DNA of 43,444 bases from Nitrospirota bacterium (GTDB lineage Bacteria > Nitrospirota > Thermodesulfovibrionia > Thermodesulfovibrionales > Dissulfurispiraceae): contig JBFMCP010000027.1 in the NCBI GenBank assembly GCA_040754455.1, forward strand, positions 1 to 43,444, in the 5' to 3' direction. Positions 1-43,444 of this stretch are shown here, piece after piece; the first letter of the stretch is position 1; every line of letters begins with the position of its first letter. Below the pieces are notes generated by a model. The model had not been told where the DNA came from. It saw nothing but the letters and a program-made list of their open reading frames with translations, and searched no databases. The translations under genes were made by a program, and so were the position numbers.

Positions 1-129
1 GTATGTCAAATGCACCCCAGAAAGCGGGTATAAACCCTTGGAAGAGTGGTCGCCTCTCTCGGCATCAAGGGATTTTTGTATTAATGGATAATGTTTCATC
101 ATTTTTTATGAATTTTTCAGCAGCCTGCT
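1..129 (-). mobile_element. Probable end of an IS5/IS1182-like element; terminal inverted repeat at about 112-129
   Basis: The minus strand reads TTAGCAGGCTGCTGAAAAA, which resembles IS5/IS1182-type ends as I recall them. The DUF2779-like frame to the right is cut off here. No transposase is in the window. Confidence 0.45.
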
Positions 130-240
130 AATAATCCCGCTGAAACCGAAAAGATCCGGCAGGCCTTGCTCGAATACTGCAAGCTTGACACCCTTGCAAT
201 GGTGAGAATCACGGAAAGGCTGAGAGAGGCCTCCCTGTGA
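130..240 (+). pseudogene. C-terminal remnant of a DUF2779-domain protein
   Basis: Manual translation gives NNPAETEKIRQALLEYCKLDTLAMVRITERLREASL*. LLEYCKLDTLAM is the typical DUF2779-protein C-terminus. There is an upstream in-frame stop at 109-111. The stop overlaps the next gene's GTG (GTGA). Confidence 0.65.
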
Positions 241-476
241 AGAGATGGGGCTTTCTCCTGATTTTATTTGCGGTCCTGTCGCCGACAACGCTATGGGCGG
301 CGATACTCGGTGAGATCAGGCCCAAATCCGGCGATGCTCTTAAGAACACATATGTCTGGGACGGCAAGGAGCTGAGGCCGAAATCAGGGGCGACCCTGAG
401 CAATACATGGGTGACCGCCGATTCGATCCCTGTCCCGGTTTCGGCAATTGTTGTCCTCGGGATAATCAGGGACTGA
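237..476 (+). CDS. Small exported or membrane protein with an internal repeat
   Basis: Signal-peptide-like N-terminus (MKRWGFLLILFAVL), two copies of E(I/L)RPKSG-xx-L-x-NT(Y/W)V and a hydrophobic C-terminus. It is coupled to the upstream stop. Confidence 0.6.
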   Translation: MKRWGFLLILFAVLSPTTLWAAILGEIRPKSGDALKNTYVWDGKELRPKSGATLSNTWVTADSIPVPVSAIVVLGIIRD

Positions 477-482
477 GCCCGA

Positions 483-800
483 TTATTCCTTCGGCCTGAT
501 GAGCAGGAAGAGGACGACTGCCATGCCTGAGAAGAGGAGGAGGACAAAGGCTGAGAAATTCCTCCTGAACCTGAGTTCCCTGAAAGTATCCAGGATCGTC
601 CCCTCCACAAGCGAGAGCTTCTTTGCGAAGTCGTCCGTCTTCTCCTTTACAAGGGAGTCGTCCACCGTATGGAAAAGGGTCCGGAACTCGGCCTGCACGC
701 TGAAGAGGCTCTTTGCGTGGTCGTCCACATACACCCCTTCCTTTTTCAGTTTCGCAAGGCCGCCTTCGAGGTCTCCGATCTTTTTTCAGTGATGAAGAGG
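483..800 (-). pseudogene. 5'-truncated gene: helical C-terminus plus TM anchor, possibly of a membrane-anchored multiheme cytochrome c
   Basis: The frame stays open upstream of the listed GTG (LFITEKKIGDLEGGLAKLKKEGVYV...) to the ISL3 junction near 800. A C-terminal TM helix is present. The cytochrome assignment is recalled similarity only; no CxxCH remains. Confidence 0.45.
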
Positions 801-938
801 GAATCCCCTTGCTGCTGACTTCACCTGCTGTATTTTGCTGTTGAGACCCTCGGCCATCGCATTTGTGATTCTATGTCTCAAATAAGTTAGGATGTTATCC
901 AGATGCCGCTTCAGCTTCTTGGCAACCTCCGAGGGCTT
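800..938 (-). mobile_element. ISL3-family transposase internal fragment
   Basis: EVAKKLKRHLDNILTYLRHRITNAMAEGLNSKIQQVKSAARGF matches the ISL3 C-terminal motif TNAxxEGxNxKI..ARGF. It is truncated on both sides. Confidence 0.85.
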
Positions 939-1051
939 GGGATTGATACCAATGTCCCACGCGTCTAAGATTGCCATCTTAAAAATTACGACGCTTGTAA
1001 TTGGCTTCTTTCCTGTGCGTGATAAAGCTGATTGCCTATTTTTTACCGACC

Positions 1052-2221
1052 TTAGACATATGCTCCGTTCCACAAGTCGTTCAGAAATTTCCGATAGGGC
1101 AGAATGCTGATTCCGCCCAATGTCCTGGGGCGTGGGTCGAGGCTGACGCAGAGATACCGTTTGAATTTCTTTTCCTCTGCCAGAGCCCGCAGGGATTTCA
1201 AATCCTGAGCGGAGACATTCTCCTTTGCTTTCACCTCTATAGCGGTATGGTCGCCCAATATGAAATCGACCTCGAAACCCGAGGCGGAGCGCCAGTATCC
1301 GAGAGTTTCGGAGGATATGTAGTCAACGTAGGAGCGTAATTCGTGAAAAAGCAGGGTCTCGAAAGCCTCGCCGAATTCCGGAGTCCCCGGACGGAACTCC
1401 CTCCCCTGTAGCATCGCCGTCACTCCGATATCAAAGAAATAGTATTTTGATGAGACAAGCGGTTTCCTTCTTATGGACTTGCGCCATGCGGGAAGCTCGT
1501 GAAGAACAAGGGTATCCTTAAGTATATCGAAATATTCGTATACCGTCGTGCGGGGCACCTGAGCATCGTTGGACACATTGGTAAAATTAACAATCGTGCC
1601 GTTACATAAAGCGGCAACCGGCAAAAAACGGCTGAAGGCTGGCACATTACGGGCCGCTCCTTCTGCCACAATCTCCTGCTGTAGATAGGAGCCGGCATAG
1701 GCCTTAAGGTCGGCGTGCGGGTCATCCGAGAAATAGATAGACGGGATAAGGCCCCTCTGGACAGCGCGCAATAAGTCGAAATGCCTTCCAAGCTCCCGGC
1801 TGGTCAAGGGATGCAGATATTTTGTGCGCGCCCTTCCGCCAAGCAGGTTCACTCCGCCTCTCCGGAGCTTCCGTGCGCTTGAGCCGGTGAGCAGGAAACG
1901 GATGCCGCGCTCCTCGATGAGCCGGTGCACTTCATTGAGCAGGATGGGCAGGCGCTGAATCTCATCGATAACCACGAGGCGGTCTTCCGGGGCCAGTTCC
2001 TGGGCGAGACGGCCGGGATTCTGGCTCATCGCCAAGAATATGGATGTATCCAGAAGGTCGTAAACCCTGACGTCCCTCAGGGTATACTTGATGAGTGAAG
2101 TCTTTCCGGTTTGGCGGGGGCCGAGAAGAAAAAGAGATTTCTTCTCAAGGAGCGACCGCAGATCCAAGAGACGGTCTATATAAAGTCTGTCGGTTTTTTG
2201 CTGTGCCGCCATTATCGTCAT
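1052..2221 (-). CDS. AAA_14 ATPase with DUF4143 and a C-terminal PD-(D/E)xK-like motif
   Basis: Walker A GPRQTGKT, Walker B VIDEIQ, LTGSS, KYYFFDIG and EVDFI..AIEVK. The start may be at 2212. Confidence 0.92.
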   Translation of the reverse strand: MTIMAAQQKTDRLYIDRLLDLRSLLEKKSLFLLGPRQTGKTSLIKYTLRDVRVYDLLDTSIFLAMSQNPGRLAQELAPEDRLVVIDEIQRLPILLNEVHRLIEERGIRFLLTGSSARKLRRGGVNLLGGRARTKYLHPLTSRELGRHFDLLRAVQRGLIPSIYFSDDPHADLKAYAGSYLQQEIVAEGAARNVPAFSRFLPVAALCNGTIVNFTNVSNDAQVPRTTVYEYFDILKDTLVLHELPAWRKSIRRKPLVSSKYYFFDIGVTAMLQGREFRPGTPEFGEAFETLLFHELRSYVDYISSETLGYWRSASGFEVDFILGDHTAIEVKAKENVSAQDLKSLRALAEEKKFKRYLCVSLDPRPRTLGGISILPYRKFLNDLWNGAYV

Positions 2222-2290
2222 ATATCATGACAAATGACGATAATATTGTCAAGATTACGGGAATTGGATATCAAATCCGGCGCAATTTAC

Positions 2291-2397
2291 TGTGATAAAA
2301 TTGTGATCAAAAATTATCAAAAATCTTCAAAATTTGCCAGCCGGATGGAAGGATAGAATCAAAAATCCAAGGTGCTTCGCTGTAATAAAATTGTGAT
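2291..2397. repeat. 17-bp direct repeat TGT(G/A)ATAAAATTGTGAT, two copies (2291-2307, 2381-2397); candidate integrase arm-type sites
   Basis: 16/17 identical, 90 bp apart, about 130 bp from the tRNA-Leu breakpoint. The arm-site role is inferred. Confidence 0.5.
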
Positions 2398-2529
2398 AGA
2401 TTTAATCGGAAGCAGTGGAATTCATGCGAATTCATCGAAACAGTGTAAAACTCCCGACATCTTGTCCGGCAAGTCTTTTTTAGGGAAAACCAAGCCTGAA
2501 GCCTCTTTAGGAAATTCCTATTTCTTGCT

Positions 2530-2568
2530 TCCCAAGTCCAGCGCGTCTGCCAGTTCCGCCACTCTCGC
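2530..2568 (-). pseudogene. 5' half of a tRNA-Leu-like gene, broken at the anticodon loop
   Basis: GCGAGAGTGGCGGAACTGGCAGACGCGCTGGACTTGGGA has the acceptor 5' strand, a Leu-type D arm, the anticodon stem 5' strand and the loop (TGG rather than TAG). No 3' half follows. Confidence 0.8.
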
Positions 2569-2575
2569 TCGTTTG

Positions 2576-2605
2576 ATTGTAAAGGATTTTTTAGCCTACG
2601 GTCAA
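2576..2605 (-). promoter_or_regulatory. Sigma70-like promoter of the tRNA half
   Basis: TTGACC-18 nt-TACAAT, ending 7 nt before the first G of the tRNA. Confidence 0.6.
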
Positions 2606-2773
2606 ACATACTCCTCAAACCGTCGTAGAATTGCAGTGCTTTTGGTCAAGAGGGTCCATGAATAGCAAAAATCGCTTCTCCTTAGCTCTATTCATCGGTT
2701 ATTATTACCCATTACGCGTTTATCGCTGGATCTGGGTTTATACAAACTCGTCCTTGAGTGTAAAGACCAGCGT

Positions 2774-2847
2774 CAGAAGGTCGGTCGCCATTGGCGGTTT
2801 GGGAAGGAAGCCATCGATGAGAGTGGCTGAAGCAAATGGGTGGTTAA
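2774..2847 (+). pseudogene. Excisionase-like HTH_17 C-terminal remnant, frameshifted
   Basis: QKVGRHWRFGKEAIDE, then a frameshift, then WLKQMGG*. This resembles the KVGRxWRFxxxxIDxWL consensus. Confidence 0.7.
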
Positions 2848-2852
2848 AATGA

Positions 2853-2990
2853 ATGGCAAAGACTAACAACGGTGCGAACCTTGGCTTTGAGAAAAAACTC
2901 TGGCTGGCCGCAGACAAGCTCTGTGATGTGGACACCTCGGAGTACAAGCACGTCGTCCTCGGCCCTATCTTCCTTAAGTTCATCGTTTGA
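2853..2990 (+). pseudogene. hsdM: Type I R-M methyltransferase HsdM N-terminal remnant (45 aa)
   Basis: MAKTNNGANLGFEKKLWLAADKLCDVDTSEYKHVVLGPIFLKFIV* matches HsdM_N (LWxAADKL..D..EYKHVVLGLIFLK). Confidence 0.85.
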
Positions 2991-3002
2991 ATATGACATT
3001 GC

Positions 3003-3240
3003 ATGAGTACGCCTTTTCACGCAAAATATTTTGCACATAAACTCGTCCGTCTTGGCGTGACAGGGATTGATCGCTTGTCCCGATCATCATTTGATGCCTG
3101 CGTTGATCTGAATCCCCATCAGATTGAGGCGGACGTATTTGCTATCAGGTCTCCCCTTTCTTAAGGATTCTCTTGAAAAACGGATATCTCAGAAGACGAC
3201 TGCAGAAGAGCTGTTCACAATAAGATGGAAGGTAGTATAG
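3003..3240 (+). pseudogene. SNF2-family helicase with nearly the whole interior deleted
   Basis: The N-terminus MSTPFHAKYFAH..VDLNPHQIEADVFAIRSPLS* (3003-3164) is followed directly by the C-terminus LEKRISQKTTAEELFTIRWKVV* (to 3240). Both are typical ends of R-M-associated SNF2 helicases. Confidence 0.75.
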
Positions 3241-3281
3241 AATATAGCACGCTTGTTGAGACCAAGGAATAAGAGGAAAGT

Positions 3282-6200
3282 ATGTCCGAGAACCTGAATA
3301 AACTGAAAAAACTCCTTGCCGAGCTGTTCCAGCTTGATCAGGCGGACCTTGACTTCGGCATCTACCGGATAATGAATGCAAAGCGGGATGAGATTACCCG
3401 CTTTCTGGACAACGACCTTCTGCCTCAAGTAGAGGAGGCTTTCAGGGAATACAGGAGTGCAGACCGTGTAACTCTTCAGGCACAACTGGATGAAGCCATT
3501 GAGCAGGCTAAAAAACTCGGGGCCGACCCTGAGACCCTGCCGCGTGTCAAAGAACTCCGTGAAATGCTTTCCGGGGCCGTGGATGTGACGGCTCTCGAAA
3601 ACGAAGTCTATTCCCACCTTTATAACTTCTTCCGCCGCTATTACAGCGAGGGGGATTTTATAAGCCTCAGGCGATACAAGGAAGGCGTTTATGCCATCCC
3701 TTATGAGGGAGAGGAAGTAAAGCTCTACTGGGCAAACCACGACCAGTACTATATAAAGACAAGCGAAAACTTCCGCAACTACACCTTCAAGCTCCCCTCC
3801 GGAAAAAAGGTTACTTTTAAGATCGTCGAGGCAGAAACCGCTAAGGACAATATCAAGGCCGCCAACGGCAATGAGCGGAGATTCATGCTCTGCGCAGAGG
3901 AGCCTCTTAAAGAGGAAAACGGGGAGCTTTTCATCCGTTTTGTCTTCGAAGCAGACCCGGAAAAGCGCAAGCAGAAAGATATAAATGATAAGACCATTGA
4001 GGCCGTCCTTGCCGCTGAAGGATTTAGTGAATGGAAGTCCGAGCTTGCGAGAAAAAGCCCTACCGAGAAGGACCCTGACCGCACACTTCTTGAGAAGCAC
4101 CTTACGGACTATACAGCCAAGAACACCTTTGATTACTTCATACACAAAGACCTTGGCGGCTTTCTGAGGCGGGAGCTTGACTTCTATATCAAGAACGAGG
4201 TCATGCACCTTGACGATGTCGAGAATGAAACCGCCCCTCGTGTCGAGCAGTACCTGAGCAAGATAAAGGTCATCAGAAAGATTGCCCACAAGCTGATTGA
4301 ATTTCTGGCGCAGATAGAGAATTTCCAAAAGAAGCTTTGGCTTAAAAAGAAGTTTGTGGTGGAGACAAACTATTGCGTTACCCTCGACCGTGTGCCCGAG
4401 GAGCTTTATCCGGAGATCGCGGCCAATGAGGCCCAGAGGGAAGAATGGGTAAAGCTGTTTGCGATAGATGAAATCAAGGGAGACCTGGCCGGCGCGAAGG
4501 CTTATTCCAAGCCGCTTACGGTTGAGTTCCTGAAGGCAAATCCGTTTCTTGTAGTAGACACAAAGCACTTCGATCAGAAATTCAAGGACAGATTGCTGGC
4601 GAGTTTTGAAAATATTGAAGCTAACTGCAATGGATTACTTATTAGAAGCGAGAATTTTCAGGCAATTAATCTGCTCAAAGCTAAATATAGCAAGAAAATA
4701 AAATGTATTCATATTGATCCGCCCTATAACACTCAAACGAGCGGCTTCCTATACAAAAATGATTACCAGCATTCCAGTTGGCTTGCAATGATGCAGAATA
4801 GGATTGCGATTGGACTATCTTTGTTATCGACAGATGGCGCATTTTTGTGCCACATTGATGAAAACGAATACGAAGTATTGCACCTGCTGTTTACGCACCT
4901 TGGCATCCCGGACGGGGGCACAATTGTTTGGGACAAGAAAAACCCAATGCTTGGGCGTAAGGGTATAGCAACACAGCATGAGTATGTTCTGTGGAGAGCA
5001 TGGGACGAATCATCGGTATATCTGCGGCCTACAAATGTGAGAAAAATACTTGAAAAAGTAAGCTCTCTTGTAGACCAATATGGAGGCGTTACGGAGGACG
5101 TAAGGCGCGAATTTGCTTCATGGATAAGTAATTGCGAGGGATTGACCGGCGGTGAAAGAGCTTACCGTTTCATAGATAACGATGGAAGAATCTTTCAGAG
5201 CGTGGCAATGGGTGCGCCTGAGCCACGCACTGATCCGAAATTTCACATACCACTGGTTCATCCCGTAACAAGAAAAGAGTGTCCTGTCCCAAGTAGTGGT
5301 TGGTCTCGTGCGCCTGAAACATTAAAAGAACTCATGGAAAAAGGTGAAATTATTTTTGGTGCTGATGAAACTGTGCAACCGCGAAGAAAGGTATTTCTCA
5401 CCGATAATTCAAAGCGCCAATTGTCTTCGGTAATCAGCGATTCAAGGCGCGGCAAGAATGACGTTGATAAACTTGGCCTTGAATTTCCATATTGCCACCC
5501 AGTTTCATTATATGACGCGCTCCTTGGTGCGGCGGCACCTGATGGGGAAGACATAGTTTTCGATTATTTTGCAGGCTCAGGAACAACGGGTCATTCTGTC
5601 ATTAATCTAAATCGAGAGGAAGGCGCAAGACGGAAATTCTTACTTGCTGAAATAGAAAGTTACTTTGATTTTATTCTTCTCTCTCGTATCAAGAAGGTCA
5701 TCTATTCCAAAGACTGGAAGAACGGAAAGCCTGTTTCGCGTGAGGGTATCAGCCATATGTTCAAATACATCCGCCTTGAATCCTATGAAGATACCCTAAA
5801 CAATCTCGTTCTCAGACGCACTGATGCCCAACAGAAGCTTTTGGGTGAACATCCGGAATTCCGTGAAGGCTACATGCTCTCCTACATGCTTGATGTGGAA
5901 AGCAGAGATAGTCTCCTCAACATTGATGCTTTTGAAGACCCCTTCAACTATAAGCTCAATATCTCAAGCGGTACTGTGGGGGAAACGAAGCCTACTACAG
6001 TTGACCTTATAGAGACATTTAATTACCTTCTTGGCCTTACAGTCCATCATATAGACCATATAAATGGCTTTAGGGTAGTAACCGGGACAAGGAGACGGGG
6101 CGACAAGGGGACAGGAGGAGAAGAAAAAGTTCTTATAATCTGGCGTAATCTCAAGGAGAAGTCGAACGAGGACCTTGATGAGTTCTTCCGCAGGCAGGAA

Positions 6201-6347
6201 TATAACCCCAAGGACATGGAGTTCGACCTTATTTATGTCAACGGCGACAACAACCTTGAAAACCTGCGCCGGGAAGATGAGACATGGAAGGTAAGGCTGA
6301 TAGAAGAAGATTTCAAGAGGCTCATGTTCGACGTGGAGGATGTGTAA
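3282..6347 (+). CDS. mod: Type III R-M adenine methyltransferase (Mod), 1021 aa
   Basis: Catalytic IDPPYN precedes the SAM-binding [10 protein letters not shown] (beta class). N-terminal [11 protein letters not shown]. Adjacent to res. Confidence 0.93.
6084..6115 (+). repeat. Four degenerate 8-mers (GNGACRRG) inside the 3' part of mod
   Basis: GGGACAAG GAGACGGG GCGACAAG GGGACAGG. Confidence 0.6.
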
Positions 6348-6507
6348 TGCCTCCTGCTGAACATTGCCGAAGGGAGTAAGGTCTTTTAATGTTCACTCAT
6401 TACCAGCAATGCAGTTTGACGCTCACTTTTGGCCATAAAATGAGCGACAAATGTAATTGTTGCGAACAAATGATTGGCAAACCTAAGCCGCTTAGGATAC
6501 TTGGCTA

Positions 6508-9500
6508 ATGGAGCGCAGACGGACTCGCTCAGGCTCGACACCTGCAGCACCTACTCTTTTGAGGGCCGAAAGACCACTCAAATTCGACCAGAGGCTTGTC
6601 CTTAACCAGTGGATTCTTGATCTTTTCGGCGTCTCAAGCCTTGAAAAACTGGCTGAAAGAATGCGCGCACCTGAGCTTGAGGGCTTTGATGAAAACAACG
6701 TCTCCAGGTTTTACCACAACCTGAGACTTCTCTTCGATAGGCCGGAACTTCCGTATGATATGCTTTTGGCCTATGACCAGAACATAGTCCGCCACTGGCG
6801 GAGAATCGCGGAAAGGCGCAACCATGCAGGGAATATCCTATACCCCAAGTACTTTCAATACCTCGCCCTGCTCTTTACCGAAATCTACCTTGACCGCTAC
6901 TTCAGGAACCCTGAGAAGCTCCTTCAGGACCTAAACGCATATGTCGAGTCATTTAACTCGGATAAGGCAGACAGGGATAAGATAGAGACTTTCAAGCGGC
7001 CTGAACTGAACAAGCTTGCCTTCTGGATGGCCACAGGAAGCGGCAAGACCCTCCTCATGCATATTAATATCCTCCAGTACCAGCATTACTTGAACCTGCA
7101 CGGAAATAGCAGGCAGATGAACCGGATTATCCTTCTCACCCCGAACGAGGGCCTTTCCCACCAGCACCTTGAAGAATTCCATCTCTCCGGCATTCAGGCT
7201 GAGCTTTTCTCAAAGGAAGGTCGGGGGCTTTTTACGAGCAGGTCGATTGAGATTATAGACATACATAAGCTCCGTGAGGAGATGGGCGAGAAGACCGTGG
7301 CGGTGGATGCCTTTGAAGGAAATAATCTTGTGCTCGTGGACGAGGGACATAGAGGCGCAAGCTCCGCCGAGACGGGCATATGGATGCAGAGGCGGAACCA
7401 GCTTTGCGAAAACGGATTTTCATTCGAGTATTCCGCCACCTTCGGGCAGGCAATGAAGGCAAGCGGAAGCAAGACGCTTGAGCAGACATATGCAAAGTGC
7501 ATCATCTTTGACTATTCATACAAGTATTTCTATGGCGACGGCTACGGCAAGGACTACCGCATCCTTAACCTTGCAGACGATTCTGACGAAGCTATCCGGA
7601 GGAGGTATCTGACGGCCTGTCTGCTCACATTCTATGAGCAATTAAAGCTCTATACCGAACAGAAAAAAATATTCAGCCCCTTCCTGCTTGAGCGCCCTCT
7701 CTGGATATTCGTGGGAGGCAGTGTAAATGCCGTTCGGACTCAGCACAAGCGCAAAGTATCCGATGTCGTGGACATCCTGCTTACGCTGGCAGAATTTGTC
7801 CAGAATCGCGCGGAAAGCATAGCCGAAATAGAAAGACTTTTGAGCGGCGATTCGGGACTTCTCGATGCTCACGGCCGAGACCTTTTTGCAGGGGCGTATA
7901 AATATCTGGGCGCTCTGAGGATGTCGCCGGAAGATGTTTTTAATGACATCCTGAGGGTAATCTTCAATTCCACGTCCTCTGCGGCCCTTCATGTCGAGAA
8001 CCTAAAAGGGACGGAAGGTGAAATAGCACTCAGGCTGGGCGATAACGAGCCTTTCGGCGTAATAAACGTTGGGGACGCTCCAAGCCTCTGCAAGCTTTGT
8101 GAGGAGCATGGCGAGCTTGTGGTTACTGACAGGGATTTTTCGGACTCCCTTTTCAGAAACCTGAATGACGAGGACTCAACGGTAAATATACTGATTGGCT
8201 CAAAAAAGTTTACCGAGGGTTGGAACAGCTGGCGCGTGAGCACCATGGGCCTTATGAACATAGGCCGAAATGAGGGGCCGCAGATAATCCAACTCTTCGG
8301 TCGCGGCGTGAGGCTGAAAGGAAAGGACTTCTCTCTCAAGCGTAGCCGCAGACTTGAAGGATTGGCCGCCCCGAGGAATATCGAAACACTGGAATCTCTG
8401 AACATATTCGGCATTCGGGCCGATTACATGAAGCAGTTCAAGGAATATCTGGAGGATGAGGGGCTTCCGGCTAACGAAGACCGCATCGAGTTTATCCTTC
8501 CGGTCGTCAAGAATCTCGGCACAAAGAAGCTGAAAATCGTCCGCCTGAAGGAAGGCATTGATTTCAAGAAGAACGGCCCCAAGCCTGCCCTCGATACGCC
8601 CCCGGCTTACCTTACAAGATACCCGGTTGTCCTGGACTGGTATCCCAAGCTTCAGGCCCTCGCAAGCGGTTCCGGCCGTAATGCCGGAACTATAGCCGAG
8701 AAGGAGATGTGCTATTTCAGCGAAACCCATCTCGCTTTTATGGATATTGATGCGATTTACTTTGAGCTTCAGCAATTCAAGAACGAGCGCGCATGGTATA
8801 ACCTTAACCTTCCCACAGAGAGCATCTTTACGCTTCTGAGCCGGGATGACTGGTATAAGCTTCTTATTCCGAGAGACCAGATGGAACTCAGGTCATTCGA
8901 GCAAGTTACGCACTGGCAGGAGATAGCAGTAGCTCTCCTTAAAAAATATATTGACCGGTATTACAAATTCAGAAAGCAGGAGTATGAAAGCCCTCAGCTT
9001 GAGTATCGGGAGTTGACAGAGGATGACCCTAATTTCATCAATGAATACAGGCTTCTGATTGAACAATCACGGGAGGATATTGTCGAAAAGCTGGAGGAGC
9101 TGAAGAGTTTGATTACATCCGGTACGTTGAGAGATTTCGAATTTCACGCCCTCAAGTCCATTGCCTTCAATCATCATCTGTATGAGCCGATCCTCTATGC
9201 CAAAAGCGACCTGATAGAAATAAAGCCCGTCGTTCTTGAGAACGAAGGCGAGAGGGATTTTGTGCTGGACTTAAAGGCGTTCGTAGGCGGCAATGGTGAT
9301 TCACTCGGCGGCAAAGAGATGTATCTTCTCAGGAATATGAGCCGGGGCAGAGGTATCGGCTTCTTTGAAGCCGGGAACTTCTATCCGGACTTTATCCTCT
9401 GGCTTTTGAACGGCACGAGGCAGCATATAAATTTTATTGACCCCAAGGGGTTGAGAAATCTCGAAGGGCCGGACGACCCGAAGATTCGCTTTTACGAGAC

Positions 9501-9714
9501 CATAAAGGAGCTTGAGCGCCGGCTCGGAGATACCGGGGTAACCCTGAATTCATTCATCATCTCCAGCACCAGATACCCTGAAGTGGCATGGTGGGGCGAT
9601 AGTTTGAACAAAGAGGAATTTGAAAGGCGAAATGTCCTCTTCCAGATGGAAGACAGAAAAACTTATATACAGAAACTGTTAACAAAGGCACTAGGCGATA
9701 CAGCATCAGGATAA
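6508..9714 (+). CDS. res: Type III restriction endonuclease/helicase (Res), 1068 aa
   Basis: MATGSGKT, VDEGH, YSAT, QLFGRGVR and the C-terminal nuclease FYPDFILW..FIDPKG. Confidence 0.92.
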   Translation: MERRRTRSGSTPAAPTLLRAERPLKFDQRLVLNQWILDLFGVSSLEKLAERMRAPELEGFDENNVSRFYHNLRLLFDRPELPYDMLLAYDQNIVRHWRRIAERRNHAGNILYPKYFQYLALLFTEIYLDRYFRNPEKLLQDLNAYVESFNSDKADRDKIETFKRPELNKLAFWMATGSGKTLLMHINILQYQHYLNLHGNSRQMNRIILLTPNEGLSHQHLEEFHLSGIQAELFSKEGRGLFTSRSIEIIDIHKLREEMGEKTVAVDAFEGNNLVLVDEGHRGASSAETGIWMQRRNQLCENGFSFEYSATFGQAMKASGSKTLEQTYAKCIIFDYSYKYFYGDGYGKDYRILNLADDSDEAIRRRYLTACLLTFYEQLKLYTEQKKIFSPFLLERPLWIFVGGSVNAVRTQHKRKVSDVVDILLTLAEFVQNRAESIAEIERLLSGDSGLLDAHGRDLFAGAYKYLGALRMSPEDVFNDILRVIFNSTSSAALHVENLKGTEGEIALRLGDNEPFGVINVGDAPSLCKLCEEHGELVVTDRDFSDSLFRNLNDEDSTVNILIGSKKFTEGWNSWRVSTMGLMNIGRNEGPQIIQLFGRGVRLKGKDFSLKRSRRLEGLAAPRNIETLESLNIFGIRADYMKQFKEYLEDEGLPANEDRIEFILPVVKNLGTKKLKIVRLKEGIDFKKNGPKPALDTPPAYLTRYPVVLDWYPKLQALASGSGRNAGTIAEKEMCYFSETHLAFMDIDAIYFELQQFKNERAWYNLNLPTESIFTLLSRDDWYKLLIPRDQMELRSFEQVTHWQEIAVALLKKYIDRYYKFRKQEYESPQLEYRELTEDDPNFINEYRLLIEQSREDIVEKLEELKSLITSGTLRDFEFHALKSIAFNHHLYEPILYAKSDLIEIKPVVLENEGERDFVLDLKAFVGGNGDSLGGKEMYLLRNMSRGRGIGFFEAGNFYPDFILWLLNGTRQHINFIDPKGLRNLEGPDDPKIRFYETIKELERRLGDTGVTLNSFIISSTRYPEVAWWGDSLNKEEFERRNVLFQMEDRKTYIQKLLTKALGDTASG

Positions 9715-9788
9715 ATGATCAGTGGCGTCTCTGTTTCTTTCGGCGAGACGGAGATGCATATGAAGTGGAAATCACGGATTATCATTAG
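9696..9788 (+). pseudogene. higB: HigB/RelE toxin C-terminal remnant
   Basis: RYSIRINDQWRLCFFRRDGDAYEVEITDYH* is the canonical HigB C-terminus. The 5' part is missing and the remnant overlaps the end of res. Confidence 0.88.
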
Positions 9789-9804
9789 GAGACAAATATA
9801 ATAA

Positions 9805-9950
9805 AAAAAGAAAACAAGGTTAAACCCGATCCATCCGGGAGAGGTCCTTTTAGAGGAGTTCCTCAAGCCCATAGGCATAAGCCAAAACAGGCTTGCTTTG
9901 AGTGTCGGGGTGCCTGCACGAAGGATAAACGAAATTGTCCTTGGGAAAGG
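9805..9950 (+). pseudogene. higA: HigA antitoxin N-terminal remnant
   Basis: [44 protein letters not shown]. There is no in-frame start codon and similarity is lost after LGK. Confidence 0.85.
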
Positions 9951-9991
9951 GGGGTTCCGGCACCCACATCAGACCGCTGGTGCTCTCCGCC

Positions 9992-11143
9992 TCAATATGA
10001 GCTGATGAACTCCGGCATTTCGAAATACTCCTCGGGCAGAACCCCTGCTTCATGTATCTTGCGATGGTGTCCCCCTGATTCGGCAGAGCTTATGAATGCG
10101 GGGACTCCGAAGAATTCTTCGGGCAATTCCGCAGCCTCTGCAACTTCTTCAGGAGCAACGATGCCGCGCACCGTCTCACCGGCCCGCACCCGTCGTGAGG
10201 AAGGGGGCTCCACAGCCTCTCCGGCAGCAGCAGAAAAAAGCTCTGTCTCGGGAACAGCCGTCCTGGGTGCATACGCCGGTTTCGGATGCGATGATGATAG
10301 TGTGATAAAGTCTCCTTTCGCATCAATCACCCCCACCTCGGCCATGTATTCCTTCCCGGGACGAACAGTGATAAAATACTCATCGACCCGCTCCGATATC
10401 GGAAGATAAAAGGCCTCACCTGTCTCGGCATCAATGACCTTGAGATTGAGATTGCCTCTGTAACGGCCGAGGGTTCCCGCGGTAATCTCCCAATAGATGT
10501 AAAGGCGTCTCGGCGTCACGGGCATCGTGACGACCTTATCCACACCGTACTCTTCTGGCAGTGCCGCAGGTTGCTCGGTAATACCTGCTGCCTTCGGCGT
10601 CCTCTTTTTCACTGGTGCTGCTCTTTCAGCCGGCTTTATCGCTCTCTCCGGAGTCTCCGGCGCAGGCTTCGCTGTCGCCTTTTTTGCTCTTTTGGGCGCG
10701 GCTTTTTTCTTCCCGGTTGTGGCTTTGCCCAGTGCCTTTATAATATCTGCTTTCTTAAGACCGCTTCCGAGCGCTATGCCGAGCTCCTTTGCCAAGCCTT
10801 TCAGTTCTGCAACGGTCAGCGCCTCGAGCGGAGTTCTAGCGGCCTTCGGAGAGGGCGTGGCCAGTATCTTTTTTGCCGCCTTCTTCGGAGCTTTTGCTTT
10901 TGGCGTAGCTTTCGGAGCGGCTTTTGTCCGTTTCGTTGTAGCCCTCTTTGTTCCAGTCTTTTTGGCAGCGGGTTTCTTTGCGGCCTTTGCCGCTTTCACC
11001 GTCTTTTTCTGCAGGCCCTTTTTTGCCGAAAGGGCCTTTATGAAATCCGCTTTCTTCCAGCTGCTCTTCGGGGCAATGCCCGCCTTTTTCGCCAGCGTCC
11101 TCAGCTCCGCCATGCTCTTTGCTGCAAGGTCCTCTTTCTTCAT
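9992..11143 (-). CDS. DUF4912 protein with two Rho_N-like motifs and Lys/Ala-rich linkers
   Basis: [26 protein letters not shown] fits DUF4912. The Rho_N-like motifs are [23 protein letters not shown] and [23 protein letters not shown]. Confidence 0.85.
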
Positions 11144-11334
11144 ATGCTCCTCCGCACCAAGTTAGAGAGAATTGCCGCATCGCCCCTCAGCTCCCTATAA
11201 GAGGTATTATATTACAAATACTTATTAACCTGCCACGTAAAAAAACAACTCCGGAAAACAAGAAGCAAAATCCTAAATCCAGGATCTCTGTTCTCTCTGT
11301 GGCCAAAAGGTTTATACTATATGAGGAGGTGGAT

Positions 11335-11550
11335 ATGGGGAAAATTGCAGTAGATGTCAAAAAAGAGCTCTGTGGAGAGTGCTCGATGGCGCTGCGCCGC
11401 TTCATCGGCAAGATGAAGGGAGTAAACTCGATCGATGTGGAGAATGAAAAGGTCGTCATCGATTTTGATGACCTGAAAATCAGTAAAGAAGACCTCTTCA
11501 GGATCACGAGGGACAGCATAGAAAAGCTGGGATATAAAGTTGAAAGCTAG
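11335..11550 (+). CDS. Heavy-metal-associated (HMA/CopZ-like) protein, 71 aa
   Basis: RBS GAGGAGG before the ATG at 11335. CGEC motif, GVNSIDV, and a C-terminal IEKLGY. Confidence 0.85.
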   Translation: MGKIAVDVKKELCGECSMALRRFIGKMKGVNSIDVENEKVVIDFDDLKISKEDLFRITRDSIEKLGYKVES

Positions 11551-11571
11551 GCGTGCATCCACACCATAAAG

Positions 11572-11659
<88 letters not shown>

Positions 11660-11792
11660 ATTTGCGGAGCGTCAACTATAAATACTATCAGACATTACAA
11701 GGAAATTTCTACACGATCACCCTGCTGGACCACCGAAGTTCCCCGATAATTCAAGTAGAATAGAAAGCACCGCGAGGCGAAAAGGAGATACT

Positions 11793-12335
11793 ATGAAAAA
11801 ACTCACCAAGTACTTTTTCGAAGGCCTGTTGTTTCTGACCCCCATTGCGGTTACCGTCTACGTCTTGTACTTCGTCTTCTCGAAGATAGACCACATTTTC
11901 CGGTTCAGCATACCCGGCCTGGGCTTTCTGGCAACCATCGCCTTGATAACCATGATAGGGTTCCTCGTCTCGACCTTTTTTGCAAAGGGGCTGGCGATAG
12001 TGATCGACAATCTCTTCAGCCGCATGCCGCTCACCAAGATGATCTATACCTCGATAAAGGACCTCATCAACGCCTTCGTGGGTGAAAAAAAGCGGTTCAG
12101 CAAACCGGTGCTGGTAGCGCTCGCGCCGGGGAGCACTGTGCAGATTATCGGCTTCGTAACCCGTGAGAGCCTGGAAACCCTAGGCTTGCCGGGAAGCGTT
12201 GCAGTATACATCCCGCAGTCATATAATTTCGCTGGGAATCTGGTCGTTGTTTCAAAAGAGCAGGTCACGCCGATCAATGCCGACAGCGGCAATGTAATGG
12301 CGTTTATTGTTTCGGGAGGAGTAACAGCACCGTAA
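11793..12335 (+). CDS. DUF502 membrane protein
   Basis: Two N-terminal TM segments, IYTSIKDL, IGFVT, VAVYIPQSYNFAG and FIVSGG. Confidence 0.88.
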   Translation: MKKLTKYFFEGLLFLTPIAVTVYVLYFVFSKIDHIFRFSIPGLGFLATIALITMIGFLVSTFFAKGLAIVIDNLFSRMPLTKMIYTSIKDLINAFVGEKKRFSKPVLVALAPGSTVQIIGFVTRESLETLGLPGSVAVYIPQSYNFAGNLVVVSKEQVTPINADSGNVMAFIVSGGVTAP

Positions 12336-12426
12336 AGCAGAGAGCATCATTCGTCAGGCACCACGCGTAAAAGATACAGAACAGCTATTTTTACGTTCAA
12401 CGCTTGACACTCGACGCACGACGTAT

Positions 12427-12861
12427 TTACACTTTCAAAAGCACCATACCCGATGCGGGATCCAATTCCCTCGCTGCAGTGACGCCCTTCACCTCGATGA
12501 CAATCGCCTCAAGAACGAGAAAGGTCTGCGCATTTTCTCTCATGCAACCGACTTTGACGACATCACGTTTCGCGTAGGCGCCGTGAAAGTGGAGCTTCGG
12601 CTCATCCCCTTGCCAGAAGATGGTGCCAAGCCCGACGATCTCATGGCTCTCATTGAGCTCCCGCCATATCGGCACCGGGGGCATCTCCTCCTTTTCAGGT
12701 CCGACCACGAACCTGCCGCTCTTCATCCCGCCAACGAGGTAGAAGACCCCTGCCCGTATATTCTCTTTCTTGGCAATCTCGCCCAGCCCCTGCAGAATGT
12801 TGTCTCCATCCTCGAACCGCGCGACGACGATCCTGCCGGGTTCACCGATCTGGTATTTCAT
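12427..12861 (-). CDS. PPC/DUF296 domain protein
   Basis: VARFEDGD, EIVGLGTI and PKLHFHG. Confidence 0.85.
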   Translation of the reverse strand: MKYQIGEPGRIVVARFEDGDNILQGLGEIAKKENIRAGVFYLVGGMKSGRFVVGPEKEEMPPVPIWRELNESHEIVGLGTIFWQGDEPKLHFHGAYAKRDVVKVGCMRENAQTFLVLEAIVIEVKGVTAARELDPASGMVLLKV

Positions 12862-12951
12862 CTAACCTCCTCTATTCGCAACAAGCAATCCATAACACGC
12901 CATCTGCACTGCACAATTGATTTCTCTTTTCTCTTATATACTTTTTACTCA

Positions 12952-13980
12952 TTACCCGTTACGCATTACGGAATTAATTGCTTTTAACACTCTTTCTATT
13001 GTCACATCGTCCATGCAGCGCATGGTTTTACAGCTCTTTTTGTAGCAGGGAGCACACACGGCGTCCGTCTGCAGAATCGCATTGTTCTTGCCGTAGGGTC
13101 CTGTCCTCACGGGATTTGTCGGGCCGAAGATCGCGACGACAGGGATGCCGCACGCTGCCGCAATGTGCATGGGGCCCGAGTCGTTGGTGATGGCCAACCT
13201 GGCGCCGCGGATGATCGATATAAGCTCTTTGAGGTCGGTCTTACCCGCCATTGACCATGCCTTCCCTCCCGAGGCGGACTCAATTTCCTTTCCCATCTCC
13301 GCATCGGAGAGTGCGCCGATGACAACACTCCTCATCGGCAGGAATGAGGCGATCGTACCGAATCGGCGTGCAGGCCATCGCTTCGTCATCCAGCGTGCGC
13401 CGGGAACAATGACCGCGTAGCTTCCCATCTCCTCTTTCAGGAGCTGCACCTTTTTGGATTCCTTGATGAGGGGGAGCGGAAAGCGCACTGCCTTTATCTC
13501 ACAGCCGAGTGCAGCGGCGATCTTCAGATAACGGTCGACGGCATGTATCTCCCTGCCTCCCGTAACCTTGTGGGTATAGAAAAGACCGCTCCCCTCACGA
13601 GCCTCCCCGAACCCCACCCTGATCGGTGCCAAGGTCGCCCTGGTTATAAGGCCGCTTCTCAGCAGGCCCTGGAGGTCGACAGTGATATCGAACCGCTCAT
13701 CCCTGAGCGCACGAAAGAGTTCCCGGACCTCTGTGACGGTGCCCTTTATTCTCCTGACGTTCTTCCACTGGTCCTTGTTGATAATCCAGAGCTTATGTAC
13801 CATGGGGTGACTGTCGAGCAGCCCCTCAAGTCCCCTGGCGATCACCCAATGGATCTCCGCCGTGCGGAAGGTCTCGTTCATTGCATCGAGGAACGGCAGA
13901 CTGTGCACCACATCCCCGAGCGAGCTCGGCTTGATGATCAGGACCTTCCTGGGAAGTTTCTTAATGCTGATTGTTTTCAT
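12952..13980 (-). CDS. LPS heptosyltransferase (GT9, WaaC/WaaF-like)
   Basis: KPSSLGDVVH, DLQGLLRS and NDSGPMHIAAA..FGPT. Confidence 0.92.
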   Translation of the reverse strand: MKTISIKKLPRKVLIIKPSSLGDVVHSLPFLDAMNETFRTAEIHWVIARGLEGLLDSHPMVHKLWIINKDQWKNVRRIKGTVTEVRELFRALRDERFDITVDLQGLLRSGLITRATLAPIRVGFGEAREGSGLFYTHKVTGGREIHAVDRYLKIAAALGCEIKAVRFPLPLIKESKKVQLLKEEMGSYAVIVPGARWMTKRWPARRFGTIASFLPMRSVVIGALSDAEMGKEIESASGGKAWSMAGKTDLKELISIIRGARLAITNDSGPMHIAAACGIPVVAIFGPTNPVRTGPYGKNNAILQTDAVCAPCYKKSCKTMRCMDDVTIERVLKAINSVMRNG

Positions 13981-15538
13981 GCGCCATGATTATCTTTACA
14001 GCGTCTTTCAATGTGTCGACCACAACGTCGGCATACGGCGATTCCTTCTGCTTCCCCGTGGTAACGAGGATCCCCTGTGCACCAACTGCCTTTGCGAGCA
14101 GCATATCGGCGTCCTTATCGCCCACCACATACGACTGTCTGAGATTGATGCCGTGCAGCGCCCGCGCCTTCAACAGCATATCGGGTTCGGGCTTCCTGCA
14201 TGAGCAGAGTTCGTCAGGTCCGTGGGGACAGTAATAAAAGTCATCGAACCCGTACCTTTCAGTAAATACCTTATTAACGTCCTTTACAAATGACTCGCTG
14301 ACGAGTCCCCGATCGATGCCTGACTGGTTGGTTATGCCGATGATGGAGAACCCTGCCTCTTTCAATGTCCTCACCTGCTCTGTTTCGGGGAACACCTCGA
14401 AGTCCTTCCAGTTGTTCAGATAATGGGCATCCCTGCAGAGGGTCCCGTCCCGGTCGAAAAAAACCGCCCGCTTCCGGGGGAGCATATCTTTAATTTTAAA
14501 GAAGACTTCTTCGGATGTCACGGTATACATGCAGCGCAGGTCTCCATTGGTACAGGTACGCTCAAAGCAGGGGCTGCAGGAGAAATCTTTCTTGATGACC
14601 GTATTCCGGTAACCGACAGGGCCGGTCAGATCAGGAGCAGTGGAACCGAAGATCGCCACCACCGGCGTGCCTACGCCATAGGCAAGGTGCATGGGACCTG
14701 AATCATTGGTGAGGAGGACATCACACTCCGCGATAAGCGCCATAAGCTCCCGGAGGGAGGTCTTTCCCGCGACATTCATAAGCATGTGCGTCTCATCATC
14801 GGACGGCTCGGCACCGGCATACACCCCCAGCTGGCCTTTGGCCAGCTTCTCGATCGCCTCGGCAATCGCCATTTCACTCTTTCCGCCGAAAATGAGAACG
14901 CTCCCTTTTGTCTCTTTTATGAACCAGCCGGCGACCTCTGCGAATCTGCCGGGCAGCCAGCGTTTCGCAGATCCGAAGGTTGCGCCGGGATTTATACCCA
15001 GGACGGGCCTGTTCAATGAGGCTATCCGTTCACGTGTCGCCAGCCGTTCTTCGAGTGCAAGGTAGATCCAGGGATGCCGGTAATCAGCAGGGATGCCTGC
15101 TGCGTTGAGGAGGTTGAGGTAGTAGGTGATATGGTGGATCTTCCTGTCGTCATTATTATAGGCAATAGGCTTGGTAAGGAGAAACCCCCGCCCGTCGCGA
15201 TTATAGCCAATCCGCTCCGGTATGCCGGCGAGGAAAGCGATCAGCGCTGCATCAAAGGCATTCTGGAGCAGGATCGCCTTTGAAAACCTTTTTTTTCTCA
15301 AAGCACAGGCAAGCTGCAGTTTCCCGACAGGCCCTTCGAACCTTTCTTCATAAACGATAATCTCATCCACATGCGGGTCGCCTTCGAATACCGGCACCAC
15401 CGCAGGCTTGACCAGCAGGCTGATCTTTGTCCCCTTATGTGCCCTCTTCAGCGCTCTTATGGCGGGGATGGTCATGACTGCATCGCCGATCCAGTTGACT
15501 CCCCGGACGAGAATACTATTGATAAAACGCTCAGACAT
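13961..15538 (-). CDS. waaF: Heptosyltransferase II fused to a GmhB-like heptose-1,7-bisphosphate phosphatase
   Basis: GT9 part: NWIGDAVM, NPGATFGSAKRW, NDSGPMH. HAD-IIIA part: FFDRDGTL, TNQSGI, CPH..CSCRKP, VGDKDAD. Confidence 0.92.
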   Translation of the reverse strand: MSERFINSILVRGVNWIGDAVMTIPAIRALKRAHKGTKISLLVKPAVVPVFEGDPHVDEIIVYEERFEGPVGKLQLACALRKKRFSKAILLQNAFDAALIAFLAGIPERIGYNRDGRGFLLTKPIAYNNDDRKIHHITYYLNLLNAAGIPADYRHPWIYLALEERLATRERIASLNRPVLGINPGATFGSAKRWLPGRFAEVAGWFIKETKGSVLIFGGKSEMAIAEAIEKLAKGQLGVYAGAEPSDDETHMLMNVAGKTSLRELMALIAECDVLLTNDSGPMHLAYGVGTPVVAIFGSTAPDLTGPVGYRNTVIKKDFSCSPCFERTCTNGDLRCMYTVTSEEVFFKIKDMLPRKRAVFFDRDGTLCRDAHYLNNWKDFEVFPETEQVRTLKEAGFSIIGITNQSGIDRGLVSESFVKDVNKVFTERYGFDDFYYCPHGPDELCSCRKPEPDMLLKARALHGINLRQSYVVGDKDADMLLAKAVGAQGILVTTGKQKESPYADVVVDTLKDAVKIIMAHENNQH

Positions 15539-15677
15539 CGTACTTCGTAGTTTACCACGGAGCCGCCTTCCGCATCACCAGGACGTGTACCGGAAAATTA
15601 CTGAGCGTGCGCACAGGCAGAATTTTCAAGATAATGCCCAAACGCATAAGTCCTGTTTAAAAAATTCTACGAACACC

Positions 15678-15730
15678 TTGACAATAATTATTCTAATTTG
15701 ATAATCTTTATTCAAATAGAATTAATCTAA
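15678..15730 (+). promoter_or_regulatory. Sigma70 promoter overlapped by two Per/Fur-type boxes
   Basis: TTGACA at 15678-15683 and GATAAT at 15700-15705. The boxes CAATAATTATTCTAA (15682-15696) and ATAGAATTAATCTAA (15716-15730) approximate a 7-1-7 palindrome TTAGAAT-N-ATTCTAA. Confidence 0.65.
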
Positions 15731-15742
15731 AAAGGTAGTGAA

Positions 15743-16162
15743 ATGGAACATCTGAGAAAAAAAGGGCTGAAGCTGACTCCCCAGAGGCTGGCGATTTTCG
15801 ATTATCTGAAGGGTAATACCGACCACCCCTCGGCAGAAGAGATCTACCAGGCCGTATCAAAAAAGTTCCCGACCATGTCCTTTGCAACGGTGTACAACAC
15901 TCTCGAAACATTGCGGAAGAGGGGCGAGATTCTGGCGCTGACCATTGATTTCGACAGGAAGCGCTTTGACCCCACCACCAAACCGCACCACCATTTGATA
16001 TGCGTAACCTGCAAACGCATTGTCGATATACAGAACAAATTCGAGCTCCATGTGCCGCACGAGATCGAAGCCGATTTCGACATCATCGGCAACCATGTCG
16101 AGTTTTACGGCATCTGCAGCCAGTGCAAGAAAAAGGAACGCGAGGGATTTAAAGGCGCGTAA
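15743..16162 (+). CDS. perR: Fur-family peroxide regulator PerR
   Basis: TPQRLAI, HPSAEEIY, ATVYNTL, RFD, HHHLICVTC..IVD (Asp typical of PerR) and CSQC. It heads the peroxide-defence genes. Confidence 0.85.
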   Translation: MEHLRKKGLKLTPQRLAIFDYLKGNTDHPSAEEIYQAVSKKFPTMSFATVYNTLETLRKRGEILALTIDFDRKRFDPTTKPHHHLICVTCKRIVDIQNKFELHVPHEIEADFDIIGNHVEFYGICSQCKKKEREGFKGA

Positions 16163-16274
16163 TTATCGGATACAATTTTTTTTAAGGATACAGAAGGACG
16201 TATTTATGATCGATGCACGCAATCCAAAGGGAGCCTTTGGTTCCTGAATACAAATTTCCGAGAGAGGTTTTGCC

Positions 16275-16910
16275 ATGAATGAGCATGTATGCGGACTGAG
16301 AGTCGGGCAAACAGTGCCTGACTTCACCATCGAGACCTATGAACCCACCAAGGGCGATTTCGGTGTACGCAGCCTTGAGGAGCAGAAGAAAGCGGGCAAA
16401 TGGACTATTCTCTTTTTCTATCCCGCTGACTTCACCTTTGTCTGAGCGACCGAATTCGCTGATCTGGCGGATCAGTACGAGAACATCAAGGCAGCCAACG
16501 CCGAATTGATCACGGTAAGTACGGATACGAAATTTGTACATCTCGCCTGGCAGACGAGCGAGAAGCTCCTCGAGAAGGTCAAATACCCCATGGGCGCAGA
16601 CCCTACGGGAAGACTTTCCCGGCTCTTCGGCATCTATGATGAAGAGACCGGCCTTGCTTTGCGGGGCACCTATCTCATCAGCCCTGAAGGGAAGCTCCTC
16701 GGCTCCGAAGTCAATTTCTACAATGTCGGCAGGAACTCTGAAGAGCTCCTCCGGAGGCTCCAGGCCAGCGATTATCTCAAGGGGGCCCCTGAAGAAGCAT
16801 GCCCTGCCCGCTGGACAAAGGGAGAAAAGACCCTGAAGCCCTCGGCAGAGATGGTCGGCAAGGTCTACGAAGCGTTGCAGGAACAGAACACCGTCGGCGC
16901 AGGCCGGTAA
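16275..16910 (+). CDS. Selenocysteine-containing AhpC-type peroxiredoxin, 211 aa, Sec57
   Basis: The frame from ATG 16275 reads FYPADFTFV-TGA(16443-16445)-ATEFADL, so UGA is at the peroxidatic Cys. The resolving ACPARW is present and a hairpin follows the UGA. The ORF track shows only the 3' piece. Confidence 0.9.
16455..16481 (+). promoter_or_regulatory. Putative SECIS of the peroxiredoxin
   Basis: CTGATC-TGGCG-GATCAG with a lower TCG/CGA stem. The loop starts 19 nt after the UGA. Confidence 0.7.
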
Positions 16911-16947
16911 AAAACGAAAGCACGTTGCCTTACCTGTTTTTGTGGCC

Positions 16948-16976
16948 TCAAACAGGAGATTTTATCTCCTGTTTGA
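16948..16976. repeat. Perfect 13-bp inverted repeat between the peroxiredoxin and rubredoxin genes
   Basis: TCAAACAGGAGAT-TTT-ATCTCCTGTTTGA. Confidence 0.75.
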
Positions 16977-16999
16977 ACAGCCGGAAGGAGGAAATTATC

Positions 17000-17182
17000 A
17001 TGGCTGAAGCAACTTCAAATACGTCTCACGTGTGCCAATTATGCGGGTATATCTACAACCCGGAAAAAGGCGACAAGAAGGGGAACATCCCAGCGGGCGT
17101 TTCCTTCGAGGAATTATCCGAAGAATGGCATTGTCCGCTCTGCGGTGCAAGGAAATCACGCTTCGCATCGATGCTTGAGTAA
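17000..17182 (+). CDS. Rubredoxin, 60 aa
   Basis: RBS AGGAGG. CQLCGYIY..WHCPLCG. Confidence 0.93.
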   Translation: MAEATSNTSHVCQLCGYIYNPEKGDKKGNIPAGVSFEELSEEWHCPLCGARKSRFASMLE

Positions 17183-17193
17183 GGAGGGAGATC

Positions 17194-17637
17194 ATGTGCA
17201 TAGCTTGTGAAAAAAGGTGCAAGTGCGGCTGTCAATCAGCGGCATTCCATTTCAGAGATAATATCATGTCCCACGAGGTGATCAAGGAACTCTACTGCCC
17301 CTTCTGTTCCTCTGATATTACGGTGGATCCCGACAGCATGATCGTTGACAACGGATGGGTTATTGAATACGATATGGAAAGAATCGACTTTTACAAAAAC
17401 AAAATCGCTGCCGCAACGCTTACCCCCGGTGTCGTATTTGATGAGGGCTATTGCACGTGGCACGGCATGTATCCCGGTGACCATCATGAGAGTGTAAGAG
17501 AGCGGGAAGAGATCGCAGCGCTGGCCAAGAAGGATCCCCTGCTCTACCTTAAAACAATCCGCTCCTGGGCGACCGAGAGGATCACCCGGCTGCAACGAGA
17601 AGGGTGGCGAAAAGCCATGAACGGGTCTGTTGAATAG
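17194..17637 (+). CDS. Cys-rich hypothetical protein
   Basis: RBS and operon spacing. Motifs MCIACEKRCKCGC, YCPFC and GYCTW. I do not recognise the family. Confidence 0.75.
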   Translation: MCIACEKRCKCGCQSAAFHFRDNIMSHEVIKELYCPFCSSDITVDPDSMIVDNGWVIEYDMERIDFYKNKIAAATLTPGVVFDEGYCTWHGMYPGDHHESVREREEIAALAKKDPLLYLKTIRSWATERITRLQREGWRKAMNGSVE

Positions 17638-17729
17638 CATCTGACCGAAGAACAATGGATGAGGAGAGCCGCAAATAGGTACAATAGTCGTGCGGCATAT
17701 ATATTCCAGGAAAACGGAGGCTTTTTTCT

Positions 17730-18944
17730 ATGAAGGCAGTTGAGATCAAAAACGGTATTTACTGGGTAGGCGCGATCGATTGGGCGGTACGGGACTTCCA
17801 CGGCTACGAAACGCCCCGCGGCACAACGTACAACAACTATCTCATTATGGATGACGAAATCACCCTGATCGATACCGTCAAGCACGACTTTGCCGATAGC
17901 ATGTTAAAGAACATCCGGAGCGTCGTCGACCCCTCGAAGATAAAGCATATGGTGGTAAACCACATCGAGAACGACCATGCCACCGGTCTCGACAGCATCA
18001 TGGAGCTGACACCGAACGCCACCGTTTACCTCACCGAAAAGGGCAAGAAGGGACTCGAAAAATTCTTCGATATAACGAAGTGGAACATGAAGGTCGTCAA
18101 GACCGGCGATACGCTCACCATCGGGAAAAGGACGCTCCTCTTTCTCGAGACCCCGATGCTTCATTGGCCCGATTCCATGATGACCTATATAAAAGAGGAC
18201 AAGGTCCTCGTCAGCCAGGACGGCTTCGGACAGCATATTGCATCGGCAGTGCGCTTCGATGATGAATTCATCACCTGCGAATCCATGGCCGAGCTCGAGG
18301 ACGCCGTCATCGACTACTATGCGAATATCCTCATGCCCTTCGGCCAGATCATAAAGACAAAGCTCGCCGAGGTACAAAAGCTCGGCCTCGATATCGACAT
18401 CATCGCGCCTGATCACGGCGTCATCTGGAGATCCAACCCCAGGAAAGTGCTGCAAATGTACATGGACATGGCAAGTGGAAAAGCAGGCAACTGTGTCTCG
18501 ATCATCTACGACACCATGTGGCACAGCACCGAGCAGATGACCTCTCCCATGATGCAGGGCATCAAGGATGAAGGGATGGACTGCAAGGTCATCAAGCTGC
18601 GCGCCACCCCGATGAGCGTCGCCATTAAAGAATTCTGGAAGTCGCGGGGGTGTCTCATCGGCACGCCGACGCTCAATAATATCATGTATCCCACCATCGC
18701 CCAGTTCCTCACACATCTCAGGGGACTACGGCCGAAAAACAGGATCGTCGGCGCCTTCGGCAGTTACGGCTGGGGCGGCGGCGCCGTGAAAGAGGCATAC
18801 GAGGAATTCAAGAAGATGGGGCTCGAGACATTCGAGCCGGGCCTGCAGATACTCTACAGGCCGTCTTCTGAGGACGAGGCGAAGTGCTACGAGTTCGGCA
18901 GGGAGTTTGCGAAGAAGACGAAAGAGTACCATCAGAAATTTTAG
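17730..18944 (+). CDS. fprA: Flavodiiron protein (FprA/ROO, O2 or NO reductase)
   Basis: GTTYNNYL, HIENDH, HWPDSM, QDGFGQH, PDHG and a flavodoxin domain with TMWHSTE and FGSYGWGG. Confidence 0.95.
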   Translation: MKAVEIKNGIYWVGAIDWAVRDFHGYETPRGTTYNNYLIMDDEITLIDTVKHDFADSMLKNIRSVVDPSKIKHMVVNHIENDHATGLDSIMELTPNATVYLTEKGKKGLEKFFDITKWNMKVVKTGDTLTIGKRTLLFLETPMLHWPDSMMTYIKEDKVLVSQDGFGQHIASAVRFDDEFITCESMAELEDAVIDYYANILMPFGQIIKTKLAEVQKLGLDIDIIAPDHGVIWRSNPRKVLQMYMDMASGKAGNCVSIIYDTMWHSTEQMTSPMMQGIKDEGMDCKVIKLRATPMSVAIKEFWKSRGCLIGTPTLNNIMYPTIAQFLTHLRGLRPKNRIVGAFGSYGWGGGAVKEAYEEFKKMGLETFEPGLQILYRPSSEDEAKCYEFGREFAKKTKEYHQKF

Positions 18945-18966
18945 CCAATATTCCAAGGAGGACGGT

Positions 18967-19461
18967 ATGAGCACATCGGAAAAGAATTTATGGGAAGCCT
19001 TTGCAGGCGAGAGCCAGGCAAACAGGAAGTATCTTGCCTTTGCAAAGAAAGCCGAGAGCGAGGGATATAAGCAGATTGCGAAATTATTCAGGGCTGCTGC
19101 CGAGGCGGAGACGGTCCACGCCCATAATCATCTGAGAGAGCTTGCAGGGGTCAAGAGCACAAAAGAGAACCTCGAAGCCGCTCTCAACGGCGAGGTGTAT
19201 GAATTCCAGAAAATGTACCCCAAGATGATCGAGGAGGCACAGGCTGAAAACAATAAATGCGCGCTGAAGACCTTCACCTATGCCAATGAGGTCGAGAAGG
19301 TCCATGCAGAGCTCTTCAGAAAAGCCATCGAAAACCTCGGAAAGAATCCCGAGACCGATTACCATGTCTGCTCGGTCTGCGGACATACCGTAGAAGGCGA
19401 AGCGCCCGACACCTGTCCTGTCTGCGGTGCGAAAAAGCAGGCCTTCAAGAAGGTAGATTAG
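18967..19461 (+). CDS. rbr: Rubrerythrin
   Basis: AFAGESQA, EAETVHA, GEVYE, EKVH and the C-terminal CSVCG..CPVCG. RBS before ATG 18967. Confidence 0.95.
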   Translation: MSTSEKNLWEAFAGESQANRKYLAFAKKAESEGYKQIAKLFRAAAEAETVHAHNHLRELAGVKSTKENLEAALNGEVYEFQKMYPKMIEEAQAENNKCALKTFTYANEVEKVHAELFRKAIENLGKNPETDYHVCSVCGHTVEGEAPDTCPVCGAKKQAFKKVD

Positions 19462-19522
19462 TACTGCTGGTAGTCTTCATCATCGATAAACATTCGCAGA
19501 GATCAAGAAGGAGATATCCGGT

Positions 19523-21067
19523 ATGCGTAGAACAGCCATACATTCATTCTTTTTAACAGCACTTCTCTCATTGGGTACCGCGATCCTTTTTTTGCCCGCA
19601 CCCGGCATTGCCGTCGACAAAGAATCGAAAAATGTCGGGGCTTCTGCAGATCTGAGTGCCGAGACAAAGACATGTATCGGCTGCCACGGGCTCTATACGC
19701 CGGGCATTGTCGAGGACTGGCTTAAAAGCAGGCATGCACATACTGCTCCTTCGGAAGCGATAAAAAAGCCCGCTCTTGAACGGAGGATCTCCGCTGATTC
19801 GGTCCCGGAAAGCTTGGGGAAATATGCGGTGGGGTGCTATGAATGCCACAGCCGCAACCCTGAAAAACACAAGGACAACTTCGATCACATGGGCTTCAAG
19901 ATCAATGTCGTGGTGAGCCCCGATGACTGCAAGACCTGCCATCCTGTCGAAGCCGGTCAGTTTGCAGGGACAAAAAAAGCACATGCCGTCAAAAACCTGA
20001 TGAGCAATCCCGTCTACCACACCCTGGTAAGCACGATCACCGGCGTTAAAGAGATCAAGGATGGAAAGATCACAGCCAAGGAACCTTCGAGCGCGGCGCT
20101 CATGGATGCCTGCCTCGGATGCCACGGTACCAAAGTCGGCGTAAAGGGTATGAAGACCGTCGCGAGCAAAATGGGAGAAATCAAGATTCCGGATCTCACC
20201 AACTGGCCCAACCAGGGCGTCGGCAGGGAAAACCCTGACGGGAGTCTCGGCTCGTGTTCCGCATGCCATGCGCGCCACGCCTTCTCGATTGAGACAGCAC
20301 GAAAACCCTACACCTGCGGGCAGTGCCATCTGGAGCCCGATGTCCCGGCATACAACGTCTACAAAGAGAGCAAGCACGGCAATATCTTTGAGTCCAAGTA
20401 CCACGAGTGGGATTTTGATGCCGTGCCCTGGACCGTGGGAAAAGACTTTACTGCGCCGACCTGCGCCACCTGCCACAACAGCCTCATCGTATCGCCACGG
20501 GGCGATGTGATTGCCGAGCGGTCGCACGACTTCGGCTCGCGGCTCTGGGTCAGAATATTCGGCCTCATCTTTACCCATCCACAGCCGAAATCGGGCAACA
20601 CGTCCATTATCAAGAACAAGGACGGCCTCCCCTTGCCGACGACCTTTGCCGGGGAGCCGGCATCGGAGTATCTTATCAGCAAGGACGAACAGGAACGACG
20701 GCAAGCGGCAACGAAAGGTGTCTGCAACGGCTGTCACAATATCGACTGGGTGAACTCCCACTTCGAGAAATTTAATGTTACAGTAAAAGAGACGGACGCC
20801 ATGGTAAGCGCGGCAACAACGCTCATGGCCGATGCATGGAAAAACAAACTGGAGGATCAAACCAATCCTTTCGATGAGGGCACCGAGGAAATGTGGGTCA
20901 AGCAGTGGCTCTTCTATGCGAACACCGTACGGTACTCCTCTGCCATGACCGGGGCTCCCGATTACGGCGCTTTCAAGCTCGGGTGGTGGGAGCTGACCAA
21001 TAATCTCAGAAACATGAAAGAGCTGATCGATCTTAAGAAGCAACGCAACAAGGATGCAAAAAAATAG
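19523..21067 (+). CDS. Exported octaheme cytochrome c of the hydroxylamine oxidoreductase family (epsilon-HAO-like)
   Basis: Signal peptide and eight CxxCH motifs (CIGCH, CYECH, CKTCH, CLGCH, CSACH, CGQCH, CATCH, CNGCH). Also WPNQGVGRENPDGSLGSC and YKESKHG. Confidence 0.85.
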   Translation: MRRTAIHSFFLTALLSLGTAILFLPAPGIAVDKESKNVGASADLSAETKTCIGCHGLYTPGIVEDWLKSRHAHTAPSEAIKKPALERRISADSVPESLGKYAVGCYECHSRNPEKHKDNFDHMGFKINVVVSPDDCKTCHPVEAGQFAGTKKAHAVKNLMSNPVYHTLVSTITGVKEIKDGKITAKEPSSAALMDACLGCHGTKVGVKGMKTVASKMGEIKIPDLTNWPNQGVGRENPDGSLGSCSACHARHAFSIETARKPYTCGQCHLEPDVPAYNVYKESKHGNIFESKYHEWDFDAVPWTVGKDFTAPTCATCHNSLIVSPRGDVIAERSHDFGSRLWVRIFGLIFTHPQPKSGNTSIIKNKDGLPLPTTFAGEPASEYLISKDEQERRQAATKGVCNGCHNIDWVNSHFEKFNVTVKETDAMVSAATTLMADAWKNKLEDQTNPFDEGTEEMWVKQWLFYANTVRYSSAMTGAPDYGAFKLGWWELTNNLRNMKELIDLKKQRNKDAKK

Positions 21068-21068
21068 G

Positions 21069-21647
21069 ATGAAGGTGACCGCTTTCCTGGGCAGTCCCCG
21101 CATCGAGGGCAACACCGATCTGCTCCTCAGGGAGACACTGCGCGCCATCGATGCCGCAGGACATGAGATACAGCTCTTCAAGCTCAACTACATGCATATA
21201 CGCCCCTGCCAGAACTGCGGCGGCTGTGAAAAGACCGGCACCTGCACAATAAAAGATGATATGGGTGAGATCTACGATGCCATCCGGGAAGCGGACAGGA
21301 TCGTCCTCGCCTCCCCTATTTTCTTTTTCGGTGTCAGCGCGCAGACGAAGATGATGATCGACCGCTGCCAGGCCTTCTGGAGCGAAAAATACCTGCTCAA
21401 GAAACCTATAGCCGCAGGCCCTTTGGGGAGAAAAGGGCTTCTCCTGCTGGTCGGCGGCATGAAGAAAGAGATCGGTATTCAGTGTTCTAACGCAACGGCA
21501 ACCGCTTTTTTCAGGACTGTCAGTGTTCCCGATCATGAGACCTTAGGCTATCTGGAAGTTGACGCAAAAGGCGACATACTCAAGCACCCGACCGCATTAC
21601 GCGATGCCTATGAGGCAGGCACAAGGCTAATTACAGCAGTAGAATAA
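21069..21647 (+). CDS. Iron-sulfur flavoprotein / flavodoxin-like FMN reductase family
   Basis: GSPRIEGNT, CQNCGGCEKTGTC, ASPIFF and KMMIDR. Confidence 0.9.
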   Translation: MKVTAFLGSPRIEGNTDLLLRETLRAIDAAGHEIQLFKLNYMHIRPCQNCGGCEKTGTCTIKDDMGEIYDAIREADRIVLASPIFFFGVSAQTKMMIDRCQAFWSEKYLLKKPIAAGPLGRKGLLLLVGGMKKEIGIQCSNATATAFFRTVSVPDHETLGYLEVDAKGDILKHPTALRDAYEAGTRLITAVE

Positions 21648-21657
21648 GGAGGAGATC

Positions 21658-21993
21658 ATGGCAACAGTACCGCCGGGCCAATTACCAGGGCAGTATAAGA
21701 GCATCAGAAAGAGGTTCAGCAAGTATTTCAAGGCGCTCGAAAACTTCGGCAAGGCCGCGAAGGAGGCCGGTCCTATTGATGACAAGACTGCGCATTTGAT
21801 CCAGCTCGCAGCAGCTGCTGCAATCAGGTCCGAAGGCTCGGTCCATTCACATGCACGAAGGGCCCTCGAGGAAGGAGTGACTGCCGAGGAGCTCTACCAC
21901 GCGATCATCCTGACATCGAGCACCATAGGCTTTCCCAATGTCTCGGCCGCATTGAGCTGGGTGGACGATGTACTAAAGGAAAAGCAGGACTGA
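21658..21993 (+). CDS. Carboxymuconolactone decarboxylase (AhpD-like) family protein
   Basis: GPIDDKTAHLIQLAAA, SEGSVHSH and TIGFP. RBS AGGAGG. Confidence 0.88.
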   Translation: MATVPPGQLPGQYKSIRKRFSKYFKALENFGKAAKEAGPIDDKTAHLIQLAAAAAIRSEGSVHSHARRALEEGVTAEELYHAIILTSSTIGFPNVSAALSWVDDVLKEKQD

Positions 21994-22923
21994 TTGCAGT
22001 ATCCTGCTCCGGAATATATTCAATTTTTTCCAACGCTGCGGTGCAATCAGAACTGCAGTTTCTGTTTTAACCGAGGCATCAATGCAGTAACCGACAGTAC
22101 GCAGGAAGATATCAAAAGGCTCGCCGGGAGGGTGGCAGACATCGGGACCACCGAGATCGATATCCTCGGCGGCGAGCCGATACTATATCCCCACCTTCAT
22201 CAATTCATCGATCTTTCATTGCGCAACGGGTTTACGCTCAATATAAGTTCGAACGGCGCGAATATTCCAGTCCTGGAAGATATTACGGAAACGTTCAAAG
22301 GGAAACCTTTGAACATCGGCATATCCCTCAACACCGCCCCTCTTCCCGATGCATTGCATCGCTATATTTCTACATACCGGCCGTTCGTAAAAAGTATTTA
22401 TGAGAGCAGCGGAACGATTCCGGCACCCTTTGCTCCCTATCTCGGTATGCAGGATATAACGTACTATCTTCTTTATAGGGACGTGCTCTCCGCGAATGAG
22501 CTGGAACACAGCGTGCCCTTTTATACCTTCTTCAACAGGCTCAGGGAACTCAGAGCGATGCACAACAATATCGAGAACGTCTACTGTGCCGGTTTCATCC
22601 CGGACACTGCGCGACACCCTTTCCTCGCTCATGTCAGATGTCCTGCTGGAACAACAAAGCTTTCCGTGCTGCCTGACGGCTCTGTCTACCCCTGCTATCT
22701 CTTTTTCAGGCACAAAGAATTCAGGCTGGGAAATATTCTGGATGATAATTTCACGGGCATATGGCGCAACCCTCGATTGGATTTTTTCAGGACCTTCGGG
22801 GGAAACCGGTGCCCAAACACCGGATGCGAACTCTTTTCAGCATGCCACGGCGGGTGCCCTGCAGTAAGCTTATTGGTTTCGGGCGACCTCAACGCACCCG
22901 ATCCCCGTTGCATAAAAAAATAA
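21994..22923 (+). CDS. Radical SAM protein with a SPASM domain
   Basis: CNQNCSFC, GGEP, CPAG..DGSVYPC and CPNTGC..CHGGCP. The TTG start abuts the upstream stop. Confidence 0.9.
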   Translation: MQYPAPEYIQFFPTLRCNQNCSFCFNRGINAVTDSTQEDIKRLAGRVADIGTTEIDILGGEPILYPHLHQFIDLSLRNGFTLNISSNGANIPVLEDITETFKGKPLNIGISLNTAPLPDALHRYISTYRPFVKSIYESSGTIPAPFAPYLGMQDITYYLLYRDVLSANELEHSVPFYTFFNRLRELRAMHNNIENVYCAGFIPDTARHPFLAHVRCPAGTTKLSVLPDGSVYPCYLFFRHKEFRLGNILDDNFTGIWRNPRLDFFRTFGGNRCPNTGCELFSACHGGCPAVSLLVSGDLNAPDPRCIKK

Positions 22924-22940
22924 TATCCGATTCTCTGTCT

Positions 22941-23444
22941 TTACGTATGTTCTGTTACTCTTTTGAACTCATCGATCATTTCCATCCAGAGCTCCGCCAG
23001 TTTCCGCAGAGCATCATCGAATTCATCATACGCCTTCCCAGCCTTTTCCATACTCTCATAGAGCGCATCGCAGAAATACCAGTTGCATCCTGATGGCCGC
23101 ACTGTACGTTCGAGCCTGCAGCCCTCCTGCGAGAGGAACTGGCAGGGCTCGGTGTCATCTCTTTGCTCATAGTCGTGAGGAGTGAGCCCGAGGGCGTGAA
23201 TATAGATGAAATCCTCATCGTTGTAATAGGCATGTTTGTTCAGACAGCACACCGCCTGACAGCGGGGGCAGACCATTGATGTGTGCTGCTGTATAAAGGG
23301 ATCTATACGCTGTACTCCCTCCCGCACCTTCTGTGCAAGAGCTGCAACCCTGGTTAATTTTCCCCCATACTTTTGAAAGAGCCCTTCAATATGCCGTGCT
23401 GCTTGATGTGGAGGTCCTTGGTATGGATGTTGTGAATCACTCAT
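22941..23444 (-). CDS. Cys-cluster hypothetical protein (YkgJ/CxxCxxCC-like)
   Basis: CPRCQAVCC..PCQFLSQEGCRL..RPSGCNWYFC. Confidence 0.75.
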   Translation of the reverse strand: MSDSQHPYQGPPHQAARHIEGLFQKYGGKLTRVAALAQKVREGVQRIDPFIQQHTSMVCPRCQAVCCLNKHAYYNDEDFIYIHALGLTPHDYEQRDDTEPCQFLSQEGCRLERTVRPSGCNWYFCDALYESMEKAGKAYDEFDDALRKLAELWMEMIDEFKRVTEHT

Positions 23445-23565
23445 ATGGGCGTCACTCTATATACCTTTATATATAAAGTAGAGTAGAGAACTGGGGTGGT
23501 GGCAGGTGCTCTCCGAGGAGGTGGTTGCGGCACAATTTATCAGGAGGAATGTCCCAGATTCTCAT

Positions 23566-23602
23566 AAAAATTAAGCCTGGCACCATTCGATACCAGGCTT
23601 AA
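23566..23602 (-). terminator. Intrinsic terminator of the nuo operon
   Basis: Minus strand TTAAGCCTGGTATC-GAAT-GGTGCCAGGCTTAA followed by TTTTT, 22 nt after the nuoN stop. Confidence 0.85.
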
Positions 23603-23624
23603 GAGTGTGCTTTACTGATTCAAT

Positions 23625-25019
23625 TTAAACTAACTTTATAAAAGGAATCACCGAGGGCACAATGCCTATCACGAACACCATCGCCACCGAAATCGCAAGC
23701 GCAAGGCTGAGGGTCGGCGTCGGGTTGATGGCTGCCTCTGCCGTCATTTCCTTCATGTACATGTTTCTCACGACTCTCAGGTAGTAGTAGGCGGAGATGG
23801 CGCTGAAGATGACCGCCACAATCGCCAGCCAAACATAGCCCGCCCTGATGAGCGCCATGAAGATATTGAACTTTCCAATGAACCCTGCCGTGGGCGGAAT
23901 GCCGGTGAGCGAGAACATGAAGACCAGCATCAGCGCCGCTACCAGCGGGCGGCTCTTCGAGAGGCCTTCGTAGTCGCTGATCTCCTCTCCCTTGTCGAGG
24001 AGGATGACGATGGCGAAGGCGCCCATGTTCATGAAGGCGTAGATCATCATATAGGTCATCATCGCCTGCCGGCCCTCCTCGGTCCCCGCGATGATGCCGA
24101 GAAGCATATACCCTGCATGGGCGATCGAAGAGTAGGCGAGCATTCTCTTGATATTGGTCTGCGCTATGGCGAGGATGTTGCCGACCGCCATAGTAAGGAT
24201 GGCGATGCCGATGAGAACAGAGGTCCAGTCGGCCTGCATGTTCTGGAAGGCGGAGAAGAAGACCCTGCCGATCACGGCGAAGCCTGCTGCCTTCGGCCCG
24301 ACTGACATGAATGCGGTCACCGAGGTCGGCGCACCTTCATACACATCCGGCGCCCACATATGGAAGGGGACCGCTGCGATCTTGAAGGAGAAGGCCACGG
24401 CAATGAGGATCATCGCAAGCGTCAGGAGCGGCGTCGATCCTGTCTGCTGCAGCTGTGCAGCGATCTTCGTAAAGTCGGTGGTAGTGGTAGCGCCGTAGAG
24501 AAGCGAGATGCCGTAGAGGAGTAGTGCAGACGAAAATGCACCCAGCAGAAAGTACTTTATGGCCGCTTCATTCGATTTGATGTCGTGCCGTTTGATGCCG
24601 GCGAGCACATAGGTGCTCAGCGCCATCAGCTCGAGCCCAAGATAGAGGATAATGAAATCCCGTGCCGATGCCATGAGCATCATGCCGACGGTCGAAAAGA
24701 GCATAAGACTGTAGTACTCGCCGTAGTCCGCCTGCTGCCGCTTTATGTACTTCAGCGAGATGAGCACGGTCAGGATGATATTGATAAGGAAGATCAGCTT
24801 GAAATAGGTGCTGTAGGTATCGCTGATGAACATTCCGCCGAAGGTCTCGCCAGCACTCATCGGGAGGGTATAGAGTGTGACTGCTGCGACGCTGATGGTC
24901 AGGAAGGCCAGAACGCCTTTTTCCTTGAAGAGGAGGTCCAGAATGAGCAGCACCGTTGCTGCGATCGTCATTATGATCTCAGGGGTTGCAGGAGTTAAAT
25001 CCGGAAAAGGAATGTTCAT
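23625..25019 (-). CDS. nuoN: NADH-quinone oxidoreductase subunit N
   Basis: EAAIKYF, FKIAAVPFHMWAPDVYEGAPT and KRMLAYSSIAHAGY. Confidence 0.97.
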   Translation of the reverse strand: MNIPFPDLTPATPEIIMTIAATVLLILDLLFKEKGVLAFLTISVAAVTLYTLPMSAGETFGGMFISDTYSTYFKLIFLINIILTVLISLKYIKRQQADYGEYYSLMLFSTVGMMLMASARDFIILYLGLELMALSTYVLAGIKRHDIKSNEAAIKYFLLGAFSSALLLYGISLLYGATTTTDFTKIAAQLQQTGSTPLLTLAMILIAVAFSFKIAAVPFHMWAPDVYEGAPTSVTAFMSVGPKAAGFAVIGRVFFSAFQNMQADWTSVLIGIAILTMAVGNILAIAQTNIKRMLAYSSIAHAGYMLLGIIAGTEEGRQAMMTYMMIYAFMNMGAFAIVILLDKGEEISDYEGLSKSRPLVAALMLVFMFSLTGIPPTAGFIGKFNIFMALIRAGYVWLAIVAVIFSAISAYYYLRVVRNMYMKEMTAEAAINPTPTLSLALAISVAMVFVIGIVPSVIPFIKLV

Positions 25020-26530
25020 TTTATCACCTCAATGATCTGTTGTGCGACCTGTTGCGGCTGCCCTGCGGTACTGACCCGATTAATGAGGTTCTGCACCGAG
25101 GCATCCATGAAGCTGAGCAGGGTGTTGGGGTAGAAGCCGACATAGAGCACCAGAAGCACCAGTGGTACAACGGTCAGTATCTCCCTGAAATTGACATCAG
25201 GGTGTCCCTGCACTTTTGGGTTCACTTCCATAAAGAAAACCCTTTGGTAGAGCCAGAGCATGTATGCGGCACCGATGATGATCCCTGTTGAGGCGAGGAC
25301 GCCCATCGGTTTGGATGCGGTAAAGCCGCCCAGGAGGATGAGGAACTCGCCGATGAAGCCGTTCGTTCCGGGGAGCCCTATCGATGCCAGGGTGAAAACC
25401 ATGAAGAGCGCTGCATAAATCGGGAGCACCGTAGCAGTACCGCCGTAATCGGCGATCTTTCGTGTATGGGTGCGGTCATAAATGATACCGACGCAGAGGA
25501 AGAGCCCGCCGGTAACAATGCCGTGGTTGATCATCTGCAGGATGCCGCCCTGGATGCCCTGCGTATTCAACGCAAAGATACCGAGCGTTACGAATCCCAT
25601 ATGGCTCACCGAGCTGTAGGCGATCAGCCGCTTGAGGTCGGTCTGGCCGAGACAGATCACCGCGCCGTAGATGATAGCGATGACCGAGAGGATCATCATC
25701 ACCGGCGACATTGCCCTGGTCGCTTCGGGCAGTATGGGCATGCTGAAGCGCAGGAAGCCGTAGGCACCCATCTTGATGAGAATGCCGGCCAGGATCACAC
25801 TGCCTGCAGTCGGCGCCTCGGTATGGGCGTCAGGCAACCATGTATGTACCGGAAACATGGGGACCTTGACAGCAAAGGCTGCAAAGAACGCCCAGAAGAG
25901 AATCAGCTGCAGATTAAATGGATACGTGGTATTCATCATCTGCAGGATATCGAACGATCTCCCGGTATTCAGATAGAGCACGATGATGCCGACCAGCATC
26001 AGCACGCTGCCGACCAGAGTAAAGAGGAAGAACTTGATGGCGGCGTAGACCCTGTTCGGGCCTCCCCATACGCCGATCAGGAGGAACATCGGAATGAGCA
26101 TCGCCTCCCAGAAGATATAGAAAAGAAAGAGGTCGAGGCTGCAGAAGACGCCGATCATCGCGCCTTCGGTCAGGAGCAATGCGGCATAAAATTCCTTTGT
26201 CCTGTCTTTTATGCTGTTCCACGAGACGGTCACGCAGAGGATGGTCAGGAGTGTCGAGAGCAGCACAAAGAGAACGCTGATGCCGTCCACGCCGAGAGCG
26301 TACTTTATGCCCCAGGAAGGTATCCATTGGTAGCTCTCGGTAAACTGCATGTTCGCCGTCGTCTTGTCGAAGTCGAGGAAGAGTGGAACGCTCAGAAAGA
26401 AGGTGAGCACGCTTAACAGCAGGGCGGTCCACTTGATAAGGGCCTCATTGCTCCTGCTCATAAGAAATATAAGCAATGCCCCTACGATGGGTAGGAATAT
26501 TACGGTACTCAGTATCGGGTAGCTCATCAA
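25016..26530 (-). CDS. nuoM: NADH-quinone oxidoreductase subunit M
   Basis: FWEAMLIP, KVPMFPVHTWLPDAHTEAPTAGS and AYSSVSHMG. Confidence 0.97.
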   Translation of the reverse strand: MMSYPILSTVIFLPIVGALLIFLMSRSNEALIKWTALLLSVLTFFLSVPLFLDFDKTTANMQFTESYQWIPSWGIKYALGVDGISVLFVLLSTLLTILCVTVSWNSIKDRTKEFYAALLLTEGAMIGVFCSLDLFLFYIFWEAMLIPMFLLIGVWGGPNRVYAAIKFFLFTLVGSVLMLVGIIVLYLNTGRSFDILQMMNTTYPFNLQLILFWAFFAAFAVKVPMFPVHTWLPDAHTEAPTAGSVILAGILIKMGAYGFLRFSMPILPEATRAMSPVMMILSVIAIIYGAVICLGQTDLKRLIAYSSVSHMGFVTLGIFALNTQGIQGGILQMINHGIVTGGLFLCVGIIYDRTHTRKIADYGGTATVLPIYAALFMVFTLASIGLPGTNGFIGEFLILLGGFTASKPMGVLASTGIIIGAAYMLWLYQRVFFMEVNPKVQGHPDVNFREILTVVPLVLLVLYVGFYPNTLLSFMDASVQNLINRVSTAGQPQQVAQQIIEVIK

Positions 26531-26538
26531 TCCTCCTC

Positions 26539-28479
26539 TTACTTTCCTGCCGACGCTATCAATACAAGGGTCATTATTACAAAGAGACCGATCGCCATAC
26601 TCACGGCGTAGTGCTGCAGATGGCCTGACTGCAGCTTTCTCAGTCGCTCTCCGAAATTGCCTATGGCCTTAGGCACACCGTTAACGATTCCTTCGATAAT
26701 GCCGCCGTCGGTCACTGCCATCAGCACATTGGTGGCAGCCCACTTCGTCGGCCTGACGATGATGAAGTCATACAGCTCATCGATATAGTATTTGTTCCAC
26801 AGCGTGGTGTAAATACCCTTGAAGGTTGCGGCGAGTGTCCTCGGTATCTCGGGCTTCAGCGCATAGAAGACCCAGGCGAAGAAGATGCCACCGAAGGCAG
26901 CGGCGATCGATATGCCGATGACCATCCACTCTTCCTCATGCGTTCCATGCACTTCGGGATGTCCGAGTACCGGCTCGAAGAAGTGGGCGACCCAGTTCCC
27001 GACGCCGATGTTCGAGCCGAGCAGCTCGGGGATGCCGACCCAGCCCGCGGCAATCGCGCCGATGGCGAGGATCATCAACGGAATCGTCATGGACTTCGGC
27101 GATTCGTGGAGATGGTGCTCCTGCTCGTGGGTGCCCCTGAACTTTCCATGGAAGGCGAGGAAAATGATTCTGAAGCTGTAGAAGGCGGTCAGTGCCGCAA
27201 CGACCGTACCCATTGCCCAGACGATCCTGCCAACGGTGCCGCCGTTGTAGGCCATCCAGAGGATCTCGTCCTTGCTGAAGAAGCCCGCCAGTCCCGGCAC
27301 GCCGGCGATACTTAATGAAGCGATGAGGAAGGTCCAGTAGGTGACGGGCATGTATTTTTTGAGGCCGCCCATCTTCTGGATATCCAGCTCACCTGCCATA
27401 GCATGCATGACGCTGCCAGCGCCGAGGAAGAGGAGGGCTTTGAAGTACGCGTGCGTATATAAATGGAACACGCCTGCTCCGTAAGCACCGACGCCGCAGG
27501 CCAGGAACATGTAGCCGAGCTGGCTTACGGTGGAGTAGGCGACAATTCTTTTTATATCATTCTGAACGAGAGCAATGGTCGCTGCAAAGAGGCTGGTGAC
27601 CGCACCGGTAATGGCGACGACATTCATCGCTATTGGAGAGAGGCTGAACAGCGGATTGAACCGTGCGACCATGAAGACACCGGCAGTGACCATGGTGGCA
27701 GCGTGGATCAAGGCGCTGACCGGCGTGGGGCCTTCCATTGCATCGGGCAGCCACACATGGAGCGGAATCTGCGCCGATTTACCGACGGCGCCGCAGAACA
27801 GGAGCAGCGCGATCAGGGTGATGAGATCGACGTTATAGCCGAACATCTGAATGGTCTGGCCCTGCAGGGTACCCACTGTTCCGAAAATGTCGGCATAGTG
27901 GACGCTGCCGAGGAAGAGAAAGATCATCATGACGCCGATGCCGAAGCCGAAGTCACCGAAACGGTTGACGATGAAGGCCTTCTTTCCGGCATCCGAGGCG
28001 CTCTTCTTTTCATACCAGAAGCCGATGAGGAAGTAGGAGCAGAGGCCCACCGCCTCCCAGCCGAAGTAGAGCTGCAGCAGGTTGTTGCCCATGACGAGCA
28101 TGAGCATCGAGAAAGTAAAGAGGCTGAGATACGAGAAGAACCGGTAGTAGCCGGGGTCGCCGTGCATATAGCCGACGGAGTAAATATGGACGAGAAGGCT
28201 GACGCTCGTCACCACGATGAGCATGATGGCCGTCAGCTGGTCGATCAGAAAGCCGATCGTCACCTTGAAATTTCCCGAGACGATCCAGCTGTAGACATCC
28301 TGGTTCACGGTCTTTCCCTGCGCGACCTCTCCGAAGGTCATCACGGCAATGATGAAAGAGCCCAACACGGCGGAGATCGCGATCCAGTGCGCCCTGTCCT
28401 TGATGAGGAACCTGCCGAAGAGGATATTGATGCAGAATGCTGCGAGCGGAAGAAGCGGTATTAACGTATATTTATCCAT
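26539..28479 (-). CDS. nuoL: NADH-quinone oxidoreductase subunit L
   Basis: GKSAQIPLHVWLPDAMEGPTPVSALIHAATMV. Confidence 0.97.
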   Translation of the reverse strand: MDKYTLIPLLPLAAFCINILFGRFLIKDRAHWIAISAVLGSFIIAVMTFGEVAQGKTVNQDVYSWIVSGNFKVTIGFLIDQLTAIMLIVVTSVSLLVHIYSVGYMHGDPGYYRFFSYLSLFTFSMLMLVMGNNLLQLYFGWEAVGLCSYFLIGFWYEKKSASDAGKKAFIVNRFGDFGFGIGVMMIFLFLGSVHYADIFGTVGTLQGQTIQMFGYNVDLITLIALLLFCGAVGKSAQIPLHVWLPDAMEGPTPVSALIHAATMVTAGVFMVARFNPLFSLSPIAMNVVAITGAVTSLFAATIALVQNDIKRIVAYSTVSQLGYMFLACGVGAYGAGVFHLYTHAYFKALLFLGAGSVMHAMAGELDIQKMGGLKKYMPVTYWTFLIASLSIAGVPGLAGFFSKDEILWMAYNGGTVGRIVWAMGTVVAALTAFYSFRIIFLAFHGKFRGTHEQEHHLHESPKSMTIPLMILAIGAIAAGWVGIPELLGSNIGVGNWVAHFFEPVLGHPEVHGTHEEEWMVIGISIAAAFGGIFFAWVFYALKPEIPRTLAATFKGIYTTLWNKYYIDELYDFIIVRPTKWAATNVLMAVTDGGIIEGIVNGVPKAIGNFGERLRKLQSGHLQHYAVSMAIGLFVIMTLVLIASAGK

Positions 28480-28481
28480 AG

Positions 28482-28784
28482 TTACCCTTTCATCTCCGTT
28501 ATTTCATCGGTATGTATTGCTGCCTTATTTCTGAACAAGGCCACCAGTATCGCCAAGCCTATGGCCGCCTCCGCCGCTGCCACCGTAATAATGAAGAAGA
28601 CCAGCACCTGCCCCCTCAGGTCCTGCAGATAATGGCTGAAGGCGACGAGGCTGATATTCACCGAATTGAGCATCAATTCAATGGACATGAGCATAATGAT
28701 GATGTTCCTTCTGATCAGAAATCCGACGACACCGATGATGAATATGACGGCGCTCAGCGCGATATACCATTCCAACGGTACCAT
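28482..28784 (-). CDS. nuoK: NADH-quinone oxidoreductase subunit K, 100 aa
   Basis: [26 protein letters not shown]. Start reassigned to ATG 28784. Confidence 0.95.
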
Positions 28785-28789
28785 GTTGT

Positions 28790-29296
28790 CTATACCCTCC
28801 TCTTTGCTAGTACGATAGCACCCACAATGGCGATCAACAGTACCAGCGAAGCGACTTCGAAGGGGAAGAGGTACTCGGTGTAGAGTAATGTGCCGATTGC
28901 CTTTGCGTGGGTCATTGATGTGATGTACTCGATCGTATGCTGTCCGGCGGGCCCCTGGGTAAGGCTGCCCATCACGAAGAGGATGAGCACCAGCAGGGAG
29001 AGCCCCAGCGCGACCCCGATGGGCCATTCCCCGGCAAAGCGGTCACCCTCCAGCTCTTCTTTGAGGTTGAGCATCATAACGACGAAGAGGAACAGGACCA
29101 AGATCGCTCCTGCGTACAGGATAAGCTGCACTGCGGCAAGGAACTCGGCGTTCAGGAAGAGATACACGGCGGCGATGTGAAAGAACATCGCCAGCATCCA
29201 GAGCACGCTGTGGACCGGATTCCGCCTGGTGATGATCAGCACCGATAGGACGGTCATTGCAACGGCAAAATATCCGAAGAAAATTTTAGGCAGCAT
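28790..29296 (-). CDS. nuoJ: NADH-quinone oxidoreductase subunit J
   Basis: [21 protein letters not shown] and PFEVAS. Confidence 0.96.
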
Positions 29297-29903
29297 TGCT
29301 CAGTTCCCCCTGGGCTTTTTCAGTATTCGTCTCTTTCTTCTGCACCGCTTCGGGAGCAGCGCTCTTTTTTCCCCTTAACACCGGCTGATCGTCATGGGCC
29401 ATGAAATCCTCGCTCATCGGCCTCCAGAAACGTTTGAAGTATACTTCGCCCTCCTTGCCCGCCATGTACTTGTCCCAGTTGGCAAGGAGCTTCGCTTTAT
29501 CCATATAGAGTGCCTCACGGGAGTAATCCGAATATTCGTAGTGGCGGGTGAGCGCCACGGCGCCGAAGGGACATGCCTCGACGCAGAACCCGCAGTAGAC
29601 GCAGCGGAGCAGCTCGATCTCGTACCGGTCCACGATCTTGGTGTGGTCCGGGCCCTCGCTGGTATAAACATAAATGCACCGGGACGGACAGACCGCCGCA
29701 CAGAGGCCACATCCTACGCACTTTGCATCGCCGTTTTCCTTCCGCACCAGGGCATGCAAGCCCCTGAATCCCGGGAACGCCTCGCGTTTCTCTTTAGGGT
29801 ATTGCCGTGTCACGGCAGGCGTGAGCATCATCCTGAAGGTCAGTGCCATGCCCTTCAGGATCTCAAGCATGAAGATTTTTTTTGCAATGTTCTTTAAGGT
29901 CAT
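29286..29903 (-). CDS. nuoI: NADH-quinone oxidoreductase subunit I
   Basis: FRGLH, CVGCGLCAAVCP and CVYCGFCVEACP. Confidence 0.96.
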   Translation of the reverse strand: MTLKNIAKKIFMLEILKGMALTFRMMLTPAVTRQYPKEKREAFPGFRGLHALVRKENGDAKCVGCGLCAAVCPSRCIYVYTSEGPDHTKIVDRYEIELLRCVYCGFCVEACPFGAVALTRHYEYSDYSREALYMDKAKLLANWDKYMAGKEGEVYFKRFWRPMSEDFMAHDDQPVLRGKKSAAPEAVQKKETNTEKAQGELSNAA

Positions 29904-29968
29904 AACCGTTCTCCCTCTCTATATACGCACCTTGGGTTTATTACTTGTTATCGTCCCTCTGATTTTTC

Positions 29969-31006
29969 CTATACGAAGTAGGCGACCAGCGACGTGACGA
30001 CGATGTTCGCCAACGCGAGCGGGATCAATACCTTCCACCCCAGCGACATCAGCTGGTCGTAGCGGTACCTCGGTACCGTCGCCCTTACCCAGTAGAAGAG
30101 GAAGATGTGGAAGTAGACCTTGAGCACAAACCAAACAATACCGGGCACTGCCAACAGCGCAGGAACCGCATTGGTGATCACCGGCGGAAGCGTCCAGCCG
30201 CCCCAGAAGCAGATGACGGCAATACTCGACATGACGATCATGCCGATATATTCCGCAGCGTAATAGAGGGCGAACCTCATGCCGCTGTATTCGGTAAAGT
30301 ACCCAGCCACCAGCTCGCTCTCCGCTTCGGGAAGGTCAAAAGGTGTTCTGTTCGTCTCAGCGAACATGGCGACAAGGAAGATGAAATATCCCACAATCTG
30401 CGGGAAAAGGAACATGCCGTACCAGCGCTGCTGCTGTGCATGAACGATTTCGGTAAGATTCAGTGACCCCGACAGAAGCATAACGCCGACAAGGCTCAGG
30501 CCCATGGCGACTTCATAGCTGATGACCTGCGCCGAAGACCTCAATCCGCCCAGGAAAGGGTATTTCGAATTCGATGCCCATCCTGCCATAACGACGCCAT
30601 ACGCTGCCATTGAAGACATGGCGAAGATATAGAGGAGTCCTACATTGATATCGGCAATGACGAATCCTTCAAAAAAGGGCACAACAGCCGCAGAGCTCAA
30701 CGATGCAAAGAGAATGATGATGGGCGCGATCTTGAAGACCGTCTTATCAGCATTCGCAGGGATGATATCCTCTTTGAAAAAGAGCTTGACACTGTCGGCA
30801 ATCGGCTGCAGGATACCGTGGGGGCCTACCCTCATGGGACCAAGCCGTATCTGCATATGTCCTATCACCTTCCGCTCAAAGTAGGTGGCATAGGCCACAT
30901 GGAACATCACCGCTCCCACAACCACGGCGATCTTGATAAGGATCACGACGACGTTCAAAAGGAAATTGTCACTTCCTGCCGACAGAAACGCTTCGATCAT
31001 ATTCAC
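29969..31006 (-). CDS. nuoH: NADH-quinone oxidoreductase subunit H
   Basis: ERKVIG..RLGP, AETNRTPFDLPEAESELV and PRYRYDQLM. Confidence 0.97.
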   Translation of the reverse strand: MNMIEAFLSAGSDNFLLNVVVILIKIAVVVGAVMFHVAYATYFERKVIGHMQIRLGPMRVGPHGILQPIADSVKLFFKEDIIPANADKTVFKIAPIIILFASLSSAAVVPFFEGFVIADINVGLLYIFAMSSMAAYGVVMAGWASNSKYPFLGGLRSSAQVISYEVAMGLSLVGVMLLSGSLNLTEIVHAQQQRWYGMFLFPQIVGYFIFLVAMFAETNRTPFDLPEAESELVAGYFTEYSGMRFALYYAAEYIGMIVMSSIAVICFWGGWTLPPVITNAVPALLAVPGIVWFVLKVYFHIFLFYWVRATVPRYRYDQLMSLGWKVLIPLALANIVVTSLVAYFV

Positions 31007-33624
31007 GCAGCCACCTCCGCAGTCATTCGCTCGCTCTTCGTTACCGTGACCTCAATGCCGTCCAATGCCGGTATTTTCATGACCGCATTCAGCTTCCACG
31101 GCAGAAGCTTGAATGCCCCCCGCTCTTCAACATTATTCGGTACCAGAACCAGCCCCTCGGGCATATCGGCAAACACCAGTGCCGGCAGCTCGAGCGTATC
31201 CGTTTCGGTCGAGAGGCTGACATAGTCGCCGTCGGCGACCTCCAGTCGTTTCGCGATGCTGCTGCCGATCTTTACATACGGCTTCGACGAGATACTGTTC
31301 AACGCCGCCGAATGCCTGCTCTGGCTCGCCGAATGGAAGAGCGGTTTATCGATACCTATGTAGAGTTTGCTCTTGTCGCTCTTCTTCAGCAGCGATTTCA
31401 TGTCAGGCATGCTGAGCCCCTCGATGCCGGCATCGTGCCGTAAGGGCTCGCCTTTGTACGGCCACATACATTCCCCGCCGTCCATATCCTCATAGCTGAT
31501 TCCCTTGTGAAGCGGGGAGACCTTAGCGATCTCGGCCAAAACATCCTGTGCATCCCTGTACTGCATGGCAACGCCCAGCCTCGTGCTGATCTCGGCAAGG
31601 ATCTTCCAGTCCTCGATTCCCTGTCCCCCGATGGCCTTCCGCAGGTGCTGCATTCTGCCTTCGAGGTTGGTATACGAGCCCTCTTTCTCCGACCAGGAGA
31701 GTGAAGGCAGTACCACATGGGCACGCTGTGCCGTCTCATTGAGGAAGATGTCCTGGACAATGAGGAAGTCGAGGGTGGACAATACCTCTTTTACGAATTT
31801 CTGTCCCGGCACATTGAATGCCACATTCTCGCCCATCACGTAGAGGGCCTTTATACGTTTCGCTTTGATGCCTTCTATGATCTCCATCAGGCCCAGCCCG
31901 GGGGCAGAAGGTATCTCGCCTTTTACAAACTCTTCATAGCGCTTTCTGAAGCTTTCGACCGCAACCGGCCGTGCACCGGGGAGCATGTCGGGCAGGCACC
32001 CCATATCGACCAGGCCCTGCTCATTGGGGAGCTCGGAAGAGAGATAAATACGGCCGTTCAGAATATGGACCAGCGCGGCGAGGAGCAGGATCGTGGTATG
32101 CCCGTCGGTCCTCTGGATAATATCCCTGCCGATGATCACCGACGGATTCGTGACACCGGAGAGATTTTCGACACAGGCCTCAAGCTCCTTCACCGGAATA
32201 CCGCATACCTCGGATGCTTCGGCAAGCGAGATGGACTGGAGTTTTCCGATGATCTCTCCGAACGCGCTCTTCTCACCCGAAAGCGGCTTTTTCTTGAGCA
32301 GTTCGGAAACCAGTGCTGCCAGAAGCGTCGTCTCGGTGAAGGGAGCCGGGAGCAGCCGGTTCGTGCTGAACCTCCTCAATCCCGCTGCATAGCCGACCGT
32401 AACGACGGGAACCCCCTGCTGAGCGACTGCCCTGATCTGCAGTCCCAGCACCGGATTCACTGACGTAGGGTCGCCGCCGATGGTAAAGACGCCGTCTGAT
32501 TTTGCGATACCGCTGATCGGATTTGCGGTCACTCCCTGTCCGAAGATCTTCCCGAAGAGACGCTGTGCAGGGGCAAAGGCAAAGCCTGCGACGGAATCGA
32601 TATTGTTGCTGCCCAAGGCGACCCTCATGAATTTCTGGAAGACATAGTTGTCTTCGTTCGTACAGCGTGCCGAGGCCACCCCCGCAATGGCGTTTCCGCC
32701 GTGCTGTTCCTTGATGGTCTTCAGCTGCTGTGCGATATAGGCGAAGGCTTCACTCCAGGTCGTCTCCTGGAGCACGCCGTCTTTTCGTATCATTGGTGAT
32801 TTCAATCTCTTGGGGCTGTTGACGTAATCGTAGCCGAACCTTCCCCTGTTGCAGAGGAGGCCGTTATTGACGCCTTTTCCGGCCTCGGGCACGACCCTTA
32901 TGATCGCGTCGCCTCTCGACTGGACCGTGAAGGTGCATCCCACGCCGCAGAAGGAGCAGATCGTATCCACATTCTTCTCGATGAACCATGGCCGATAGGT
33001 ATGCTTATGAAGTCTCGATATGATGGCACCCACCGGGCAGACGGTCAGACAGTTGCCGCAGTATTCGCAATTATACCGACCGCCGGAAAAGGGCTCGACA
33101 TAGGTCTTGCTCGTCCTGTTGACCATGGAGATGGCCGATGCGCCCTGCACCTGGTTGCACATCCGGACGCACCGCGTACAGGAAATGCAGCGCTCCATGT
33201 TGCGCACGATGATCGGATCGTCATAGCTTTCCGGATGTTTCCGTTTGCCCTCGGCAAAGCGCCCTGTCGTGGGGCCGTACTTTACCACGAGGTCCTGAAG
33301 GTCGCACTCGCCGGCTTTGTCGCAGTAGGGGCAATCGAGGGCGTGGTTGATGAGGAGAAATTCGAGCATCGCCTTCCTCGCATCGATGACCCGCTCGGTC
33401 TCGGTCCTGACGACCATGCCGTCAGTGACGCTCAGGGTGCATGCGGTCTGGAGCCTCGGAAGCTTCTCCACCTCCACAAGACAGAGCCTGCAGCCGCCGA
33501 ACGGCTTGAGCATTTCATGGTGGCAAAGCGTCGGGATCTTGATTCCCGCCACCTTGGCTGCCTCAAGAATGGTAACCGGCTTTTCAAGTTTGATCTGTTT
33601 TTCGTTGATGGTTACTGTTATCAT
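31003..33624 (-). CDS. nuoG: NADH-quinone oxidoreductase subunit G (long, FdhF-like), 873 aa
   Basis: N1b C..GGCRLC..C, N5 HALDCPYCDKAGEC, CISCTRCVRMC, CEYCGNCLTVCP and N7 CSFCGVGC..C. It lies between nuoF and nuoH. Confidence 0.9.
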   Translation of the reverse strand: MITVTINEKQIKLEKPVTILEAAKVAGIKIPTLCHHEMLKPFGGCRLCLVEVEKLPRLQTACTLSVTDGMVVRTETERVIDARKAMLEFLLINHALDCPYCDKAGECDLQDLVVKYGPTTGRFAEGKRKHPESYDDPIIVRNMERCISCTRCVRMCNQVQGASAISMVNRTSKTYVEPFSGGRYNCEYCGNCLTVCPVGAIISRLHKHTYRPWFIEKNVDTICSFCGVGCTFTVQSRGDAIIRVVPEAGKGVNNGLLCNRGRFGYDYVNSPKRLKSPMIRKDGVLQETTWSEAFAYIAQQLKTIKEQHGGNAIAGVASARCTNEDNYVFQKFMRVALGSNNIDSVAGFAFAPAQRLFGKIFGQGVTANPISGIAKSDGVFTIGGDPTSVNPVLGLQIRAVAQQGVPVVTVGYAAGLRRFSTNRLLPAPFTETTLLAALVSELLKKKPLSGEKSAFGEIIGKLQSISLAEASEVCGIPVKELEACVENLSGVTNPSVIIGRDIIQRTDGHTTILLLAALVHILNGRIYLSSELPNEQGLVDMGCLPDMLPGARPVAVESFRKRYEEFVKGEIPSAPGLGLMEIIEGIKAKRIKALYVMGENVAFNVPGQKFVKEVLSTLDFLIVQDIFLNETAQRAHVVLPSLSWSEKEGSYTNLEGRMQHLRKAIGGQGIEDWKILAEISTRLGVAMQYRDAQDVLAEIAKVSPLHKGISYEDMDGGECMWPYKGEPLRHDAGIEGLSMPDMKSLLKKSDKSKLYIGIDKPLFHSASQSRHSAALNSISSKPYVKIGSSIAKRLEVADGDYVSLSTETDTLELPALVFADMPEGLVLVPNNVEERGAFKLLPWKLNAVMKIPALDGIEVTVTKSERMTAEVAA

Positions 33625-33626
33625 GG

Positions 33627-34880
33627 CTACACACTCACCGCTTCTTTTATTTTGTTTTCAAACTCATTTCTAAAGTGCTTGATGAAGCTCTGCACGACCG
33701 TTGCAGCACCGTCGCCAAGAGGGCAGAAGGTCTTGCCCAGGATGTTTTTGGAGACTTCCATGAGGAGGTCGATATCGCCCTCTCTCCCCTGTCCCGAATT
33801 TATTCTGACCAGGATGCTCCGCAGCCAGCCCACGCCCTCCCTGCAGGGAGTGCACTTTCCGCATGATTCGTGTTCAAAAAACTTGATGGCTCTGAGGCAG
33901 ACCTTCACCAGGTCGACCGACTCGTCAAAGACCATTACTGCTCCGGAACCGAGCATGCTACCGTGTTTGGGCATGCTCGGGAAGTCCATAGGGCAGTTGA
34001 GCTTGTCTCCCGGAAGGACCGGCGTCGAAATACCGCCGGGGATGACCGCCTTGATCTTCTTGTCGCCGAGGATGCCGCCGCAATGGTCATAAATGATATC
34101 TTTCAGCGTCGTCCCCATCGGAAGCTCATAGACACCGGGCTTTTTGACATGGCCGCTCACAGAGTAAAGTTTAGGTCCAGGGCAATCGGCGCTGCCGATC
34201 TTTGAATAGGCCTCAGCGCCGATAGTTATTATATAAGGGATGTTGGAAAGGGTCTCGACATTATTGACGACAGTCGGCTTTGCCAGGAATCCTTCGTTGA
34301 CCGGGAACGGAGGCCTCGTTCTCGGCTGTCCTCTCTTGCCCTCAAGGGATTCAATCAAGGCAGTCTCCTCGCCGCAGATATAGGCGCCTGCGCCTTGATG
34401 GACATAAAGGTGAAAGCGTATGCCTTTTCCGAGGATGTTATCGCCAAGGTAACCTTTTTCGTAGGCCTGTGCAATGGCGCCTTCGAGGATATCCTTTGCC
34501 TTCGGGTATTCACCCCTGAGGTAAATATAGCCGTATTCCGCCTGGAGCGCATGGCCGGAAATGGCCATCCCTTCAATCAGGAGATGCGGATTCTTTTCGA
34601 GGATGGGACGGTCTTTGAATGTTCCGGGCTCGCCTTCATCAGCGTTGCAGACGAGATACTTCGGCTTCTTCGGATCGGCTGCGGCAAACGACCACTTCAT
34701 GCCGGTCGGAAAGCCTGCGCCGCCCCTTCCCCTCAGTCCGGATTTTTTTACTTCATCAATGATATCGGAGGGCTTCATGTCGATCGCCTTGGCAAGCGCC
34801 GCATAGCCTCCGGTTTTGACGTATTCGCTGAGGTCTGCTGAGTTCGGGTTGCTGATATTTTTTAACAGAAATGGTTCCAT
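33627..34880 (-). CDS. nuoF: NADH-quinone oxidoreductase subunit F
   Basis: GLRGRGGAGFPTGMKW, NADEGEPGTFKDR, GAGAYICGEETAL and ESCGKCTPCREG. Confidence 0.97.
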   Translation of the reverse strand: MEPFLLKNISNPNSADLSEYVKTGGYAALAKAIDMKPSDIIDEVKKSGLRGRGGAGFPTGMKWSFAAADPKKPKYLVCNADEGEPGTFKDRPILEKNPHLLIEGMAISGHALQAEYGYIYLRGEYPKAKDILEGAIAQAYEKGYLGDNILGKGIRFHLYVHQGAGAYICGEETALIESLEGKRGQPRTRPPFPVNEGFLAKPTVVNNVETLSNIPYIITIGAEAYSKIGSADCPGPKLYSVSGHVKKPGVYELPMGTTLKDIIYDHCGGILGDKKIKAVIPGGISTPVLPGDKLNCPMDFPSMPKHGSMLGSGAVMVFDESVDLVKVCLRAIKFFEHESCGKCTPCREGVGWLRSILVRINSGQGREGDIDLLMEVSKNILGKTFCPLGDGAATVVQSFIKHFRNEFENKIKEAVSV

Positions 34881-34889
34881 AGCTCGTCC

Positions 34890-35354
34890 CTACTTATAAC
34901 TTTCCAGAATTTTAAAGATATTCTCTTCAGTCAGATTGTCATGGAAATCCGTGTTCACGAGCATCGCCGGTGCCGTACCGCAGGCGCCGATGCACTCCAT
35001 GATGACCAAAGAAAACCTGCCGTCGGCAGTCGTCCCGTTCGGCTCAAGGCCGTATTTCTGCTTGAGCAGATCGACGAGCCGCTCCGCCCCCATAATCATG
35101 CAGGCCACGTTGGTGCAGAGCTGGATCACGTGCCTGCCCACCGGCTTGTGTCTGAACATGGAATAAAAGGTCGCGACGCCTTTTACCGTCGCTTTCGGGA
35201 TATTCAACAAATCTCCCACTTCGGCCATTGCCTCGGGGGCGATCCAGCCGTTCTCCCGCTGCACCACATAGAGGCTGGGCAGCAGCGTTGACCGTGGCTC
35301 CTGGTACTTGCTTTTGATTCTGTTAATTTCCGTTATAACTTTTTCGCTCAGCAT
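34890..35354 (-). CDS. nuoE: NADH-quinone oxidoreductase subunit E
   Basis: VATFYSMF, CTNVAC and ECIGACGTAP. Confidence 0.96.
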   Translation of the reverse strand: MLSEKVITEINRIKSKYQEPRSTLLPSLYVVQRENGWIAPEAMAEVGDLLNIPKATVKGVATFYSMFRHKPVGRHVIQLCTNVACMIMGAERLVDLLKQKYGLEPNGTTADGRFSLVIMECIGACGTAPAMLVNTDFHDNLTEENIFKILESYK

Positions 35355-35362
35355 AATTTCCC

Positions 35363-36568
35363 TTACCGATCGACCTCTCCAAGGACGATATCAATTGTAC
35401 CTATGTTTGCGATAACATCAGCTACAAGAGCGCCTTCACAAAGCTTCGGCAACACCGATACATGGACGAATGAGGGTGACCTCAATCTCATCCGGTACGG
35501 CCTCCCTGTGCCGTCGCTCACAATGTAGAATCCCAATTCCCCTTTGGGCACTTCAGTGGCAGCATAGATTTCGCCTTCCGGCGCAGCAATCGGGCCTTTG
35601 GTAATCAGGACAAAGTGGTGAATGAGCGACTCCATATCACTCAAGACCCTGTCCTTCGGCGGAAGGGTGAACTTCGGGGCATCAGGAGCTATGATCGGTC
35701 CCTTCGGCATCTGCTCAAGGCACTGTTTGATGATGCGGTTGGACTGCTTGAGCTCTTCCATCCTGCAGAGATAGCGGTCATAGACATCGCCGTTCTTCCC
35801 TACGGGAACATCGAACTCCACCTTGTCGTAGGCATCGTAGGGTGCGACCTTCCTTATATCATAGGGCACACCCGATCCTCTCAACGTGGGACCGGTCAGC
35901 CCCCAGTTGATCGCATCCTCAGCGCTGATGACGCCGATTCCTTTTGTCCTTTGCAGCCAGATTCTATTTTCGTTAAGTAAGGTTTCGTATTGCTCTTCGA
36001 TGATCTTGGGATATTTTTCGGTAAAGTCGTAGAGCTTATCGATGAACTCCTGACTCACATCGTTCCGCACGCCGCCGATCCTCGGGTAGCTTACGGTGAG
36101 CCGGGCGCCGCAGGTCATCTCGAACAGATCGAGGAGCTGCTCTCTGTCCCTGAAGGAATAGAGAAAGAGGGTCATGGCGCCGATATCGAGGGCATGCGTT
36201 GCAATGCCAATGATATGGCTGCTGATCCTCGTCATCTCACACATAATCGTTCTGATGTATTTGGCTCTTTCGGGTACCTCGATACCGAAGAGCTTCTCGA
36301 CAGCAACACAATAGCCGACATTGTTCGACATGCTCGAGATGTAATCCAGACGGTCGGTCAGCGGCAGTGCCGAGGCATACGTTCTGTCTTCAGCCAGTTT
36401 CTCAACTCCCCTATGCAGGTATCCCACATAAGGCGTGCACTTTTTGATGGTCTCTCCCTCGAGATCGAGCACGAGCCGGAGCACGCCGTGCGTTGCCGGG
36501 TGCTGCGGCCCCATGCTGACGGTCATTTCTCTTGATTTCAGTCCGTTTCCGTTGGTCGCCTCTGCCAT
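35363..36568 (-). CDS. nuoD: NADH-quinone oxidoreductase subunit D
   Basis: [28 protein letters not shown] and GEVDR. No hydrogenase CxxC motifs. Confidence 0.97.
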
Positions 36569-37105
36569 TTACCTAACCTCGTATCCTTTATTCTTTTCAG
36601 CTATTGCGATGACGTCCTTGAACCCTTTCCATTCCATCTCTCCGAGATCGCTCTTGAGCGGGTAGTCCTTGCGCAGGGGATGCCCTTCCCAATCCTCGGG
36701 CAGCAGGATCCTCCTCGGATCAGGATGACCATTGAAGACCACGCCGAGCAGGTCATAGCACTCTCTCTCGTGCCAGTTTGCCCCTGCCCATATATCGACG
36801 ACGCTGTCGATCGTGCAGTCATCCTCAGGGACCTCTGCCTTGATCCTTATCATATGCCCATGTCGCATTGAATAAAGGTGATACACCACTTCAAACCTCG
36901 GCTCTTTCTTGCCGAGGTAGTCGACACCGCCGAGGTCTTCCAGGAAGTTGAAGTACAGTTCGGGCGTCTCGTAGAGAAACCGCATCATCTCTTTGATTCT
37001 ATCCTTCTTGACCGTTACCGATACCTGACCGCGGAATTCTCTTATCTCTTTTACCTCCGTCGGGTACCTGTCCTTTATCTTCTCTGCAATCTCTTTTGGA
37101 TCCAT
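36569..37105 (-). CDS. nuoC: NADH-quinone oxidoreductase subunit C
   Basis: RFEVVYHL, ANWHERECYDLLG and GHPLRKDYP. Confidence 0.97.
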   Translation of the reverse strand: MDPKEIAEKIKDRYPTEVKEIREFRGQVSVTVKKDRIKEMMRFLYETPELYFNFLEDLGGVDYLGKKEPRFEVVYHLYSMRHGHMIRIKAEVPEDDCTIDSVVDIWAGANWHERECYDLLGVVFNGHPDPRRILLPEDWEGHPLRKDYPLKSDLGEMEWKGFKDVIAIAEKNKGYEVR

Positions 37106-37121
37106 TGCCTTCCTCGATGTA

Positions 37122-37140
37122 GGTCCGCCTTAGGCGGACC
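37122..37140. repeat. REP-like palindrome between nuoB and nuoC
   Basis: GGTCCGCC-TTA-GGCGGACC. Confidence 0.6.
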
Positions 37141-37146
37141 GAAATG

Positions 37147-37686
37147 TTAGCGCCATCTGCTCCACTTAAAGTGCTCTTTCTTTATCTTCTCCTGCAGCTT
37201 GATGATACCTTCCAGGAGCGCTTCAGGCCTCGGCGGACATCCGGGGACATATACGTCCACCGGCAGGAACGTATCCACGCCCTGAACAGTGCTGTAGGAG
37301 TTGAATATGCCTCCGCTGTTAGCGCAGCTGCCCATAGAGATAACATAGCGCGGCTCGGGCATCTGGTCATACACCCTTCGTACGATAGGCGCCATCTTCT
37401 TGGTTACCGTGCCGGCGATGATCACGAAGTCAGCCTGTCGCGGCGAGCCTCTGAAGATAATGCCCAATCTATCCAAATCATAGTGTGACGATCCCGTCGT
37501 CATCATTTCAATGGCGCATCAGGCCAGGCCGAAGGTCATCGGCCACAATGACGACATTCTGCCCCAGTTGACCAGCTTATCGAAGCTCGCGATAAGCGTG
37601 TTGGCGCCGGGGATAACCCTCAGTCCCTTCTCTATCTCAACAACTTCCGAGTCAGTGTGGGGAGTGGTTATGATATCGGTTGTCAT
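37147..37686 (-). CDS. nuoB: NADH-quinone oxidoreductase subunit B with an in-frame UGA at codon 56 (putative Sec), 179 aa
   Basis: RBS AAGGAGGT and ATG 37686. Reads ..[14 protein letters not shown](37521-37519)-[31 protein letters not shown]. Confidence 0.92.
37486..37502 (-). promoter_or_regulatory. Putative SECIS in nuoB
   Basis: mRNA sense TGACGA-CGGGA-TCGTCA. The loop starts 22 nt after the UGA. Confidence 0.65.
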
Positions 37687-37792
37687 AGACTGTTCACCTC
37701 CTTATTTTTGCGTTATTGCGTTTATTGCGTTGTGAGTTATCGCGAAAAAAGGAAAGTCGCTACAACGCTCAACGCTATAACTCTAAAACGCT

Positions 37793-38176
37793 TTAGTCCC
37801 ATTTAAATGCTTCTTTTCTCCATGCATAGAGATAGCCCACCACAAGCATGGCGATAAAGAGCATCATTTCGACCAGGGCGTACAGGCCGATCTTGTTATA
37901 TACCAGCGCCCAGGGATACAGGAACACGGCTTCCACATCGAAGATGACGAAGAGCATGGCGATGATGTAGAACTTGACGCTGAACCTGATCCGCGGTTCT
38001 CCTACCGGAGGGTTTCCTGATTCATAGGGCATGAGCTTTTCGTCGTACGGCCTCCTGATCCTGAAGAGTCCGCCGATGAGAAGGGCGCCTGCACCGAAGG
38101 CTGCTGCGATTACCATGAAAATCAGAATGGGAAGGTATTCGGTAGGAACGTAACTGCCAGGGGTCATCGGGTTCAT
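37793..38176 (-). CDS. nuoA: NADH-quinone oxidoreductase subunit A
   Basis: PYESG and FYIIAMLFVIFDVEAVFLYPWA. Confidence 0.96.
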   Translation of the reverse strand: MNPMTPGSYVPTEYLPILIFMVIAAAFGAGALLIGGLFRIRRPYDEKLMPYESGNPPVGEPRIRFSVKFYIIAMLFVIFDVEAVFLYPWALVYNKIGLYALVEMMLFIAMLVVGYLYAWRKEAFKWD

Positions 38177-38219
38177 AGTTACCTCGATTCAAAGTGGTTT
38201 TTTACGCACCAAACTCTCT

Positions 38220-38389
38220 TTTATAACTTACGATATAAAAAAAAGTCAAGCCAACTTAAAAAAAACTTATAAGCCTGCGCGCAGAGCACAATTCCGACAA
38301 AAAGTATTGAATTACACTAGGAATTCGCTTCTCAGCACGTTCTTAGGCACACAAATCTTTTTATAATTTAAATTACCAGCTCTTGTCAA
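38220..38389 (-). promoter_or_regulatory. Two candidate sigma70 promoters for nuo
   Basis: TTGACT-18-TATAAA (38249-38220) and TTGACA-18-TATAAA (38389-38360). Confidence 0.5.
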
Positions 38390-38541
38390 GCTGACAAATT
38401 AAAACCGTTAATAACACTAAGGTAATGAGCTGTTTTGAAAGAGCAATAATTGGAGAGCAGATGCCGACACCCGAAGCGAACCGTTACTATACTTCCCACC
38501 TTCGATTGATGTTATGATACTATCCTGGTGAAACAGACACT

Positions 38542-39327
38542 ATGAGTATTCTCGCAGCTATTGTTAGAAAGAAAGCCGAGCGCGTAGCACACGCAAAGTG
38601 TGCTACTCCTTTACGCGAGCTGAAGAGCATGCTGAAGGATGCAGAGAGTACGCGGAATTTCAGAGATGCTGTTAAAGGCGAGAAGGGTTCAATACGGCTC
38701 ATTGCCGAGCTCAAGAAGGCCTCTCCTTCCAACGGTCTGATCAGAAAAGATTTCGATCCCGCCCGCATCGCTTCGATCTATGAGAGCAAGCCGGTCAATG
38801 CGATTTCGGTCCTGACGGAAGAGGATTTCTTCCAGGGGCATCTTTCCTTTCTAGAGATCGTCAAAAAGGTAAGCTCCAAGCCTGCGCTCAGAAAGGATTT
38901 CATTTTTGACGAATACCAGATCTACGAGGCACGGGCATATGGTGCCGATGCCATACTGCTGATCGCCGCCATCCTCGAACGCGGCCAGGCAAAAGGGTAC
39001 CTTCACCTTGCAAAGGAACTGGGATTGTCAGTGCTCTTCGAGGTGCATGACGAGGAGGAGCTTGAAAAGGCGCTTACCATCGATGCCGACATCATAGGAA
39101 TAAACAACCGCAACCTGAAGACCATGCAGATCGACCTCGCAACAACGCTTCGGCTGAAGAAAGACATTCCTTCGGGGAAAGCAGTCGTGAGCGAGAGTGG
39201 CATCAGAACGCGGGATGATGTACAAAGATTGATCGATGCCGGCATCGACGCCATGCTCATCGGAACGTCGTTGATAGAATCGCAGGATATCGGAAAGAAG
39301 ATCGATGAACTGATGACCGGATATTAG
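38542..39327 (+). CDS. trpC: Indole-3-glycerol phosphate synthase
   Basis: IAELKKASPSNG, ISVLTE, LRKDFI, GINNRNL and SESGI. Confidence 0.97.
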   Translation: MSILAAIVRKKAERVAHAKCATPLRELKSMLKDAESTRNFRDAVKGEKGSIRLIAELKKASPSNGLIRKDFDPARIASIYESKPVNAISVLTEEDFFQGHLSFLEIVKKVSSKPALRKDFIFDEYQIYEARAYGADAILLIAAILERGQAKGYLHLAKELGLSVLFEVHDEEELEKALTIDADIIGINNRNLKTMQIDLATTLRLKKDIPSGKAVVSESGIRTRDDVQRLIDAGIDAMLIGTSLIESQDIGKKIDELMTGY

Positions 39328-39341
39328 GCAAGCGAACGTTT

Positions 39342-39377
39342 AATGAGAGGGGGATTTTTGAGACACCCCCTCTCATT
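39342..39377. terminator. Hairpin between the convergent trpC and ttrA-like genes, probably a bidirectional terminator
   Basis: AATGAGAGGGGG-12 nt-CCCCCTCTCATT. Confidence 0.8.
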
Positions 39378-39382
39378 TGCTG

Positions 39383-42300
39383 TTATATTTTTACCAGCTT
39401 CACCTTCGTATCATAGAACGAGACGCTGCCGCCGACAGGGTCGAGCATGCAGGTATTCTTCAGGTGAGGATCGACCCACATAGCGGCATTTGCGTGAATT
39501 CCGGTAGCCCTCCTCGGGTCTCCTTTTATGACCCTGCCGTCTATCATAAAATCCGAGGCGCCTGTTGCCCACAGGCCATGCCCGAGGGTAAAGGTGATGA
39601 CGCCGGGCATAATCGTCTCCGTAACCATCACCTTGCCGACCATGGGCTTCTTGTTGCCGCCCTTGAGGTCATATATCCCCTCCGGATTGGTGGACGAGAC
39701 CACCTTCACCCTGTCGCCGTCCTTAAGCCCCATCTTTTTAGCATCGGCCGAGTTTATGATCACCTCGTTCTCAGGTCGGATGGCAAGAAGCCAATAATCG
39801 ACTATGGTACGGGATTTGGTCATAGTGACATCCCGCTGGGTCAGGAGGTGCAGAGGATAGCCGTCCTCCAGCCCGCTCTCTTTCGGAGATTTGCCCAGAG
39901 CGCTTGTTATGGGCAGATATGTGGCGTATCCGGGGTTCGATTTTCCGGTAAAGGCGTTCTTCGTGCCTGCCGTCTTCTCCTGGTAAATGTTGATAGCGAT
40001 CTTGTACTGGTTTGCCACGAGGTCGCCCTTATAGATGTCCGCATATTCCTGGAACCGGCCGCCGCGGTTCAGCACATAGACCACCTTGCGCCAGTTCGGG
40101 CCCGCTATCTTCTCCCATCTTGCGGAGTCGAAGACGGTCTTCGGCAGATGCTTTCTCGAATCGAGGAAGAGCTGAAGCTCCCTGTCATCCGCATCCGGCA
40201 CCGGCGTTCCCTCTGTGGCACAGTTGGCGACCATTCTTATATAAAAATCGTCCGGCTTCGTGAAATCCTGCCCCGGGCCGAAGCCGTCCTTACCATAGCC
40301 CTTCATCCCGAGCTTCTCGGCAAGGGCCAATATCAGGGCCTCGTAAGAGCACGGCATCTCTTCTCCGAAGACGGTTACCGTTTCCGTTATAGGTGCGATG
40401 ACCGGCTGTCTTATCGGCTGGACTTTTGCCGGCATGTTCGGGTGCGAGCCCTGCATCTCCCAGCGCTCCAGATACGAGAGGTCGGGGAAGATGTAATCCG
40501 CGTACAGGGAGGTAGTGCCTATCAGGATGTCGGACGCGAAATAGAGAGGTATCTTGTTCACATCTGCAAGGATCTCGATATTGGTGTGGCCGGCCGGAAG
40601 CGCGTAAGTGGGCGCGCCCATGTAGCTGAAGACCGCCTTGATGGGATACGGATAAGCATCTCCCGTCGAGGGAATTATCTCCTCGTAGATGTCGCTTGCC
40701 AGCGGCCACCAATTCCTCTTGGCAGGGTATCCTTCAAAGAGAGTGGAATCCTCGTACTTTATATCGTGCCTAATGATACTTATCCCGAACTTCGTGGTTT
40801 TGCCGGGCTTCAACTTGCCCAGATTAAAAGGCTGGCCCTCCTTGTCACCCATTACGTTATATGCAGAGGCAGAAATCATCCCCCCCTTCCAGTCGAAATT
40901 GCCAAGGAGCAGGTTCAAGGTCATCGCGCCCGTCACGTTGTAGAAGCCGTTCGTGTGCTGGGCTATGCCCCTGTGCACATCGACGACCGCCTGCTTGCCG
41001 TAGCTCGTAAGTTCCTTGGCCGTAAGCTCGATATCCGGGACACTTATGCCGCATATCTTCGACCATTCGGCCATGCTCTTTGAGTTTGCCGAATCGGCCA
41101 GCACTTGAAGGCCGCTCTTTACCTTTATGCCGTTTATCTCGGTATCCACGAGGAGGTCGCCTGTCACAGGATTCTTCTCGTCATTCGGATCGACCGCAAC
41201 GGGCTTGCCGTCCTTCATGCAGACGAGGTACTCGAAATCGTGCTCTTTGCCCTCCTTGTCCTTCCGCTTTTCGGGCCGGGCAAGGCCGATCTCCTGCGCC
41301 CTCAGGAACTTGCCCGGCTTGCCTTTGTCGTCCAGCTTCACCAGGAGTACGGCATTCGTCCATGTGGGCTCGCCGGCCGCTTTTGCAGCTGACTTATTGG
41401 CATTGGCCAGGTATTTGGCATCATACTTTTTGTTCTTGATTATCCATTGGATAAGTCCCATAAAAAAAGCGCCGTCTGTGCCGGGGATAATGGGCATGTA
41501 CCTGTGCGCCTTTGAAGCCGCCTTGTTGAAACGAGGATCTACAACGACAAGCTTTGTCTTCCCCTGGAATATGTTCGGCACGATCCTGGCATTTCTGTTC
41601 GGCGGCCCGTAATTGGCATCGAAGAGATTTGAGCCCACCGAGAGGACGTACTTGGAGTTCTCGAAGTCTCCCTGCCAGTAGAACTTCTTGCCTCCGCCGA
41701 ACTTGTTGAACTCGTACTGCTCGCTCATTGCCTTGCAGGTAAAATAGAGCGAGCCTTGACAGACGGTGGTGTGCCCGTGGGTATTGGTCGTGCCGAAATA
41801 GTCGTTGAAGAATCTGAGAGAGAAATCGCTCCGTCCGGCCTTCTTCCTGCCCCAGAAATAAAGCAGCTGATTGTTTTTGGGGCCGAGGTCGGGGTGATCG
41901 GGGTCTATCAGGTAATGCAGGTTCGCTGCGTGCTTCGTCTTGAATTCTTCGACCGCCTTTTTCTTGTCCTTCGCTTTTGCCAGCGCCTTTACGTCATCAG
42001 CCATCGCTTTGGCAATCGCCGGATCTCTCAGCGCATAGATATCTTTGAGACCGGGTACCACTCTGTTTTCCTCTCCGGGCACGTGAGCGAAGAGTGTTCC
42101 GCCGTTCACGATCTCATCGATTGCCTTGCCGAAAGGTATGGTTGTCCATTTGTTCTCGCCCCTCTTGCCGGCCCTCTTCAGCACCTTCGTAATCCTGTAA
42201 GGGTCGTACGCCGTCTGTATGCCCGCCTGGCCTTTGGGACAGATAGCCATGTCAATTGTGTTTACATCAAACGGTGAGGTCTTATAAGAAAGGGAGGGCA

Positions 42301-42601
42301 CCGAAACGAACGGGTTATAGGGATTGCCGTCTATCTTCAGGGCCACGGCATCTCCGTTCTTGCGGAAAAACTTCACCTTTATACCGCATCCGGTATTGCA
42401 CTGCAGGCAGGCGGTGTACAATGTGTTTTCCGCCTTGATGAGCTCGTACTCCTCCTCGGGCGTAAGCATGCCCGCCTCGGCCCTGCGCAGGAGGTCACCA
42501 GCCCATCCCTGTGAGGCAAGGATCCCGCCGCCCACGATGGCCGAGCATTTCATGAAATCCCTTCGAGTCATTCCATTCTTTTTATCTTTATGTTCCTTCA
42601 T
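39383..42601 (-). CDS. ttrA: Tat-exported Mo/W-bisPGD oxidoreductase, TtrA-like, 1072 aa
   Basis: Twin-Arg TRRDFMK, Fe-S motif CLQCNTGC..CPKGQ, putative Mo ligand HTTVCQGS, YADYIFPD..LERW and the C-terminal DPVGGSVSFYDTKV. Substrate not provable from sequence. Confidence 0.8.
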   Translation of the reverse strand: MKEHKDKKNGMTRRDFMKCSAIVGGGILASQGWAGDLLRRAEAGMLTPEEEYELIKAENTLYTACLQCNTGCGIKVKFFRKNGDAVALKIDGNPYNPFVSVPSLSYKTSPFDVNTIDMAICPKGQAGIQTAYDPYRITKVLKRAGKRGENKWTTIPFGKAIDEIVNGGTLFAHVPGEENRVVPGLKDIYALRDPAIAKAMADDVKALAKAKDKKKAVEEFKTKHAANLHYLIDPDHPDLGPKNNQLLYFWGRKKAGRSDFSLRFFNDYFGTTNTHGHTTVCQGSLYFTCKAMSEQYEFNKFGGGKKFYWQGDFENSKYVLSVGSNLFDANYGPPNRNARIVPNIFQGKTKLVVVDPRFNKAASKAHRYMPIIPGTDGAFFMGLIQWIIKNKKYDAKYLANANKSAAKAAGEPTWTNAVLLVKLDDKGKPGKFLRAQEIGLARPEKRKDKEGKEHDFEYLVCMKDGKPVAVDPNDEKNPVTGDLLVDTEINGIKVKSGLQVLADSANSKSMAEWSKICGISVPDIELTAKELTSYGKQAVVDVHRGIAQHTNGFYNVTGAMTLNLLLGNFDWKGGMISASAYNVMGDKEGQPFNLGKLKPGKTTKFGISIIRHDIKYEDSTLFEGYPAKRNWWPLASDIYEEIIPSTGDAYPYPIKAVFSYMGAPTYALPAGHTNIEILADVNKIPLYFASDILIGTTSLYADYIFPDLSYLERWEMQGSHPNMPAKVQPIRQPVIAPITETVTVFGEEMPCSYEALILALAEKLGMKGYGKDGFGPGQDFTKPDDFYIRMVANCATEGTPVPDADDRELQLFLDSRKHLPKTVFDSARWEKIAGPNWRKVVYVLNRGGRFQEYADIYKGDLVANQYKIAINIYQEKTAGTKNAFTGKSNPGYATYLPITSALGKSPKESGLEDGYPLHLLTQRDVTMTKSRTIVDYWLLAIRPENEVIINSADAKKMGLKDGDRVKVVSSTNPEGIYDLKGGNKKPMVGKVMVTETIMPGVITFTLGHGLWATGASDFMIDGRVIKGDPRRATGIHANAAMWVDPHLKNTCMLDPVGGSVSFYDTKVKLVKI

Positions 42602-42614
42602 GTATCGATCCCCC

Positions 42615-43322
42615 TTATGGCAGTATGTAAAATACCCGGGGCCTGGTGGCTGCGGACTCTGCAAAGACCGGGGCCTTGCCGGGGTAGTTTATCTTTTCCG
42701 CAATCTCCATCGGTTTCATCCCTGCGAACATGCCGGTGGCCACTTTGGTGTCGTGCCTGGGCAAGGTCTCCTTGAGGACCATCACCTTGTTCTCTTTCAT
42801 CATCTTGTAGATGAGGCTTTCCTTGTCCTGCGGATCTCCGAAAAAGTTCGCCCTGCAGGGGCAGGTGCTTACGCAGGCGGGAACCATCCCTTTTCTCAGT
42901 CTGTGAAGACAGAAATGGCACTTCCTGACAACGCCCATCGGAAGCTCGGGCCTTTTCCTGGGCCATTTGCGGCTGTATTCCCATGTAGGAGAGGTATCGT
43001 AGTGCTGCATCCGCGGAGTGCCTTCGGTATAGAACCTGCCGGCATCGAGGGTGCGGGCCTTGTAGGGGCATCCGGCCACGCACCGGCCGCACCCGATGCA
43101 CTGCTCGTAATTGATCATCACTATGCCCGCGCTGTCTCCTTTCGTGCTCTTCCATGTGGCCTTGCCCTCTCCCTTATTGGGGCAGGCCTCCACGCATGGA
43201 GGGTTGTCGCACTGATTGCACAGCCTTGGGGTAAAACGCCTCTTGACCTTCGGGAACGTCCCCATCTCCTCTTCGTAAACCGGCCTGTACATCACACCCG
43301 GGGGGCTCTTCTGCTCGGCTAT
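42615..43322 (-). pseudogene. ttrB: TtrB/NrfC-type 4Fe-4S subunit, 3' part; 5' part cut off by an IS
   Basis: CNQCDNPPC..CP, CIGCGRC..CPY and KCHFC..PACVSTCP are present. The first CxxCxxCxxxC, expected just before IAEQKSPPGV, is replaced by IS sequence. Confidence 0.8.
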
Positions 43323-43444
43323 AATACTCCCCAAAAACTGGACAGGGGTATTTAGTGGATAATAGAGCCTGTAAGGACTCCGAAGGAGGACAGGCGAGGA
43401 TGGGAAAGACGACAAAATCACGGGACGCTGCATTAAAGGCAAAG
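43322..43444 (+). mobile_element. Left end of an IS3-family element with the start of OrfA
   Basis: IRL-like TAATACTCCCCAAAAACTGGACAG, RBS AGGAGG, and ATG 43400 giving MGKTTKSRDAALKAK (IS3 OrfA-like). Runs off the window. Confidence 0.75.

Follow-up and report, generated by a model that had tools for sequence, protein, structure and literature searches.

A complex I NuoB with a putative selenocysteine ligand at the terminal [4Fe-4S] cluster N2

In the DNA analysed here (a stretch of 43,444 nucleotides, hereafter the window), the nuoB gene contains an apparent stop codon that is very probably read as selenocysteine (Sec). The gene lies at 37147..37686 on the minus strand and encodes 179 aa when the UGA is read through. 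Its in-frame TGA, at 37519..37521 (minus strand), is codon 56 and stands where the tandem Cys-Cys pair that ligates cluster N2 of complex I has its first Cys. TGA-nuoB is real and conserved, and its UGA is almost certainly recoded, which makes a familiar subunit a selenoprotein at a metal site that ranks among the best studied in bioenergetics. For the full reading, in which SelB/SECIS recoding leads to a Sec-ligated N2, we estimate a probability of about 0.88.

Few residues of complex I are as invariant as the N2 ligands. As described in the accessible part of PMC8042128, quinone receives its electrons directly from this cluster, which lies some 12 A above the quinone site and is bound by four cysteines that include the strained tandem pair.

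An in-frame TGA at the first N2 cysteine

The nuoB frame contains a single in-frame TGA, in the context TFGLA*CAIEMM (translation of 37147-37686, minus strand), and a Shine-Dalgarno-like site is found at 37696..37704 (minus strand). The read-through protein scores 246 bits with TIGR01957 (cut-off 142.7), 256 with NF005012 (cut-off 116) and 107 bits with PF01058 (cut-off 27). An earlier sequence-only reading had described the ribosome-binding site and the frame on either side of the UGA as intact, and the Shine-Dalgarno-like site, the 179-residue read-through and the family scores bear this out. Aligned with solved PSST subunits, NuoB shows no gap at the motif, and the TGA coincides with the first Cys of GLACCA(V/I)EMM, in agreement with the position claimed from the GLACCAIEM motif. 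The same alignment gives U56, C57, C121 and C150 as the predicted N2 ligands.

This layout corresponds to the four N2 positions with their adjacent pair, in place of which the small subunits of group 4 hydrogenases have CxxC. Family scores, ligand spacing and the nuoA-N operon are as in Cys-type NuoB/Nqo6/PSST (NDUFS7), whereas the solved chains read Cys-Cys and the first Cys is here a TGA with a conserved hairpin. Because three of the four N2 ligand codons encode Cys and codon 56 is TGA, nuoB represents a variant of the Cys-type family. The nearest named relatives belong to Nitrospirota: the protein is 88% identical to a Dissulfurispiraceae protein, 85% to that of 'Nitrospirae bacterium GWB2_47_37' and 79% to that of a Thermodesulfovibrio, which points to the class Thermodesulfovibrionia. 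At the tandem pair, 119 of 120 protein-database homologues read CC and one reads GC, with the reservation that U may be stored as C in such entries. A database NuoB from a Nitrospirae MAG (P0010) carries Gly at the first ligand position, a single case and possibly an error.

The genome, whose completeness is rated at 100%, holds no second close nuoB; the next-best match is a hydrogenase-type small subunit, 43% identical. The gene is the second of a complete nuoA-N operon of 14 genes, all on the minus strand: nuoA (37793..38176), nuoC (36569..37105), nuoD (35363..36568), which encodes the quinone-binding partner of N2, the intact NADH-input module nuoE, nuoF and nuoG (31003..35354), and nuoH, I, J, K, L, M and N, likewise intact (23625..31006). 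The remaining 13 genes (A, C-N) had been called intact from the sequence, and indeed all are open and all match their NCBIfam families.

A conserved SECIS-like hairpin in a genome that encodes selenocysteine machinery

A SECIS-like apical stem-loop follows the UGA at +17..+33 (37486..37502, minus strand), with a 6-bp stem (UGACGA/UCGUCA) and the loop CGGGA starting at +23; it is the 6-bp hairpin with a G-rich loop noticed at the outset. The second loop position is G, and a G at position 1-2 of the apical loop is a hallmark of bacterial SECIS elements in the accessible part of PMC13582414. The loop start at +23 lies within the range of +20..+24 seen for the FdhA, peroxiredoxin, DsbC-like, rhodanese and multiheme candidates of the same genome.

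Folding energy does not distinguish this hairpin: it was no better than chance against dinucleotide shuffles (z -0.09 to -1.26), gave p 0.23 against synonymous recoding, and reached p<=0.05 singly in only 4 of 104 TGA genes. We therefore dropped it as evidence, and the significance of the hairpin lies in its evolutionary conservation. Over codons +5..+11, pS amounts to 0.051 in 15 TGA genes as opposed to 0.762 in 15 Cys relatives, while everywhere else synonymous divergence is saturated (0.74-0.82 over both sets, 0.74-0.78 elsewhere in the TGA genes). Conservation of the hairpin in relatives, which the sequence-only reading had proposed to look for, thus takes the form of a synonymous constraint confined to TGA-bearing genes. 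The stem codons are the same in 41 of 41 TGA genes that encode the peptide MMTTGSSH, and the variation among these genes falls in the loop; 10 Cys genes with this peptide are mixed. In 148 distinct TGA stretches, nine peptide classes (at least 3 members each) have most stem codons frozen, their variation falling mostly at loop, wobble or unpaired positions; eight of the nine form a clear but different stem at the same place, and the ninth folds weakly in a short folding window. Selection acts on both the nuoB reading frame and the RNA hairpin.

Hairpins with at least 5 bp, a loop start at +19..+26 and a G at loop position 1 or 2 occur in 98 of 104 TGA genes, 2 of 21 close Cys genes and 23 of 70 distant Cys genes, a count over relatives that are not independent, after removal of seven loci as non-NuoB or truncated and merging of duplicates. 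Of the parameters of this rule, the G is published (PMC13582414) and the other thresholds were set after seeing the data. Phylogenetically independent pairs relating hairpin to codon number only 5 on well-supported branches, and the contrast is not significant (sign test, median p 0.375).

The genome encodes a tRNA-Sec with anticodon UCA and discriminator G73 (68 bits), selA, one selB over the cut-off and two selD genes, each with its own in-frame TGA and a weak hairpin (-2.5 and -7.4 kcal/mol); a search for selA, selB, selC and selD had been suggested, and all are present. Machinery, conserved TGA and hairpin constraint all favour the recoding of UGA to Sec that the sequence-only reading had put forward, and actual insertion of Sec at NuoB codon 56 appears highly probable on these grounds.

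That reading had also named a second Sec gene in the window. The gene is real: it encodes an AhpC/TSA peroxiredoxin, a predicted selenoprotein (16275-16910, plus strand; in-frame TGA at 16443, own SECIS-like hairpin), lies outside the nuo operon and points to Sec use in this genome. It belongs to an oxidative-stress cluster (~15743-19461) with a PerR-like regulator, a rubredoxin, a flavodiiron protein and a rubrerythrin-like protein. A de novo selenoprotein scan of the genome gave 864 candidates, mostly noise, from which only recognisable motifs were taken further. Additional in-frame TGA candidates are found at G000:C3:26466(-), C59:3267(+), C49:11887(-), C9:85167(+) and C42:5296(+). Judged by their motifs, these are probably, in this order, DsbC-like, rhodanese-like, multiheme-like, one without a label and with a poor hairpin, and FdhA.

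Distribution of TGA-nuoB

A pattern search for TGA at the first Cys matched 67 of the 301 genomes that represent the class, probably Thermodesulfovibrionia, and these are spread over 46 of 149 genera. The same pattern moved to the second Cys finds a TGA in 1 of the 301, an imbalance that argues against random nonsense mutation. A search of relatives for a conserved TGA had been recommended; it recovered the same codon in dozens of species. A nuoB-like gene is present in 287 of the 301 class genomes and 234 do not match the TGA pattern, and since most genomes with nuoB thus fall outside the pattern, selenium is not needed for N2 function. By hand count, 54 of the 67 TGA genomes have no other nuoB match at E<=1e-45; three further ones have two nuoB copies each, both with TGA. 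A second TGA match in genome G008 proved to be the gene's own stop and was discarded as a Sec candidate.

In a phylum-wide sample searched with a narrower pattern, TGA was found in 34 of the 135 genomes that belong to the class and in 0 of the other 266. A second phylum (centred on locus L063 and including a Thermodesulfobacterium genome) has it in 10 of 401 genomes, and among the matches listed for named genomes, mostly distant, TGA occurs in 4 of 80. At least 120 metagenome stretches carry the TGA pattern; in the first 80 of these matches, four are not intact nuoB and several are broken by contig ends. SelB exceeds the cut-off in all 61 TGA-nuoB entries tested (60 distinct genomes, one of them the second-Cys case). 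The presence of selA in 59 of 61 class relatives whatever the codon means that Sec machinery does not discriminate TGA from Cys genomes there. Some operons with TGA-nuoB lack nuoEFG and begin with genes for a molybdoenzyme and a ferredoxin (L063, L300, L301, L303, L304).

Two metagenome contigs, L239 and L255, have a TGA at the first-Cys position of PSST-like genes, without the bacterial hairpin. L239 has an N-terminal extension and no nuo neighbours and groups with a proteobacterial clade. Both are possibly eukaryotic; sequencing error or another code could also account for them.

Evolutionary history and the role of selenium at N2

On a 190-row tree the U/C label changes at least 17 times, with 5 changes forced by strong branches, and a careful 60-row tree has 11 changes, 6 of them forced. 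TGA and Cys genes are intermixed in the main clade. The hairpin is retained unchanged in L030 and L032, where the codon is TGC, and most of its sequence is retained in L058, likewise Cys-coded; all three are probable Sec-to-Cys reversions. Three TGA groups outside the main clade have strong support and hairpins of their own. Joining them with the main clade was not rejected (AU test, p-AU 0.24), so that independent origins are not demonstrated. In genome G470 (locus L305, G470:C85:49622-49647), the order is Cys-TGA, with TGA at the second Cys and the hairpin retained 3 nt closer.

In the partner subunit, Thr158 of NuoD takes the position of His226 in Yarrowia, a residue of the NuoD homologue that tunes the N2 potential (PMC8042128, accessible part), and the N2 of this complex I is probably of the low-potential type. 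Of the loci with a readable motif, all 85 with TGA and all 24 close ones with Cys have Thr at this position, whereas 32 of 40 distant Cys loci (duplicates not removed) have His. We considered the His-to-Thr change as a Sec-specific adaptation of the partner subunit and rejected it, as it is common to all close Cys loci and tracks lineage. The genome also encodes MqnC, which makes menaquinone the probable acceptor of complex I.

According to the mechanism that we propose, SelB with Sec-tRNA(UCA) would bind the hairpin at +17..+33, and Sec would be inserted at codon 56 in competition with RF2. Read-through would yield NuoB at full length, with the ligands Sec56-Cys57...Cys121...Cys150. Once this NuoB is assembled into the 14-subunit complex I, N2, the terminal [4Fe-4S] cluster, would have a selenolate in place of one of its thiolates, Se-Fe ligation being predicted by homology. 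Compared with a thiolate, a selenolate is softer, more acidic (lower pKa) and longer-bonding, and the oxidation of selenium is reversible. The selenium would occupy the strained tandem ligand adjoining the quinone-binding Tyr of NuoD. In the accessible part of PMC8042128, the first tandem Cys of a Yarrowia mutant structure is more mobile and near the quinone-binding Tyr144, and a partly disconnected N2 cluster was observed in the reduced Thermus enzyme. The selenolate may thus ease or stabilise a strained, mobile ligand, resist irreversible oxidation and fine-tune a low-potential N2 in anaerobes. That selenium relieves or stabilises the strained ligand is the benefit we prefer, and the most speculative part of our proposal, with odds a little short of even. 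The literature searched holds no report on how a Sec ligand affects the potential of a [4Fe-4S] cluster. Since Cys forms are scattered among the close relatives, any benefit is likely to be modest.

Almost as likely as such a ligand benefit is that Sec is inserted but near-neutral at N2, either as an ancestral Cys-to-Sec change that persists as long as selenium is in good supply and has frequently been undone, or as a link between complex I synthesis and selenium supply. This alternative concerns why Sec is there, and leaves the recoding as such untouched. The repeated label changes on the larger tree speak for it, as do L030 and L032, whose TGC with an identical hairpin is what a recent reversion would leave, the hairpin kept in G470 with its TGA at the second Cys, and the NuoD His-to-Thr change shared with all close Cys loci. 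It is harder to reconcile with the retention of TGA in 46 genera at saturated synonymous sites, although one base change restores Cys, and with the strong preference for one ligand position (67 versus 1 genomes). We retain the relief of a strained ligand as the preferred benefit, by a narrow preference.

A bolder reading, which we regard as doubtful, makes complex I a true selenoenzyme in several lineages of anaerobes. Selenium would on this view have been recruited repeatedly, and for different ligand positions (the first Cys, and the second in G470), as it would alter N2 redox behaviour or ligand release in quinone reduction; in some eukaryotes the substitution may even extend to PSST of the mitochondrial type (L239, L255).

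Other readings of the UGA codon

Insertion of Cys at the UGA, by a selC*-type tRNA-Cys or a Cys-loaded Sec pathway, would give an N2 with four ordinary Cys ligands. The genome does have a second tRNA-Sec-like tRNA (locus L002, G000:C21:54199-54289, minus strand, 58 bits), with U73, which agrees with the selC* tRNA-Cys type known from Nitrospirae. Roughly 5 kb away lies a selD cluster that also contains rhodaneses and a gene that is presumably YedF-like. The accessible part of PMC5389517 reports insertion of Cys at opal codons by selC* forms whose anticodon is UCA. The anticodon of the L002 tRNA is GCA, which does not match UGA, and the only UCA tRNA found has G73. A UGA-reading tRNA-Cys, which the sequence-only reading had named as a result that would count against Sec, was thus not found among the tRNAs detected in this genome. 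The one SelB over the cut-off also speaks against Cys, and a cell that placed Cys here would have no need to bear the cost of a conserved SECIS-type hairpin. We consider this reading improbable; some Cys might still be inserted when selenium is scarce.

Far less probable still is that nuoB is broken, by a nonsense mutation or a sequencing error, or that it makes only a fragment. Gene callers do yield only a 119-aa ORF (37147-37506), from an ATG downstream of the TGA, and four of the first 80 metagenome matches were not intact nuoB. The 119-aa ORF, however, begins past both tandem ligands, the gene is the only nuoB in an intact operon, and purifying selection acts on both sides of the TGA (pN/pS in 15 TGA genes 0.13 upstream and 0.09 downstream). 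The same codon is moreover shared by 67 genomes and by assembled contigs from three of four public runs (X3 record 2, X4 record 8, X5 record 19), which represent three studies, one of them including a possible source sample; in the fourth run, X8, no listed matching piece spans the codon. Confirmation of the TGA in reads had been called for, and these contigs, which are assemblies rather than raw reads, carry it without difference. We therefore rule out an assembly error as its source.

A variant code in which TGA means Trp or Gly, with nothing in its favour apart from the in-frame TGA itself, can be dismissed, since TGA terminates 626 of 1852 open stretches of at least 300 codons and an RF2 gene is present, so that the code is standard, while the single tRNA-Trp found has a CCA anticodon and the codon aligns with Cys in 119 of 120 database homologues.

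Relation to known selenoproteins

No complex I core subunit is listed in any of the selenoprotein catalogues searched. The families of Haft and Tolstoy (2025) reportedly appear in Table 1 of the 2026 selenoprotein review. NuoB, PF01058 and TIGR01957 are absent from the 119 prokaryotic selenoprotein families of that table (PMC13188914), consistent with the earlier statement that NuoB is not a classic selenoprotein family. Term searches of PMC1976440, PMC9312934, PMC5029168, PMC7539508, PMC13326102, PMC12013277, PMC13745706, PMC13582414 and one preprint did not find Sec-NuoB, and neither 'Nuo' nor 'complex I' occurs in the searched part of PMC13582414. The literature searched, with subscription journals outside its scope, thus contains no report of Sec-NuoB. 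Two catalogued entries might be mistaken for it by name or function: 'NADH:ubiquinone oxidoreductase subunit E' is PF02508/NqrE of Na+-NQR, and RnfC belongs to Rnf, a respiratory ion pump; neither is NuoB/PF01058.

The closest precedent is a 2026 report of Sec in the large subunits of group 4 hydrogenases (PMC13582414, accessible part). These [NiFeSe] enzymes are energy-converting complexes related to complex I, have Sec for a metal-binding Cys, were found by UGA read-through, are sporadic and have a G in the SECIS loop. Their Sec resides in the large subunit, the NuoD homologue, at the Ni site, whereas the Sec predicted here is in the small-subunit homologue, as a [4Fe-4S] ligand of a true complex I. 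MvhD/VhuD/FrhD, HdrA and 2Fe-2S binding proteins offer a precedent for Sec at predicted Fe-S binding cysteines (PMC13188914), but they have other folds and pathways and none is a complex I core subunit.

If our reading is right, a Se-ligated N2 brings a new selenoprotein family into the core of respiration and makes energy conservation in these bacteria potentially selenium-dependent; a selenium-dependent respiratory chain follows only if there is no back-up read-through with Cys. It would also provide a natural single-atom label on N2 for Se EXAFS, 77Se ENDOR and anomalous maps, on a strained ligand whose release upon reduction has been debated, with natural Sec/Cys near-twins, 85-90% identical, ready for comparison. 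For annotation, nuoB in dozens of Nitrospirota-type and Desulfobacterota-type genomes will be called truncated or missing, distorting metabolic reconstructions.

Neighbouring genes

Upstream of the nuo operon, beyond trpC, the window contains a tetrathionate-reductase-like molybdoenzyme with an Fe-S subunit (39383-43442, minus strand), both below family cut-offs. At 3282-9714 (plus strand), two large genes resemble a type III restriction-modification pair, with weak methyltransferase and HsdR matches.

Follow-up and report, generated by a model that had tools for sequence, protein, structure and literature searches.

A UGA codon shared by the nuoB genes of many related anaerobes is most likely read as selenocysteine at a ligand position of complex I cluster N2

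Results

A complete nuo operon with an in-frame TGA in nuoB

The stretch of DNA analysed here (43,444 nucleotides, referred to below as the window) carries a nuoA–N operon for complex I, whose position and gene content are given in Table 1 together with the other features of interest. The NADH-oxidizing module, consisting of NuoE, NuoF and NuoG, is present in the operon according to the Pfam matches. An initial annotation of this DNA had described the 13 nuo genes other than nuoB as intact, and nuoA and nuoC–N indeed all match their Pfam families. On the 5′ side of the operon, also on the minus strand, genes for a TtrA/PsrA-like molybdopterin oxidoreductase and a 4Fe-4S subunit were found. The nearest relatives of the NuoB protein are encoded by metagenome-assembled genomes (MAGs) labelled Nitrospirae/Nitrospirota, Thermodesulfovibrio and Thermodesulfovibrionales, and the window therefore probably derives from an anaerobic Nitrospirota of the Thermodesulfovibrionia type.

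Table 1. Positions of the nuo genes, the proposed Sec codons and the associated hairpins in the window.
Feature	Position	Strand	Description and basis
nuoA–N operon	23625..38176	minus	complete, 14 genes; each ORF matches its own Pfam complex I family
nuoA	37793..38176	minus	Pfam
Shine-Dalgarno sequence AAGGAGGTG	37695..37703	minus	8 nt 5′ of the nuoB ATG; read off the sequence
nuoB	37147..37686	minus	complex I 20-kDa/PSST/Nqo6 subunit; 179 codons including one in-frame TGA; start ATG 37684..37686, stop TAA 37147..37149; ORF, Pfam, NCBIfam and phmmer
TGA codon 56 of nuoB	37519..37521	minus	proposed Sec codon, at the first Cys of the N2 tandem Cys-Cys ligands
SECIS-like hairpin of nuoB	37486..37502	minus	UGACGA-CGGGA-UCGUCA; 6-bp stem; stem 17 nt and loop 22 nt past the UGA
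nuoC	36569..37105	minus	Pfam
nuoD	35363..36568	minus	Pfam
nuoE	34890..35354	minus	Pfam
nuoF	33627..34880	minus	Pfam
nuoG	31003..33624	minus	Pfam; NCBIfam TIGR01973, 483 bits (cut-off 470)
nuoH	29969..31006	minus	Pfam
nuoI	29286..29903	minus	Pfam
nuoJ	28790..29296	minus	Pfam
nuoK	within 28482..29027	minus	Pfam
nuoL	26539..28479	minus	Pfam
nuoM	25016..26530	minus	Pfam
nuoN	23625..25019	minus	Pfam
peroxiredoxin gene (prx)	16275..16910	plus	AhpC/PrxU-like, Sec-type; TGA at the site of the peroxidatic Cys (codon 57, 16443..16445)
peroxiredoxin hairpin	16458..16476	plus	8 bp, loop GGC; begins 13 nt past the UGA

With TGA written as U, the sequence around codon 56 of nuoB reads TFGLA-U-CAIEMM in a product of 179 amino acids. 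For profile searches, C was substituted for U. The product scored 107 bits against Pfam PF01058 (cut-off 27), 256.5 bits against NCBIfam NF005012 (cut-off 116) and 246 bits against NCBIfam TIGR01957 (cut-off 142.7). Using phmmer, NuoB matched the NDUFS7/PSST chains of solved complex I structures with E-values of about 1e-65, and U56-C57 was aligned onto the ‘cc’ of the mitochondrial NDUFS7 sequence ‘tfglaccavemm’. The remaining three N2 ligand positions (C57, C121 and C150) are kept, and one position of the ligand set U56-C57, C121 and C150 is encoded by UGA.

According to PMC8042128, N2 is a [4Fe-4S] cluster and the direct electron donor to quinone. Its ligands are four cysteines of the NuoB-type subunit; two of these form a strained tandem (C85/C86 in Yarrowia), whose first cysteine is the more mobile and lies near the quinone-binding tyrosine of NDUFS2. 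Taken together with the alignment to NDUFS7, these ligand roles place the UGA exactly at the first tandem ligand of N2. This is how the initial annotation had viewed the gene: the UGA was said to replace the first Cys of a GLACCAIEM motif whose tandem Cys-Cys ligates the quinone donor N2, with ribosome-binding site and frame intact on both sides. All these points hold, as codon 56 corresponds to the leading C of the NDUFS7 pair, AAGGAGGTG precedes the ATG at a distance of 8 nt and the ORF continues to the TAA.

The TGA codon recurs in related nuoB genes

Comparison of relatives for TGA or TGY at this codon had been proposed along with the initial annotation. Among 80 related nuoB loci, one genome per species, codon 56 is TGA in four and TGC or TGT in 76, and the TGA is thus not unique to this genome. 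The four TGA loci belong to Nitrospirae GWB2_47_37 (L001, MHDU01), Nitrospirota MAG011 (L007, JBDLIC01), ‘Deltaproteobacteria’ S143_37 (L009, WFZZ01) and Nitrospirota MAG218 (L010, JBFMDL01). All four show the gene order nuoA-nuoB-nuoC-nuoD.

The 55-residue piece preceding the TGA was searched against a protein collection, admitting only proteins of 30–97 amino acids, which resulted in 74 matches. As many as 62 of these short ORFs, mostly 48–57 amino acids in length, terminate precisely at ...FGLA, indicating that gene callers stopped at codon 56. The ends of the other 12 are scattered, as would be expected for partial ORFs. Some of the FGLA-ending ORFs are located on contigs of tens of kb, up to 159 kb. 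The FGLA-ending state comprises at least 62 distinct clusters at 90% identity, and the taxonomic spread deduced from the organism names behind these 62 fragments rests on few named records.

For the 119-residue C-terminal piece, the 8000 best candidates were scored, of which 7816 matched at E ≤ 1e-30. Of the best 120 of these 7816 matches, 100 are Cys-Cys forms of full length, 19 are pieces of 118–119 amino acids that begin at Met-Met just past CAIE, and one is a full-length NCBI protein with Gly at the site (P0080, which reads GC and is 93% identical). Presumably, a genetic code with TGA as Gly was used in translating the latter record. Within these best 120 of 7816 matches, about one-sixth of the nearest sequence clusters carry the stop codon. 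Our data confirm that the TGA in nuoB is real and recurs beyond chance. A UGA at codon 56 that is common to many related anaerobes is most likely read as selenocysteine (Sec).

Sec and Cys forms are interleaved in one clade

A quick maximum-likelihood tree was calculated from 81 NuoB cores, for which site 56 was scored as C in every row. All five TGA-containing sequences, termed Sec forms in the following, fall into one clade of 16 rows (SH-aLRT 96), in which they are interleaved with 11 Cys forms. The members of this clade belong to Nitrospirota and Thermodesulfobacteriota. Sec forms are absent from the remaining 65 rows, which represent Acidobacteriota, Actinomycetota, Pseudomonadota and other groups. 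The tree needs four changes between Sec and Cys, only one of which is forced by well-supported branches. Such a mixture of both states within a clade would correspond to the usual Sec/Cys pattern.

L004, the closest of the Cys forms, which reach up to 82% identity, retains all but one of the six base pairs in the stem of the window's hairpin (see below), and this near-complete stem is consistent with a recent switch between Sec and Cys. No residues tracking the Sec or Cys state were detected in NuoB or NuoD, suggesting that the replacement is a simple drop-in. The free interchange of Sec and Cys among close relatives supports the same idea, namely that Sec acts as a drop-in ligand and the site has not been remodelled.

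A second Sec-type gene in the window

A second Sec gene, mentioned in the initial annotation as support for a Sec-using genome, was located on the plus strand and encodes a peroxiredoxin with a TGA at the peroxidatic Cys position, in the context FYPADFTFV-U-ATE. It contains a PxxxTxxU motif, which is the motif given for Sec-peroxiredoxins in PMC13188914. The scores against the AhpC model (204.9 bits) and the PrxU (Sec-peroxiredoxin) model (176.8 bits) remain below the respective equivalog cut-offs of 272 and 270. The gene therefore shares with PrxU-type Sec-peroxiredoxins the PxxxTxxU motif and the PrxU/AhpC matches, but being under both cut-offs it is a relative and not a confirmed PrxU orthologue. 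The hairpin following its UGA satisfies a strict bSECIS test (−8.3 kcal/mol, spacing 20 nt), and its loop, (U)GGC(G), is similar to the loop CGGGA of nuoB at a comparable distance from the UGA. With respect to nuoB, the relevance of the peroxiredoxin is that of a marker of Sec use only.

The window additionally contains an oxidative-stress cluster with genes for a Fur-family regulator, a rubredoxin-domain protein, a flavodiiron protein, a rubrerythrin, a multihaem cytochrome and an FMN reductase.

Reading of the UGA codon

The 32 confident genes of the window end with TAA (20), TAG (8) or TGA (4). TGA thus serves as a stop in four of 32 genes and has not been reassigned genome-wide. TAA/TAG-bounded frames holding one TGA were screened for read-through. 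Within recognizable genes of the window, in-frame TGAs are found in nuoB and prx only, in both cases at Cys-homologous sites. Three other read-through candidates (16519..17637, 10836..11546 and 21643..22923) were discarded, since their translations showed adjacent genes or non-coding frames. By NCBIfam scan, no further selenoprotein family was detected among the neighbouring genes. Genes selA, selB, selC and selD are absent from the 43-kb window, whose sole tRNA gene codes for tRNA-Ser(UGA).

The UGA might be read as Cys, Trp or Gly without any selenium, through a near-cognate or suppressor tRNA or through a Sec machinery loaded with Cys. The Gly at this site in P0080 and the absence of Sec machinery genes from the window would agree with such a reading. 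Nevertheless, we regard the insertion of a standard amino acid as unlikely. TGA is an ordinary stop codon in this DNA, Gly or Trp could not ligate N2, and both in-frame TGAs of the window stand at redox or metal-binding Cys positions of the homologues, which is a signature of Sec. Moreover, Sec use has been reported for the class in two sources, which describe selC embedded in selB in Nitrospirae (PMC13188914) and a multihaem selenoprotein common in Thermodesulfovibrionia (PMC13510729).

If the TGA were a true stop, nuoB would give rise to pieces of 55 and 119 amino acids, the second after a restart at ATG-ATG, or would be a pseudogene, and complex I would lack N2 or be inactive. Many databases hold precisely these two predicted pieces, ATG-ATG follows 12 nt past the TGA, and the hairpin of the window is weak. 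However, a restarted protein would lose both tandem N2 cysteines, yet every other nuo gene is intact, and four species genomes as well as at least 62 distinct clusters at 90% identity share this state. Furthermore, all five DNA sequences have TGA at this codon, and TAA or TAG occurs in none of them. In all five, the 12 nt from the TGA to the next ATG encode C-A-I-E, and these four codons vary at three sites only, all of them third positions and all synonymous. This fits in-frame translation, whereas stop and restart would leave the codons untranslated and free to change. Hence, the codons 3′ of the TGA are under purifying selection in frame, and a true stop is very improbable.

A sequencing or assembly error at codon 56 of the window, although only one base separates TGA from TGC or TGT, can practically be dismissed, because four independent assemblies of different species have the identical base and TGA is also implied by dozens of protein clusters, which are independent and come from several sources.

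A SECIS-like hairpin follows the UGA of nuoB

The bSECIS model, as described in PMC13188914, comprises a loop of 3–9 nt, an upper stem of 4–16 bp, a G in the first two loop positions, a distance of 16–37 nt between UGA and loop, and a minimum free energy of ≤ −7.5 kcal/mol. A 6-bp hairpin with a G-rich loop had been noticed past the UGA in the initial annotation and was recovered here with the loop CGGGA (Table 1). Its loop of 5 nt, stem of 6 bp, G at loop position 2 and spacing of 22 nt agree with the model, whereas its energy is −6.5 kcal/mol. All five TGA sequences can fold a hairpin with a 5′ arm beginning 17 nt past the UGA. The hairpins of the window and of L001 are identical; that of L007 has 7 bp with one bulge and the loop AGGU, that of L009 has 8 bp and the loop GGA, and that of L010 has only 4 bp and the loop CGUGUAU. 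In loop size, G in the first two loop positions and spacing (20–24 nt), all five are in agreement with the description of the model in PMC13188914.

In a strict implementation of the bSECIS model, two of the five Sec sequences pass, and the window fails on energy. Among the Cys forms, 27 of 76 pass as well, showing that the test is not specific; all 27 derive from GC-richer genomes outside the Sec-containing clade, and none of the 11 Cys forms within the clade passes. Within the clade, the region from +13 to +40 folds more stably in the five Sec forms (mean −8.5 kcal/mol) than in the 11 Cys forms (mean −4.25 kcal/mol; one-sided Mann-Whitney test, p = 0.012). The fraction of synonymous recodings that are as stable as the natural sequence is 0.15 for the window and 0.14, 0.085, 0.026 and 0.37 for the other Sec forms. 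Combined by Fisher’s method over four independent sequences, L001 being left out because it shares its hairpin with the window, the Sec forms are more stable than their synonymous recodings (p = 0.02). For the 11 Cys forms the corresponding value is p = 0.68.

Across all 81 sequences, the difference in hairpin energy between Sec and Cys forms was not significant (p = 0.064) and is confounded by GC content. Folds of 91 nt and 50 nt past the UGA were no better than those of shuffled sequences (z = −0.32 and +0.22, respectively). No SECIS family of Rfam was detected in the whole window at the gathering score or in 37300..37700 at E ≤ 10, where only chance-level matches to snoRNA/lncRNA families appeared. 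The consensus structure calculated by RNAalifold for the five TGA sequences is a different stem, which is broken in the window and L001. The outer UGRC...GYCA pairing occurs in Cys forms too, since it is dictated by conserved codons. Covariation of the SECIS element in relatives had also been suggested as a check. A hairpin can be folded in five of five TGA sequences; none of the nine pairs predicted by RNAalifold shows a compensatory change, because the hairpin registers differ among the five sequences. In summary, the hairpin provides moderate, not decisive support for a Sec-encoding nuoB.

Discussion

The initial annotation had proposed that the UGA of nuoB is recoded to Sec. We consider this reading of UGA-56 very probable in view of the Cys-homologous site, the presence of the TGA across species, the conservation of the coding sequence, the whole operon and the second Sec-type gene. 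UGA-56 would be read as selenocysteine by the SelB/tRNA-Sec system, and the short hairpin about 20 nt past the UGA may aid recoding. The outcome would be a full-length NuoB from a Sec-using organism. Judged from homology, selenium would take the place of sulfur at the first of the two adjacent cysteines on the [4Fe-4S] cluster N2. The remainder of the 14-subunit NADH:quinone oxidoreductase is ordinary. It is moderately likely that this results in a functional, selenium-ligated N2 with a physiological consequence. A lineage of anaerobes, comprising Thermodesulfovibrionia-type Nitrospirota and some Thermodesulfobacteriota, may well possess a complex I with a selenolate-ligated N2 and thus a selenium-dependent NADH:quinone oxidoreductase.

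The unusual tandem-Cys ligation of N2 has long been discussed in the context of the coupling of redox chemistry to proton pumping, and ligand-dissociation behaviour has reportedly been observed for the Thermus enzyme. With selenium at this mobile and strained ligand close to the quinone-binding tyrosine, N2 might be altered in its potential, in its coupling to protonation or in how well it tolerates oxidation. Two benefits can be guessed. Selenols have a lower pKa, and the Fe-Se bond is longer; both properties might shift the potential and the redox-linked protonation of N2 and could in this way tune the cluster for a low-potential quinone, as is assumed for such anaerobes from their physiology. 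Alternatively, an oxidized, strained ligand might be repaired more easily under oxygen stress. A heavy oxygen defence is suggested by the neighbouring stress cluster including the Sec-peroxiredoxin. Sec withstands irreversible over-oxidation and can readily be reduced again, which is the rationale offered for [NiFeSe] hydrogenases in PMC13188914. In NuoB, a strained and exposed ligand might be protected in this way.

If the proposed reading is correct, NuoB would provide the first natural selenium ligand in the Fe-S relay of a respiratory chain, and NADH:quinone oxidoreductase activity would depend on selenium in these organisms. A core respiratory enzyme would then join the selenoproteome, which otherwise consists mostly of thiol oxidoreductases and Mo/W/Ni enzymes, and the energy metabolism of widespread sulfur-cycling anaerobes would be linked to the supply of selenium. 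Sec at an N2 ligand would also represent a built-in probe, accessible by 77Se hyperfine coupling in EPR, by its anomalous X-ray signal and by a shifted pKa and potential, with Sec and Cys orthologues of up to about 82% identity as a natural comparison pair. On the practical side, nuoB is split at codon 56 or left out in many MAG annotations, so that the completeness of complex I is under-called in this group.

As presumed in the initial annotation, NuoB is no classic selenoprotein family: neither NuoB nor PF01058 appears among the 119 prokaryotic selenoprotein families and subfamilies in Table 1 of a 2026 review (PMC13188914). Term searches revealed no NuoB entry in the main texts of deep-Sep (PMC12013277) and BSepDB (PMC13326102). 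The deep-Sep supplement, as far as available, lists NADH oxidase and NqrE only and no NuoB, and the supplementary file seen for BSepDB contains no occurrence of NuoB. Full-text searches of freely accessible papers gave no report of a Sec-containing NuoB. The two terms co-occur in PMC5109826, PMC5736913, PMC2398784 and PMC9723677, there in unrelated passages. As far as these searches reach, the proposed Sec-containing NuoB is undescribed; it would be a selenoprotein family of its own and would make this complex I a new form of the enzyme.

In most respects the protein resembles canonical NuoB/Nqo6/NDUFS7. It shares about 60% aligned identity with the chains of solved structures and has the same ligand spacing (56-57, C121 and C150), and its gene likewise lies between nuoA and nuoC within a nuo operon of 14 genes. 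The difference lies in the first tandem ligand, which is encoded by TGY in canonical nuoB and by UGA in the nuoB of the window. As far as two alignments show, the solved-structure matches (n = 46) are Cys forms.

Sec at a Cys-homologous metal ligand is known from the formate dehydrogenase alpha subunit (Mo/W) and the large subunit of [NiFeSe] hydrogenases (Ni), and it is predicted for several Fe-S selenoproteins, namely the Csac_0668-family 2Fe-2S proteins, HgcB ferredoxin, HesB-like proteins and nitrogenase alpha. In this regard nuoB would follow the same principle, and as with these metal-ligand selenoproteins, sister lineages have Cys homologues of the Sec form, and the hosts are anaerobes. 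Neighbouring Cys and Sec residues also occur in the ‘CU’ motif families listed in Table 1 of PMC13188914, for instance in the Csac_0668 family, but the order in NuoB is U-C. None of the metal-ligand selenoproteins is a complex I subunit. Furthermore, the site in NuoB belongs to an electron-transferring [4Fe-4S] cluster of a respiratory chain, whereas the sites of formate dehydrogenase and [NiFeSe] hydrogenase hold catalytic Mo, W or Ni.

NuoB has evolutionary cousins in the small subunits of group 4 [NiFe] hydrogenases and in related proteins (MbhJ, HycG and FrhG), in which the fold and the proximal-cluster site are homologous. Accordingly, NuoB of the window matched MbhJ (5.5e-29) and formate hydrogenlyase subunit 7 (3.4e-25) in phmmer searches and showed weak matches to the NCBIfam models of FrhG, VhuG and the NiFeSe small subunit. 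In the [NiFeSe] enzymes, as described in PMC13188914, Sec resides in the large subunit at the Ni; in the complex I proposed here, it would reside in the homologue of the small subunit, at the cluster.

The nuoB UGA codon in database proteins

P0080, an NCBI MAG protein that is full-length among the best 120 of 7816 matches to the C-terminal 119-residue piece of NuoB, reads FGLA-G-CAIE and is 93% identical to the window NuoB over its C-terminal part. The glycine looks as if the TGA had been translated under a code-25-type annotation, as neither Sec nor stop, and would then be an annotation artefact. Two of the short ORFs matching the N-terminal piece (P0067 and P0074) have Proteobacteria-type NuoB N-termini and end exactly at FGLA, each on a contig of only approximately 600 nt. 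They may represent either the same nuoB UGA outside the Nitrospirota/Thermodesulfobacteriota clade or chance truncations.

Further genes of the window

Features discussed in this section and the next
Feature	Position	Strand	Remarks
DNA methylase and helicase domain genes	3282..9714	+	two large genes
Fur-family regulator	15743..16162		oxidative-stress cluster
Peroxiredoxin	16275..16910	+	in-frame TGA at peroxidatic Cys, FYPADFTFV-U-ATE
Rubredoxin-domain ORF	16799..17182		oxidative-stress cluster
Flavodiiron protein	17730..18944		oxidative-stress cluster
Rubrerythrin	18907..19461		oxidative-stress cluster
Multihaem cytochrome c	19523..21067	+	514 aa; Pfam multihaem families
CMD/AhpD-like gene, then radical SAM/SPASM gene	21658..22923	+
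nuoA-nuoB spacer	37687..37792	-	106 nt, unusually long
TtrA/PsrA-like molybdopterin oxidoreductase and 4Fe-4S dicluster subunit	39383..43442	-

The Sec-type peroxiredoxin, which stands at the head of an oxidative-stress cluster, is broken up by standard ORF calling; an 8-bp hairpin lies 13 nt downstream of its TGA. The multihaem cytochrome c matches the hydrazine dehydrogenase model weakly, and its reading frame contains no TGA. It might be a Cys-form relative of MccSep, a family of multihaem cytochrome selenoproteins that has been reported in Thermodesulfovibrionia (PMC13510729). The CMD/AhpD-like gene stops at a TGA, and directly behind it, in the same frame, a radical SAM/SPASM gene starts at a TTG. 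A Sec fusion was rejected here in favour of two adjacent genes, since nothing is missing from the CMD domain and the TGA does not fall at a Cys-homologous position.

Of the two large genes, one encodes a 1021-aa protein with an N6/N4 DNA methylase domain and the other a 1068-aa protein with a ResIII/SWI2-SNF2 helicase domain. They resemble a pair for restriction-modification or defence; GC content in this stretch is lower, at 0.45–0.49 compared with approximately 0.53.

Surroundings of the nuo operon

Adjoining the nuo operon, the 1093-aa molybdopterin oxidoreductase ORF has a twin-arginine-like N-terminus and scores 461 bits with the TtrA model, far below the model cut-off. It is preceded by the 4Fe-4S dicluster subunit, which reaches to two bases short of the right end of the window (43444), and is a candidate sulfur-compound reductase.

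Within the nuoA-nuoB spacer, three copies each of GCGUU and AACGC form a long hairpin with imperfect pairing (−25.5 kcal/mol, z −1.8; an equally stable fold arose in 10 of 200 shuffles), which may be an element for processing or regulation peculiar to the genome of the window. In the related Nitrospirae GWB2_47_37 locus (L001), by contrast, the spacer is short, with nuoB starting approximately 30 nt past the end of nuoA instead of 106 nt.
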